Of a DNA stretch of 61,242 nt, positions 1-61,242 are shown piece by piece. How positions within the stretch are numbered: the stretch's first letter is position 1; each line of letters opens with the position of its first letter. Location of the stretch: assembly GCA_040384945.1 (NCBI GenBank), contig JAZKII010000058.1, positions 1 through 61,242 on the forward strand. The letters are read 5' to 3'. Position numbers and translations under genes: made by a program. The notes beneath the pieces are model-generated. The model ran no database searches. It was not told where the DNA came from and was given only the letters and a program-made list of their open reading frames with translations. The stretch comes from Pseudomonadota bacterium. GTDB lineage: Bacteria; Pseudomonadota; Alphaproteobacteria; Rickettsiales; UBA1997.

Positions 1-47
1 TCGAGCTAGCATCTCGACGACGCACTTCGTGCTTTGCTCGATGACCT
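1..47. repeat. Family-C palindromic element, one arm only (cut by the window start)
   Basis: tcgagctagcatctcgacgacgc..gctttgctcgatgacct matches the left arm of the complete element at 58128-58246. It is the near-exact reverse complement of 61194-61242. Confidence 0.8.
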
Positions 48-138
48 AAAAAAATGATAGCCTTGGCTACTTAATATATAATCCTTTATGAAGATCTTGG
101 TCCATACGATCTCTAATTGAATCTCAATCTACCAAACA

Positions 139-1470
139 ATGAAAAAACTATCATCACTCTTTTTGGTAATTCTCCTAATTTCCGCCTGCGACAAAGATGA
201 AAAATATGACAAGGCCAAAGCAATTTCCGCCTTCGTTGCCATCGATCCAATTACAATCGACAAAAGCCTAGAAACCACTGAAATCAAGCTTCCAAAGCAA
301 CAGCAAAATAATTTATGGCTCGCTTCAGCCAGCGAAAGCAACCAACGCATTGAAAATTTCGCCAAAACTTTTTCCCTCAAAAAATCGCGCCAAATTTCTT
401 TAAAAGAATCTTCACAATTCTGGACTTTTTACAGCGGTAACCTCAACGACCATTTCGTTTTTTCTCCGGTAATTAACGGCGATATTGCTTATATTTTAGA
501 CACGACAGGCCAACTTGTAGCTTATAATTTAAAGACCGAAAAAAAAGTTTGGAAATCGCAAATCTTCCACAAAAAAATTCTGAAAAATTACCGCGCCCCA
601 AAAATCGGTTATGCTAAAGGTAAAATTTTTGCCACCGCCGGAACCAATAAAATTCTGGCTGTAGATGAAGTTGACGGCAAAGTTTTATGGTCACGCGACA
701 TTTCTTCAATTCCGGTTTCAACTCCAGTTTCGGATGGCAATTTAGTTTATGTTTCAACCAATGATAATAAACTTTATGCGTTAAATATAAATGACGGTGA
801 GTTGCAATGGTTTCAATCCGGAATTTTACGCACCACCGCCATCTTTGGCGCGGCAGACCCTGTAATTTATAAGGATACGCTAATTGTTTCTTATTCTTCC
901 GGCGAAATTTACGGCGTTAATAAAAAAACCGGCGAATCGCTATGGTCGCAAAATCTGAACTTAAGCAAAGCCACCAATTCTGATTTTTATTTAAACGATA
1001 TTGATGCCACGCCGCTCGCTAAAGATGACATGATTTACACCATCGGAAATGGCGGTTGGATGATGGCAATTTCAACTAAAAACGGTAATTACTTATGGCG
1101 CAAAGAAATCGCCGGAATCGTTGACTTCTGGCTGGCAGGAGACTTTTTATATGTGATTAATAATGATAATAAATTATTGGCAATTCACAGAAAAACTGGC
1201 GGTATAAAATGGATTTCGCAATTGCCGAATTTGGCGAAAAAAGATAAATTAGAAACCAGAATAATTTACAGCGGTGTGATTATGGCTGGTGATAAATTGG
1301 TGATTTCAAATAATAGCGGTGATTTATTGATTGCATCGCCAATTGATGGAAAAGTAGAAAAAACTTTTTCCGTCGGCAAAAGAATTTCCCATTCTCCGGC
1401 GGTTGTCGGAAACAAGATTTACCTGCATATTTTAGGAAAATATGTGGTTGATTTGGTGGAAGTGGAATAG
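139..1470 (+). CDS. bamB: BamB-like outer-membrane assembly lipoprotein (PQQ-like beta-propeller repeats)
   Basis: Lipoprotein signal MKKLSSLFLVILLISAC (lipobox LISAC). Repeated propeller-blade motifs are present: TEKKVWKS, DGKVLWSR, DGELQWF, TGESLWSQ, NGNYLWRK, TGGIKWIS. Confidence 0.75.
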   Translation: MKKLSSLFLVILLISACDKDEKYDKAKAISAFVAIDPITIDKSLETTEIKLPKQQQNNLWLASASESNQRIENFAKTFSLKKSRQISLKESSQFWTFYSGNLNDHFVFSPVINGDIAYILDTTGQLVAYNLKTEKKVWKSQIFHKKILKNYRAPKIGYAKGKIFATAGTNKILAVDEVDGKVLWSRDISSIPVSTPVSDGNLVYVSTNDNKLYALNINDGELQWFQSGILRTTAIFGAADPVIYKDTLIVSYSSGEIYGVNKKTGESLWSQNLNLSKATNSDFYLNDIDATPLAKDDMIYTIGNGGWMMAISTKNGNYLWRKEIAGIVDFWLAGDFLYVINNDNKLLAIHRKTGGIKWISQLPNLAKKDKLETRIIYSGVIMAGDKLVISNNSGDLLIASPIDGKVEKTFSVGKRISHSPAVVGNKIYLHILGKYVVDLVEVE

Positions 1471-1503
1471 TCATTTTATATTTGTAGCAAGATCCCATAG
1501 CAA

Positions 1504-1530
1504 GACGGGGTTACAAAACCCGTCCAGCGC
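1504..1530. repeat. Family-A hairpin, solo half element, 3' of bamB
   Basis: gacggggttacaaaacccgtccagcgc is the same hairpin plus cagcgc tail as the right end of the full elements at 40701-40790 and 47110-47200. Confidence 0.8.
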
Positions 1531-1583
1531 CAGGCGCAAGATCCAGCGCAAATAAAAAGTAGAAAATAAAATTTAATTAAAAA

Positions 1584-4157
1584 ATGTCCGAACAAGTAAA
1601 ACTTACCGATAAATACGATCCAAAAACCCGCGAGAAATTCTGGCAAAATCACTGGAAAGAAAACAAAATCTTCTCCTGGAAAAACGATCTCCCAAAAGCC
1701 CAAACTTTCGTTATCGATACGCCACCACCAACAGTTTCTGGCCTTCTACACATGGGCCATGTTTTCTCTTACACCCAAGCCGATTTCGTGGCGCGTTTCC
1801 AAAGAATGTCTGGTAAAGATGTCTTTTATCCAATGGGATTTGATGATAACGGCCTTCCAACCGAACGCTTAGTTGAAAAAATTATCGAGAAAAAAGCCGG
1901 AGTTTTTGAAAGCGAAAACGGCCACGGATCTTTCGTAAAAAAATGCCGCGAAGTTGTTGATGAAGCGGAAAAAGAATTTGAAATTTTATTTAACTCAATC
2001 GCACTTTCAGTTGATTGGGACCAGAAATATCAAACGATTTCACCGCAGTCGCAAAAAATTTCCCAAGCCAGTTTCGTTGATTTATACCGCAAAAATTTAG
2101 TTGAAAAAAAATTCGAACCAGTTTTTTGGGACATTTCCGACCGCACCGCTCTAGCGCAAGCCGACTTAATTGATAAAGAAGTTGAAGGCGTGATGAATGA
2201 AATTGAATTTTCAATTGAAGGAAGTGATGAAAAAATAATTATCATGACAACGCGTCCAGAGCTGCTTCCAGCCTGTGTCGCCGTAATGGTTCATCCAGAA
2301 GATGAACGCTATAAAAACCTTCACGGCAAAAATGCCATAACTCCGCTTTTTGGAGTTAAAGTTCAAATCATCGCTGATGATTTAGTTCAATTAGATAAAG
2401 GAACCGGCGCTGTAATGTGCTGTACTTTCGGTGATGAAACAGATATTCGCTGGTGGAAGAAACACAGTTTGCCGCTCAAAATCATCATTCAAAAAGATGG
2501 CAGAATTGAAGGCATTTCGATCAAACAATTTAAAGAAAAAGTAATTGAAGATCTAAAAAATACTCCCAGCAATATTCAGAGCGGGATGGGGTTTGTAACC
2601 CCGTCCCCACGTTCATTAAATGGACATGAAAATGAGGACGGGGTTACAAACCCCGTCCTGCAGCCGCTTTTGCGCTCGGTGCTGATAAAGCAAGAGCCGA
2701 TTAAGCGCGCCGTTAAATGTGCAGAGCGTTCCGGCGTTCCAATCGAAATTGTAGTTGCGCCGCAATGGTTTATCAAAATTCTTGATAAAAAAGAATTGCT
2801 GAAAAGCAAAGCAGCGGAATGCAACTGGTTTCCGGAATATATGAAAGTGCGCATCGATCAATGGATTGATGGGTTGCAATGGGATTGGTGTATTTCGCGT
2901 CAAAGATTTTTCGGCGTAGCATTTCCGGTTTGGTATTCAAAAAAAGCAGGCGAAGAAGGGAAAATTTTAGTTGCGGAACCTTCGCAACTTCCATGCGATC
3001 CGAATGTTGATTTGCCAGCAGGTTATTCGCGTGATGAAGTTACCGCTGAAACCGATATTATGGACACTTGGGCCACTTCATCAATTTCACCGCAATTATC
3101 TTCGCGCGGAATTTCCGATGAAATTTCTTTCGATAAAGCACGTCATGAAAAACTTTTCCCGGCAGATTTGCGTCCGCAAGCTCACGAAATTATTCGTACT
3201 TGGGCGTTTTATACGATTGTAAAATCGGCATTACACCAAAATTCCATTCCATGGAAAAACCTGATGATCTCAGGCTGGTGCTTGGCGGCGGACAAAACCA
3301 AAATGAGTAAATCAAAAGGAAATGTGGTTACTCCAACTTCTTTGATTGAAGAAAAAGGTTCTGATATTGTGCGTTATTGGGCTTCAACTTCGCATCTTGG
3401 CGCGGACACAGCTTACTCGGAAGAAGTATTTAAAATTGGCCAAAAATTAATCACCAAACTTTTCAACGCCGCGAAATTTGCTTCGATGAATTTTGCCTTG
3501 TTGCAAAATGATGCTAAAGTAACAGAAGCTTCTGATTTGTGGATTCTAGCACGTTTGCAACAAGTTGTAGAACGAGCAACTAAAGAATTCGAAAGCTTTG
3601 AATATGCTCGCGCGCGTGAAGTAATTGAAGAATTTTTCTGGAAAGATTTTTGCGATAATTATTTGGAAATTTGCAAAGTCCGTTCTTACGGAATTGCAGC
3701 GGAAAAAGTTGCTGGAGTTGAATTAAACGATCAACAAAAAGCTGAAATTTCTGCCAAACAACAAAGCGCGATTTTAACTTTGCGAATTTGCTTAAATAAT
3801 TTGTTAAAACTTTTTGCCCCTTTTATTCCGCATATTTGTGATGAAATTTATTCATCACTTTTTGCGGAGGAATTTGCGCAAAATTCTTCAATCAACGCAC
3901 GTGGTAACTGGCCGCAAGTTGATTCAAAATTTTATAATGATGGTTTGATTGAAGATGGAAAATTATTGTTGGAAGTGATTTTTGAAGTGAGGAAATTTAA
4001 ATCGGAAAAAAATATTTCGATGAAAACCACAGTTGAGAAAGTGAAAGTGGCGAAAGTTTTAGGTATTGAGAAGTTTGTTGAAGATTTAGCAAATGTTTGC
4101 AATGCCAAAGAAATTGAATTGGTGGTTGAAGAAAAATTAGTAGAAGTAATTTTATAG
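1584..4157 (+). CDS. valS: Valine--tRNA ligase (short archaeal/Rickettsia-type) with an in-frame palindromic-element insertion
   Basis: Class I aaRS motifs PPPTVSGLLHMGHVF (HIGH-type) and KMSKSKGN. The ORF is 857 aa, and the N-terminal block YDPKTREKFWQNHW is typical of ValRS. Confidence 0.95.
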   Translation: MSEQVKLTDKYDPKTREKFWQNHWKENKIFSWKNDLPKAQTFVIDTPPPTVSGLLHMGHVFSYTQADFVARFQRMSGKDVFYPMGFDDNGLPTERLVEKIIEKKAGVFESENGHGSFVKKCREVVDEAEKEFEILFNSIALSVDWDQKYQTISPQSQKISQASFVDLYRKNLVEKKFEPVFWDISDRTALAQADLIDKEVEGVMNEIEFSIEGSDEKIIIMTTRPELLPACVAVMVHPEDERYKNLHGKNAITPLFGVKVQIIADDLVQLDKGTGAVMCCTFGDETDIRWWKKHSLPLKIIIQKDGRIEGISIKQFKEKVIEDLKNTPSNIQSGMGFVTPSPRSLNGHENEDGVTNPVLQPLLRSVLIKQEPIKRAVKCAERSGVPIEIVVAPQWFIKILDKKELLKSKAAECNWFPEYMKVRIDQWIDGLQWDWCISRQRFFGVAFPVWYSKKAGEEGKILVAEPSQLPCDPNVDLPAGYSRDEVTAETDIMDTWATSSISPQLSSRGISDEISFDKARHEKLFPADLRPQAHEIIRTWAFYTIVKSALHQNSIPWKNLMISGWCLAADKTKMSKSKGNVVTPTSLIEEKGSDIVRYWASTSHLGADTAYSEEVFKIGQKLITKLFNAAKFASMNFALLQNDAKVTEASDLWILARLQQVVERATKEFESFEYARAREVIEEFFWKDFCDNYLEICKVRSYGIAAEKVAGVELNDQQKAEISAKQQSAILTLRICLNNLLKLFAPFIPHICDEIYSSLFAEEFAQNSSINARGNWPQVDSKFYNDGLIEDGKLLLEVIFEVRKFKSEKNISMKTTVEKVKVAKVLGIEKFVEDLANVCNAKEIELVVEEKLVEVIL
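2583..2664. repeat. Family-A double-hairpin element inside valS, translated in frame
   Basis: ggatggggtttgtaaccccgtcc..cacgttcat..ggacggggttacaaaccccgtcc encodes GMGFVTPSPRSLNGHENEDGVTNPVLQP. It has the same termini as the intergenic copies. Confidence 0.85.
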
Positions 4158-4182
4158 TTTATCAAACCGCGACTGAAACTTT

Positions 4183-4539
4183 TTAATTACTGTACCACTT
4201 TTGTGCGAGCTTATTTATTTCTTCCAGAATTTTATCCAGTTGCTTGCCTTGTTTAGTCAGGCTGTAAGTAACTTTCGGTGGAATTGTTTCTTCCTGAAAG
4301 CGGTTAAGGATTTTTGCTTCTTCTAACATGCGCAATCTTTCAGTTAAAACTTTTGATGAAATTTGCGGAATATTTTTTTTGATTTCGCCAAATCTTTGCG
4401 GGCCTTGTGATTTAATTAACCATAAAATATATGTTGTCCAAGGGCCGGAGAGTAAGTTCAACAGATGTTGCATCGGACAGCGAATTTTCATGTTCTCGCT
4501 GATCGATTTTGTGGAATTGATTTTCTTCTTTTGTGCCAT
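4183..4539 (-). CDS. HxlR-family winged-helix transcriptional regulator
   Basis: CPMQHLLNLLSGPWTTYILWLI..GPQRFGEIKKNIPQISSKVLTERLRMLEEAKIL..VTYSLT is the characteristic HxlR/DUF24 pattern. Confidence 0.85.
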   Translation of the reverse strand: MAQKKKINSTKSISENMKIRCPMQHLLNLLSGPWTTYILWLIKSQGPQRFGEIKKNIPQISSKVLTERLRMLEEAKILNRFQEETIPPKVTYSLTKQGKQLDKILEEINKLAQKWYSN

Positions 4540-4566
4540 TTTTTGAATTCTTAAAAAAATTTACTG

Positions 4567-4599
4567 GTTACTTTAAGGTACCTACTTGATTTAAGTAAC
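4567..4599. promoter_or_regulatory. Imperfect palindrome in the HxlR/yceI divergent intergenic region (possible operator)
   Basis: gttactttaa..N14..ttaagtaac lies between divergent genes. HxlR regulators commonly control the divergent neighbour. This is positional inference only. Confidence 0.25.
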
Positions 4600-4680
4600 T
4601 TACTTCATAATTTCAACCGCGATTAATTTCACCAGCATTATTTTACCCGTAATTTTCCTTAAATTTAAAAAATAAAAATC

Positions 4681-5259
4681 ATGACCAAATTAAAATTGAT
4701 TGCGATTGCAGCTATTGCTTTTGCTTTTTCTGCCAAGGCATCTTTTGCTGAAGCTGTTAAATACCAAATCGAACCAAACCACACTTATGCTGTATGGTTT
4801 GCCAATCATTTTGGTTTTTCTAACCAATCAGGAAAATTTTCTGATGTTAGTGGCGAAATTGCTTTTGATGAAGCCAAGCCCGCCAATTCTTCCGTAGAAG
4901 TGACGATTAAAATTGATAGTTTAGTTACTGGTTTATCTAAGTTTGATAATCATTTAAAAAGCGCTGATTTTTTTGATGCGGAGAAATTTCCAACTGCGAA
5001 ATTTGTGAGCAAAAAAATTAGAGTGACTGGCAAAGACAAAGCGAAAATTGAAGGTGATTTAACCATGCATGGTGTGACTAAAACAGTTATTCTTGATGCT
5101 AAAATGAATAAATCCGGAGTTAGCGCTGTTACTCAAAAATCAACTATCGGCTTTAGCGCGACTGCTGAAATCAATCGTTCAGAATTCGGTTTGGAATATG
5201 CAATTCCAGGCGTTGCGGATAAAGTTAAATTAGTAATTGAAGTTGAAGCTAATCGTTAA
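4681..5259 (+). CDS. yceI: YceI-family periplasmic polyisoprenoid-binding protein
   Basis: Signal peptide MTKLKLIAIAAIAFAFSAKASFA. YceI blocks are present: YQIEPNHTYAVWF..HFGFSNQSGKF, SLVTGLSKFDNHLKSADFFDAEKFPTAKF, LTMHGVTK. Confidence 0.85.
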   Translation: MTKLKLIAIAAIAFAFSAKASFAEAVKYQIEPNHTYAVWFANHFGFSNQSGKFSDVSGEIAFDEAKPANSSVEVTIKIDSLVTGLSKFDNHLKSADFFDAEKFPTAKFVSKKIRVTGKDKAKIEGDLTMHGVTKTVILDAKMNKSGVSAVTQKSTIGFSATAEINRSEFGLEYAIPGVADKVKLVIEVEANR

Positions 5260-5317
5260 TTTGGTTAAGGATGTGTAAAAGCTGTGCGCAGCAGGATCTC
5301 CAGCAGGACTTGCAGCA

Positions 5318-5365
5318 GGACGGGATTTTTAATCCCGTCCTAATGTTCATGTAAAATGTGACGAG
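5318..5365. repeat. Family-A half element (left hairpin plus spacer start)
   Basis: ggacgggatttttaatcccgtcctaatgttcatgtaaaatgtgacgag. The hairpin and the gttcatg..aaaatgtg spacer match the full elements, and the right hairpin is missing. Confidence 0.7.
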
Positions 5366-5372
5366 TATGGAT

Positions 5373-5456
5373 AGATCCTGAATCAAGTTCAGGATGACGA
5401 TGTGGGAGAAACGAGTCTAATAAAAACTCCGTCATCCTGAACTTGATTCAGGATCT
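5373..5456. repeat. Family-B long palindrome (27-bp arms)
   Basis: agatcctgaatcaagttcaggatgacg..cgtcatcctgaacttgattcaggatct. A second copy lies inside polA at 42661-42740. Confidence 0.85.
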
Positions 5457-5567
5457 AGTGTGAAGTTACAACAAAAGAAATGACGATGAGATAGATTTTG
5501 AAATTGCATTTGAAATTAAGAAGGATTTGATTCTGCTTTAGTTCACGCCAACTAATTTTTAAGAACC

Positions 5568-6908
5568 ATGACTCTAGATCCAGTTCTACTCGCCCGCATC
5601 CAGTTTGCTTTTACCATCAGTTTCCACATTATTTTCCCCGCCTTTACCATCGGACTCGCCGGCTATCTTGCTGCAATCGAAGCGCTTTACCTAAAAAGCA
5701 AAAACATAATTTACAAAGAAATCTACAAATTCTGGGTCAAAATTTTCGCCATAATTTTCGGTATGGGCGTTGTTTCTGGCGTTGTTTTATCTTACGAACT
5801 TGGCACTAATTGGGCTGGCTTTTCATTCGCTACTTCCAATGTTTTAGGTCCGCTTTTCGGCTTTGAAGTTTTAACTGCTTTTTTCCTCGAAGCCTCATTT
5901 TTAGGAATCATGCTTTTTGGCTGGGAACGCGTTTCTGCAAAAATGCACTTCACTTCAACTTGTATAGTTGCATTTGGAACTGTGGTTTCGGCATTTTGGA
6001 TTTTAGCCGCAAATAGTTGGATGCACACGCCACAAGGTTTCATGGTAAAAGATAATGTTTTCTATCCCGTAAATTGGCTGGAAATTATTTTTAATCCTTC
6101 TTTTCCATACCGCTTTTTCCACATGGTGATCGCCACTTATTTAACCTGCGCTTTCGTGGTGGCAGGTGTTTCTTCCTGGTTATTATGGAAAAACCGCGAG
6201 TCACTTCACGCCAAAATAATGCTCAAAATGGCGCTTAATTTTATCATAATTTTTGTGCCGTTGCAAATTGCAGTTGGTGACATGCATGGCCTAAACACGC
6301 TGCATCATCAGCCGGCAAAAGTTGCAGCGATGGAAGGAATTTGGGAAACTGAAAAAGGCGCGCCGCTGACACTTTTCGGTATTCCTGATGAAGAAAGTGA
6401 AACTACAAAATATGCAATCCGCATTCCAAAAATGGCGAGCATGATTTTAACCCACGATCCAAAAGGTGAAATTGCCGGATTAAAATCTTTCCCCAAAGAC
6501 CAACGCCCGCCAGTACTTCCGATTTTTATTTTCTTTCGCGTGATGGTTGGAATCGGTGTTTTAATGTTGGCAACCGGTGTAATGGCTTTGTACTTATATC
6601 GTAAAAGAAAACTTTTTGAAGCGAGATGGTTTCAACTTTGGTGCATGGCGATGACACCAAGCGGATTTATCGCATTGCTTTCGGGTTGGTTTGTAACTGA
6701 AATTGGCCGCCAGCCTTATGTAGTTTATGGTTTACTGCGAACAAGAGAAGCTGCGTCAGTTATAGCGGCAGGGCAGGTGTTATTTTCGCTGATTGTTTTT
6801 GTGGTGGTTTATTTTGTGATTTTCGGGTCGGCGACTTTTTATATTTTAAGACAAATTGCCAAAGGGCCGCAGAAAATTGAAGGTCCAATTCAAACCTTAA
6901 ATAAATAA
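5568..6908 (+). CDS. cydA: Cytochrome bd ubiquinol oxidase subunit I (short Q-loop type)
   Basis: N-terminus LARIQFAFTISFHIIFPAFTIGLA, and EIGRQPYVVYG matches the GRQPW block. It is 446 aa with multiple TM helices and is followed by cydB. Confidence 0.9.
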   Translation: MTLDPVLLARIQFAFTISFHIIFPAFTIGLAGYLAAIEALYLKSKNIIYKEIYKFWVKIFAIIFGMGVVSGVVLSYELGTNWAGFSFATSNVLGPLFGFEVLTAFFLEASFLGIMLFGWERVSAKMHFTSTCIVAFGTVVSAFWILAANSWMHTPQGFMVKDNVFYPVNWLEIIFNPSFPYRFFHMVIATYLTCAFVVAGVSSWLLWKNRESLHAKIMLKMALNFIIIFVPLQIAVGDMHGLNTLHHQPAKVAAMEGIWETEKGAPLTLFGIPDEESETTKYAIRIPKMASMILTHDPKGEIAGLKSFPKDQRPPVLPIFIFFRVMVGIGVLMLATGVMALYLYRKRKLFEARWFQLWCMAMTPSGFIALLSGWFVTEIGRQPYVVYGLLRTREAASVIAAGQVLFSLIVFVVVYFVIFGSATFYILRQIAKGPQKIEGPIQTLNK

Positions 6909-6912
6909 AACT

Positions 6913-7935
6913 ATGTTTGATTTTTCATCCTTCCTCAATCTCCCTTTAATCTTCGGCTGCGTAATCGCATTCTCCATTTTCATGTATGTACTTCTCGATG
7001 GTTTCGATCTCGGCATCGGAATCATTTTCCCCTTCGCCCCCACCGACGAATGCCGCAGCAAAATGATGAATTCCGTCGCCCCTTTCTGGGATGGCAATGA
7101 AACCTGGCTCGTCATGGGCGGCGCGGGTTTATTCGCCGCTTTCCCCGCCGCTTATTCGGTGTTAATGCCCGCATATTACATCCCAATTATTCTCATGCTT
7201 TTAGGATTAATTTTCCGCGGTGTCGCTTTTGAATTCCGCGCCAAAACCAAATCACAACGCGAACAACGCATTTGGGATTATTCATTTCACTTCGGATCTT
7301 TGATCGCCACCTTTTTCCAAGGCACAATTTTAGGCGCTTTTGTTCAGGGCGTAAAAGTTGAAAATCTGTCTTTTGTTGGACATCCATTCGACTGGCTAAA
7401 TGCATTTTCCGTTACCACCGGAATTGCTCTAATCTTTGGCTACGCCTTAATCGGCAGCACTTGGCTAATTATGAAAACCCACGATAAAACCCAAATTTGG
7501 GCGCGATATGTTGCAACTTATGTCGTTAGTTTTGTGGCATTTTTTACAGCTTTAGTAAGCGGCTGGACTTCATTTTTAAAAATCGAAATTTTCGAACGCT
7601 GGTTTACCAAACCGACAATTTTTTATCTTTTACCAATTCCGGTAATTACGATTTTAGGATTTATTTTTTTGATCAAAGGCTTGAATGAAAAGAAAGAATC
7701 ACAACCTTTTTTAACAGTAATTTTCCTGTTTGTTTTATGTTACGCCGGTTTGGCGATCAGCCTGTTTCCTTATGCCGTGCCTTACGCACTAACCTTCAAA
7801 GATGCCGCCGCCGCTTCAACTTCGCTGTCACTTTTATTCGTAGGAGTAGCAATTGTTATGCCGGTGATTTTGACTTATACCGCTTTTTCTTACCACGTGT
7901 TTCGCGGGAAATCGTCGCATGAGAATTTGTATTAG
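6913..7935 (+). CDS. cydB: Cytochrome bd ubiquinol oxidase subunit II
   Basis: LLDGFDLGIGI and APFWDGNETWLV blocks are present. The protein is polytopic and starts 5 nt after cydA. Confidence 0.9.
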   Translation: MFDFSSFLNLPLIFGCVIAFSIFMYVLLDGFDLGIGIIFPFAPTDECRSKMMNSVAPFWDGNETWLVMGGAGLFAAFPAAYSVLMPAYYIPIILMLLGLIFRGVAFEFRAKTKSQREQRIWDYSFHFGSLIATFFQGTILGAFVQGVKVENLSFVGHPFDWLNAFSVTTGIALIFGYALIGSTWLIMKTHDKTQIWARYVATYVVSFVAFFTALVSGWTSFLKIEIFERWFTKPTIFYLLPIPVITILGFIFLIKGLNEKKESQPFLTVIFLFVLCYAGLAISLFPYAVPYALTFKDAAAASTSLSLLFVGVAIVMPVILTYTAFSYHVFRGKSSHENLY

Positions 7936-8189
7936 AGTGTGATTCAAACCCGAGTAAAACAAACTGTCCTGAATTTATGCCAAAGGTGATTAATGTAATA
8001 TTGATACAACTATATGATTTAGATTACATTTTTCTTACTTAGATATTGATAATAAAATTTGTTCGAAATTAAATTTTCGCAAACATCCTAAAATTAATAT
8101 TTAAAATCCAGTTTTATCACCCGAAACACAAACCAGAAGCATGATTACCCTCTCATTTTACAATATAACAAAGCAAGTTTCTCAGCCGG

Positions 8190-8305
8190 AAAATTTTCGA
8201 GGTGTAAATTATCAGCATCAAAAGTGGGGTGATGTAAGAATTTGGCAAGATGCGAATGGTGATGCGCAAACTGATGCAGATGAGTTAAAAACTCTGAGGT
8301 TTGGC
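8190..8305 (+). pseudogene. Remnant of an RTX-family gene
   Basis: aagtggggtgatgtaagaatttggcaagatgcgaatggtgat.. translates to KWGDVRIWQDANGDAQTDADELKTL. It aligns to 10603-10680 of the giant gene (KWSDLRIWQDANGDGVTDAGELKTL). There is no start codon and a stop follows shortly. Confidence 0.7.
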
Positions 8306-8307
8306 CT

Positions 8308-9198
8308 ATGTTAGGTGAATTTTTTTTATTAAAATTTTTAACAAGTCTATTTGGTCTGTTCCTATCTTTTACCTTTGTTTATTTGCCAATCATCTTGGCG
8401 ATAATTGCCTATCGTAGAAAGTGGGGAATAAAAAAATTTCTAAAGAGAGTTGTTGAGTCAGTTACTCTAATAATCACCACTATAATAGTGGTTGTAGGAG
8501 TTTTAGTTTTACTTGGTCATTTTACCGAAATTAAAGACCCAGTAGAAGAAATGATTAATAACCCACAAAAATATAAAAATATGCCATGTTTTGAAGTAGA
8601 ATTTAACAAAGAGAAATACTGTTTTGATAGAAGTAGAGCTTACATTGAGAATAAATATGTAAGTCGCACAACAGGAGAAGATGAGAGTGCTGAAATTTAT
8701 TTCATCCCCAGAATTCTATCAAATTTTCCGATCGAACACAGAGAAGTAAGAGTTTATTTAAAAGTGGATAAGCATCACAGGGATGATGTTAACGAGCCTG
8801 AGTATTTTGTGCGCGGTGCTGTTAAAGACGATTCAAGAGAAGGAAAGGTTTTTAAAAAACTGATTGATAAAGCTAAAGATGGGGAGTTTGTTGAGATAAC
8901 AAAGATGCTAAAGTCTGACTGGTTGCATGGAGGAAAAAAGCATTTTACCGTCATTTTTAACAGCAGAATTGTTTTGAGCTTAATCGCTACATCAAATAAA
9001 TATTTTAAATTCATAGGACAAACTACTTTTCAATCCCCAATCCAAGCAATATACTTTGAATTTCAGTTAGTTTCCAACCAATCAACTCAACAAGAATTTC
9101 TTAAAACCTTGCTTGATGTCGCTCAAGAATTTAACCAATTCTTAACCGATTCAAAAGTTAGCAACCAACCATTATCAACCAACTCAACCACCAATTGA
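8308..9198 (+). CDS. Hypothetical membrane protein (2 N-terminal TM helices), translationally coupled to the RTX gene
   Basis: 296-aa ORF with TM segments LTSLFGLFLSFTFVYLPIILAIIAY and LIITTIIVVVGVLVLLGHF. Its stop is 1 nt before the RTX ATG at 9200. I recognise no family. Confidence 0.55.
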   Translation: MLGEFFLLKFLTSLFGLFLSFTFVYLPIILAIIAYRRKWGIKKFLKRVVESVTLIITTIIVVVGVLVLLGHFTEIKDPVEEMINNPQKYKNMPCFEVEFNKEKYCFDRSRAYIENKYVSRTTGEDESAEIYFIPRILSNFPIEHREVRVYLKVDKHHRDDVNEPEYFVRGAVKDDSREGKVFKKLIDKAKDGEFVEITKMLKSDWLHGGKKHFTVIFNSRIVLSLIATSNKYFKFIGQTTFQSPIQAIYFEFQLVSNQSTQQEFLKTLLDVAQEFNQFLTDSKVSNQPLSTNSTTN

Positions 9199-9199
9199 T

Positions 9200-21100: not shown

Positions 21101-22057
21101 ATCAAATTGTCTGATTTATTAGCTAATGATTCTGACATTGAAGATGGCGCTGCAATTCAAAATCTAACTTTAGATAAGTTTGTATTTAGCAATCCGGCCA
21201 AAGGAAAAATTGTTAAAGATGTTGTAAACAATGTTATTATTTACACTCCCAACAAAGATTATAACGGTGCCGATTCTCTAACCTATCAGATCAAAGACAG
21301 CAATGGCGCTCTTTCTAACAAATCTACCATTAGCCTGACTATTAATTCTGTTAATGATGCACCGGTTATCTCCACTAAATTAACCGACAAATCAGTTAAA
21401 GCCGGCAACTTGTTTAATTACACCTTGCCGACAAATTCATTTATCGATGCTGATAAAGATGCTTTAACTTACAGTGCTAAATTAGCTGATGGTTCTGATC
21501 TTCCTTCCTGGTTAAAATTTGATTATGTCACCAAAACATTTAGCGGAATTTCTCCTTCCGGAGTTGCTTCACTTTTATCAATCAAAGTAATAGCTAGTGA
21601 CGGATCTTTGGATGCTTCGCAAAGTTTTTCTTTAAACATTACCAGCAATGTAATTAACGGAACTGTCAAAAATGAGACCCTTAATGGCACTGCATTAAAT
21701 GATGAAATTTACGGCAATGACGGAATTGACAACATCAAAGGCAATGCCGGAAATGACTTAATAATTGGTGGAAAGGGTGCAGATGTTCTTCTTGGCGGAG
21801 CTGGAAATGATCAATTCATCTTTAAGAATCTAACCGATTCAACCATCAATGAAAGTGACCTCATTTTAGATTTCATTAAAGGCGAAGATAAAATCAATTT
21901 ATCTGGTCTGGGATTTCATGATATTGGCGGCAGTTCTGAACTTAGTTTGGCATATTACTTCGATGGCAAAAATACTGTGATTGACGATCCTAATTCAAAC
22001 TTCGCCGTGAAACTTGCTGGTGAAATCAGCTTGGATCACAATGATTTTGCTTTTTGA
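9200..22057 (+). CDS. Giant (4285 aa) T1SS-type RTX / cadherin-like repeat protein with an embedded subtilisin (S8) plus P-domain module
   Basis: - Many GGxGxDxUx nonapeptide blocks, for example GGAGSDSLQGGAGDDILI and GGAGNDVIMEGGGNDEVDGGDGYD.
- S8 motifs HATTVAGVIAA and GTSFSAPIISGVVALML, followed by a P-domain-like DGDWKLQITD..WQLKFYG (nt about 12035-13385).
- A coiled-coil region at about 13600-14130.
- More than 12 repeats of about 100 aa of the type NEDT..LDVL..DSDVDGD..YTP..NYNGSD.F.Y.I.D..G...VNDAP.
- SWLSF dystroglycan-type repeats.
- A C-terminal RTX block ending in DHNDFAF. Confidence 0.9.
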   Translation: MSTTINKSTLDQAQSLLNQGKVHEAWQTLAESGDNYALNAAKITDKNNDSFAKTLVQETWENTVGMAQYNEKFDAVAKQHLDNYLTSIRKINEKLPPENDLFVLPSTTNIEASYKKALESNGISTKAAIDGIINTVVSGADGLLGWTNWLDLFDGKWSNDYDIEDSRISDPYLKTDYSRFEAVEKIVTIGTESIYDESLDYVKGYLDNLYGDSQSLLHNLLSKQIEDQQSNLTSEQIDNSQLNLEINTNQTSGFAGSNDLTQTGNVIGDADWRALMKIDVVNGDGFKNIAMASMVSDYYRPGNQEISTYQNFAKDYGQQISNLDNIVYNNSQTSQNLFNNNTQLNVNLSNLTNNAIGARTFVNIDPVVLDLNGDGVKLTSYNDSEVTFDVDNDGMSERTGWVSNQDGILVDDVNHDGKINNITETISEYYNTKDGSVADADGKYSSDGLAALKKLDSNHDSKFNSSDAKWSDLRIWQDANGDGVTDAGELKTLNEAGIKEFDLSAITQASKERNAGNIIFSKTTYTTTDNQTKQVAAVDFTTNPIGYEFNDVNLGKLATSEDGTKSLVIGDVNGAIVTASQDTAQNIFGNIGNDTIIGDARDNWISGGAGSDSLQGGAGDDILIIDSEDKQQNIDGGDGRDVVIINSNQGVSFNLAQSHIETAVGGNGDDVLIGGGTSNVFIDGGSGDDIIIGGAADDALAGGDGDDYLDGGYGDDIIRGHRGNDVLIGGIGNDYLEGGLDDDKVFGGAGNDVIMEGGGNDEVDGGDGYDLVKYNGSYKDYKISRDGVNYKVQDLTTGNIDSIKNIEGVRFNDVTIKLIDGNISPLPVADVIQIQNKSDTIFISKDDLLKNDLDVEGDALTIISATNSTGGFAELVKDAGGNVLGVRFTPDKSFIGNMSFDYDVKDSKGAYTIITQQNNDGTSVAAAMKARVTFKLASDPTDDLYAKQWYLSEINIQKAWQDYTGSGVKIGVFEQGDFNVNHTELDGNTLQSYKDDVAFRQVEQFSQHATTVAGVIAAERNGTGIVGVAYDAKLEGYSWNADATGLANLKNVDIANNSWGAVGEFYDNFSDPNNLNSVYASLIEESVEQGRNGLGTINIFAGGNARASGDNVNYHNLQNSRFVITTGSINQPGDLATLTQASTPFSTPGDAILVSAPGSNISSTGNLLTNANGSTFLGEFSSNQGTSFSAPIISGVVALMLQANPNLGYRDVQKILALSARQFNDPNTTWQENGATNWNGGAMHFSHDYGFGEVDAAAAVRLAETWNEVSDSYNENSFSASDNFRTLLQDNGVITKQFTISNSNLHNIETVEVQVNLTDLDISDLTIKLISPSGTESILMDKPGSSVYQGGLSFNFSSRAFLGENVDGDWKLQITDSKTGDISYLNSWQLKFYGDLDDGTNDTYIYTDEFAKMIDGTRGIIIDSDGGIDTINAAAVSSDSIINLNAGQISNIAGKDVLITGGIKGEQYYQQQSLLPIKQAQLATVNSQIGVKNQALAADNTEFAGIDVAINAKYSEANAKYAEYQTAARNVANDWLSQNSFWTAYTDGSSSYYIYRNNSTGAQTTLPKNEAQQKINNYNGLITTQNQKASEYQSEVSQYNSLLTRRDALPNEISGLQNDIVTLTKQVSQLQSDINFINAYLNDFNDGKASMIENAYAGDGNDTIIGNDQDNKIWGGRGSNTETGGVGKDTFIIKQNAATQDVITDFKVGEDKIDLSDFKNLDLASLNLSQLANDVIISFESGQKIILQNLQVNQVSVDSFVGITGAVNVIDGTVGNDVLNGTARIDLIKAGAGNDTILGLLGDDYIDGGAGDDILLGGDGNDILIGGSGNNQLHGGKGNDIIDFGTGAESSLTDSVNYGFGEEGSDSFVISDKSIFLKHKYDVIVDFDVNDPNEKIDLSRIKGVDQYSDLQIFQNGADAYVAMNSNIFGYAELVKLENVNIASLNSSKFIITNEAPQAANDVASTNEDSSVIINLLSNDSDDKTSLKGSNLTIITNPIHGLLTINSDGTTTYKPNANFNGTDFFEYKIIDSGGLTSSKATVNLTVNPVNDAPVIVSIIADQKIYITKDINLKVDNFFTEVDGESLSYSVTLADGSNLPSWLSFNSQTLILSGQAPISASTFNVKITATDQSGFSNSETFKVTVDDSILFGTTGDDTLNGTENIDVINGDTGNDIINGLGGNDILYGAAGNDQISGGYGDDKLYGEDGDDILKGDVGKDLLDGGNGNDKLYSSGSGSDDTLTGGAGSDTFIIGNDIISNDVITDFNISDPNEKIDLSAFKDVATDISQLTMDQIGSDTKISFAGQSKTILVKNVSLSQLTVAKFIGLTDNKNSTGSLTINGTSGNDTLVGGSGDDIIKGNNGNDTIKGGLGSNLLTGGVGDDIFVISKNPGKTDVITDLEAFDSVQFDGFATGVKLSDFAYTENGNSVTFNLGEGQNLMFQNIKAADVLYYFSFISQTSLSDSSSVISYTGTAGNDKIVITTNSRNGDSINGGDGNDLISGNQKDDIIIGGKGNDILRGGDWCDIFQIDKNPGDKDTILDLAIKDMPDSIVLKGFSNTNLASYPAVQNGNDVVVDLGDGQTLTIKNFKVADVPYIASYSKDIYVSSNNVSGTDGDDLISRFDIGSSVKGTVIMNGGKGNDVLKGSNFDKDYFVIDKNSGDKDFVRSIDTSNGDKVIFRGFGDDILNQIKFLPSSDSYTLIMDLGDGQILRTYGVQQSSFSTYFDIEKPFLDATDGNDILKTGYLSVATIDGKAGDDIITGNDLGNNLSGGDGNDVINSGSGNDNIYGGDGNDVINDKGGNNIIEGGAGNDIINTGAGTDIINGGAGDDIINGGDGGDTINGGDGNDKLYSSGSGSNDILTGGLGSDIFVIGNDIISNDIITDFDVTDPNEKIDLSNFATSKNGFSTLAKISDLNITQVGNDAKINFSSASKTITIKNVKVSDLTADKFYLNNLPTATITSATINEDASTTIDVLSAASDLDNDVLSISAIGSASHGVATIVTDAQGKQKISYIPTVNYYGTDSFAYTISDGRGGTVTKTISVQINSVNDLPVVTLDSAITNEDTKVILDVLAYSSDVDGDTLSISSVTNGAHGQVLSFTDSDGKRKISYTPTTNYNGSDSFTYKISDGHGGIVTKTVSVNISAVNDVPTATLTSVTTNEDNATILDVLAFASDVDGDVLIISGVTAASHAAVSIINSSDGKQKISYIPQANYNGNDSFSYTISDGHGGEIVKTVTVNVISVNDVPIALITSAVTNEDTPTILDVLASASDVEGDILSITNVGTATHGFTAIFIDSDGYQKISYTPVENYNGLDYFTYKISDGHGGVVTKTVSVNVVSVNDAPTITKILSNVTTNEDSVFIIITADKISAAFADADVNDYLTYAITSVNGITTIPSWLSIDNNNGEITSNNPTNEDVGNYNIIITATDLSGLAISQSFFLTVNNVNDAPTASITSIATNEDNLVKIDVLSAASDIDASDILSLTSVTNGLHGTASIITDDNGNKVISYVPNANYNGSDIITYTISDNNGASVTKELTVTVSAVNDAPIIVSAAQNQTVQSGKAFTYTLSNNLFSDVDGDSLTIKATLADGSPLPSWLSFDGSKFSGTPNVSLATNFAIKLMATDPSGASISQNFGINVTNPNNAPIAKDDVFSMNEDASLTISFASILKNDSDVEDKTNIQKLTKDNIIFHNPGNGTITVTDSGIIYTPKANYNGSDSLTYQIKDSSGALSNMALINLTIKAVNDAPVAASDSFVTDEDTAITIKISDLLANDSDVEDGVNIQNTTFDKFVFTNPGKGVIVKDAVNGTITYTPNKNYNGSDVIYYQIKDSSGVLSNKAAINLTVNAVNDGPLAVNDVFATNEDTPLTITFASILKNDSDVEDGVNIKKLTKDNIVFGDSVNGTITITDTGIIYAPNKDFNGSDVITYQIKDSGGDLSNVASINLTIKAVNDIAVAGNDSFIADEDKPITIKLSDLLANDSDIEDGAAIQNLTLDKFVFSNPAKGKIVKDVVNNVIIYTPNKDYNGADSLTYQIKDSNGALSNKSTISLTINSVNDAPVISTKLTDKSVKAGNLFNYTLPTNSFIDADKDALTYSAKLADGSDLPSWLKFDYVTKTFSGISPSGVASLLSIKVIASDGSLDASQSFSLNITSNVINGTVKNETLNGTALNDEIYGNDGIDNIKGNAGNDLIIGGKGADVLLGGAGNDQFIFKNLTDSTINESDLILDFIKGEDKINLSGLGFHDIGGSSELSLAYYFDGKNTVIDDPNSNFAVKLAGEISLDHNDFAF

Positions 22058-22066
22058 AGATGAATT

Positions 22067-23326
22067 ATGAATTTTCTTCAGGTTCGTTTTTCATTTATAA
22101 TCTGTCTTACATTATTTACATATAATGATGTTTTGGCGACCAACTTGCGCGATGCCATTGATACTGCTCAAGTTAATAATCGTAATATAAAACTTGAGCA
22201 AATCAGGCTTAATTCGGTAAAGACTGAAAAAACCAGGGCAATTTCTGAGTTTCTACCAAATGTCAGTGCCAATGCCGGATATGGACAAAGAAACAGCTAT
22301 TATTCAGGTCAAACTTATGATCGTTCCACCAAACAAAAAACCGAAGAAATAAAACTGGAACAACCAATTTTTGATGGGTTGCATTCAGTTTCGAAATATC
22401 ATGAAGCTAACTATAAAATAAAATCTGGCAGTGCTAAAACTTCTGACAAAGTTCAAGAGGTTTCATTGGGCGCGGTGCAGAGTTATTGCAATCTTTTTCG
22501 CTATCAAGAACTCTCAAAAATTCATGAAGAAAATAAAGAACTTGGGTCTAAATTTCTGGCATTGGTAAGTCGCAGAAAAGAAGCCAGAATCATCGATCAA
22601 GCTGATATCATTAAATTTACTTACGAAGCATCTCTTACCGAAGAGAAATATCTCGATTCCTTAAATCGCCTCAACAAAGCCAAATTTGATTATCAAAATA
22701 TTATTGGCCAACTTGATGAAAACCTTATCACTCCCGAAATTACCGAAGAAGAATTTACCAAAGATAGAATTCTCGAATCAGCGTTGGCCAATAATCACAA
22801 TATAAAATCTTACCATTACAACTATCTTGCTTCCAAAGCTGCTTACAACGCCGAGCAATCAAACTTTTTGCCCAAAGTTTCATTGACTGCTTCAGCAAGT
22901 AAGCAGGAGAAAGTTGTTTACCTCAACAACCAAGATCTCAATCAACAATCAGTTTTCTTAAATCTTTCGGTGCCGATTTTTCAAAAGGGTGTGGAATATG
23001 CCAATGTCAGTAAAGCCGGATATGATCGCGATGCGGCAAAAGAAGAATTTGAAATCACCCGCGATAATGTCATCAAGGAAGTTAATCAGGCGCTGGAAGA
23101 ATATCGCTTTTTTTCCGAGATGAATAAAAGCAACAAAAAGCTTTTCGAGCTGGCTAAAAATCGTGCTGATATTTTTATCGCCAGATCAAATTTAAAAGTT
23201 GAAGATCCAATCGAAGTAATACGCGCCAAGATCGAAGCCAATGACAGAAAAATAAATTATATCGATTCCCAAATGGATTTGGTTATCGTTCACTACAAGA
23301 TCAAATATTTTTTGGGAGAAATATGA
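22067..23326 (+). CDS. tolC: TolC-family type I secretion outer-membrane protein
   Basis: Signal peptide, then LRDAIDTAQVNNRNIKLEQIRL. The protein is 419 aa with two internally similar halves. It lies immediately downstream of the RTX gene and upstream of the ABC/MFP genes. Confidence 0.8.
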   Translation: MNFLQVRFSFIICLTLFTYNDVLATNLRDAIDTAQVNNRNIKLEQIRLNSVKTEKTRAISEFLPNVSANAGYGQRNSYYSGQTYDRSTKQKTEEIKLEQPIFDGLHSVSKYHEANYKIKSGSAKTSDKVQEVSLGAVQSYCNLFRYQELSKIHEENKELGSKFLALVSRRKEARIIDQADIIKFTYEASLTEEKYLDSLNRLNKAKFDYQNIIGQLDENLITPEITEEEFTKDRILESALANNHNIKSYHYNYLASKAAYNAEQSNFLPKVSLTASASKQEKVVYLNNQDLNQQSVFLNLSVPIFQKGVEYANVSKAGYDRDAAKEEFEITRDNVIKEVNQALEEYRFFSEMNKSNKKLFELAKNRADIFIARSNLKVEDPIEVIRAKIEANDRKINYIDSQMDLVIVHYKIKYFLGEI

Positions 23327-23331
23327 GAAAT

Positions 23332-23362
23332 AAGGGAATAGGGAATAGGGGGTAGGAAATAG
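23332..23362. repeat. Array of 4 GGGAATA-type heptamers upstream of the four-helix-bundle gene
   Basis: aagggaatagggaatagggggtaggaaatag is complementary in register to the C-rich array at 23730-23762. Confidence 0.8.
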
Positions 23363-23363
23363 T

Positions 23364-23720
23364 ATGGCTATAGAAAGGTTTGAGGATATTAAGGCTTGGC
23401 AGAAGGCTCAGGATTTGGCTGTGGATGTTTATTTTATATTCGGAAAAATAAAAGATTTTGGATTTAGAGATCAAATTTGTCGTGCAGTAGTTTCGGTATC
23501 AAGCAATATAGCAGAAGGATTTAGCCGTAGTAGTAATGCCGATTTTGTTCGTTTCCTTTACATAGCAATTGCTTCCTGCAATGAAGTAAGATCATTGCTT
23601 TATCTGGCTCAAAGACTTGATTATTTACCACCAGAAAGAAAAGACTATTTAACAAAAAATGCAGACGAAGTGGCAAAAATTATCAAAGGATTGATAAAAT
23701 CAATGACAAAAAAATCATGA
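23364..23720 (+). CDS. Four-helix-bundle protein (23S rRNA intervening-sequence protein / Avd-like family)
   Basis: 118 aa with FEDIKAWQKAQDLAVDVY..FRDQICRAVVSVSSNIAEGFSR.S..DFVRFLYIA.AS..E....L.LA. This is the classic pattern of this family. Confidence 0.8.
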   Translation: MAIERFEDIKAWQKAQDLAVDVYFIFGKIKDFGFRDQICRAVVSVSSNIAEGFSRSSNADFVRFLYIAIASCNEVRSLLYLAQRLDYLPPERKDYLTKNADEVAKIIKGLIKSMTKKS

Positions 23721-25417
23721 CCAAACCAACCTATCCCCTATCTCCTATTCCCTATTTCCTAGCATGCTGCAAGCGTGCTTTCTACTTTTGTCTGCTATTT
23801 AGTTTTTTTATCAGCATTTTTACTCTCGCTTCTTCAGTTTATTCGATGCAGGTTTTGGATCGGGTTTTGAGTAGTAATAGTTTTGAAACGCTGCTTTATC
23901 TCACCATTATTGTTTTGGCCTTTTTGATTTTTCTGGGAATTTTAACTCAAGTTCGATCAACAATATTTTTACATATTTCCAATTGGCTCGATGAAAAATT
24001 GTCGCCGGTTTTATTCAATAGCAGCATCGAAGCGCAAGGCTCAAATAAAAATATCAGCAGCCAAAATATGCGCGATTTACAAACCATTAAAGGCTTTATT
24101 TCCGGTCCCAATCTGGCAGTGTTGTTTGATGCGCCTTTTGCGATTGTTTACTTTCTCATGATTTTTTTCATTCACTGGATCAACGGATTAATTACTTTAG
24201 TTGGTGGATTGGTAATGTTAAAAATGGCTTACATTAACGAAAAAACCACCAAGGAATTGATTGATAAAACTAACCAAATGCAGTCTGAAGTGCTGCGGGA
24301 TTTTGAGATTATTTCTTCCAATTCTGAAGTGATTAATGCGATGGGAATGAAAGGAAATGTGCGCGGAAATTGGCAGGCTGGTAATGATGAATTGCGCAAA
24401 GCTTCAGCGGATTTGGCCACTCTTACCAATCGAATTTCTACAATTTCCAAAACACTTAGAATGGCGCTGCAAACTTTAACAATGGCCTCAAGTGCAATTT
24501 TAGTGATGTTTAACAAAATGTCTTCCGGTGGAATTATCGCCACTTCAATTTTAGCCGGTAAAGCGCTGGCGCCATTTGATAATGCTATTGGACTTTGGAA
24601 ATCATTTAAAACAACCAAAGCCGCTTATCTGCGTTTGAATGAATCGCTAAAAAATTATGTTGAAGATAAAGGGAAAATAGAACTCCCAATTCCAACGGGA
24701 GAAATTGTGGTTGAGAAGTTGATCTATAAAATTCCCAACTCCGATCGCCTTCTCATCAAAGGCGTTTCTTTCAAGATTAATCCGAGTGAAGTAATCGGAA
24801 TTATTGGTCCAACCGGCAGCGGGAAAACTACTTTAGCCCGGCTTTTAGTTGGTGTTTTAAAGCCTAGTTCAGGAATTGTAAAAATTGATGGCGCCAATCT
24901 TTTTGATCAGGATTTAGAAAAAACCGGCAAACATATCGGCTATTTGCCGCAAGATGTTGAGTTGTTTAAAGGCTTGGTAAAACATAATATCGCCAGAATG
25001 AATAAAGAAGCCCAAGCCGAAGAAATCATCAAAGCCGCAAAATTTTGCGATGTTCATGAAATTATTTTATCACTATCGCAAGGCTACGAAACAGTGATTG
25101 AAAAAGATGCTGCAAATTTATCGGCGGGACAAAAGCAAAGAATTGCTTTGGCTCGTGCTTATTTTGGCGATGTAAAATTTGTGGTTCTTGACGAGCCAAA
25201 TTCCAACCTTGATGCGGAAGGAGAAAATGCTTTAAATAATGCAATTCTTCGCGCCAAAGAAAATGCCATCACAACTGTTATAATTACTCACCGTACTTCA
25301 GCAATTTCAATATGCGATAAAGTGATGCTGTTAAAAGATGGCGAAGTAAAAGCATTTGATAATGCGGATAAGATTTTAGGAAAATCATCGCAAGCAGCTT
25401 TGGGAGTAGGGGCATGA
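23717..25417 (+). CDS. Type I secretion ABC transporter, PrtD/AprD-like (no N-terminal C39/CLD domain)
   Basis: SMQVLDRVLSSNSFETL lies in TM1. Walker A GPTGSGKTT, signature LSAGQKQRIALARA and Walker B VVLDEPNSNLD are present. It is 566 aa and shares a 4-nt ATGA overlap with the previous gene. Confidence 0.9.
   Translation: MTKPTYPLSPIPYFLACCKRAFYFCLLFSFFISIFTLASSVYSMQVLDRVLSSNSFETLLYLTIIVLAFLIFLGILTQVRSTIFLHISNWLDEKLSPVLFNSSIEAQGSNKNISSQNMRDLQTIKGFISGPNLAVLFDAPFAIVYFLMIFFIHWINGLITLVGGLVMLKMAYINEKTTKELIDKTNQMQSEVLRDFEIISSNSEVINAMGMKGNVRGNWQAGNDELRKASADLATLTNRISTISKTLRMALQTLTMASSAILVMFNKMSSGGIIATSILAGKALAPFDNAIGLWKSFKTTKAAYLRLNESLKNYVEDKGKIELPIPTGEIVVEKLIYKIPNSDRLLIKGVSFKINPSEVIGIIGPTGSGKTTLARLLVGVLKPSSGIVKIDGANLFDQDLEKTGKHIGYLPQDVELFKGLVKHNIARMNKEAQAEEIIKAAKFCDVHEIILSLSQGYETVIEKDAANLSAGQKQRIALARAYFGDVKFVVLDEPNSNLDAEGENALNNAILRAKENAITTVIITHRTSAISICDKVMLLKDGEVKAFDNADKILGKSSQAALGVGA
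23730..23762. repeat. Array of 4 TATYCCC-type heptamers, the inverted partner of 23332-23362, inside the ABC gene 5' end
   Basis: cctatcccctatctcctattccctatttcctag is translated as YPLSPIPYFL at the N-terminus of the ABC transporter. Confidence 0.8.
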
Positions 25418-26652
25418 AGATAGGAAAAATCGAATCAAAAATTGCGGAAAATTCTATTAATTACGGAGTTAAATCCCTGATTCTTTTTGCGGTAATTTTT
25501 CTGGGCTGGGCGGCGTTTTTACCAATTCAATCTGCTTCAATTGCGGATGGTGTTATTGTGCTCGATTTCAATCGCAAAAACATTCAGCATTTGGAAGGTG
25601 GCATCATTGATCAGATTCTGGTTAAAGAAGGACATATTGTAAATGAGGGAGATGTTTTGCTTTATCTTCACGACATCAGAGCCAAAACCGAGCAGCAGAT
25701 TTTAAAAGAAAGATTGTGGGCGATGCAGCTACAAAAAGAGCGCCTCGAAGCTGAAAAAGAAAATAAACAAAATTTGAATCTGGAGAATTTTTTCTCGGAA
25801 GTCGGGGAATTGGCGCAAGATGATAATTCCAAATTGCAGGAAATTGCCGCGAATCAATTAAGGCTTTTCAAATCAAGAAGTGGTAAGAGAAAAGGGGAAA
25901 TAAAAGTTTTGGAGAAGAAGCTGAAATCAGCGGAAACGAGGTTAAGGCTTTTTCAAACAGAACTCAGCTTAATCAAACCGCTGGTTGAGGAAAATAATTT
26001 ACCGATTTTGCGGGAATTGGATTTGCAGAAATCAATCGCTCAAGCCGAAGAAGAAGCTGAAACAGCAAAATTGCAAATCGCCAATTACCAAAATAGCGAT
26101 TTGTCGGATACTCTAAAAGAAATCAAAGAAAGCGATATGGAAATCGTTGGTCTTTATAACCAACTTGCAGCCTCAAAAGATGTTTTAAAAAGATCAGCAA
26201 TTAAATCTCCGGTGTCGGGAAAGGTGATGAATATTAAATATCACACGATTGGCGCCGTTGTTCCTCCGGGCGGCGAAATTATGAATATCGTTCCGCAACA
26301 TGAAGAGCTAATTATTGAAGCCAAAATAAAGCCTCAAGACATTGATAATGTTGTCGTGGGAATGAAATCAAAAATTCAACTTACTGCTTATAAAGGCAAA
26401 AAAGTTCCAAAAATTAATGGCGAAGTAATTAATGTTGCGCCAGATATTTTAACCAACGAACAGACCAGAGAATCTTATTTCTTAGCCAGAGTCTCCATCA
26501 GCAAAAAAGACATCGAAAAACTCAAAAGCAAAGTTGAACTTTACCCTGGAATGCCCGCGCAAGTCTTCATCATAACCGGATCGCGGTCTCTAGTTTCTTA
26601 CATGTTTACACCAATTTCAGATTCAGCTTATAAGGCGTTTAGGGAAGAATAA
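25414..26652 (+). CDS. HlyD-family type I secretion membrane fusion protein
   Basis: One N-terminal TM helix, then DGVIVLDFNRKNIQHLEGGII..ILVKEGHIVNEGDVLL (lipoyl-like block). A long coiled coil follows, then a C-terminal beta domain with PGMPAQVFI. It overlaps the ABC gene by 4 nt. Confidence 0.9.
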   Translation: MKIGKIESKIAENSINYGVKSLILFAVIFLGWAAFLPIQSASIADGVIVLDFNRKNIQHLEGGIIDQILVKEGHIVNEGDVLLYLHDIRAKTEQQILKERLWAMQLQKERLEAEKENKQNLNLENFFSEVGELAQDDNSKLQEIAANQLRLFKSRSGKRKGEIKVLEKKLKSAETRLRLFQTELSLIKPLVEENNLPILRELDLQKSIAQAEEEAETAKLQIANYQNSDLSDTLKEIKESDMEIVGLYNQLAASKDVLKRSAIKSPVSGKVMNIKYHTIGAVVPPGGEIMNIVPQHEELIIEAKIKPQDIDNVVVGMKSKIQLTAYKGKKVPKINGEVINVAPDILTNEQTRESYFLARVSISKKDIEKLKSKVELYPGMPAQVFIITGSRSLVSYMFTPISDSAYKAFREE

Positions 26653-26757
26653 TCGCAGCACTTTAAAAGCAAAATTGCGCGAACTTATTGAAATGAAAAA
26701 AATTAAAACTGAAGTGTGGTTTATGAAATTTTTTAGAAAAAATTAAAATATAAAATT

Positions 26758-26932
26758 ATGCAAATCATCTGCAAAGCCAGTTACCAAGATTTAGATTCTA
26801 TTGTAAAAATTTGTTCTGCATCCAAATTATAATCGGATTTCAGTAAATTTTCATGAGAAAAATGGTTTTATGAAAATGGCTGAGTTGAAAGAAACCGACA
26901 GGATGGTTGGGGTATTTGTAAAAAAATTATGA
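26758..26932 (+). pseudogene. Internally deleted GNAT acetyltransferase remnant
   Basis: A GNAT-like N-terminus MQIICKASYQDLDSIVKICSASKL runs into a stop. A GNAT-like C-terminus NRISVNFHEKNGFMKMAELKE..VGVFVKKL follows. The core is missing. Confidence 0.5.
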
Positions 26933-26990
26933 GAAAAAAAAGGTGTCAAATCTCATCACAGTAGAAGAGCTCTATGGTCTCGAAATTTTT

Positions 26991-27243
26991 TAATGCGAAG
27001 AAATATCCGCTGAACCAAATCCTTGAACATCAAGCTTGGCATGGGTTGGTAAAAATTTTACGCAGGCTTCAAAAATTTCTACGCGATTTTCTCTTTTTAA
27101 CATTTCATCAAGTTTTGCTGTCACTTTTATTTGTGGGAGTAGCAATTGTGATGCCGGTGATTTTGACTTATACCGCTTTTTCTTATCATGTATTTCGCGG
27201 GAAGTCTTCGCATGAGAATTTGTATTAGAGTGTGATTCAAACC
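26991..27243. pseudogene. Chimeric scar: copy of the rnd 3' end (26991-27119, antisense) fused to a copy of the cydB 3' end (27117-27243)
   Basis: 26991-27119 aligns to 35620-35748 with 9 mismatches in 129 nt. 27117-27243 aligns to 7824-7950 with 8 mismatches in 127 nt, all synonymous. The junction shows gct microhomology. Confidence 0.9.
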
Positions 27244-27295
27244 TGTGAAAAAAGGTTCTGACATTGATTTAAATAAAGAATTGTCGGAGTGTCGA

Positions 27296-27319
27296 GATTT
27301 GACAACTTTTCACCTTTTT
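27296..27319. repeat. Left 24-bp inverted repeat flanking the ankyrin gene
   Basis: The reverse complement of gatttgacaacttttcaccttttt matches 28423-28446 at 23 of 24 positions. Confidence 0.85.
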
Positions 27320-27398
27320 TGGCCGCGCGATTTACGACAAAAAAATTGCTACAGCAGATTTGGTAACTCTTTAAGAAAATTTTAACTAAATTTTTACA

Positions 27399-28424
27399 GT
27401 GGAAAAAAATACTTCGTCGAAAAAACCAGATCTATCAATAAAGATCTTACCCGCGGATTCTAACGATCCTCAAACTAAAAATATTACCAAATACAATTAT
27501 ACTCCAGAAAATTTCCCTCGTCTCCCAGCTCCTCTAAGAGGAGTACTCTACGACAAGGATGAATCTGAGAGGTATAATGATGAGGTTGATAAAAGACAAA
27601 ATAGATTTAGGGAGTGGAAAAAAGGTCGTGTTGTGACAAAAAAAGAGATGCTAGAGATGGATGATGGTACAAAAGAGTTTTTCGCTGATGTGCTGGATCT
27701 AGAGAGAACAATTACAAGATATTCGCGATTGCCAATTGTTCTTGCAGCAAGACAGGGTGATTTCGAAAAGGTTAAAGATATTTTAACAAAAACGGCTCAA
27801 ATACCTACTCCTAACACCCACATTATAATTGGAAAGCACTACGCCCTAGAAGCAGCGGTACAAGAAAACAATTGGGATGTAGCCAATTTACTTTTGTTGG
27901 AAGGAGCTTCTGTTGAATTTTCTTCTGATGAAAAACACTCTACACTTTTGATGCAAGCAATTGAGCGTGAAGATTCTGAAGCTTTGGCATTTCTAATTTC
28001 ACACAAAGCAAATCCTAATTGCGTTAATCCCGACAACAAAACCGCCCTGCAACTCGTTGCTGAAAAAAACAATCCCCAACTTTTTTGTCAGTTGGTTTCG
28101 TTAGTATTGAATGAGCAAATCAAGAAAGCAGAAGAATTTACTAATCAAACCGACAAGAAAGAAGAATTTACTGAGGAAGCCGTCAAAAAAGAAAATTGGG
28201 CAAACAGAGAAGATTGGAAAATATTACAAAACGAATTTTCTAACCCAAAATTAGGCGAAGCCAACTTATTAGCCGTAACAGAAATTTTGCCACAGGGAGA
28301 TTTGTTAGATTCGATTAGGCAAACATTGGCTGACCTTCGTGCTAAAACAGGAAGTTCAGTAACTTCAGCACACGCGGTAATTGTGAGCAACATCTCTAAA
28401 GACACTAAATTAACACTTCCTTAA
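27399..28424 (+). CDS. Ankyrin-repeat protein (candidate host-targeted effector)
   Basis: ANK-like repeats: LPIVLAARQGDFEKVKDIL, ALEAAVQENNWDVANLLLLEGASV, TLLMQAIEREDSEALAFLISHKANPN, KTALQLVAEKNNPQL. The ORF has a GTG start and no signal peptide. Confidence 0.75.
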   Translation: MEKNTSSKKPDLSIKILPADSNDPQTKNITKYNYTPENFPRLPAPLRGVLYDKDESERYNDEVDKRQNRFREWKKGRVVTKKEMLEMDDGTKEFFADVLDLERTITRYSRLPIVLAARQGDFEKVKDILTKTAQIPTPNTHIIIGKHYALEAAVQENNWDVANLLLLEGASVEFSSDEKHSTLLMQAIEREDSEALAFLISHKANPNCVNPDNKTALQLVAEKNNPQLFCQLVSLVLNEQIKKAEEFTNQTDKKEEFTEEAVKKENWANREDWKILQNEFSNPKLGEANLLAVTEILPQGDLLDSIRQTLADLRAKTGSSVTSAHAVIVSNISKDTKLTLP

Positions 28425-28446
28425 AAAGGTGAAAAGGTGTCAAATC
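28423..28446. repeat. Right 24-bp inverted repeat flanking the ankyrin gene (overlaps its stop codon)
   Basis: aaaaaggtgaaaaggtgtcaaatc. A partial third copy (aaaaggtgtcaaatct) lies at about 26937-26952. Confidence 0.85.
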
Positions 28447-28501
28447 TTAAAAACTTGAAAATTAATCGAAAAGCTACCTTTGTTTTGTTTCTAGCCTCAA
28501 A

Positions 28502-28761
28502 CTTCATTAGAACCAATTGGTGATGTAGTTTCTTACAGCGCTTATACTTGGGGCCGAGATAGCGGAGCTCTTTACCAAAGTCCTTATTCTTTAAGCACAC
28601 AGCCGGATAGATATCATTTTAAACTTACAAATGGTGCGACAGTTGATATTGGAAATGATGGTAAAACTATTACTTCCAGAATGACAAAGTTGCGTGATCT
28701 TTTCCCCGATGAAATCATTCCCAATTATGATTTAGCTTCCGGCTCGCAATCAACCAATTCG
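28502..28761 (+). pseudogene. 260-bp internal fragment copied from the 32261-35575 gene
   Basis: Aligns colinearly to 33801-34060 with about 4 mismatches. It encodes SLEPIGDVVSYSAYTW..GSQSTNS and has no start codon of its own. Confidence 0.9.
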
Positions 28762-28873
28762 CAATTGAGACAGTTTATATTTTTCGTTGGAAGAAATATG
28801 GCAAACTACTTGTAAGGTATTAATAACGGATTTAAGACTTAGAAAAATGTCTTCTTCACCAATCAAAATTAAA

Positions 28874-29455
28874 ATGAAAAACAAATCCTTAAAATCTCTT
28901 TTAGCAGCGCTCATTCTTTTATCATCGTTAATGTTGGCAGATGCATCTCTTGCTCAAATCAGCAAATCATCAATTCAGAATAGTGAACAATTGGTTGAAG
29001 ATCCTGATCTTAAACTTTCGATTAAGGAATTGAGAAAAAAATATCCGATTGGTTGGTTGAAAAAGAAATATGGTGATCCTGAAAAATATTATGATTTTTG
29101 TAGTACAATAGATTATGTTGAACCGGCAGAAGAAGCACCGCCCAAAAATTTAGTATGTAATTTTCAGGCTATAAAATATCCATTTAAAACATTTTCTGAT
29201 TCTGAAATCAGAAGTGTTGTTGTGAATCTTAAAGTAGATGAGTTTGATTTCAGAATCGAACAAATTGCTTTAATTGCTTTAGAATATTTTGAAAAGACAC
29301 CCGAAAGTTCCTTAACCTCTAAGGAAAAATTATTGAGGAATTTTATTTACTCGGATCAGGTAACAACTCTTTTTAAGAAATTAAGAAACTGTATAGTGAT
29401 TAAGCATGTAAGGTATAATTGTGCTAAACCTTTGGGTAATTCACAAAAACTATAA
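28874..29455 (+). CDS. Secreted-protein family member P1 (Sec signal peptide, unknown function)
   Basis: MKNKSLKSLLAALILLSSLMLADASLAQ signal. Family motifs DPDLKLSIKELRKKYPIGWLKKKYGD, PKNLVCNF and LRNFIYSDQV are present. The start was chosen by analogy with P2, where an upstream stop excludes the longer form. Confidence 0.7.
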   Translation: MKNKSLKSLLAALILLSSLMLADASLAQISKSSIQNSEQLVEDPDLKLSIKELRKKYPIGWLKKKYGDPEKYYDFCSTIDYVEPAEEAPPKNLVCNFQAIKYPFKTFSDSEIRSVVVNLKVDEFDFRIEQIALIALEYFEKTPESSLTSKEKLLRNFIYSDQVTTLFKKLRNCIVIKHVRYNCAKPLGNSQKL

Positions 29456-29460
29456 ACCGA

Positions 29461-29589
29461 AATTCCGGGGACAGTTTACCTAATTAAAATTTTCATTTTG
29501 AAGCAAATACCTGAGAATCATTTGTAATGCATTGGTAACAAATTTAAAACTTAGAAAAATGTCTTCTTCACAAATCACAAACTAAAAAA
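29461..29589 (+). repeat. Conserved ~125-bp leader/promoter repeat (copy 1) upstream of P2
   Basis: aattccggggacagtttacctaattaaaattttcattttgaagcaaatacctgagaatcatttgtaatgcattggtaacaaatttaaaacttagaaaaatgtcttcttca.. It carries ttgaag (29498-29503) and tgtaat (29523-29528) hexamers spaced 19 nt apart. Confidence 0.8.
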
Positions 29590-30375
29590 ATGACAAACAA
29601 ATCTTTAAAATCTTTTTTAACAGCGCTCACTCTTTTATCATCGTTAATGTTTGCGCATGCAGCTTTTGCTCAAATCAGCAAATCACAAATTCAGAATAGT
29701 GAACAATCGGTTGAAGATCCTGATCTTAAACTTTCGATTGAGGAATTGAGAAAAAAATATCCAATTGAGTGGTTTGATTCAAAATTTGGGGAGTATTATA
29801 AATGTGCGACTGATTCAGAAGGGGAGTATGACGATCCAAAATTAATTTGCCGATTAACTATAAATAAAAATTATTTTAAAAATAAATTACGTGATGGATC
29901 TAAAATAAAATTATTTGATCCATTGAGACAATTAAATGAATCACAAATCAAAAGCATAATTGTTCATCATAGCAATAAAGTGTATGACGATGGTTACCCA
30001 GATATTAGGCTAGATAATATTTTAGAAATTTTAGAAATACAAACTGCAGATACAAAAAACACAAATCCTCTAAAAACAAGAATTAAAGATTTTCTCTATT
30101 CCGATGTTGCTGTTAATTCATTTAAAAATCTTTCTTGTGAATCACTATCTAAATTTGATGTCAATAACTCTCATTACGATTCATTAGCCTTAGAATATTT
30201 TAGAAAAATATATTTTCAAACGAGTGGGAATGCTGATAAATTAGAATATTTTAGAAAAATATATTTTCAACCGAGCATGCTTGATGATGATTTGAAGGAA
30301 TGCCTCCCCCCTAAGCAGCGTAGTCTAATTAGAAAGAAACTTTTAGAGGAATTAAAAACTAAAATTAGGGAATAA
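29590..30375 (+). CDS. Secreted-protein family member P2, directly upstream of the small M23 peptidase
   Basis: MTNKSLKSFLTALTLLSSLMFAHAAFAQ signal and DPDLKLSIEELRKKYPIEW motif. There is an internal duplication LEYFRKIYFQ(T/P)S. The stop is 3 nt before the next ATG. Confidence 0.8.
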   Translation: MTNKSLKSFLTALTLLSSLMFAHAAFAQISKSQIQNSEQSVEDPDLKLSIEELRKKYPIEWFDSKFGEYYKCATDSEGEYDDPKLICRLTINKNYFKNKLRDGSKIKLFDPLRQLNESQIKSIIVHHSNKVYDDGYPDIRLDNILEILEIQTADTKNTNPLKTRIKDFLYSDVAVNSFKNLSCESLSKFDVNNSHYDSLALEYFRKIYFQTSGNADKLEYFRKIYFQPSMLDDDLKECLPPKQRSLIRKKLLEELKTKIRE

Positions 30376-30378
30376 CTA

Positions 30379-30771
30379 ATGACAAAATATATAGAATTAT
30401 CTCTTCCTGTACCGGAAGGTACAAAAATAAATAGTGAGTATGGCCAGCGTCAGAAGGGATCTGGGTATCACTATGGAATAGATTTTAATGTTTTACCTAA
30501 AACAGAAATTACCTCTGCAGCACCCGGAACAGTAATTAGAATTATTCGTAATCATAAAGATTTTGGAAACGTTATAGTAATAAAACATGCTGAAGATCAG
30601 GCAACTTTATATGCTCATTTAAGCAGTATTAAAACTGGAATTAATGACCCGGTAACAGAATCTACTCTTATTGGATTATCTGGTTCAACCGGAAGAAGTG
30701 AGGGACCTCATTTACATTTTGAAGTAATTGAAGGAGCAAACAATAATTCAGGGGACAGTTTACCTAATTAA
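30379..30771 (+). CDS. Minimal leaderless M23 (LytM-domain) metallopeptidase, 130 aa
   Basis: HxxxD motif in GYHYGIDF and HxH motif in GPHLHFEV, with YAHLSS between them. There is no N-terminal signal peptide. Confidence 0.85.
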   Translation: MTKYIELSLPVPEGTKINSEYGQRQKGSGYHYGIDFNVLPKTEITSAAPGTVIRIIRNHKDFGNVIVIKHAEDQATLYAHLSSIKTGINDPVTESTLIGLSGSTGRSEGPHLHFEVIEGANNNSGDSLPN

Positions 30772-30869
30772 AATTTTCATTTTGAAGCAAATACTTGAAA
30801 ATTATTTGTAATGCATTGGTAACAAGTTTAAAACTTAGAAAAATGTCTTCTTCACCAATCAAAATTAAA
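30751..30869 (+). repeat. Leader repeat (copy 2) upstream of P3; its 5' end supplies the M23 gene C-terminus and stop
   Basis: ggggacagtttacctaattaaaattttcattttgaagcaaatacttgaaaattatttgtaatgcattggtaacaagtttaaaacttagaaaaatgtcttcttca.. Confidence 0.8.
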
Positions 30870-31454
30870 ATGAAAAACAAATCTTTAAAATCTCTTTTAG
30901 CGGCTCTAACACTTTTATTATCGCTAATGTTTGCGCATGAAGCTATTGCTCAAACTGATAAGTCATCAGCACAAAATAGTGCACAATATGACATTGATGA
31001 TTCAGATCTTTCAATTGAGGAACTAAAGAAGAAATATCCGCCAAGTTTATTGGATAAAAAGAATAAGGCTTATAAGCCAGGGCAGAAAGTTGATATTAAA
31101 GATTACTCAATTGCTGAGGTAAAAGCAGCGTTTCTGAATGCGGATAAGAATTTTATTTCGAGGATACCAATGAATGAAATTCCAAGAACAGCTTCAGGAA
31201 AATATGATTCTTATATTTCTGATAATGATGTAATTGCGCATAGTCAACTTGAGCTCGATATAATTGATGCATCTTGTAATAAATTTGGATTGAGGGTTTA
31301 TACCGCGCCAAAAAAATATGAGATACTTCAATCGTTTATTTTTTCTTCAGATAAAATTCGAATTCATTCTATGCGCTTCCTTCCACAAAAAACCGAAGTA
31401 TGTCTTTTTACCAATGATCCTTTAGGAGTTGAAGATCATAACGACTATACATAA
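30870..31454 (+). CDS. Secreted-protein family member P3 (divergent)
   Basis: MKNKSLKSLLAALTLLLSLMFAHEAIAQ signal and DDSDLSIEELKKKYPPSLL motif. The remainder is divergent. Confidence 0.7.
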   Translation: MKNKSLKSLLAALTLLLSLMFAHEAIAQTDKSSAQNSAQYDIDDSDLSIEELKKKYPPSLLDKKNKAYKPGQKVDIKDYSIAEVKAAFLNADKNFISRIPMNEIPRTASGKYDSYISDNDVIAHSQLELDIIDASCNKFGLRVYTAPKKYEILQSFIFSSDKIRIHSMRFLPQKTEVCLFTNDPLGVEDHNDYT

Positions 31455-31493
31455 TCAATATTTTAATCTCATGCCGTTCTTCCTCACTCGCAA

Positions 31494-31621
31494 AATTCCG
31501 GGGACAGTTTACCTAATTAAAATTTTCATTTTGAAGCAAATACCTGAGAATCATTTGTAATGCATTGGTAACAAATTTAAAACTTAGAAAAATGTCTTCT
31601 TCACAAATCACAACTAAAAAA
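31494..31621 (+). repeat. Leader repeat (copy 3) upstream of P4
   Basis: Near-identical to copy 1. It differs by a 1-nt indel just upstream of the A7 run that precedes the ATG. This indel puts the upstream MSSSQIT.. ATG in frame. Confidence 0.8.
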
Positions 31622-32245
31622 ATGACAAACAAATTTTTAAAATCTCTTTTAGCAGCGCTCATTCTTTTATCATCGCTAATGTTTGCGCATGCAGCTATTG
31701 CTCAAATCAGCAAATCAAAGATTCAAAATAGTGAACAATTAGGTGAAGATCCTGATTTAAAACTTTCTATTAAGGAATTGAGAAAAAAATATCCGATTGG
31801 TTGGTTGAAAAAGAAATATGGTGATTCCAAGCATCCATCGTGTGGGAATTCTGATGGAGCTTTTGAATATGAAGGTCCGATTCCAAAAAATCTTATATGC
31901 TCTTTTTTTACTAATGATATGTATTCCAAAAGCGATACATCCAAACTTATACCCTCATTCTCATTAGATCTTGAATTTTTCTCAAACAATCAAATCAAAA
32001 GTGCATTGATTGAGTATAACAATCTTTGGAAACAACACAGAGCTAGTGATGATGAAAGAGTAAGGGAAATAGTTATACTTGCGCTTCTGACTTTTGAAGA
32101 AAAAACAAATACTCTTACCGAAAATCAAAAAGAGCTAAAAAACTTTATTTATAAAAGCCAATTACTTCCAGTTTTACAAGATGCGATAGAGTGTAAGTAT
32201 GTCAATAGTGCCTACCAAACAAAAATTACCTGCCCAGTAAAATAA
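31622..32245 (+). CDS. Secreted-protein family member P4, directly upstream of the large M23 protein
   Basis: MTNKFLKSLLAALILLSSLMFAHAAIAQ signal. DPDLKLSIKELRKKYPIGWLKKKYGD, PKNLICSF and LKNFIYKSQL motifs are present. It ends 15 nt before the next gene. Confidence 0.8.
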   Translation: MTNKFLKSLLAALILLSSLMFAHAAIAQISKSKIQNSEQLGEDPDLKLSIKELRKKYPIGWLKKKYGDSKHPSCGNSDGAFEYEGPIPKNLICSFFTNDMYSKSDTSKLIPSFSLDLEFFSNNQIKSALIEYNNLWKQHRASDDERVREIVILALLTFEEKTNTLTENQKELKNFIYKSQLLPVLQDAIECKYVNSAYQTKITCPVK

Positions 32246-32260
32246 TTTATTTAATAATCT

Positions 32261-35200
32261 ATGCCAAGCTTAAAACTTCAATATCCACCGTTAAGCACTT
32301 TTGTCATTAGCAGCGAAAAGGGTCCAAGAATTAGTCCAACCACCAATATACCAACTGTTCACGAGGGAATAGATTTTGCAATTGCAGATGGAACGAATTT
32401 ATATAATGCTCATGATGGAACAGTGATATTTTCTGGAACATCTGTGGGATATGGAAATACAATTGTAATACAGGATAAGATTAGTGGGGAATCAACTCTA
32501 TATGCTCATCTAAGTGCAATATTTTTTCACAAGAGCGATCCTATAACTGGTAAAACCCCAATTGGTACAACAGGTAATAGTGGAACTAGCGCATATCACC
32601 TTCATTTTGAAGTCTTAAGTAAAGAAATTTCTGATAACTTAGCATCAAGCTCTAGTGGAAAAATACCAAAGTCAGGCCGTCTCAACCCACGCTCTTACAT
32701 TGCTGCTTCCCCTTTTGCATCAATGCTCTCAACTGAAGTACATAGTAAGGAATTAGGCTTTGGCACAAGAGAAGGAGATAGTCGTTCCAACACCATGGTT
32801 CGCGACAATGTTGGAACATATTATGGCACTCAAATGGTCTTTGATGGCAAAGAAGGATATGATACATATAAACTTAAACTTTCTTACACCGGCCAGAGAA
32901 TTGTAAAAAATACAAAAGACACTCATATAGTTCAAAGCCAAGATGCTATAAGTGATGCTGATTTAGATGGCAAAATAATAATCGATACCGGATCTCAAAA
33001 TATTCTTCTTTCCGGCAATGCTCTTCCAAAAACCGGAGTTTTAGGAGAGATTATAGCGGGAGAATGGACGTTAGATGGGTTAAATCTTTTACAAGATGGA
33101 GATGATCTAGTTGCGACTAAACTTGGTGTAAAACTTGCTGATTTTAAAGGAATTACAAATCCTAAAGTTCCAACTATTCCTATCAAAAACTTCCCTTTCT
33201 CCAATTCCCGCGGTGGCTTTGGAATTACATTAGGGAAAAAAGCTGATCTAAGTTTAGGCGAAGATGTTTTCAGCCTGACATTAACCGATTCTTATTTGCC
33301 ACAAGGCGCATTTGCTGTGGCTTCATCCGACAAAGGATTATTTGGTTCTTTGGCGATGCTTGATTCTCAAGGCTCGGAATTACCTGTTTCTCACAGCATT
33401 GGAGTTTTCGATAATTTCGGAAATCAATTAGCAACTCACGATGTTGAAACTGTAGTTAAATCATCTGTTGATGCTGAGATGTTAACTCCAGAAATTGGAG
33501 TAGGGATTAGAATCGGAGCTGGATATTCTTCCGGTGGATATGTTGTATTTCCGATTGCAGAAAGTGGCTATATTGCTGGCGGAAGTTTGCAATCCAGAGT
33601 TGGCGCACTTTTAACTGATGCTTCAGGTAATGTTTTAGCAGCCAATATTTACGACAACACCAATTCCCAAACCCAAAATAAAGTCGCTCGCAATGGTGCA
33701 ATCTTGGTCGGCAAAGATGATCCCAGTAAATTATATTTTAGCTACTCACTAGAAAATATCGGCCGCGATGTCGGAACTATGGTTTATCAAATTGACCCAA
33801 CTTCATTAGAACCAATTGGCGATGTAGTTTCTTACAGCGCTTATACTTGGTCTAGAGATAGCGGAGCTCTTTACCAAAGTCCTTATTCTTTAAGCACACA
33901 GCCGGATAGATATCATTTTAAACTTACAAATGGTGCGACAGTTGATATTGGAAATGATGGTAAAACTATTACTTCCAGAATGACAAAGTTGCGTGATCTT
34001 TTCCCCGATGAAATCATTCCCAATTATGATTTAGCTTCCGGCTCGCAATCAACCAATTCGGAATTAGCACAACAAATTTTAACTTTGGGTGATGCAACAA
34101 TTCTTGATGTTGTTGAAAATCCTAATTCTGTAGTGGCAGTTTTAAATCTTGATCCAACTACAAATCCCAATTCAAAAGTAACTTTCTCTGCTTTTGATTC
34201 TTCACAGGTTGCAGCTTATGCAACTGATTCGAGCCAATATAGCATTGATGCGCTTTTAAGCGGTGAAGCCAAAACTTCTGATATGCAATTGGTTTATGGC
34301 GCAGCGCGAACCAGAAGATTAACTGATGGCGTTGAGGATGTTACCGATCCTTATTATTATTCTTATGGCAGCAACGCTACCTATTCAGATTATTATTACG
34401 GGTCAAATTATGGCAATTATACGGATGATTCTGTTGCCGATGATGATGAATTACCTGCTTTAATCTCATATCCTTACACTTTTCTTGAACTGCCGAATAA
34501 CCAGACTGTAGTTTTAGTTGGTGTAAATGGCACGGAACTTGCACAATCTCCGTATAGTTTTTTTCTGACTAGTGAAAATATAACTCATGCCCCATCAAGC
34601 TATCCAAGCGGGCAGCCAACTCCCAACCCTTTTGCAATTTCCAGAGCAGAACCAACAAGTCAGCCATCAAATCAGCCGACAGTTCCACCTTCAATTCAAC
34701 CAAGTACACAACCAACCGGCGAACCTTCATCACAACCAACTTATCTTCCGACGGTAGGAGAGATAATAAGCACAAGTCCAACTTCATTACCATCGTCTGC
34801 TCAGCCAACTGGTCAGCCTTCAATTCAACCAAGTACACAACCAACCGGCGAACCTTCATCACAACCAACTTATCTTCCGACGGTAGGAGAGATAATAAGC
34901 ACAAGTCCAACTTCATTACCATCGTCTGCTCAGCCAACTGGTCAGCCTTCAATCCAACCAAGCAGAAAACCATTTGCTCATCCAAGTACAATTCCATCCT
35001 ATAAACCAGCGGCGATTCCATCTTTTAAGCCAACTAGACCAAGCGTGCAGCCAACCACAGAGGCTTCGGCACAATTAAATTCTAATCCCAGCGCGCAGCC
35101 AAGTTCTAGGCCAACAAATAATCCTTCATTAGATCCAACTCATCATCCAATTGCCGGCGATTTATCTGTAAGTCCTACATCACAACCAAGTGTTAATCCA

Positions 35201-35575
35201 AGTTCACAACCAAGTCAGAAACCAAGCAGGAATTTAAGAACTGCGAGTCCGACAAGTTCTAGCCCGGTGAGTGACAAGCCAATCAGCATCTATCCAACAG
35301 CAATTCCGACAGTTATGGGAACAGGATTTCCAACAATCAATTCTACTTTTAATCAATCTTTGCCGCAATTTCCAAATCAAATTCCAACTCATAATCAAAA
35401 TTCCAATTTTATGGAAAGCCCGGGAGGGATTGCTGTTGCGGCTACAGCAGCATTGTTATTAACAGTAGTTGGGTTGAAATGGGTTTTTAGAAAAGGTGAG
35501 CCAAAGGTGAGCCCAGAGAAAGCTTACGCATCTCAGGTAGAGCAGAGTAATGGGATAGGATTAGGAAAAGGCTAA
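32261..35575 (+). CDS. 1104-aa protein: N-terminal M23 peptidase domain, central unknown domain, Tyr/Asp-rich and P/S/T/Q-rich repeats, C-terminal TM anchor
   Basis: VHEGIDFA (HxxxD) and AYHLHFEV (HxH), with no signal peptide. PS.QPT-type repeats run from about nt 34585 to 35400. A TM helix GGIAVAATAALLLTVVGLKWVF lies at about 35423-35491 and is followed by a basic tail. Confidence 0.8.
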   Translation: MPSLKLQYPPLSTFVISSEKGPRISPTTNIPTVHEGIDFAIADGTNLYNAHDGTVIFSGTSVGYGNTIVIQDKISGESTLYAHLSAIFFHKSDPITGKTPIGTTGNSGTSAYHLHFEVLSKEISDNLASSSSGKIPKSGRLNPRSYIAASPFASMLSTEVHSKELGFGTREGDSRSNTMVRDNVGTYYGTQMVFDGKEGYDTYKLKLSYTGQRIVKNTKDTHIVQSQDAISDADLDGKIIIDTGSQNILLSGNALPKTGVLGEIIAGEWTLDGLNLLQDGDDLVATKLGVKLADFKGITNPKVPTIPIKNFPFSNSRGGFGITLGKKADLSLGEDVFSLTLTDSYLPQGAFAVASSDKGLFGSLAMLDSQGSELPVSHSIGVFDNFGNQLATHDVETVVKSSVDAEMLTPEIGVGIRIGAGYSSGGYVVFPIAESGYIAGGSLQSRVGALLTDASGNVLAANIYDNTNSQTQNKVARNGAILVGKDDPSKLYFSYSLENIGRDVGTMVYQIDPTSLEPIGDVVSYSAYTWSRDSGALYQSPYSLSTQPDRYHFKLTNGATVDIGNDGKTITSRMTKLRDLFPDEIIPNYDLASGSQSTNSELAQQILTLGDATILDVVENPNSVVAVLNLDPTTNPNSKVTFSAFDSSQVAAYATDSSQYSIDALLSGEAKTSDMQLVYGAARTRRLTDGVEDVTDPYYYSYGSNATYSDYYYGSNYGNYTDDSVADDDELPALISYPYTFLELPNNQTVVLVGVNGTELAQSPYSFFLTSENITHAPSSYPSGQPTPNPFAISRAEPTSQPSNQPTVPPSIQPSTQPTGEPSSQPTYLPTVGEIISTSPTSLPSSAQPTGQPSIQPSTQPTGEPSSQPTYLPTVGEIISTSPTSLPSSAQPTGQPSIQPSRKPFAHPSTIPSYKPAAIPSFKPTRPSVQPTTEASAQLNSNPSAQPSSRPTNNPSLDPTHHPIAGDLSVSPTSQPSVNPSSQPSQKPSRNLRTASPTSSSPVSDKPISIYPTAIPTVMGTGFPTINSTFNQSLPQFPNQIPTHNQNSNFMESPGGIAVAATAALLLTVVGLKWVFRKGEPKVSPEKAYASQVEQSNGIGLGKG
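34688..34945 (+). repeat. Exact tandem duplication, 2 x 129 bp (43 aa), in the proline-rich region
   Basis: The unit PSIQPSTQPTGEPSSQPTYLPTVGEIISTSPTSLPSSAQPTGQ occurs twice, with copies starting at 34688 and 34817. A third copy starts and then diverges. Confidence 0.9.
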
Positions 35576-35618
35576 TCTATCTAAATGTATAACTTTTGCC
35601 CCATACGATTTTGATTTT

Positions 35619-36230
35619 CTAATGCGAAAAAATATCAGCTGAACCAAACCCTTGAACATCAAGCTTGGCGCGGGTTGGTAAAAATCTCACGCAGGCTTCA
35701 AAAATCTCTACACGATTTTCTCTTTTTAACATTTCATCAAGTTTTGCTTTCAACTTATGCAAATGCAAAACGTCGGAAGCGGCGTATTCTAACTGTTTCT
35801 CGGTAATTTCAGCATTTCCCCAATCGGAAGTTTGTTGTTTTTTGGAAAGTTCAATTCCTAAAAGTTCATCGCAAAGTGATTTTAATCCATGGGCGTCGGT
35901 GTATGTACGAACTAATTTCGAAGCAATTTTGGTGCAGTAAATATTTTTGATTTCAACTTTTAAATAATGCTGCAAAGCCGCTAAATCAAAGCGGGCGAAG
36001 TGGAAGATTTTCTGAATTTTTTCGTCAGCCAAAAGTTTACACAAATTCGGCGCGTCATATTTTCCTTGTTCAAATTGCACCAAATGCGCATCGCCATTGC
36101 CATCGGAAATTTGCACCACGCAAAGACGATCGCGAATTATGTTTAAGCCCATTGTTTCGGAATCAATGGCAATTGAGCCTTTAAACTGAATGTCGGAAGG
36201 CAGATCGTTTTTATGTAAAAAATTTGTCAT
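35619..36230 (-). CDS. rnd: Short ribonuclease D-like 3'-5' exonuclease (DEDDy)
   Basis: IAIDSETMGL (Exo I), HFARFDLAAL (Exo II) and YAASDVLHL (Exo III YxxxD); 203 aa. Confidence 0.8.
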   Translation of the reverse strand: MTNFLHKNDLPSDIQFKGSIAIDSETMGLNIIRDRLCVVQISDGNGDAHLVQFEQGKYDAPNLCKLLADEKIQKIFHFARFDLAALQHYLKVEIKNIYCTKIASKLVRTYTDAHGLKSLCDELLGIELSKKQQTSDWGNAEITEKQLEYAASDVLHLHKLKAKLDEMLKRENRVEIFEACVRFLPTRAKLDVQGFGSADIFSH

Positions 36231-36233
36231 ATA

Positions 36234-37220
36234 TTAGTTTGTAAATTTAACCCAAAATTCATCATTTAATTGCGGTAAGGCCGAATTAATTTCCACCATT
36301 TCTTGCATATTGCCATTGCAGTGTAAAACCAAGTCGCAGCCGGCATTTAGAATTGCTTTTGATTTATCGTGGAAATTGCCTTTAAGCGCTTTCATCGAAA
36401 CGTCATCGCTCATTAAAATATTTTTGAAGCCTATTTCATTTCTGATTAAATCAATCGCGGCTTTAGAAGTTGTAGCGCAATTAACTTTATCGATTGCCGA
36501 AAATAAAATATGCGCGGTCATCGCAAATTTTTGGTCGCGTAATTTTTGGAAAGTTACGAAATCGGTTTTTCTTAATTCTTCCAAAGTTGCATCAACGATT
36601 GGTAATTCTAAATGGCTGTCAGAAGTGCCGCGGCCGTGGCCGGGAATATGTTTGATTACGGGATAAACACCTTGTGAAAGCAAGCCTTCGCAAACTTTGC
36701 GGCCTAAAGCTGCAACTTGTAATGCATCTCTTCCATAAGCGCGATCGCCAATAACTTGATGAGTTTTTTCGGTTAAAATATCCAGCACCGGAGCGCAATC
36801 AACATTGATGCCAACATCAATTAAATCGCGGCCGATTTCTTGAAAATTTTCGTATAATTCTTCTTCAGCTTGCAGTGGATTTTCTTGGTAAAGATCAGCA
36901 AAATATTGGCCAGCCGGATATTTTTTCCAATCCGGTTCTTTCATGCGAGCAACGCGGCCGCCTTCTTGATCGACTAAAATTAAAACTTCACCTTGCATTA
37001 ATTCGCGCAGGGAATCGGTTAATTTTTTTAATTGGGTTTTGTTGGAAATGTTGCGAGCGAATAAAATGAAACCAAGCGCACCGTTTTTGGTGAAGAAATG
37101 TTTTTCTTCCTCGGTGAGGGTGAGGCTAGAAATGCCGTAAATTACTGGCTTGGTGGCGTTTTTATTTTCGGAGATTTTTTTAAGTAATGGCATGTTGTTT
37201 AAAGATTGTATGGATCCCAT
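36234..37220 (-). CDS. nagZ: Beta-N-acetylhexosaminidase NagZ (GH3)
   Basis: LILVDQEGGRVARM and VIKHIPGHGRGTSDSH motifs. The start is set at MGSIQSL (37220) because the longer ORF reads through the 37251-37343 palindrome and overlaps hisB. Confidence 0.85.
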   Translation of the reverse strand: MGSIQSLNNMPLLKKISENKNATKPVIYGISSLTLTEEEKHFFTKNGALGFILFARNISNKTQLKKLTDSLRELMQGEVLILVDQEGGRVARMKEPDWKKYPAGQYFADLYQENPLQAEEELYENFQEIGRDLIDVGINVDCAPVLDILTEKTHQVIGDRAYGRDALQVAALGRKVCEGLLSQGVYPVIKHIPGHGRGTSDSHLELPIVDATLEELRKTDFVTFQKLRDQKFAMTAHILFSAIDKVNCATTSKAAIDLIRNEIGFKNILMSDDVSMKALKGNFHDKSKAILNAGCDLVLHCNGNMQEMVEINSALPQLNDEFWVKFTN

Positions 37221-37250
37221 TATTTGACGGGAAATTATGCTTAAGTTTTG

Positions 37251-37343
37251 TACCACAACCCCCCAACCCCCCTTATCAGGGGGGCTTTGAGATCGAACTC
37301 GGATTAAAGCCCCCCTGATAAGGGGGGTTGTGGGGTTGTGGTA
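37251..37343. repeat. Family-D G/C-tract nested palindrome between hisB and nagZ
   Basis: taccacaaccccccaaccccccttatcaggggggcttt..aaagcccccctgataaggggggttgtggggttgtggta. Each arm also contains its own cccccc-ttatca-gggggg hairpin. Confidence 0.85.
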
Positions 37344-37359
37344 CGATTTTATATTATTT

Positions 37360-37947
37360 TTACAAAACCCCTTTCGTGGAGTTAATCGCATCTTTCTTTC
37401 TTTCATCAATCGCAATTGCCTCGCGAAGCGCTCTGGCTAATGATTTAAAGCAAGATTCGATGATATGATGATTATTAACGCCGTAAAGATTTTCGATATG
37501 TAAGTTGCAACCAACGGCTTGTGCGAAAGCGAAAAACCATTCGCGGAAAAGCTCGCAATCCATTTCTCCGATTTTATCGCGTTTAAATTCGCAGTTAAAA
37601 ATCGGGTAAGCGCGACCGGATAAATCAACAACGCAGCGCGTTAAAGTTTCATCCATCGGCACATAAGAATGACCGAAACGGGTAATGCCTTTTTTGTCAC
37701 CCAAAGCTTGTTTGAAAGCTTCGCCAATTGCTAAAGCTGCATCTTCAGTGGTGTGGTGGAAATCGATATGTAAATCGCCTTTCACTTCGCAAGTGATGTC
37801 CATCAAGCTGTGATGTGAAAGCTGTTCGATCATGTGATTTAAAAACCCGATGCCGGTATCAACCTTGAATTGACCGGTTCCGTCGAGATTTATTTCAACT
37901 TTAATTTTAGTTTCCTTGGTGTTGCGTTCGATTTTTGCTGTGCGCAT
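37360..37947 (-). CDS. hisB: Imidazoleglycerol-phosphate dehydratase
   Basis: [28 protein letters not shown] and [18 protein letters not shown] blocks; 195 aa. Confidence 0.9.
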
Positions 37948-37997
37948 GGATGTGTCTAAGATGTGGCCTCACTTTTTGTAAGCGAGGCCGATATTTT

Positions 37998-38729
37998 TTA
38001 AGAAGCTTTTTTCAAATTTTCAGAAACGAAATCCCAGTTTACCAGGTGGTTTAAGAAAGTGTCGATGTAAGTTGGGCGGGCATTTTGGTAATCCAAATAA
38101 TATGCATGTTCCCAAACATCCATTGTCATTAATGGAGTTGCAGAAGTTGTAAGTGGAGTTTCGGCATTGCCAGTTTTAGTAACTTTCAATTTACCATTTT
38201 CTAAAACTAACCAAGCCCAGCCTGAGCCGAATTGAGTTGCGCCGGCATTTTTAAATTCAGTTACGAAATTTTCGTAAGAACCAAAATCAGATTCGATTTT
38301 TTTCAAAACCTCGCCAGATGGCTTGCCGCCACCGTTTGGTTTCATTGAATGCCAGTAAAAAGTGTGATTCCAAACTTGTGCTGAATTATTGAAAATTCCG
38401 GCTTTAGCTTTGTCAGCGTGAGAAATTTTGATGATTTCTTCTAAAGATTTTCCATCCAAATCAGTGCCGGTAATTAAGTTATTTAAATTAGTAACATAAG
38501 CCTGATGATGTTTGCCATAGTGAAAATTCATGGTATTTTCAGAGATGTAGGGAGCTAGAGCGCCTTTATCGTAAGGCAATTTAGGTAATTCGATTTTGTG
38601 CATGGATCCTCCAAAAAATTTTGACTTAGAATTAGTAATGCCACTTAAGCCCTTGATTTTACAAGCGCCAAGAAGAAAGGCCGAAGAAAGGCAAACATTT
38701 TTAATGAATTTTCTTTTTGACATTTGCAT
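37998..38729 (-). CDS. sodB: Fe/Mn superoxide dismutase with a possible lipoprotein signal peptide
   Basis: FHYGKHHQAYV and MDVWEHAYYLDYQN motifs. Upstream in frame is MQMSKRKFIKNVCLSSAFLLGAC (lipobox LGAC). The alternative start MHKIELP at 38603 has ggagga 3 nt upstream and would give a cytoplasmic form. The maximal ORF reaches 38798. Confidence 0.8.
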   Translation of the reverse strand: MQMSKRKFIKNVCLSSAFLLGACKIKGLSGITNSKSKFFGGSMHKIELPKLPYDKGALAPYISENTMNFHYGKHHQAYVTNLNNLITGTDLDGKSLEEIIKISHADKAKAGIFNNSAQVWNHTFYWHSMKPNGGGKPSGEVLKKIESDFGSYENFVTEFKNAGATQFGSGWAWLVLENGKLKVTKTGNAETPLTTSATPLMTMDVWEHAYYLDYQNARPTYIDTFLNHLVNWDFVSENLKKAS

Positions 38730-38818
38730 GGGTGACAACCTAGTTTTGTTGCTTAGGCCACTTAACTTATTTTGGCTCTCTCGCATGTCAATTATCATTT
38801 TATTTTTTCACCAAAACC

Positions 38819-39577
38819 ATGTCAAAAATATCCGCTGTAATTGTTGCGCATAATGAGGAAAAGAAAATTGCCGATTGTTTGCGCAGTCTTTCATTTGCTG
38901 ATGAAATCGTAGTTGTACTTGATAAATGCACTGATCGCACCAAAGAAATTGTTTTGGAATTCACAGATAAAATTGTTGAAGGTTCATGGAAAATTGAAGG
39001 CGCGCGCCGCAATGTAGCGCTAAATGCCGCCAGCCATGAATGGATTTTTGAAATTGATGCTGATGAAAGAGTTTCTCCGGAATTAGCGCAGGAAATTTTG
39101 GCGATAAAAAATTCACCGCCTTGCGCTGTAATTGTGCCAATTGCAAATTACATCGGCAAACGTCACGTAAAATATGGCTGGCTTCGAACTTTATGTGTGT
39201 TGAGTCGCCAGACTTTGGCTTATAAGGGTTTAAAAAAATATCATGAAGATAAAGAAGTTCACCCGACTTGTGATTTAGGTGCTGGAATAAAATATTTTGA
39301 AAATCCAATTATCCATTTGGTTGATGAAGATATTGCTGATTTTATTTCGCGCTTCAACCGCTACACCAATTGGCGCGCCAATGACATGATTTCTAAAAAT
39401 AAAATCAAATGTGCCGGGCTTTTTAAAGGAGTCGTTAATTTTAAATTACGTTTTATAAAATCTTTTTTCTTCAAAAAAGGTTATAAAGAAGGTGCGCTGG
39501 GTTTCTTAATCGCAATTCTCGCCGGGCTTTATCCATTGGTTTCAAGCCTTAAAGCTCAAGAAAAATTATCCAAATGA
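38819..39577 (+). CDS. Family 2 glycosyltransferase (LPS-core type)
   Basis: ISAVIVAHNEEKKIADCLRSL.FADEIVVVLDKCTDRT and EIDADE (DxD-like) motifs; 252 aa. Confidence 0.75.
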   Translation: MSKISAVIVAHNEEKKIADCLRSLSFADEIVVVLDKCTDRTKEIVLEFTDKIVEGSWKIEGARRNVALNAASHEWIFEIDADERVSPELAQEILAIKNSPPCAVIVPIANYIGKRHVKYGWLRTLCVLSRQTLAYKGLKKYHEDKEVHPTCDLGAGIKYFENPIIHLVDEDIADFISRFNRYTNWRANDMISKNKIKCAGLFKGVVNFKLRFIKSFFFKKGYKEGALGFLIAILAGLYPLVSSLKAQEKLSK

Positions 39578-40659
39578 AAATTGTTCACATAATTTTAACT
39601 TCCCAAAATGGCGGAGCGGAGCAGGCGTTTATTGATTATTCGGTGGCTTTAAAAAATCTTGGTCATGAAATTTTGGCGATCATAAAAAATGATGCGCCTT
39701 ACGCTGATGCAGTTGAAAAACTTGGAATTACGGTGAAAAAAGTTCCCAATAAATTGGGATTTTATGATATTTTTACAGTTAAAAAAATTCATGAAATTCT
39801 GGAAGAATTTAATGCCGATACAGTGATAGCACATGCCGGAAGATCAACAGTTTTAGCGCGCCGTGCCATTGCCAAAATAAAAAATAAAAAAACTTTTTTA
39901 ATCGCTGTAAATCACAGCATGAATGTGAAGCGTTCAATCGGCGCTGATATTATTCTTTCGGTGAATAAGGAAATTTTCTTGCGCACAATTAATGCCGGGC
40001 AAAGTGAAACAGCGAGTTTCGTAATTCAAAATGCGATTGATTTGAGCGATGCGCCAATAGTTGCGTCGAAAATTGATTTGCAAAATAAAGAAACAATCGT
40101 GCTTGGCGGAATGGGTCGCCTCGATATTGCCAAAGGTTTCCGCTTTGTTATTCGGACAATTAAAAAATTGGAAGAACTCGCCAAAGCAGATAATTTAAAT
40201 AAGAAATTTGTTTTTAAGATTGCTGGTTCTGGCGAGCGTGAAGATTATTTACGTAATCTTGCCAAAGAATTAAATGTTGAAAGTAAGATAGAATTTTTGG
40301 GCTGGATGAAAAATAAAAAAGAATTTTTTAACTCGATTGATATTTTTATAATGTCGTCAGAGCGTGAAACTTTTGGTTTGGTGGTTTTAGAAGCCATGAA
40401 ATTTCGCAAGCCAATAATTTCAACCGATGCTGATGGCCCGAAAGAATTTTTGAGAAATGATGTAGATGCTTTGATGGTGAATTTGCAGCCTTTGGATAAT
40501 ATAGAAAACAGAATTGCCGATGCGGTTTTGAGAATGGTTAATGAGCCGGAATTGGTGAATAAATTGGTTGAAAATGCGTTTGCTAAAGTGAATGAAAAAT
40601 TTTCTTATAAGGCGCTGGAGAAATATTTTGAAGAGATTGTGGGAAGAGTGAAAAGTTAA
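39574..40659 (+). CDS. GT-B (family 4) glycosyltransferase
   Basis: SERETFGLVVLEAMKFRKPIISTDADGPKEFL (EX7E-type motif). It overlaps the preceding GT2 gene by 4 nt. Confidence 0.75.
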   Translation: MKIVHIILTSQNGGAEQAFIDYSVALKNLGHEILAIIKNDAPYADAVEKLGITVKKVPNKLGFYDIFTVKKIHEILEEFNADTVIAHAGRSTVLARRAIAKIKNKKTFLIAVNHSMNVKRSIGADIILSVNKEIFLRTINAGQSETASFVIQNAIDLSDAPIVASKIDLQNKETIVLGGMGRLDIAKGFRFVIRTIKKLEELAKADNLNKKFVFKIAGSGEREDYLRNLAKELNVESKIEFLGWMKNKKEFFNSIDIFIMSSERETFGLVVLEAMKFRKPIISTDADGPKEFLRNDVDALMVNLQPLDNIENRIADAVLRMVNEPELVNKLVENAFAKVNEKFSYKALEKYFEEIVGRVKS

Positions 40660-40700
40660 GAATTCTTGATTTAAGAATTTTTGATTTGAGTAAGAATTTG

Positions 40701-40790
40701 AGCAAGACGGGATTTGTAATCCCGTCTTCGCGTTCATGCAAAATTAATTGAACTGAAAATGTGAACGGGGTTACAAACACCGTCCAGCGC
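40701..40790. repeat. Family-A full double-hairpin element between the convergent GT4 and polA genes
   Basis: agcaagacgggatttgtaatcccgtcttcgcgttcatgcaaaattaattgaactgaaaatgtgaacggggttacaaacaccgtccagcgc. Confidence 0.85.
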
Positions 40791-40827
40791 TAAGGGTTGG
40801 GGGGTTTTGCGGTCTTAATTTATTTTA

Positions 40828-43632
40828 CTACTTCCAACAATCCGCCACAGTCACATCAACCTTCAACGGCACATCTAAAATCGCCGCATTTTCCATTTCA
40901 TATTTCAAAATCTTTGTCGCAATTTCCACTTCATTTTCTGGTGCTTCTACAATCAATTCGTCATGAATTTGTAAGATAATTTTTGATTGTAAATTTTCTT
41001 CCTTAAATCTTTTACTCAAACGAATCATCGCCTTTTTGATAATATCCGCGGCACTTCCCTGAATCGGCGCGTTAATCGCCAGGCGCTCAGCTTCGGCGCG
41101 GATCATCGGGTTTTTATTATTAATATCGCGGATAAAACATTTGCGCCCGGAAAGGGTTTGGACATAGCCATTTTTCCGAGCCAATTCGATGTAATTTTTC
41201 ATCGAAATATCAATTCCCGGATAAGTTTCTAAATAAGATTTTATATAAATTGCAGCTTCCTGACGTGGAATATCTAGTTGACGAGCCAGCCCGAACGCGC
41301 TGATTCCATAAATAATTCCGAAATTAATTGCTTTGGCTTTGGAGCGTAAAGAATCGTCAACTTCATCTTCTGTAACTCCGAAAACCTGCGCCGCTGTAAT
41401 GCGGTGAATATCTTTATCTTCTTTAAAGGCATTAATTAAATTTCCGATTTTTGCGGCATGAGCAATCACGCGCAGTTCAATTTGTGAATAGTCGGCGGAA
41501 ATTAAAAAATGATTTTTTTCAGCGATAAAACTTTCGCGGATTTTTTGGCCTTCCAAACTTTTTATCGGAATATTTTGCAGGTTTGGATACCTAGAGCTGA
41601 GCCTTCCGGTAATTGTTGAAGTTGTAGAAAAATGCGTGTGAATTCGGCCGGTTTGTGGGTTAATTTCTTCCGGCAAAGCATCGGTATAAGTATTTTTTAA
41701 TTTAGAAAATTTCCGGAAATCAAGAATTTTTCTTGCAATCGGATTTCCAGCCTCATCAAGCTCTTCAAGCACGCCAACACCGGTTGAAAGCGCTCCGGTT
41801 TTTTTTGATTTTTTGCCGGAAGCCAAACCCATTTTTTCAAATAAAACTTCCGAAAGTTGTTTGGCTGAAGCGATGTTAAATTCATGTCCGGCGAGGATGT
41901 AAATTTCGCTGCTTAATTCGGCGATTTTTTTACCGAATTCTTGTGAAAGTTGACGTAATTTTGCCACGTCAATTTTAATGCCGTTAGTTTCAATTTGCGC
42001 TAGAACCTCAATTAATGGGCGCTCAAAAGAAAGATAGGCTTCAGTTAATTTTTCAGGCGCAATTTTTGGCGCAAATATTTTGTAAAGTTGGTAAATTGCG
42101 AAATTTCTAAAAGTTAAAAATTCAGCTTTTTTTTCGGGATCGGCAAAAATTTCCGGCTCGCGATCTTTTTCAATTTCCGCAAAAACTTTGCCAAAACCTA
42201 ATTGTTCGACATCTTCGTTGAGATTAAGATCTATAAGCTCGCGTAAGTCATTTTTAACTGAAGAAGTTAAGAGGTGATGAATAGTTGCGACATCTTCGTA
42301 GGAATTTGCCGGAGAAAATTTTAAGAAATTTTTGGCATCGAAAAAGATTTTTTTAATTGAATCATCAGTCAGAATTTTTTCTAGAATTTCGATGTCAAAG
42401 CCTTCAGTTTCAATCTTTTCTGGTTCGTGATTAAAACTAAATAAATCAAAAGAGTGATTTTGATTTGGAGTTTTTGCCGATTTTTTTACTTCGAAATAAA
42501 GAATTTCTTTTGGAGAATCGCCTGATTTACAAGTTGAAATTGTGATGAAATTTTTATCGCGGTCGATTGTGACTTGGCCGTTTGTAGATGCTTCTTTGTT
42601 GAGTCGCGCGATTATTTCGGGAGATGAAATTAAAGTTTTTTGGCATGACGAAAACACGCTAGATCCTGAATCAAGTTCAGGATGACGGAGTTCTTGGGAA
42701 GATTTTACCACATCGTCATCATGAACTTGATTCAGGATCTGTTTTTCAACAGGAACAGCAGCATTTTCCGAAATTCCAAATTCTTTGCGAACTCTTGTAA
42801 TCAATGAATGAAAGCCTTGAATCTGCAAAAAAGAAATTAATTTATGCGGATCAAGGGCGCGAATTTCTAATTCATCCAAATGAATTCCTAACTCAACATC
42901 TTCTTTCAAAGCTGCTAAAATTTTTGAAAGTTTGGCTTTTTCAATTCCTTCGCTCAAAAGCTGGCGACGCTTTTCTTGCTTGATTTGATGCAGGTTTTCA
43001 AAAATATTTTCCAGATTTCCAAATTGCTTAATTAATTCGGCAGCGGTTTTTGGGCCAATGCCTTTTACGCCTGGAATGTTATCTGATGTGTCACCAATTA
43101 ATGACAACATATCTAAAACTTTTTCTGGCCCAACTTCGAATTTTTCTATAACTTGGGGAATTCCAATCATGCGGTTTTTCATCGAATCATACATGTGGAT
43201 ATTTTCTCCAACCAGCTGCATCAAGTCTTTATCCGATGAAACGATTAAAACTTCATAACCTTCAATTTCAGCTTTTTTGGCGATGGTTGCGATGATGTCG
43301 TCAGCTTCGAAACCAATTTTTTCAAGTATTGATAAATTCAATGATTCGGCGCTTTCACGAACAATCGAAAATTGCGGAATTAATTCTTCAGGGCAGGGTG
43401 GACGATTGGCTTTGTAAGCCGGATAAATATCATTTCTAAAAGTTTTAGAGCCGGAATCAAAAACAACAGCGGCGTGAGTTACATTAAGCCCGGCCAAAAG
43501 TTTAATTAACATATTGGTGAAGCCATAAACTGCACCAACCGGCGTGCCATCTGGTCTGGTTAAAGGTGGCAAAGAATGAAAGGCGCGAAATACGAAGCCA
43601 TAACCGTCAATTAAGGCGATTTTTTTGGACAT
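40828..43632 (-). CDS. polA: DNA polymerase I with an in-frame family-B palindrome insertion
   Basis: 5'-nuclease N-terminus LIDGYGFVFRAFH. Polymerase motifs ADYSQIELRV, RSKAKAINFGIIYG and LQIHDELIVE are present; 934 aa. Confidence 0.95.
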   Translation of the reverse strand: MSKKIALIDGYGFVFRAFHSLPPLTRPDGTPVGAVYGFTNMLIKLLAGLNVTHAAVVFDSGSKTFRNDIYPAYKANRPPCPEELIPQFSIVRESAESLNLSILEKIGFEADDIIATIAKKAEIEGYEVLIVSSDKDLMQLVGENIHMYDSMKNRMIGIPQVIEKFEVGPEKVLDMLSLIGDTSDNIPGVKGIGPKTAAELIKQFGNLENIFENLHQIKQEKRRQLLSEGIEKAKLSKILAALKEDVELGIHLDELEIRALDPHKLISFLQIQGFHSLITRVRKEFGISENAAVPVEKQILNQVHDDDVVKSSQELRHPELDSGSSVFSSCQKTLISSPEIIARLNKEASTNGQVTIDRDKNFITISTCKSGDSPKEILYFEVKKSAKTPNQNHSFDLFSFNHEPEKIETEGFDIEILEKILTDDSIKKIFFDAKNFLKFSPANSYEDVATIHHLLTSSVKNDLRELIDLNLNEDVEQLGFGKVFAEIEKDREPEIFADPEKKAEFLTFRNFAIYQLYKIFAPKIAPEKLTEAYLSFERPLIEVLAQIETNGIKIDVAKLRQLSQEFGKKIAELSSEIYILAGHEFNIASAKQLSEVLFEKMGLASGKKSKKTGALSTGVGVLEELDEAGNPIARKILDFRKFSKLKNTYTDALPEEINPQTGRIHTHFSTTSTITGRLSSRYPNLQNIPIKSLEGQKIRESFIAEKNHFLISADYSQIELRVIAHAAKIGNLINAFKEDKDIHRITAAQVFGVTEDEVDDSLRSKAKAINFGIIYGISAFGLARQLDIPRQEAAIYIKSYLETYPGIDISMKNYIELARKNGYVQTLSGRKCFIRDINNKNPMIRAEAERLAINAPIQGSAADIIKKAMIRLSKRFKEENLQSKIILQIHDELIVEAPENEVEIATKILKYEMENAAILDVPLKVDVTVADCWK
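42661..42740. repeat. Family-B palindrome inside polA, translated in frame
   Basis: agatcctgaatcaagttcaggatgacg..cgtcatcatgaacttgattcaggatct encodes about QILNQVHDDDVVKSSQELRHPELDSGS. This lies in the linker after the 5'-nuclease domain. Confidence 0.85.
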
Positions 43633-43752
43633 GGGAATTATAAATTATTTAAGGTCGGAATTATTTATTTAGCTTCAAGTTTTGCTTTTTGTAAATTTAA
43701 TAACAAACTCTACTTAGATATATCTTAAATCCTAAATCTAAAATCTAAAATT

Positions 43753-44430
43753 ATGTATCGCCTTTACCATCATTCACTTTGCCCTTTTTCGCGCAAAGTA
43801 CGAGTTCACATGGCTGCAAAGGAAATTGGCTTTGAGCTGGTTCCTGAAAATTTCTGGGAAAGACGCAAAGAATTTATCGCCATGAATCCGGCCGGAAGCT
43901 TGCCAGTGTTGTTTGATAATGCCAATTCGGCAGTGATTTCAAACAGTTCAACTATTGTTGAATATATTGAAGAAAAACATCAAGAAACTAAAAATTTTAT
44001 CGGCGATTCAGTTGTAACAAGGGCGGAAGTGCGTCGTTTGCAAAATTGGTTTGATGAAAAATTTTATAATGAAGTCAGCAAACATGTTTTAAATGAACGC
44101 CATTTTAACCGCTATTTGCCGGGAGTTAATGCCCCTGATTCGGAAGTTTTAAGAGTTGCGCGACGCAATTTAAACATTCATTTAAGCTATATTGAATATT
44201 TGCTTGAAACCAGAAAATATCTTGCTGGAGATCATATTTCAGTTGCTGATTTTGCAGCTGCGGCGCAAATTTCGGTGCTGGATTATTTCGGCGATATTAA
44301 CTGGCATCATTATTTGCCGGCAAAGGATTGGTATAGTTTAATCAAGTCGCACAAGATTTTCGGCGAAATTTTAAAAGACCGCATTCCCAACGTAAATCCG
44401 CCGGAATGGTATTCTAAATTAGATTTCTAA
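43753..44430 (+). CDS. Glutathione S-transferase family protein
   Basis: Thioredoxin-fold N-terminus YHHSLCPFSRKVRVHMAAKEI..PAGSLPVL. A C-terminal helical domain contains YLAGDHISVADF. Confidence 0.7.
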   Translation: MYRLYHHSLCPFSRKVRVHMAAKEIGFELVPENFWERRKEFIAMNPAGSLPVLFDNANSAVISNSSTIVEYIEEKHQETKNFIGDSVVTRAEVRRLQNWFDEKFYNEVSKHVLNERHFNRYLPGVNAPDSEVLRVARRNLNIHLSYIEYLLETRKYLAGDHISVADFAAAAQISVLDYFGDINWHHYLPAKDWYSLIKSHKIFGEILKDRIPNVNPPEWYSKLDF

Positions 44431-44433
44431 AAC

Positions 44434-45432
44434 ATGATTCAGCTAGATGAAAAGCAGGCGCGCGAGTTTCTTGCTAAAAATAATATAAAAGATTGCGAGA
44501 TAAAAAAAATCGCCGGAGATGCATCTTTTCGTTCTTATTACCGAATTTTTTTTGGTGAAGAAACTAACATTTTAATGTTCGCACCTCCCGGTTATGAAGA
44601 TGTGCGACCATTTGTGAAGATTGATGAATTTCTGGTTTTAAATAGTTTTTCTGCTCCCAAAATTTTTGCCCGCGATGAAGAATTAGGTTTTCTGCTTCTG
44701 GAAGATTTAAATGATGACACTTACGGCCGCGTACTTGCAACTGATGATTCATCAGAATTAACGCTTTATGAAAAAGCCTGTGATTGCTTGCTTGAATTAC
44801 ATCAACTTGAAGCGCCAAAAGATTTGCCGCTTTACAATCACGCTTTGCTTTTTCGCGAAGTGATGTTGTTTATTGATTGGTTTATTCCTGCGCAAAAAAA
44901 AGAAATTACTTTGGCAGAAAAAGCACAGTTTAAATTTTTATGGTTTCAACTTTTTGACCAATTAAGTCAATTTAACGCTGTACGAAATCATCTGGAAAAA
45001 AATTCAACTTCGGTGTTGGTTTTGCGCGATTATCATGCGGATAATTTAATGATTTTGCCAAGTCGCGAAGGCTACAAACAAGTCGGTTTGCTCGATTTTC
45101 AAGATGCAGTTATCGGACCAAAAGCCTATGATTTGGTTTCGCTTCTTGAAGATGCAAGACGTGATGTTAATTCTGCAAATCGCATAAAACTTTTTGATTA
45201 TTATTTAGAAAAATCTAATTGCGATAGAGCAGAATTTAGGCGCGATTATGAAATTTTATCTTTGCAGCGTAACATAAAAATAGTTGGGATTTTTTCTCGT
45301 CTTTCAATGCGCGACGGTAAACATGATTATTTAAATTTATTGCCGCGGGTTCTTGGTTTTGTAAAGTCCAGACTAGAATCGGGAAATCCGCTTTTTGCTG
45401 AAATGTCTCAATTGCTTAAAAAATTTATTTAA
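44434..45432 (+). CDS. Aminoglycoside-phosphotransferase-fold kinase, AmgK-like (anomeric MurNAc/GlcNAc kinase)
   Basis: GDASFRSYYRI, LRDYHADNLMIL and LLDFQDAVIGPKAYDLVSLLEDAR blocks. Confidence 0.65.
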   Translation: MIQLDEKQAREFLAKNNIKDCEIKKIAGDASFRSYYRIFFGEETNILMFAPPGYEDVRPFVKIDEFLVLNSFSAPKIFARDEELGFLLLEDLNDDTYGRVLATDDSSELTLYEKACDCLLELHQLEAPKDLPLYNHALLFREVMLFIDWFIPAQKKEITLAEKAQFKFLWFQLFDQLSQFNAVRNHLEKNSTSVLVLRDYHADNLMILPSREGYKQVGLLDFQDAVIGPKAYDLVSLLEDARRDVNSANRIKLFDYYLEKSNCDRAEFRRDYEILSLQRNIKIVGIFSRLSMRDGKHDYLNLLPRVLGFVKSRLESGNPLFAEMSQLLKKFI

Positions 45433-45436
45433 AAAT

Positions 45437-45937
45437 ATGGCTATCAATAAAAGTGAATTGGCAAACCAAAATCTTGATGTTCCTTCGTCGGTTCCAAATA
45501 ATGCTTCGGCTGAAATCATTGCCAACCTGCAATTAATCAGTGAAGTATTTCAAAAAATCGAGGAAGAAACCGCAGAAATGGCGGAGTTGATTTTTGATTA
45601 TTTGATTAATGCGACAGATGAACAAATCATGAATGGCACGATTCCCATTCATAAAAATAAAAGAATTAATGATTATATTAAAATTCTGAATCGCCTGTTT
45701 TTATTTTCGCGTAAAGCTTCAAAATCCGGGGGTTTAAGAATCATCAATCGTGAAACAGTTGAAGAGTTAGATAAAAAAACTTTTATGATTTGTATGGTTC
45801 AAGATGGCGGTGTTTCGCTGGATATTTTATGTGACATTGTAAATACAGAAAACCAGGCCAGAACTCCAAATGCTTCGCCGGTGAAAGTTACGGTCAGACA
45901 ATTATTTGGTGTGTCTCAAGGTACGGAAAGAATTTAG
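45437..45937 (+). CDS. Hypothetical protein
   Basis: ORF with its start set at MAINKSEL, because the longer form overlaps the preceding gene. I recognise no motif. Confidence 0.45.
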   Translation: MAINKSELANQNLDVPSSVPNNASAEIIANLQLISEVFQKIEEETAEMAELIFDYLINATDEQIMNGTIPIHKNKRINDYIKILNRLFLFSRKASKSGGLRIINRETVEELDKKTFMICMVQDGGVSLDILCDIVNTENQARTPNASPVKVTVRQLFGVSQGTERI

Positions 45938-46010
45938 TTTTTTTCAGCGGCAGGCTTCTTTTTCGAGGCAGAAGCAGAGTAGTATAGTAAGTCACAGTCA
46001 TAGAAATAGA

Positions 46011-46044
46011 AAAGGCGGGATCTCGTGGGAGATCCCGCCTTTTC
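46011..46044. terminator. Bidirectional rho-independent terminator hairpin
   Basis: aaaggcgggatctc-gtgg-gagatcccgccttt has A-tracts and T-tracts on both sides. It lies between convergent genes. Confidence 0.8.
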
Positions 46045-46076
46045 ATTTACTTTTTAGATTTTCTACTTTCTAAAAC

Positions 46077-46280
46077 TTACTTTTTCTTAGCTACAGTTTT
46101 TTTAGCAGGAGCTTTTTTAGCAGCTGGTTTTTTAGCTACAGTTTTTTTCGCAACTACTTTTTTAGCTGGAGCTTTTTTAGCAACAGTTTTTTTCGCAACA
46201 ACTTTTTTAGCTGGAGCTTTTTTTACAGCAGCTTTTTTAGCTGGAGCTTTTTTTGCTACTACTTTTTTGATAGGGGCCAT
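46077..46280 (-). CDS. Histone H1-like lysine/alanine-rich DNA-binding protein
   Basis: 67 aa made almost entirely of (A/V)KK(A/T)(P/V)AKK repeats. Confidence 0.7.
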
Positions 46281-46288
46281 AATTTTTT

Positions 46289-47041
46289 TTACTTTTTATT
46301 GTTAAAATTTTTACCAATAAGAATTGCAATTTCGAATAATAAAATCATCGGAATTGCTAAACTAACCTGACTCAAGATGTCTGGGGGAGTAAGGACGGCG
46401 GCCACTAAAAAAATGATCACAATCCAATATCTTCTCTTCTTTCTTAAATCATTGGCGGACAAACAACCAACTTTAATTAAAAAAAGCAACAAGATTGGTA
46501 ATTCAAATGCGATACCAAATCCAAATAGTAAATTTGTTACAAAATTTAAGTATTCACTAATTCGTGTTTCAAGTTGAATCGGAAGTGAAGCAGATGTTGC
46601 GGAGCCTTGAATCTCAAAGCTCGCGAAGAATTGAAAAGCGACGGGCAAAATAAAATAATAAGCAAAAATTGCGCCGCATAAAAATAAAAGTGGAGCGAAA
46701 AAAAATGTTAATAGAATATTTTTTTTCTCATTTTTGTATAAAGCCGGAGATAAAAAAAGATAAATTTCGGCAGCAAAAATTGGGAAAGAAAAAAATAATG
46801 CAGAAGAAAGAGAAAGTTTTAAATAGGTCATGAAGGCTTCAGTGGGGCTGGTGTAGATCAATTTGCGATTCTGATTATTTTGTGAAATTTCTGCGAAAGG
46901 TTGTAATAAAAATTCGTAAATTTTTTCAGAAAAAAAATAGCAGAGTGCAAAAGTTATGATGAAAAATATTAGAGAAAAAATTACACGTTTGCGAAGTTCG
47001 GAAAAATGTTCGTGAAGTGTCATGAAGTTTTTTTTATTCAT
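46289..47041 (-). CDS. tatC: Twin-arginine translocase subunit TatC
   Basis: [17 protein letters not shown]-terminus; 6-TM layout; 250 aa. Confidence 0.85.
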
Positions 47042-47109
47042 GTGGAGGATTTTTTAAGAAATTTTTTTGTTAAGAATTTATAATATATTTTTGAGATCGT
47101 ATAGAATTG

Positions 47110-47200
47110 AGCAGGACGGGGTTTGTAACCCCGTACTCACGTTCATGCAAAATTAATTGAACTTGAAAATGTGGACGGGGTTACAAACCCCGTCCAGCGC
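47110..47200. repeat. Family-A full double-hairpin element, 3' of the pilin-like gene
   Basis: agcaggacggggtttgtaaccccgtactcacgttcatgcaaaattaattgaacttgaaaatgtggacggggttacaaaccccgtccagcgc. Confidence 0.85.
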
Positions 47201-47281
47201 AGATTGGGTTATCACGTCATACGATTTTTATGCAAGTGTGGATTTGTATGTACAAAATACATCTTTCAAGCAAACACAAAA

Positions 47282-47992
47282 CTATCTCGCTTCAATTCGT
47301 AATTGGCAAACTGGGCTAATTGTACTTTGATTATATTCACCAAGCTTCACACATTCATCATTCATCGGAACATTTAACATATCACCACCAAGCGCAATAA
47401 TTCTGCCTTTTTGCGGATTGCCATCATCCATTTTTTTATCAAACAAAAATGCTTCTTCACTTTTCAGACTGCGATTATTTGTGTAAAGGCGATCAACATC
47501 GGCAAATTTAAAACCGATTTGGTAAAAAGTTTTTCCTTCATTTCCAAAAGCTACAATGCCGGAATTTTCTCCGATTTTACTTAATGGAAAAGTGCTGCCG
47601 TTTTTGGCATCGCCATCATCTTGGCCATCATAATTTTCATTGATCATTTTTGTTTTTGATAAATGAAGCCAGAACTTGGTTATTTCACCATTAGCCATGA
47701 GGATTTGCTGCACTCTATCTGTAATTATATTATCGTTATTACCATCGGTGCTAGATTCGGTGATACCATAAGCAACGGTGCTTTTAAGATCTCCTGGAAG
47801 TGCTTGGTATTTTTGAGTAAAATTATTGAGAGCAGCATCATATTTTTTGATCTGCATGATGAGGGATTTTACATCATTTTCTTTGATTATTTTTTTAACA
47901 AAGAAAATGCCGGCAATAGCGATGCTGATAATACAAAGTGTGATTAAAAATTCGATGATGGTAAAAGCGTTTTTAGAATTTTTATTTTTCAT
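47282..47992 (-). CDS. Type IV pilin / pseudopilin-like protein
   Basis: Prepilin-type N-terminus MKNKNSKNA|FTIIEFLITLCIISIAIAGIFFV with Glu at +5. A C-terminal Cys pair (NDECVKLGEYNQSTISPVC) resembles a pilin D-region. The start lies 7 nt after the stop of the 2424-aa gene. Confidence 0.7.
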   Translation of the reverse strand: MKNKNSKNAFTIIEFLITLCIISIAIAGIFFVKKIIKENDVKSLIMQIKKYDAALNNFTQKYQALPGDLKSTVAYGITESSTDGNNDNIITDRVQQILMANGEITKFWLHLSKTKMINENYDGQDDGDAKNGSTFPLSKIGENSGIVAFGNEGKTFYQIGFKFADVDRLYTNNRSLKSEEAFLFDKKMDDGNPQKGRIIALGGDMLNVPMNDECVKLGEYNQSTISPVCQLRIEAR

Positions 47993-47999
47993 AAATTTT

Positions 48000-50900
48000 T
48001 TATGAATTTTCGTCACCGCCTTTATCTCCATCAAATCTTTCAGTAAATTTTTTGAAGGCTTCAGGTGAATCTAAACCTTTAGTAGCTTTTGCAATTTCTT
48101 TTGATCTGTCTTCTTGCTCTTGCACAAATTTTTCTGCTGCTTCTGGAGATTCCAAGCTGTCATATTTTTTAACTAGCTCTTCAGCGCGTTCATAAGAACC
48201 GCTATGTGGAGTTTTGTTGTTAGGGTCTTGGTCTCTTGCTGCATCTTCTTTTTCCATTAAAGTTCTGGCGTGCTCAGAAAGAGCATCAGCTTTCTCAGCT
48301 GCATTACCAAGTCTGGTCGCATCGTCGAATTCTTTTTTACCTTCTTTTTCATCTTTGACTGCATTTTGATATTTTTCTTCTTTAGGATCTAGCGCCTTGC
48401 CTGTTGCTTTATCAGCCATTCTTTTCATAAGAGAAGGGCGTTCTTTAGCAGCTTCTTCTTTAGTTGCGCCTGCGGTTGCTATTTTTTCTTTGGCGGCAGT
48501 TTTTTTCTCGGCTATGGTTTGTGTAGTTCCAGCTTGTTTATCTTTTAATTTGGTAATGTTTTTATTTCTAGGTTCTACCGGAGCTTTAGCAGCGCTTCCT
48601 GAAGTTGGAGAGGCACCAGTAGGCGAAGTTGCGCCCGCTGTTGCACCTGCTGCTGATCCATCACTAGTTGAGGTAACAAGTGGATTTGTAACTTCTGATT
48701 CTGTCGCTGCTGCTTTGCTTTGTTCTTCATCTTTGTCACGCAGTAAGTCAGCTCTTTGTTGACCTTCTTCGCTAATTTCACTAGCAGTTGTTGCTGCGGT
48801 GTCGAATTCTTCGGTTGCTTGAAGTTTCTCTTTGATATTTTCCAATTTGGTATCGATTTGTCTGACAGCAGCACCAGCCAAATTTTGTTTTTTGGTAAGT
48901 TCAGCAAGTTTTGGATCTTCAGCACCACCCATTTGTCTGAGTTGGGATTGAGCTTTTCTAGCTTCCTTATCTTCTTTTCTGGCAGCAGAGTCGAGAATTC
49001 TTGGTATAGTGCCGGTAAAACCTTCGTGAGTTTTTTTAGCTTTTTCAGTTAATTCTGTTACTAATGCAGCTCTTTCTATGGATTCAGGTTTATTTTTATG
49101 TTCCTCAACTGCTGCGGTAGCGGTGTCGTAATCTTGCATTGCAGTTGCGCGGCCTTTTTCCAAATTCTTTTTCTCACCTTTAACTGCGGTAAGTTTTTCT
49201 TTACCTTGTTCTTTAGCAGCTTTGAGCAAGTCTTTCTTGGTGTCTTCTTTGATTGTTGCACCTTGTTTACCAATTGGATTATATCTTTTGGCTGCAGCTG
49301 ATATTCTTCCTCCGACTTGTTCAGAGAATCTGGCATTGTCAGGAATTGCGGCAATTTCTTTATTATAAGCTTCTTCTTTGGCGATGCCGGTCATGGTGTT
49401 TAAATCAGGAGTTTTAATTCCAGATTTTTTCTCATTTTCATTTTGTTTCACTCGATCTTGTATCATCTTCTTATCTGCATCCGGACGAGCAAAATTGGTT
49501 CCCGGAGCCATTCTAACCAAAGCTGTTTCTTTTTCTAATTGTTTGGTGGCTTCATAACCTTTTGGATCTGACAGTCTTTCAGCCATATCAGCTGCCGAAC
49601 TCATGGCGTTTGCTGCAGAGCTGACAGCTTTTCCGGCAGCTGCTGCTGTTTTTTTAACTGCCATCGCTGGTAATAAAACTGGTGATGCAAGAACCAGTCC
49701 TGCTGTTTTCAATTTATTTTCAGAAGTAAACTTAGCAGCAGAATCAATGTTATTACCAATTGAATCTCTAGTATTTACTATAGCTCTGCCTGTTGCTTTT
49801 CCAGCTCCTGCAACAGCTCCGACTGCTGCAATTCCAGCTCCTGCAACAGCTCCGACTGCCGCACCTCCAGCTCCTGCAACAGCTCCGATTGCCGCACCTC
49901 CAGCTCCGATTGCTGCACTGCCGGCTGCTTTTGCTGTTGTACCTGGATTGTGCAAAGCAAATTCAGCGCCTGCTGATATAGCTTTTCCAGCTGCTGATAT
50001 AGATTTTCCAGCTTGAGCTCTGGCTTCATCACCTTTTTCTGTTGGGCTCATAAGTGTTGCTGCGCCCATTGCTGCACTTGCAGCTCCAGATGCTGCGCTA
50101 GATGCAGCACCACCAATTGCTTTGCCGACAGAAGTTTCTGATGCAGCTTTTGCAGCGCTACTCATTGCGCTGCCGACGGCTCCAGCTGCGCCACCGACAG
50201 TTTTAGCTACGTCCGAAAGTTTTGCGGCAGTATTTTTTTCGACATCAATATTGCCTTTGGCAATATTTTCTTTGAGCGTTTTAGCATCTTCGGTACTCAG
50301 GCCTTTTCCTCCAGCTTGAGCAACAGAAAGTTTAAGATCTGATGATTTTTCGCTTAGAGATTCATTGAGAGTTTTAGCGCCCATGAATCTTTGTTTTAGC
50401 ATGCTGGCAGCAGCTCCGCCGATAGTATCTCCTTCGAATTTGAAGCCTTTATCCTTGTTCAATCTATCAATATCCTCATCTTTTAGGCCGAGATCTTTAC
50501 CTGCTTTGGTTTCAGCTGCATTTCTAACACCTTTCAGTATTTTGTTTCGTTCCCCTTCTTTCATACCAGAAAGCGCGACTTCATTTTTGTTGAAATAATC
50601 TTTTTCAGCTTTTTTACCGGCTTTGGACATGGCGCTTTTATTGGAGAAATCTTTGGCATTGTTGGCTTTGCGGGCGTTGCGTTCTTTATCCGCCATGGCT
50701 CCGGAATCGAAAAGAGCTTTATCCATTCTTTGCACGACTTGGCCACCGGTTTTATTCCATACATCTTGACGGGCTTTTTTAGCCATAGCACTAACTTCTT
50801 TAGCTGCATCAGCAATGCCTTTGCCCATTGCGCTGGCTGATAAACCACCACTAATTGAAGCGGCAAGATCAGTCATAAAGCCAATGAATTTATTCATTAG

Positions 50901-53900
50901 TGAGGCAATTACCCAAATGAAGAGAATGGAAAATAATGATGGAATACCTTCTGGATTTCCGATGTTGCCAACATCAGACTGCGCATTAGTTCTTGGTGGC
51001 AATGAGGCGATTGTCCAGAATGATAGTAATGTGATGCGGGTGATGATGTTGATGGTCCAGACTTCATCCCAGCAGATTTTGTAACCAAGTGAAAGTTTAA
51101 TAACTTCATACATCAACATATTGAAGAAGGCGAGAGTGGTGAGTAAGAAAATTTGTTGCAGCGAGAAGCCGATCAATTGCTTGAGCCAATTGTCGAACAT
51201 TTCCTTGGTTTGGTTGAAGAGCGTAAAGATGAGGAATATCGGCCCCAAAGTGAAGAGGATCGAGATAAATATCTGCGCCGTTAAATATAGTAATACGGCG
51301 TTGGCAACTGAGTAAACATAAAGCATGAAGCTTTGATAGATGATGAGCAAATAAGCCCAACCGAAGATACTGGCGAATAATAAAGCGGAGACTTTTTTCT
51401 GCACGGCTTGAGAGAAGAACATGCTGAAAACATTATCGACGCTGCCGAAAAGAACAGATTTATCGTAATAATCACTATTGGCAATTGCATCAGAGACGGC
51501 GTGGTTAGTTGAATCGTCAAAGGAGGCGGCCATCATGAAGGCGAGATAATCGGTGCCGTTTTTAAAGAACCTCACCACTAAATTATTGAACCAATCCCAA
51601 CCGGTTTCGCCGATAAAGAGATAGATTATACCGATCTTGATGATGCGGTTCATAATCTCGGAGTGGTTTAATTCACTGGTTCCCATTAGATAACCAACGC
51701 CGTAAAAGCTAAACATCACCACGAAACACATGGTTACGATTGCTTTGAACCTAGGATCGGCAATGACCAGTTTGTAAACTCTTTCTGCCTGACCAACGTT
51801 AGCTTTTTTACAATAATATTGTTTAGCGCAATTAGTGCCATCGCTGTCAATGCAGGTAGAACCTGTGTTGGTGTCGATAATGTCGTCTAGAGTGTCAACA
51901 TATAAAGGGTTATCTGTTCTTACGCCATCATTTGAGATAATGCTGCCAGTTGTGCTGCAATTACGTGTTTTTGGGCCATCCATAACTTCAATTACAGGAG
52001 CAATAACGCCGCCAATAATACTGGAAATGGTGCCTGTAACTTCGCTTTTTACCTTAATATTAACAAAATATGAGCCGCTATTATTGGCATATTTATTGGC
52101 GCAGTAATATTGTTTTATGCAGGTTTGAGTAGCTAACTCAGTAGCAGTACAAGTTTTGCCGGTATTAGGAAGGTTTGTAGTGCAAATAGTAGTGCAATTT
52201 TGACCCTCAGAGTCACAAGTACTTCCTGAATAATAACCCCGATTTCCATCGGAAGCATCGCAGCTATCTGTGTTATAAATTGGATTTGCAAGTTTGCTAC
52301 CATCGGCTGAGGATCCAGTAGCATCGGCTCCGCTGGAGAGATTACAATTTGTAATTTCAGGATCCATGATCTTGAAAGATAGTCTTAATTTCTGGATTGA
52401 GCTTTCAATATCATCTTGATCATCTTGTGATTTTGCTTTTAGGGTAGAAGCAGAATAATATTGGTAAGTGTGGCAGTAGAAATTAGCGCCGGCAACTGAA
52501 GCAACGCCATTATCATTTGCAGTACAATCCTTGGTGGTTCCGTTAACAACTAAAGAATAATTATTAGTGCGTAAGATATTGCCATAACCATCAAATCCAT
52601 AACTGGTTGAAATATTTGGTGGAGTGCCTGCTGGTGTTGTGCTTGTAGGTGGAGTAATCTCGATTAATTGGGGTTGATCGCTAATAGCAATCGGATCGGA
52701 GTTTTTGCAGAGTATGCCGCTGTCATCTTCTAAGCATAGTCGGCCTTGCAACCATTGGCCGTTAGAAAAATCAAGCATTCCGGATAGATTGATTTTAAAA
52801 CCATTGGAGCCGGAATAAGCGCTACCGATTACAGTGTTGTTGGTATAGGCATTGTAGGCACCGTTATTATTGGCAACGCTCACGTCATTCAAATCAGAAC
52901 CATCAAGCATGAAGAATCTTAACCTGCCTTCTGTTCCAAAAGTCAGAGGTTGTTGGAGCTGAAAAATTTTATTATTGCCAGTTGTATCTGTGGTTCCGGA
53001 ATCAACAAAGTTTTCAAGATTTCCATAACTACCATTAAAGGCACTGATTTTGGTAAGTCCTTTGGTTATTGTTGAATCTGCAAGTTCTGTATCAGAATAT
53101 CCTGTAGTGCCGTTGCGGATTAATGATACTTTACTGGTATAATTTTCCAGGTCGTAACATTGAATCATATTAGATAAAGCAATTTTACCTGACAGGCTGG
53201 CATTATCTTTCATCTTGTTAGAGCAGGCAGTGCAGGTTGCAGAAGTGATAGTGGTGGTGTAAGATTCTGAAGGGCAGGCGGTTGTAGTTGGTGCTGTTAC
53301 TGTACAAGTTCCTTTTTGATAAAGAGGAGAAACACCATCAGGACAAGTTATAGTGGATTGGCAATTAGTAAGTGGACAATAATTAGATGTAGATGCGCTA
53401 TCAGAACATTCACTGGCAACTGCCTTACAACCGATCAATGTTCCGCTACTATTATAGTCTTGGGTGCAGGCTGTATTTAAAACATAATCAGATGCTGTTC
53501 CTCTGCAAAGTAATGCAGGTCTTGGTTCAATCATCATTGCCATTCCAATGCCGCATTGACGATTTCCGGCGCTTGTTGTCCAGGCTCCATCCCAACTCTT
53601 AGGTGAGAAGCGGATTACTTGTCCTTTTCTAACAAAGGATAAATTTGACCAGCTTATTGTCGAGCTTGATGCTGGTACGGTTAAATTGGCAAGAGGATCT
53701 TTTGATGATGTAGGTATTGTAGCGAAATTATCATATTCATATATATCATCACTAGCAAAAGTTCCTTCCGGATTCATAATGCGGGCCTTAATTGTGCAAT
53801 TTCCGCTGCCGTTAAGCATGGTAAATTTTACAAAACCGGACTTTTGCATTTTTAATTCGTGGTATTTATTAAATTTGACCCCGATTCCTTTGCCGCAAGT

Positions 53901-55274
53901 GCCTGAGCTTGTAAGTTTTGCAACGGAAAGTGTTTTTCCGATTTCAAGTGGAATTTCTTTATCGTCGCTCCAACTACTATTTGTAACTGCGGTTGAGTAA
54001 GAAACTCCATTACTATCCGTAACGACTAACGTAACATTGCAGGAAGTATCGCCGGTTAGAGACTTGAATGAAACTCGGAAAGGAGTATCAGAAGTGGGAT
54101 TTAAAATCGAAACTGAGGTAGTGGAAAGATCTCCCAGAATTTTCCCTGAAGTTGCCGGAGTGGAATCTATGTTGGTACAGACTCCCGTGGCAATAGTACA
54201 AACTGTGGAAGGGAAAACCAGGTCATCGGTAAAAGAAGTTAAATTATCTCCGGTCCAGCGAATAACACCGCCATAAGATGTAAGAATATCGGATGCAGCG
54301 TCGGAAGATAAAGGAAATACAGCTATAGCTAAAGAGTTATCAGCATTGGTATATCCGGCTGAAACAGAGTAAGGATTGGTGGTTTTATTATGACAATTTG
54401 CTTCGGTTAAAGTACTCCCAGTATAGTCGCAAGTCCAGGCTAGAGCATCAGGTAAAAGAGGAGTTCCTTTGGTTCCAGTTTGTTCGGTTGATTGAGAAGT
54501 ATCAAAATTATAACCCTCAGGATGAGGAATTACATAAGCAATAATTCTTCGTGCACCACTATAAGTAGCATTGCTAATTGCTCCGGCTCCAGAACCTACA
54601 GTAGTACTGCCGTCAGACCATGATCCGCTAAATTTCAAATTAATAGTTTGTCCGTTTCTGACATCAAAAAATACATCAGTTGCTCCGCTCGACCAAGCTG
54701 CTTTTTTTGCATGAGGAATAGGATTGTTAGCTTGAACATGAATAGGATTATAATCCAGACTATCACCTAAATGAATTGTTCCAATTGCGCGGATAATGAT
54801 TTCTGATCCTGGCCTGATTGTAACACCACTATTAGCAGTAGTTGATCTTTTATCGGTTGAAATCCAGTCTGGTTCGGGAGTTCCAGAAACTCCGGTACCG
54901 GATAAACAGTTTTGTATGCAGGTAGTAACGCATAAATTTTTATAAGTGGCATCAGTAAAACCAAAGCAGCCAGTAGTACTGGTTTGAGAAGCGCCGGCTT
55001 CATCATAAACTGTAGTACTACCGGCAGTGAAACATGATTTAAGCCCACTGCCTTGAGTTGCATCAGTCAGTTCTAGTGAGCCATCATAGGTACATTTTTC
55101 TTGTTGGGAGTTGGCGGAAACCTCAATTGTTTGAGTTTCATATTCACCAAAATCATCGGCATCGATACAACCTTGGTCAGTGCAGGAAGAAGAAAGGGCA
55201 AAAAATAGTAATAAAACCGCCGTCTTGGCGCAGATTTTCTGATGCTGGATTTTTTTGAGCCAATTCTTGATCAA
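48000..55274 (-). CDS. 2424-aa envelope protein: signal peptide, about 1150-aa Cys/Thr/Ser/Gly-rich N-domain, TrbL/VirB6-like polytopic core, about 940-aa Ala/Lys/Gly/Glu-rich tail
   Basis: The signal is KTAVLLLFFALSSSC. The polytopic block (nt about 50830-51760) contains ILFTLGPIFLIFTLFNQTKEMFDNWLKQLIGFSLQQIF. From memory this resembles the GP(I/L)F..LF..T...F..W..L signature of TrbL/VirB6. The tail is low-complexity with AGAGGAAVGAV repeats. Confidence 0.55.
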   Translation of the reverse strand: MIKNWLKKIQHQKICAKTAVLLLFFALSSSCTDQGCIDADDFGEYETQTIEVSANSQQEKCTYDGSLELTDATQGSGLKSCFTAGSTTVYDEAGASQTSTTGCFGFTDATYKNLCVTTCIQNCLSGTGVSGTPEPDWISTDKRSTTANSGVTIRPGSEIIIRAIGTIHLGDSLDYNPIHVQANNPIPHAKKAAWSSGATDVFFDVRNGQTINLKFSGSWSDGSTTVGSGAGAISNATYSGARRIIAYVIPHPEGYNFDTSQSTEQTGTKGTPLLPDALAWTCDYTGSTLTEANCHNKTTNPYSVSAGYTNADNSLAIAVFPLSSDAASDILTSYGGVIRWTGDNLTSFTDDLVFPSTVCTIATGVCTNIDSTPATSGKILGDLSTTSVSILNPTSDTPFRVSFKSLTGDTSCNVTLVVTDSNGVSYSTAVTNSSWSDDKEIPLEIGKTLSVAKLTSSGTCGKGIGVKFNKYHELKMQKSGFVKFTMLNGSGNCTIKARIMNPEGTFASDDIYEYDNFATIPTSSKDPLANLTVPASSSTISWSNLSFVRKGQVIRFSPKSWDGAWTTSAGNRQCGIGMAMMIEPRPALLCRGTASDYVLNTACTQDYNSSGTLIGCKAVASECSDSASTSNYCPLTNCQSTITCPDGVSPLYQKGTCTVTAPTTTACPSESYTTTITSATCTACSNKMKDNASLSGKIALSNMIQCYDLENYTSKVSLIRNGTTGYSDTELADSTITKGLTKISAFNGSYGNLENFVDSGTTDTTGNNKIFQLQQPLTFGTEGRLRFFMLDGSDLNDVSVANNNGAYNAYTNNTVIGSAYSGSNGFKINLSGMLDFSNGQWLQGRLCLEDDSGILCKNSDPIAISDQPQLIEITPPTSTTPAGTPPNISTSYGFDGYGNILRTNNYSLVVNGTTKDCTANDNGVASVAGANFYCHTYQYYSASTLKAKSQDDQDDIESSIQKLRLSFKIMDPEITNCNLSSGADATGSSADGSKLANPIYNTDSCDASDGNRGYYSGSTCDSEGQNCTTICTTNLPNTGKTCTATELATQTCIKQYYCANKYANNSGSYFVNIKVKSEVTGTISSIIGGVIAPVIEVMDGPKTRNCSTTGSIISNDGVRTDNPLYVDTLDDIIDTNTGSTCIDSDGTNCAKQYYCKKANVGQAERVYKLVIADPRFKAIVTMCFVVMFSFYGVGYLMGTSELNHSEIMNRIIKIGIIYLFIGETGWDWFNNLVVRFFKNGTDYLAFMMAASFDDSTNHAVSDAIANSDYYDKSVLFGSVDNVFSMFFSQAVQKKVSALLFASIFGWAYLLIIYQSFMLYVYSVANAVLLYLTAQIFISILFTLGPIFLIFTLFNQTKEMFDNWLKQLIGFSLQQIFLLTTLAFFNMLMYEVIKLSLGYKICWDEVWTINIITRITLLSFWTIASLPPRTNAQSDVGNIGNPEGIPSLFSILFIWVIASLMNKFIGFMTDLAASISGGLSASAMGKGIADAAKEVSAMAKKARQDVWNKTGGQVVQRMDKALFDSGAMADKERNARKANNAKDFSNKSAMSKAGKKAEKDYFNKNEVALSGMKEGERNKILKGVRNAAETKAGKDLGLKDEDIDRLNKDKGFKFEGDTIGGAAASMLKQRFMGAKTLNESLSEKSSDLKLSVAQAGGKGLSTEDAKTLKENIAKGNIDVEKNTAAKLSDVAKTVGGAAGAVGSAMSSAAKAASETSVGKAIGGAASSAASGAASAAMGAATLMSPTEKGDEARAQAGKSISAAGKAISAGAEFALHNPGTTAKAAGSAAIGAGGAAIGAVAGAGGAAVGAVAGAGIAAVGAVAGAGKATGRAIVNTRDSIGNNIDSAAKFTSENKLKTAGLVLASPVLLPAMAVKKTAAAAGKAVSSAANAMSSAADMAERLSDPKGYEATKQLEKETALVRMAPGTNFARPDADKKMIQDRVKQNENEKKSGIKTPDLNTMTGIAKEEAYNKEIAAIPDNARFSEQVGGRISAAAKRYNPIGKQGATIKEDTKKDLLKAAKEQGKEKLTAVKGEKKNLEKGRATAMQDYDTATAAVEEHKNKPESIERAALVTELTEKAKKTHEGFTGTIPRILDSAARKEDKEARKAQSQLRQMGGAEDPKLAELTKKQNLAGAAVRQIDTKLENIKEKLQATEEFDTAATTASEISEEGQQRADLLRDKDEEQSKAAATESEVTNPLVTSTSDGSAAGATAGATSPTGASPTSGSAAKAPVEPRNKNITKLKDKQAGTTQTIAEKKTAAKEKIATAGATKEEAAKERPSLMKRMADKATGKALDPKEEKYQNAVKDEKEGKKEFDDATRLGNAAEKADALSEHARTLMEKEDAARDQDPNNKTPHSGSYERAEELVKKYDSLESPEAAEKFVQEQEDRSKEIAKATKGLDSPEAFKKFTERFDGDKGGDENS
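49801..49920. repeat. 33-bp tandem repeat (3.6 copies) in the tail of the 2424-aa gene
   Basis: The unit ccagctcctgcaacagctccgactgc.gca..t starts at 49801, 49834 and 49867, with a partial copy from 49900. It encodes (GAGGAAVGAVA)n on the minus strand. Confidence 0.9.
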
Positions 55275-55351
55275 GACTAGAGACTGTTTACTTGAGGATT
55301 ATTTAAAAGAAAATTTTAATGGATGCTAAAAACAGCAGGAACTTAATCAAG

Positions 55352-56335
55352 CTAAAACTTAGATCTAATTAAATTTGCTACTCTTTTTGTTTCTAAAAGT
55401 TTTTTTGAAGAAAAATTTTCCAGTTCAAAAATATTTCGCGAAAGTTTTTTAGCATAATTTTCGGCAATTAAATTCTGGTGAAACTTGCGATGTTTTTTGG
55501 AAGAAATTTCTTTTTCATCAAAAATATAAACCGGCTTGCCGGTTGAACAGCATTCTGAAATCATTGAAACCGAATCGCCGGTAATCACGAAAAAATCAGC
55601 ATATCCTAAAATTGCCAGATAAGGATTTTCGTTTTTGGTTTCTTTCCAATCGAAAAATTTAAAATCGCAATTCAGGTTTGATTTTACTGCTTGCGATAAT
55701 TCATCGCCCGATCTTCTGCTGTTTAAAACCAGCAAAGTTGCATCCATATTATTAACAATTTCAGAAAGGATTTTGGCGAGTTTAATTCCGGAATCTGTAG
55801 TAAATTCAGTTTTGTTAGAAGAGCCGCCAAGCATTAAAGCAATTTTGGGTTTTTGAATTTCGGCAAACCAGGTGGCAAATCTTTCACGTTCTTTGGCAAT
55901 TGATTTTTCGTTGGTTTTAGTAAGTGCGCCAATTGTAGTGATTAAATTGGAATGTGCAGATTCATCAGCTTCATCATGTTTTGGTAAAATCACGAAATCA
56001 AATTTATCGAAATTCAAATTAGGATTCATGATTTGCACAATTTTTGTGCGATTATCGGATAATTCTTTTAAATAAAGTGCTACTGGCGCAGATCTTCTGC
56101 CTGCGGAAATAACCAGGCTGGGAAGATAATCAAGATTCTGGAATTTATCTTTGACATCTTTGGTTAATCGAATCAGCGATCGGCTGAATAAAAAATTCGG
56201 CAAAACCGCCAGAGAATTATAAGTGAGATTAATAATTTTATAATCAAACCCAATTTCTTCCGCCAATCCAATACTTTGTGAAACCGTGCCTGGCCTATCG
56301 TCCCCGAGTATCCAAATTTCGTCTTTGATGATCAT
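55352..56335 (-). CDS. ELM1/DUF1022-family protein (putative glycosyltransferase-like)
   Basis: The N-terminus IWILGDDRPGTVSQSIGLAEEIG matches the W.L.D.r.G...Q..GLAE pattern of this family; 327 aa. Confidence 0.6.
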   Translation of the reverse strand: MIIKDEIWILGDDRPGTVSQSIGLAEEIGFDYKIINLTYNSLAVLPNFLFSRSLIRLTKDVKDKFQNLDYLPSLVISAGRRSAPVALYLKELSDNRTKIVQIMNPNLNFDKFDFVILPKHDEADESAHSNLITTIGALTKTNEKSIAKERERFATWFAEIQKPKIALMLGGSSNKTEFTTDSGIKLAKILSEIVNNMDATLLVLNSRRSGDELSQAVKSNLNCDFKFFDWKETKNENPYLAILGYADFFVITGDSVSMISECCSTGKPVYIFDEKEISSKKHRKFHQNLIAENYAKKLSRNIFELENFSSKKLLETKRVANLIRSKF

Positions 56336-56353
56336 TATATTATTTTGTGTTTG

Positions 56354-56842
56354 TTATTTTCCTAATTTATCCATCAATTTTTTCTCCACATTCGGTGAAA
56401 CAAACCCTGAAATATTTCCACCCAATCTCGCAACTTCTTTTACCAATCTTGATGCAATAAAATGATTAGTTTCTGATGCTGGTAAAAAAATAGTTTGAAT
56501 TTCAGGATTCAACTTCGAATTCATGCCATACATTTGAAACTCATATTCAAAATCTGAAACGGCGCGAAGTCCACGAATAATAACTTTCGAATTTCTTTTG
56601 CTGGCATATTCCACCAACAAACCTTCAAATTTTTCTACCGTAATATTATTGTGTGTATTTAAAAATTGCGTTTCTTCCTCAATCAATTTCACTCTTTCAT
56701 CCAGCGTGAAAAGCGGGTTTTTGTAATTATCTTTCGCGGCGGCAATTATTAAATGATCGAAAAGTTCACTGGCTCTTTTAATAATATCAAGATGTCCAAA
56801 AGTAATCGGATCAAAAGTTCCCGGATAAATTGCAATTCTCAT
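56354..56842 (-). CDS. coaD: Phosphopantetheine adenylyltransferase
   Basis: IAIYPGTFDPITFGHLDIIKRA and RGLRAVSDFEYE blocks; 162 aa. Confidence 0.95.
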   Translation of the reverse strand: MRIAIYPGTFDPITFGHLDIIKRASELFDHLIIAAAKDNYKNPLFTLDERVKLIEEETQFLNTHNNITVEKFEGLLVEYASKRNSKVIIRGLRAVSDFEYEFQMYGMNSKLNPEIQTIFLPASETNHFIASRLVKEVARLGGNISGFVSPNVEKKLMDKLGK

Positions 56843-56911
56843 ATGTTTAAATTTTATTGGAGTTCTAGAGTCTTTTCTAAATCCTAAATCTTAAATCTAA
56901 AATCCTAAATC

Positions 56912-57376
56912 ATGCGCGTCTCAATTTTATCCATTGGAAAGTTCGAAAATTCGCCGCATAAAGCTGTTTTTGAAACTTATTTAAAAAGATTGAAGTGGAA
57001 AGTTGAGTTGCGCGAATTGGAATTAAAAAACTCCCAAAATATGTCGGTGGATAAAATCAAAGAAGGCGAAGGAGCTTTAATTTTAAAGGCCTGGCGACCA
57101 ACATCAAAAATGATTTTACTCGATGAAAAAGGCAAACAATTCGCCAGTCGTGATTTTGCCAAATTAATTTCTGATTTTGCTGTCGCCGGAGATTCTGATT
57201 TAACTTTCGTAATTGGCGGTGCTGATGGACTGGCTCCAGAGCTTTTAAAAAAATCTTCCCTAAAAATTTCTTTCGGGCTTATGACTTTGCCTCATTTAAT
57301 GGTGCGTTCAGTTTTAGCCGAACAGCTTTATCGCGCTCAAACCATTATTGAAGGGCATCCGTATCATCGTGATTAA
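56912..57376 (+). CDS. rlmH: 23S rRNA (pseudouridine1915-N3)-methyltransferase RlmH
   Basis: SPOUT-type C-terminus LTFVIGGADGL, SFGLMTLPHLMVRSVLAEQLYRAQTI and GHPYHR; 154 aa. Confidence 0.9.
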   Translation: MRVSILSIGKFENSPHKAVFETYLKRLKWKVELRELELKNSQNMSVDKIKEGEGALILKAWRPTSKMILLDEKGKQFASRDFAKLISDFAVAGDSDLTFVIGGADGLAPELLKKSSLKISFGLMTLPHLMVRSVLAEQLYRAQTIIEGHPYHRD

Positions 57377-57418
57377 GATCTTTGCGCCAACATTTCTTTT
57401 CTTATTTCGGCGATTTTT

Positions 57419-58102
57419 TTAATTACTTAAAGCATCGATTTTCCCATCGAGAAATTCTTCTTGTAAATGCTTCTTTTCCTCAGCTTTCCTTTCCTCTTCT
57501 TCATCGATAATTTTTCTTTCATTTTTGGTGCAAAATAGTGCCGATTGTAAATCAAAAGTGCTTTTTATTTTATCGCATAAAACTGAGTTTTGAATTGGTG
57601 TAATTATTTTATCTGAATAAATAAAATCCCTTAATTTTTTCTCATCATTGCTCAATAAATTGGCAGGTTTTTTTTCGAAAAATTGCAGTGTAATTCCCAC
57701 TAATTCCCAGATTCTTGGATCTTCATAAGCCGGCGTGCCTGTAGTTGCTGGCACAAATTGTTCGCGCACAAAAACACTTTTTATTTCATCAAAAGAGAAG
57801 TCAGAAAATTTCTTTTGTTCTGCCGGAGTTGGGCCGTAAAAACTGCAAAGCAGATTTGCCGGAATTTGGTTAGAACCGACAAATTTTTCTTGTCCGCAAA
57901 AACGCGAATTAGCATCGCCATATTTTTGTTTAAGCCAGATTAAAAGATATTTTTTTCGTAATTGTAAAATTGAAAGGCGGGTATCGGGATCAGGAATGAC
58001 GCGGGTGCGGCTTTTGGTTGGTGGTTTTGGAGTAATTTTAATTTCGTCTGCGTGGGCGAGAGTGGTGAAAAAGAAAATAAAAATTATCAAAAACTTTTTC
58101 AT
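57419..58102 (-). CDS. Secreted-protein family member P5 (distant paralog outside island 2)
   Basis: Signal MKKFLIIFIFFFTTLAHA. Motifs DPDTRLSILQLRKKYLLIWLKQKYGD, PANLLCSF and LRDFIYSDKI match the P1/P2/P4 motifs. Confidence 0.75.
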   Translation of the reverse strand: MKKFLIIFIFFFTTLAHADEIKITPKPPTKSRTRVIPDPDTRLSILQLRKKYLLIWLKQKYGDANSRFCGQEKFVGSNQIPANLLCSFYGPTPAEQKKFSDFSFDEIKSVFVREQFVPATTGTPAYEDPRIWELVGITLQFFEKKPANLLSNDEKKLRDFIYSDKIITPIQNSVLCDKIKSTFDLQSALFCTKNERKIIDEEEERKAEEKKHLQEEFLDGKIDALSN

Positions 58103-58127
58103 GGAAGTTGAGTTGGTTATTGATAAA

Positions 58128-58246
58128 TCGAGCTAGCATCTCGACGACGCTACGCTTTGCTCGATGACCTAATTCTTTTTTCTTCGCGACTTCTTATTCC
58201 AGGTCATCGAGCAAAGCGCTTTAGCGCGTCGTCGAGATGCTAGCTC
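58128..58246. repeat. Family-C complete palindromic element (about 119 bp)
   Basis: tcgagctagcatctcgacgacgctacgctttgctcgatgacct..aggtcatcgagcaaagcgctttagcgcgtcgtcgagatgctagctc. Confidence 0.9.
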
Positions 58247-58728
58247 TAACTTGTCGCACTCGCTGTAACCGTTAACCATCTACTTCTAGCTCTTAATCTT
58301 CTAGCATCAGAACGACCTCTGAGATCGGCACCTTTTTGTTTCAAACTTACAGTATCACGCCATTTAGTTGGTTGATCGCGATCTTTTTGTAAAGTTGGCG
58401 ATGCTCCCATCGGCGGTTGTTTTTCTTGGGCTTTTCGTCTTGCAAGGGCGCGGGTTCTGGCGTTGGAAATTAAAAGTTCGCGGTTTCTATCATGTAATCT
58501 TTTATGATGCATGATGATGTTATCTACGAACCAACGTCTTTTGCGATTCGACATTTTTCGAGCCTGTCTGCGGCTAATGCGACCACGGCCAGCGCGACGA
58601 ATGTGACTGTAAAGCGCGTGCGCTAAAGCATGGCCCGCAACATCATTGATTAAAGCGGGGTGAAGGGCGAGAAAATTACCAAAATCTAATGTAAGTGAGC
58701 CAACGGATGGCATTATGATTAACGTCAC
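58246..58728 (-). CDS. Hypothetical arginine-rich basic protein
   Basis: 160-aa ORF that looks more GC-rich than its neighbours. It has many Arg residues (RRAGRGRISRRQARKMSNRKRRW). I recognise no family, and coding status is uncertain. Confidence 0.35.
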   Translation of the reverse strand: MTLIIMPSVGSLTLDFGNFLALHPALINDVAGHALAHALYSHIRRAGRGRISRRQARKMSNRKRRWFVDNIIMHHKRLHDRNRELLISNARTRALARRKAQEKQPPMGASPTLQKDRDQPTKWRDTVSLKQKGADLRGRSDARRLRARSRWLTVTASATS

Positions 58729-58787
58729 TACGGGAGTTTTTCTTTTAATTTAATTATAAACTTATCCGTGGTTTTAAAGAGCAGCTC

Positions 58788-60086
58788 TTATTTTCCAATA
58801 CAAAAGCGTGAAAAAATAACATCGAGGATATTTTCTATATCAACTTTACCGGTGATCTTACCGATCTCGCGTGCCGTCATTCTTAGGTCTTCAGCTGCAA
58901 GCTCGATATTTTTTTCCAAAGAAAAGCTTTCCAAATTTGCGACAGAATTTCGTAAAGCAGAGCGATATCTCTCTTGAGTGATGAGGGGAGAATTTTGATT
59001 GGGGATTAATTCAAGGATTTTTTCTTCCAGTTTTTTGATTAATTGCGCTGTATTTACATTGTTGGTTAAAGAGATTTCAACAGCGCCATCAAAATTAAAA
59101 GATTCCAAGTCGATTTTATTCACTACGACAATTGTATTTTCATCAATTAAATCAGCGCGTAAAACCGGATTTTTAGCATCGATTAAAAAAATCTTTAAAT
59201 CGGCATCGCCGGCTTTTTTCAAGGCGCGGCGAATTCCTTCCGCTTCAATTTTATCTTCAGTTTCGCGTAATCCCGCAGTGTCAGAAATTTTCACCGCAAC
59301 ACCGGCAATTGATAAATGGGTTTCAACAACATCGCGTGTGGTTCCGGCGATTTCTGAAACAATTGCCACTTCGCTTTGAGCTAAAAAATTTATTAAACTG
59401 GATTTTCCGACATTTGGCGCACCAATAATTGCAAGGCTCAAACCATCTTTAATTTTTTGCCCGACTTTATTGTCGTTTAAATGGGAAGCGATTTCGTTTT
59501 TTAATTTCTCAACATCGCTTTCAACTTTATCAGTAATATTTTTCGGTAAATCTTCATCAGGAAAATCAATCGCCGCTTCAATCATCGCTGAAGTTTCAAT
59601 CAAACGAAAACGCCAATCTTCATAAATTGCACCCAGCTTTCCTTCAAGTTGACGCAGAGCTTGCTTGTGTTGCGCTGCGGTTTCAGCGGCAATTAGATCA
59701 GGAATTGCCTCAGCTTGAACCAAATCAAGTTTACCATTTAAAAAAGCACGTTTGGAAAATTCGCCGGCTTCAGCGAAGCGGCAATTTTTTTGATCGGATA
59801 AAATTTCAAAGATTTTTTTAGCAATAAAAGGCGAGGCGTGAATTGAAATTTCGGCGACATCTTCGCCGGTAAAACTTTTTGGTGATTGAAAAAATGAAAC
59901 CAGAACTTCGTCAATAATTTCTGACGTTTTTGGATCGCGGATTTTTTGAAATGTAATTTTTTGATGTTGTGGTGCGTCTTTAAATCCAAGAGTTTTTAGG
60001 CATTCAATAGTTTGTGAGCCGGAGATTCGAATTACTGAAATTCCGGCGCGTGCCGCGGAAGTGATTGGGGCAAAAATAGTTGGCAT
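58788..60086 (-). CDS. mnmE: tRNA uridine-5-carboxymethylaminomethyl modification GTPase MnmE
   Basis: G1 GAPNVGKSSL, G3 DTAGLRET and G4 NKIDL motifs, with the C-terminal FCIGK motif; 432 aa. Confidence 0.95.
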   Translation of the reverse strand: MPTIFAPITSAARAGISVIRISGSQTIECLKTLGFKDAPQHQKITFQKIRDPKTSEIIDEVLVSFFQSPKSFTGEDVAEISIHASPFIAKKIFEILSDQKNCRFAEAGEFSKRAFLNGKLDLVQAEAIPDLIAAETAAQHKQALRQLEGKLGAIYEDWRFRLIETSAMIEAAIDFPDEDLPKNITDKVESDVEKLKNEIASHLNDNKVGQKIKDGLSLAIIGAPNVGKSSLINFLAQSEVAIVSEIAGTTRDVVETHLSIAGVAVKISDTAGLRETEDKIEAEGIRRALKKAGDADLKIFLIDAKNPVLRADLIDENTIVVVNKIDLESFNFDGAVEISLTNNVNTAQLIKKLEEKILELIPNQNSPLITQERYRSALRNSVANLESFSLEKNIELAAEDLRMTAREIGKITGKVDIENILDVIFSRFCIGK

Positions 60087-60105
60087 TTAAATTTATATTT
60101 AGTTC

Positions 60106-61155
60106 CTAAGGAAAAAGAGGTGCCATTTCCAAACCTTCTTTTTCATCGAAGCCAAAAAGGATGTTCATATTTTGTACAGCTTGTCCAGAAGCGCCTTTGC
60201 AGAGATTATCAATTACTGAAACAATAATAATTTTATCCGCAGTTCTGGCTTTTTTAACTGACATTACGCAGAAATTTGTGCCAACTACATCTTTAATATT
60301 GGGATCGCCTTCGATTACTCTTACAAAAGGCTCATCTTCATATTTGGTTTGTAAACAATTCTTAACATCTTCAATTGAAAATTTTGGATTAATTTTAGCG
60401 TAAATTGTCGAAATAATTCCCCGATTTATCGGCAATAAATGTGGCGTGAAATCAATTTCAATCACAGCATTGGCGGCCTTTCCCAGCTCTTGCTCAATTT
60501 CACCCATATGTCTGTGTTTGCCAACGGAATAGGCTTTTACCGATTCATTAACTTCGCAAAATAAATTGCCTTGTTTTACTGATCTGCCAGCGCCAGTAGT
60601 TCCTGATTTTGAATCAATAATTATATCATGTTTTTCAATTAAATTATTTTCCAAAAGCGGAATTAATGGCAGTAAAGCTGAAGTTGGATAACAACCAGGG
60701 CAGGCGATTAAATTTGATTTTTTTATTTTGTTTCTGTGAATTTCTGGTAAGCCGTAAACTGCTTGAGGCTGTAAGTCTTTAGCGATATGTTCGTGATCGT
60801 ACCATTTTTGGTAATCGTCAGGATTTTCTAATCTGAAATCGGCAGAAAGATCGATGATTTTCAGGTGAGAATTTTTTGGGTCAGATAAAAGTTTTTTAAA
60901 AGTTTCTTGGGAAGTTGTGTGCGGTAAACATCCGAAAACTACATCGATTTTAGTAAAATCAATTTCTTCAATTTTCTTCAAGTCAGGTAAATTGTAATGA
61001 ACTAAATGCGGATAAAGTTGCTCAATTTTTTGCCCGGCATTGCTATTGGCCACTAAAGCGCTGATTTCCACTTTTTTGTGGTTCAGTAAAATTCTGATAA
61101 GTTCCGCGCCGGTGTAACCTGACGCGCCAATGATTGCAGCTTTGATTTTGTTCAT
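60106..61155 (-). CDS. argC: N-acetyl-gamma-glutamyl-phosphate reductase
   Basis: IIGASGYTGAELIRIL (NAD-binding) and the catalytic-Cys block IACPGCYPTSALL; 349 aa. Confidence 0.9.
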   Translation of the reverse strand: MNKIKAAIIGASGYTGAELIRILLNHKKVEISALVANSNAGQKIEQLYPHLVHYNLPDLKKIEEIDFTKIDVVFGCLPHTTSQETFKKLLSDPKNSHLKIIDLSADFRLENPDDYQKWYDHEHIAKDLQPQAVYGLPEIHRNKIKKSNLIACPGCYPTSALLPLIPLLENNLIEKHDIIIDSKSGTTGAGRSVKQGNLFCEVNESVKAYSVGKHRHMGEIEQELGKAANAVIEIDFTPHLLPINRGIISTIYAKINPKFSIEDVKNCLQTKYEDEPFVRVIEGDPNIKDVVGTNFCVMSVKKARTADKIIIVSVIDNLCKGASGQAVQNMNILFGFDEKEGLEMAPLFP

Positions 61156-61193
61156 TTTGTTTTTGTGTAATTGTTGTAAAGCTAGTAATTCTC

Positions 61194-61242
61194 AGGTCAT
61201 CGAGCAAAGCACGAAGTGCGTCGTCGAGATGCTGGCTCGATG
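61194..61242. repeat. Family-C palindromic element, one arm only (cut by the window end)
   Basis: aggtcatcgagcaaagcacgaagtgcgtcgtcgagatgctggctcgatg is the reverse complement of 1-47, apart from one or two mismatches. Confidence 0.8.

Follow-up and report, generated by a model that had tools for sequence, protein, structure and literature searches.

A 2,424-residue extended VirB6-like protein with a large cysteine-rich N-terminal domain, encoded at a housekeeping locus of a probable Rickettsiales bacterium

The nature of a giant open reading frame in a contig of an uncultured bacterium was analysed. The window, which denotes here the whole analysed stretch of 61,242 nucleotides, carries on its reverse strand a gene for a protein of 2,424 residues, and the question raised by this locus is whether such a protein belongs to a type IV secretion system (T4SS) or to something new. 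The initial annotation had offered two possibilities, an extreme T4SS channel/adhesin fusion or a novel envelope apparatus derived from a VirB6 fold. The VirB6 core of this proposal was found to be genuine, while a new machine is neither shown nor excluded, and the conservative reading is a subunit of the RvhB6 type. The giant protein is best read as an unusual form of a known VirB6 kind, rather than as a new machine. The coordinates of the features are summarized in Table 1.

Table 1. Features of the giant gene and of its neighbours in the window, with the evidence on which each assignment is based.
Feature	Position (nt)	Strand	Evidence
Whole gene, extended VirB6-like protein, 2,424 aa	48000..55274	(-)	single ORF, TTG start
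Signal peptide with lipobox-like end, aa 1-31 (...LLLFFALSSS-C31)	55182..55274	(-)	hydrophobic segment aa 14-32
Family-specific N-domain, aa 31-1165, T/S/G/N-rich, 34 conserved Cys	51780..55184	(-)	AlphaFold2, Cys conservation
Densest conserved-Cys cluster of the N-domain, aa 574-706, 14 Cys, mostly invariant	53157..53555	(-)	Cys positions and conservation
VirB6/TrbL polytopic membrane core, aa 1166-1480	50835..51779	(-)	PF04610, Foldseek, hydropathy
PF04610 match, aa 1187-1392	51099-51716	(-)	Pfam
Signature motif FTLGPIFLIFTLFNQTKEMFDNWLKQLIGFSLQQIF, aa 1341-1376, inside the core block	51147-51254	(-)	
Conserved proximal tail, aa 1481-1700, invariant D1518, F1522, G1525, A1528 (LFDSG motif)	50175..50834	(-)	alignments
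Variable low-complexity Ala/Lys/Glu/Gly-rich distal tail, aa 1701-2424	48003..50174	(-)	identity and occupancy
Conserved island within the distal tail, aa 1901-1960	49395-49574	(-)	mean identity 34%
33-bp tandem repeat, 3.3 copies, GAA(I/V)GAVAGAG units, about aa 1790-1825	49800..49907	(-)	Tandem Repeats Finder
Type-IV-pilin-like ORF, 236 aa, downstream of the giant gene	47282..47992	(-)	N_methyl, TIGR02532, motif
tatC, downstream neighbour conserved at the locus	46289..47041	(-)	Pfam TatC E 3.1e-69, synteny
Elm1-like gene (PF06258), upstream same-strand neighbour, 77 nt from the giant start	55352..56335	(-)	Pfam E 4.4e-73
coaD-like cytidylyltransferase gene	56354..56842	(-)	Pfam CTP_transf_like E 2.5e-23, synteny

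The reading frame is one genuine gene coding for an 'extended VirB6-like' protein. It is free of internal stops, and in the alignment conserved blocks span every domain junction. Collinear homologues of 1,500-3,400 aa form over 100 sequence clusters, PF04610 is present in every one of 93 homologous clusters (1,435-2,570 aa), and giant-gene loci are present in 53 species-representative MAGs. The order of N-terminal domain (N-domain), core and tail recurs in over 100 independent clusters, which derive from numerous samples and assemblers. The database entry MES2961521.1 ('MAG: type IV secretion system protein') is 100% identical to the giant protein. The first 60 codons offer no alternative start, and the start region MIKNW...SSC is common to close homologues. 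The initial annotation had allowed for a fusion of several genes, which is excluded because collinear full-length homologues exist; a mis-assembly, or several genes read as one through a frameshift, is extremely improbable, the sole point in its favour being the unusual TTG start without a clear ribosome-binding site, against which stand the shared start region, the uninterrupted frame and the repeated domain order. No description of this giant family was found in the literature on VirB6 with Deianiraea or Gamibacteraceae or on 'extended VirB6'.

The polytopic block at the centre of the protein is a bona fide TrbL/VirB6 core. The match to Pfam PF04610 had an E-value of 1e-17; its score of 65.1 bits exceeds the curated cut-off (25.9), and it spans positions 4-184 of the 215 in the profile. 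The same family was matched in all 21 members tested, at best with 3e-21. The AlphaFold2 model of aa 1060-1560 is of moderate confidence (pLDDT 63). Its Foldseek search against the PDB returned TrwI/VirB6 of R388 as all of the top 8 matches, with probability 1.00, E-values down to 7.9e-4 and TM-scores on target of 0.47-0.63. The result is in accordance with the comparison of a core-only profile with PDB sequences, where TrwI was the sole meaningful match (E 3.6e-4, two collinear stretches). The resemblance to the conserved TrbL/VirB6 signature that had been proposed initially was also borne out, as FTLGPIFLIFTLFNQTKEMFDNWLKQLIGFSLQQIF aligns with LGPLFILALIWQPTHRFFDQWAQQVLNYGL of TrwI. The core is the most conserved part of the protein, having a mean identity of 76% (range 57-97%), and a rise of GC3 over the core was seen in 47 of 48 loci. 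A core-only database search gave 7 fragments, all of the same family, and no outgroup VirB6.

The hydrophobic segments of the core cover aa 1176-1468, and the model contains five long hydrophobic helices (1174-1197, 1204-1229, 1305-1350, 1354-1395 and 1447-1475). These helices fit the topology of VirB6 proteins, with N-terminus out, about five helices and C-terminus in, and the same holds for the signal peptide, for the many Cys of the N-domain and for the tail, which is rich in Lys and has no Cys; a simple positive-inside count of loop charges on the core was ambiguous. The signal peptide noticed in the initial annotation is present as a hydrophobic N-terminal segment followed by SSS-C31. Cys31 is conserved in 97% of 40 homologues, always with Ser and an h-region before it and (T/S)DQGCI(D/E)ADDF after it. 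Many homologues fit the lipobox [LVI][ASTVI][GAS]-C (LSSC, VGSC, IFSC), from which LSSS-C of the giant protein is one residue off, and Cys31 may be lipidated.

The core lies between two very large extensions within one conserved polypeptide, as had been stated. The first of these was described as rich in Cys and Thr/Ser/Gly, in agreement with the composition of aa 30-1150 (T 12.9%, S 11.9%, G 8.8%, C 3.8%). The AlphaFold2 model of the N-domain (mean pLDDT 81.8, pTM 0.69) is dominated by strands, and a chain of beta-sandwiches, probably rich in disulfides, is predicted from it. The mean identity of this domain is 43% compared to the 76% of the core. No Pfam match to it was found in 21 family members, and Pfam and NCBIfam gave nothing on the N-region beyond a sub-threshold CLIP match. 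A sequence profile found no match in the PDB, and Foldseek found no significant fold match in PDB and in the viral models of BFVD; the best hits were faint jelly-roll/CBM-like beta-sandwiches at E about 1e-3, with a TM-score on query of at most 0.1, such whole-chain multidomain queries being insensitive. A phmmer search of 1.84 billion representatives gave only 121 matches; in nearly all the long matches (about 1,500-2,600 aa) the domain is N-terminal, and the short ones are fragment-like; relatives of Rickettsia, Anaplasma or Ehrlichia size were absent from this search. The N-domain thus appears, as far as sequence searches tell, to be restricted to this protein family. Internal repeats in the N-domain or the tail were not reported by blastp.

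The N-domain is presumably extracytoplasmic. Three observations speak for this: a signal peptide with its conserved Cys stands before the domain, 34 Cys are conserved within it whereas the 944-aa tail has none, and in one relative (P0121, 3,387 aa) three SUEL lectin repeats are inserted into the N-domain region.

The second extension, a tail of about 940 residues, was likewise found to be rich in Ala, Lys, Gly and Glu as described (A 18.8%, K 12.7%, G 8.9% and E 8.8% over aa 1480-2424, with zero Cys). Its proximal part has a mean identity of 35% at an occupancy of 0.97, while the distal part outside the conserved island falls to 9-14% with low occupancy. The 33-bp tandem repeats reported for the tail were recovered with a score of 188 and 94% matches. 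Matches of the tail to PDB entries (dynactin, TolA, myosin, huntingtin) were discarded as low-complexity/coiled-coil noise. The conserved N-domain with its invariant Cys and the variable tail suggest that selection acts mainly on the N-domain and the core.

The surroundings of the gene were compared across the family. In all close relatives the order is rlmH, coaD, Elm1-like gene, giant gene, the pilin-like gene where present, and tatC, and this order is kept across homologues with 31-81% protein identity. In one distant member the giant gene lies between thiC and lepA. Among the loci compared, it was never placed in a virB operon or cluster. The Elm1-like gene is immediately upstream in essentially every locus having upstream DNA. 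A promoter/terminator scan of the locus gave counts no better than those of shuffled sequence.

The pilin-like ORF had been named as the only coupled gene, which is right as to its tight coupling; its most likely start, the ATG at 47992, is 8 nt past the stop of the giant gene, and the in-frame ATG at 48031 would give an overlap. For the family as a whole it needs correction, the universal same-strand neighbour being the Elm1-like gene, with coaD before it. The pilin-like gene directly follows the giant gene in 20 of the 58 sequences compared, the window counted, with a gap of -44 to +69 nt, and these 20 neighbours share the motif K-x-A-F-T-I-I-E. In the window the N-terminus reads KNAFTIIEFLI (motif KNA-FTIIE-FLITLCIISIAIAG). 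Pfam N_methyl matched with E 0.0016 and 18.4 bits, under the cut-off of 21.2, and TIGR02532 with 16.3 bits, exactly at its cut-off. In nearly all homologues position -1 is Ala rather than Gly, and Glu+5 is conserved. The ORF has 50 homologous clusters of 53-93% identity, with the giant gene on the same contig wherever checked. It is a partner of the giant gene in a sub-clade only.

The 53 related loci are mostly from 'Rickettsiales bacterium' MAGs. Two of them, UBA2645 (L039) and RIFCSPLOWO2_01_FULL_40_26 (L040), share the entire locus with the window at neighbour-protein identities of roughly 60-85%, and both are named founding members of 'Ca. Gamibacteraceae' in the Rickettsiales (10.1101/2021.08.31.458344). 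On sequence grounds the host is probably an aquatic, uncultured member of the Rickettsiales, and at the level of family it would fall near 'Ca. Gamibacteraceae'. An rvh T4SS with multicopy extended VirB6 and without VirB5 is a hallmark of the order and is almost universally retained (PMC11077975, PMC10847448); Deianiraea, of the sister lineage, has three VirB6 copies and no VirB5 (10.1101/479196).

The window itself shows no other T4SS gene, as first noted, since a profile scan of its ORFs of at least 100 aa gave no T4SS Pfam family. Across about 60 related loci no T4SS gene was present within 10 kb of the giant gene save one virB3, which lies 6 kb away in L001; the Pfam check was made in L001-L004 and L058-L062, on genes called up to 10 kb away. 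The VirB3 of L001, used as a tblastn probe, had no match in the window or the other loci. The missing clustering is weak evidence because T4SS genes are typically scattered in Rickettsiales. The giant gene is single-copy within the window, and two of the related loci carry two TrbL-domain giants each (2,485 and 2,047 aa in tandem in L058; 1,647 and 3,387 aa in L061), a pairing of paralogues which fits the multicopy habit of RvhB6. In classical Rickettsiales the virB6 paralogues come after virB3-virB4, and the lack of linked T4SS genes beside the giant gene, the one virB3 excepted, runs against its being an rvh subunit.

The protein was compared with known systems. The 'extended VirB6-like' subtype is defined by extended N- or C-terminal hydrophilic regions (PMC7648143), and the giant protein, with 1,165 aa before the core and 944 aa after it, falls within this definition. 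The enlarged VirB6 proteins of Rickettsiales had been described as far smaller. This is true of RvhB6a-e of Rickettsia, which have 674-1,154 aa with extensions on both sides of a TrbL domain of about 413 aa (PMC2653234), yet the claim fails for the VirB6-4 proteins of Anaplasma phagocytophilum, with 4,322 and 9,935 aa, so that size alone is not new among Rickettsiales VirB6 paralogues (PMC7648143). The unusual feature is the N-terminal domain of about 1,130 aa, rather than the length. RvhB6a-e are multicopy in a VirB5-less rvh T4SS, as the relatives L058 and L061 likewise have two copies at the locus, but they stand in tandem after rvhB3-rvhB4, whereas the giant protein exceeds twice their length and its gene shows no linkage to rvh genes. 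The extended VirB6 proteins of Anaplasmataceae (A. phagocytophilum VirB6-3/-4; Ehrlichia VirB6-1 to -4) resemble it in the TrbL/VirB6 core, the very large hydrophilic flanks and the repetitive, fast-evolving C-terminal tails, with sizes that equal or exceed its own (PMC7648143). Their genes are in a sodB-virB3-virB4-virB6 operon and their bulk consists of C-terminal repeats, in contrast to the housekeeping locus of the giant gene and to its conserved Cys-rich N-terminal domain, which has no detectable homologue outside the family. TrwI/VirB6 of R388 (PDB 7o3v, 8rt9, 8rtd; TrwJ/VirB5 in the stalk) has the same core fold and the LGP...F(D)xW..Q motif in common, but it has 342 aa and lacks extensions of any great size, and VirB5 is present beside it as a pentamer of its own, whereas the giant protein has about 1,130 aa before the core in a VirB5-less lineage. 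TraG of the F plasmid and of SXT also joins a VirB6-like polytopic domain to a large hydrophilic domain acting outside the cytoplasm, which serves mating-pair stabilisation and entry exclusion (PMC7648143). The extra domain of TraG is C-terminal and its gene is in a conjugation operon, unlike in the giant protein; PDB profile and Foldseek searches gave no sequence or fold similarity between the N-domain and TraG.

The role modestly favoured by these results is that of an extended VirB6-like platform subunit of a VirB5-less rvh T4SS, with the N-domain in the position of a periplasmic stalk or adhesin. The divergent RvhB6-type subunit is the conservative reading because the lineage is in the Rickettsiales, where a VirB5-less rvh system with multicopy VirB6 is the hallmark. 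By analogy, the core would form oligomers in the inner membrane and provide the rvh (P-type) T4SS of this lineage with its VirB6 platform; in R388 VirB6 forms the base of the stalk. Going by VirB6 topology (N out, about five membrane helices, C in), the N-domain would be in the periplasm above the platform. This position is held by VirB5 in canonical systems, and as it is vacant in Rickettsiales, the N-domain would be a stalk or adhesive module built into the subunit itself. The tail, rich in Lys, would be cytoplasmic and its conserved proximal part a docking surface. In the sub-clade that includes the window, the dedicated type-IV-pilin-like protein may be co-expressed as an accessory partner. 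The T4SS of Rickettsiales lacks VirB5 and has enlarged and multiplied VirB6 subunits, the extensions of which are without known function, and this family supplies a confidently modelled Cys-rich module of about 1,130 aa, which presumably occupies the VirB5 side of VirB6. The lineage of the family (Gamibacteraceae, sister to Deianiraea) is thought to live on, rather than in, protist hosts. The stalk/adhesive-tip role, if true, would explain target contact by a VirB5-less system and would give a structural handle on 'extended VirB6' proteins.

A possible, if on the whole unlikely, alternative is an orphan envelope protein independent of any T4SS, in which the VirB6 core serves only to oligomerise in the inner membrane and to anchor there a large module, periplasmic or at the surface (an adhesin, envelope tether or glycan-binding device), with the pilin-like partner in some clades and possibly the Elm1-like neighbour of glycosyltransferase fold. 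The housekeeping locus of all close relatives and the thiC-lepA site of the distant member, never a virB cluster, agree with it, though scattered T4SS genes are typical of Rickettsiales and virB3 is 6 kb away in L001. The N-domain unique to the family, the lectin repeats in one member and a pilin-like partner family found only beside the giant gene also point this way, against which the core identity of 57-97% suggests many conserved protein contacts, as inside a machine. The Elm1-like gene directly upstream on the same strand is a further point in its favour, but the coaD/Elm1-like pair may be plain conserved gene order, promoter and terminator signals being at chance. No VirB6 homologue is known to act outside a T4SS, which also counts against this alternative; were it true, a VirB6 core would for the first time be seen to have taken on a different envelope function.

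It is considered improbable that the protein has its functional payload in the variable C-terminal tail, exposed at the surface or else cleaved off and delivered, and that the N-domain is secondary. A payload of this kind has been proposed for Anaplasma VirB6-3/-4, the C-terminal repeat regions of A. phagocytophilum are reported to be accessible to trypsin, and the tails of VirB6-3 and VirB6-4 are reported to be surface-exposed, which conflicts with the cytoplasmic tail of the proposed model (PMC7648143). The long, low-complexity, fast-evolving tail with its tandem repeat resembles those repeat regions. However, it is free of Cys with 12.7% Lys, and it comes after the final membrane helix, a side which faces the cytoplasm in the VirB6 proteins of Agrobacterium and Brucella and in ComB6 (PMC7648143). 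Over most of the tail neither sequence nor length is well kept among homologues, in contrast to the N-domain, which is maintained along 1,130 aa and has invariant Cys.

A bolder form of the favoured T4SS role is also doubtful, namely that the N-domain is a cis-encoded replacement of VirB5 which forms a stalk through the outer-membrane complex with beta-sandwiches at the surface that bind glycans of host or prey, the pilin-like protein being recruited by the VirB6 platform in the sub-clade. The SUEL lectin repeats of one relative are in this region. If true, this would be a previously undescribed hybrid of T4SS and type IV pilin.

As markers of this uncultured clade, the locus and the N-domain are well suited. 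A 4,285-aa ORF elsewhere in the window was considered as a link to the giant gene and rejected, as it codes for a type I secretion substrate of RTX, cadherin and subtilase character that has TolC, ABC and HlyD genes of its own.

The membrane core of the 2,424-aa giant protein (NCBI entry MES2961521.1, 'MAG: type IV secretion system protein [Pseudomonadota bacterium]') was analysed by profile and structure comparison; the window comprises the whole of its 61,242-bp contig. The Pfam family PF04610 (TrbL/VirB6) matched aa 1187-1392 with an E value of 1e-17 and 65.1 bits, the curated cut-off being 25.9 bits. Given 40 family sequences as input, AlphaFold2 modelled aa 1060-1560 with a pLDDT of 63, and the eight best PDB matches to this model were TrwI/VirB6 chains of the R388 T4SS (probability 1.00; TM-score 0.47-0.63, normalised on the target). 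A core-only profile gave TrwI as the sole meaningful PDB sequence match (E 3.6e-4) and aligned the motif quoted in the initial annotation, aa 1341-1376, with LGPLFILALIWQPTHRFFDQWAQQVLNYGL of TrwI. The Pfam, structural and profile matches together identify the core as VirB6 at the level of sequence and predicted fold, as first proposed. GC3 was sharply higher in the core (window 50835-51779, minus strand; 0.56-0.59) than elsewhere in the giant gene (0.20-0.40), and TTC and ATC were favoured there; other window genes, tatC and cydA included, had values of 0.25-0.45. The rise recurred in 47 of 48 related loci (means of 0.44 for the core, 0.31 for the N-domain and 0.28 for the tail; cores of L001-L056) and might stem from selection acting on synonymous sites where the protein is most conserved.

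The giant protein is an extended VirB6-like protein, an existing class of Rickettsiales VirB6 in which hydrophilic regions lengthen the N- or C-terminal side (PMC7648143). It is longer than RvhB6a-e of Rickettsia, which average 674-1,154 aa (PMC2653234), and shorter than VirB6-4 of A. phagocytophilum, of 4,322 and 9,935 aa with C-terminal repeat extensions (PMC7648143). Its size is therefore not unprecedented, and the earlier statement that enlarged Rickettsiales paralogues are far smaller was incorrect; the description of a VirB6 core between huge extensions stood. The new features are a large conserved Cys-rich N-terminal domain without relatives outside the family, a fixed housekeeping locus and a pilin-like partner. 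Literature searches found no paper describing the family. Domain order, VirB6 fold, conservation pattern, family restriction and synteny could be demonstrated for the giant protein.

Five long hydrophobic helices were present in the AlphaFold2 core model. The VirB6 proteins of Agrobacterium and Brucella, and ComB6, have a periplasmic N-terminus and a cytoplasmic C-terminus (summarised in PMC7648143), and this homology and the helices suggest a periplasmic N-domain and a cytoplasmic Lys-rich tail. In R388, VirB6 is the stalk base with VirB5 seated on top (PDB 7o3v description); because the N-domain would lie on the same side of VirB6 as VirB5, it would be well placed in a VirB5-less system for a stalk or adhesive module. 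The Rickettsiales rvh T4SS is kept almost universally in the order (PMC10847448). As its hallmarks, RvhB4, RvhB8 and RvhB9 are duplicated, RvhB6 is multicopy and VirB5 is missing (PMC11077975); Deianiraea has three VirB6 copies without VirB5 (10.1101/479196). A T4SS subunit is the role we modestly favour. An orphan with a T4SS-independent envelope role is rather unlikely, still deserving some weight: the reported absence of other T4SS genes from the window was borne out among ORFs of at least 100 aa, and none lies near the giant gene in the related loci except a lone virB3 in locus L001. That virB3 is flanked by aspS and an aminotransferase gene, with no virB4 alongside. The lineage seems to have its T4SS genes scattered to an unusual degree.

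The N-terminal region (aa 30-1150) was rich in Thr (12.9%), Ser (11.9%), Gly (8.8%) and Cys (3.8%), as the initial annotation had described. Mean identity to 39 homologues was 43% for the N-domain and 76% (range 57-97%) for the core. Thirty-five Cys were kept in at least 80% of members: 34 in the N-domain, one (C1401) in a core loop and none in the tail. Every family member compared had a hydrophobic leader ending in Ser-Cys, which looks like a lipobox, the LSSS-C of the window being one residue off consensus. Structure prediction gave a good, mostly beta N-domain model (AlphaFold2; pLDDT 81.8, pTM 0.69). It had no significant neighbour in the PDB or among viral structures; jelly-roll, CBM or discoidin-like folds matched only faintly, and no Pfam family was common to the N-regions of 21 members. 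A phmmer search of 1.84 billion representative proteins matched only 121; nearly all long matches (about 1,500-2,600 aa) bear the domain N-terminally and the short ones are fragment-like, so by sequence the domain is exclusive to this family. In a 3,387-aa homologue from a Lake Biwa MAG (P0121), the enlarged pre-core region carries three SUEL lectin repeats, which supports an extracytoplasmic, possibly glycan-binding pre-core side. The N-domain is separated from the first membrane helix by an insertion of ~60 aa (aa 1100-1160; window 51795-51975, minus strand), in which the KQYYC motif seen upstream at aa 1054-1058 recurs at aa 1151-1155. Its four extra Cys occur in only about 35% of members, so the insertion arose by local duplication recently, within a sub-clade.

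The tail (aa 1480-2424) contained 18.8% Ala, 12.7% Lys, 8.9% Gly, 8.8% Glu and zero Cys, and the 33-bp repeats were located, both in agreement with the initial annotation. Against the 39 homologues, mean identity was 35% in the proximal tail (aa 1481-1700), 9-14% with low occupancy in the middle and distal tail, and 34% in an island at aa 1901-1960. It is improbable that the tail is a payload of the giant protein.

The homologues formed 93 clusters (90% identity; 1,435-2,570 aa) in the database search, all with PF04610 and collinear with the giant protein at 31-81% identity, and 53 loci were detected among GTDB species-representative genomes. Conserved blocks spanned all domain junctions in an alignment of 40 members, and the N-terminus MIKNW...SSC-TDQGCIDADDF was common to homologues. 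Because of this collinearity, the ORF is one gene, and an artefact is extremely improbable. Neither finding that had been named as telling against the VirB6 proposal was obtained, since the core matches PF04610 and the TrwI fold and the ORF is a single gene. No alternative start was present in the first 60 codons, nor any obvious ribosome-binding site before the TTG.

Housekeeping neighbours in the window were tatC, the Elm1-like PF06258 gene, coaD, rlmH, mnmE, asd and polA. By tblastn, the related loci showed a conserved order, rlmH (opposite strand) / coaD / Elm1-like / giant gene / (pilin-like) / tatC / ... / polA, which persists in homologues with as little as about 31% identity. In one distant member, of 1,571 aa, the gene lies between thiC and lepA instead. 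The two paralogues of locus L061 flank coaD / Elm1-like, one on each side, and its 3,387-aa protein has a Gly_rich_2 match in addition to three SUEL lectin repeats. The pilin-like ORF, first described as the only coupled gene, does adjoin the giant gene in the window, but of 58 sequences compared only 20 had it directly 3', at a gap of -44 to +69 nt, and the Elm1-like gene was always directly upstream. Its most likely start is ATG 47992, 8 nt past the giant-gene stop, and its N-terminus MKNKNSKNAFTIIEFLITL is prepilin-type. The cleavage motif K-x-A-F-T-I-I-E has Ala at position -1, not the canonical Gly, and a conserved Glu+5 (window and homologues in 19 loci); it is decayed in L053 and L055. 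The family (50 clusters at 53-93% identity) was found only beside a giant gene wherever checked, so by gene context it is a dedicated partner in a sub-clade.

Coordinates of the features in the window and in related loci (L001, L058, L061)
Feature	Coordinates	Strand	Details
Giant RTX ORF	9200-22057	plus	4,285 aa; RTX repeats, many cadherin-like and Big_9 domains, subtilase (Peptidase_S8), P-domain
TolC-like gene	22067-23326	plus	after 4,285-aa ORF
23S-rRNA-IVP-family gene	23364-23720	plus	between TolC and ABC genes
ABC exporter gene	23717-25417	plus	
HlyD gene	25414-26652	plus	
Ankyrin-repeat protein gene	27399-28424	plus	
Small M23 peptidase gene	30379-30771	plus	
M23 peptidase gene	32261-35575	plus	1,104 aa, PT repeats
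Stand-alone 3'-5' exonuclease ORF	35619-36230	minus	203 aa, DNA_pol_A_exo1
Fe/Mn superoxide dismutase gene	37998-38798	minus	about 9 kb downstream of giant gene, same strand
PolA	40828-43632	minus	934 aa; 5'-3' exonuclease and polymerase domains only
Giant gene	48000..55274	minus	one ORF, 2,424 codons, TTG start
33-bp tandem repeat	49800-49907		3.3 copies
Lone virB3	L001 3640-3936	minus	98 aa, PF05101; 6 kb upstream of giant VirB6 gene
Two giant TrbL-domain paralogues	L058 2510-16144		2,485 and 2,047 aa, tandem
Two giant TrbL-domain paralogues	L061 2836-20164		1,647 aa between rlmH and coaD; 3,387 aa after Elm1-like gene

The full locus is common to the window, 'Rickettsiales bacterium UBA2645' (L039) and 'Alphaproteobacteria bacterium RIFCSPLOWO2_01_FULL_40_26' (L040), so the window probably belongs to the same broad lineage. 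Both were listed by Schön et al in 'Ca. Gamibacteraceae', an aquatic Rickettsiales family whose sister lineage is the ectosymbiont 'Ca. Deianiraea vastatrix' (10.1101/2021.08.31.458344; PMC9352585). Several other public MAG records with the locus (L007, L012, L013, L022 and others) bear the names 'Rickettsia typhi', 'Rhizobium sp. Q54' or 'Lentimonas sp.'; these labels look wrong because gene content and synteny match one uncultured freshwater Rickettsiales clade.

The superoxide dismutase arrangement recurs in L061 (28969-29709), and the window ORF has about 70 extra N-terminal residues ahead of the Sod_Fe_N domain. In Anaplasmataceae, sodB shares a transcript with virB3-virB4-virB6 (PMC7648143); here, proximity to the giant gene is probably a coincidence. 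Window 9200-26652 (plus strand) appears to hold a giant adhesin/protease together with its full type I secretion locus. Window 27399-35575 (plus strand), where four further ORFs had no Pfam match, holds a cluster of putative secreted or effector-type genes; in work on Rickettsiales MAGs, M23 peptidases served to mark candidate 'bacteria-killing' effectors of the T4SS (PMC9352585). DNA polymerase I appears to be split in the window, the exonuclease ORF lying about 4.6 kb from PolA.
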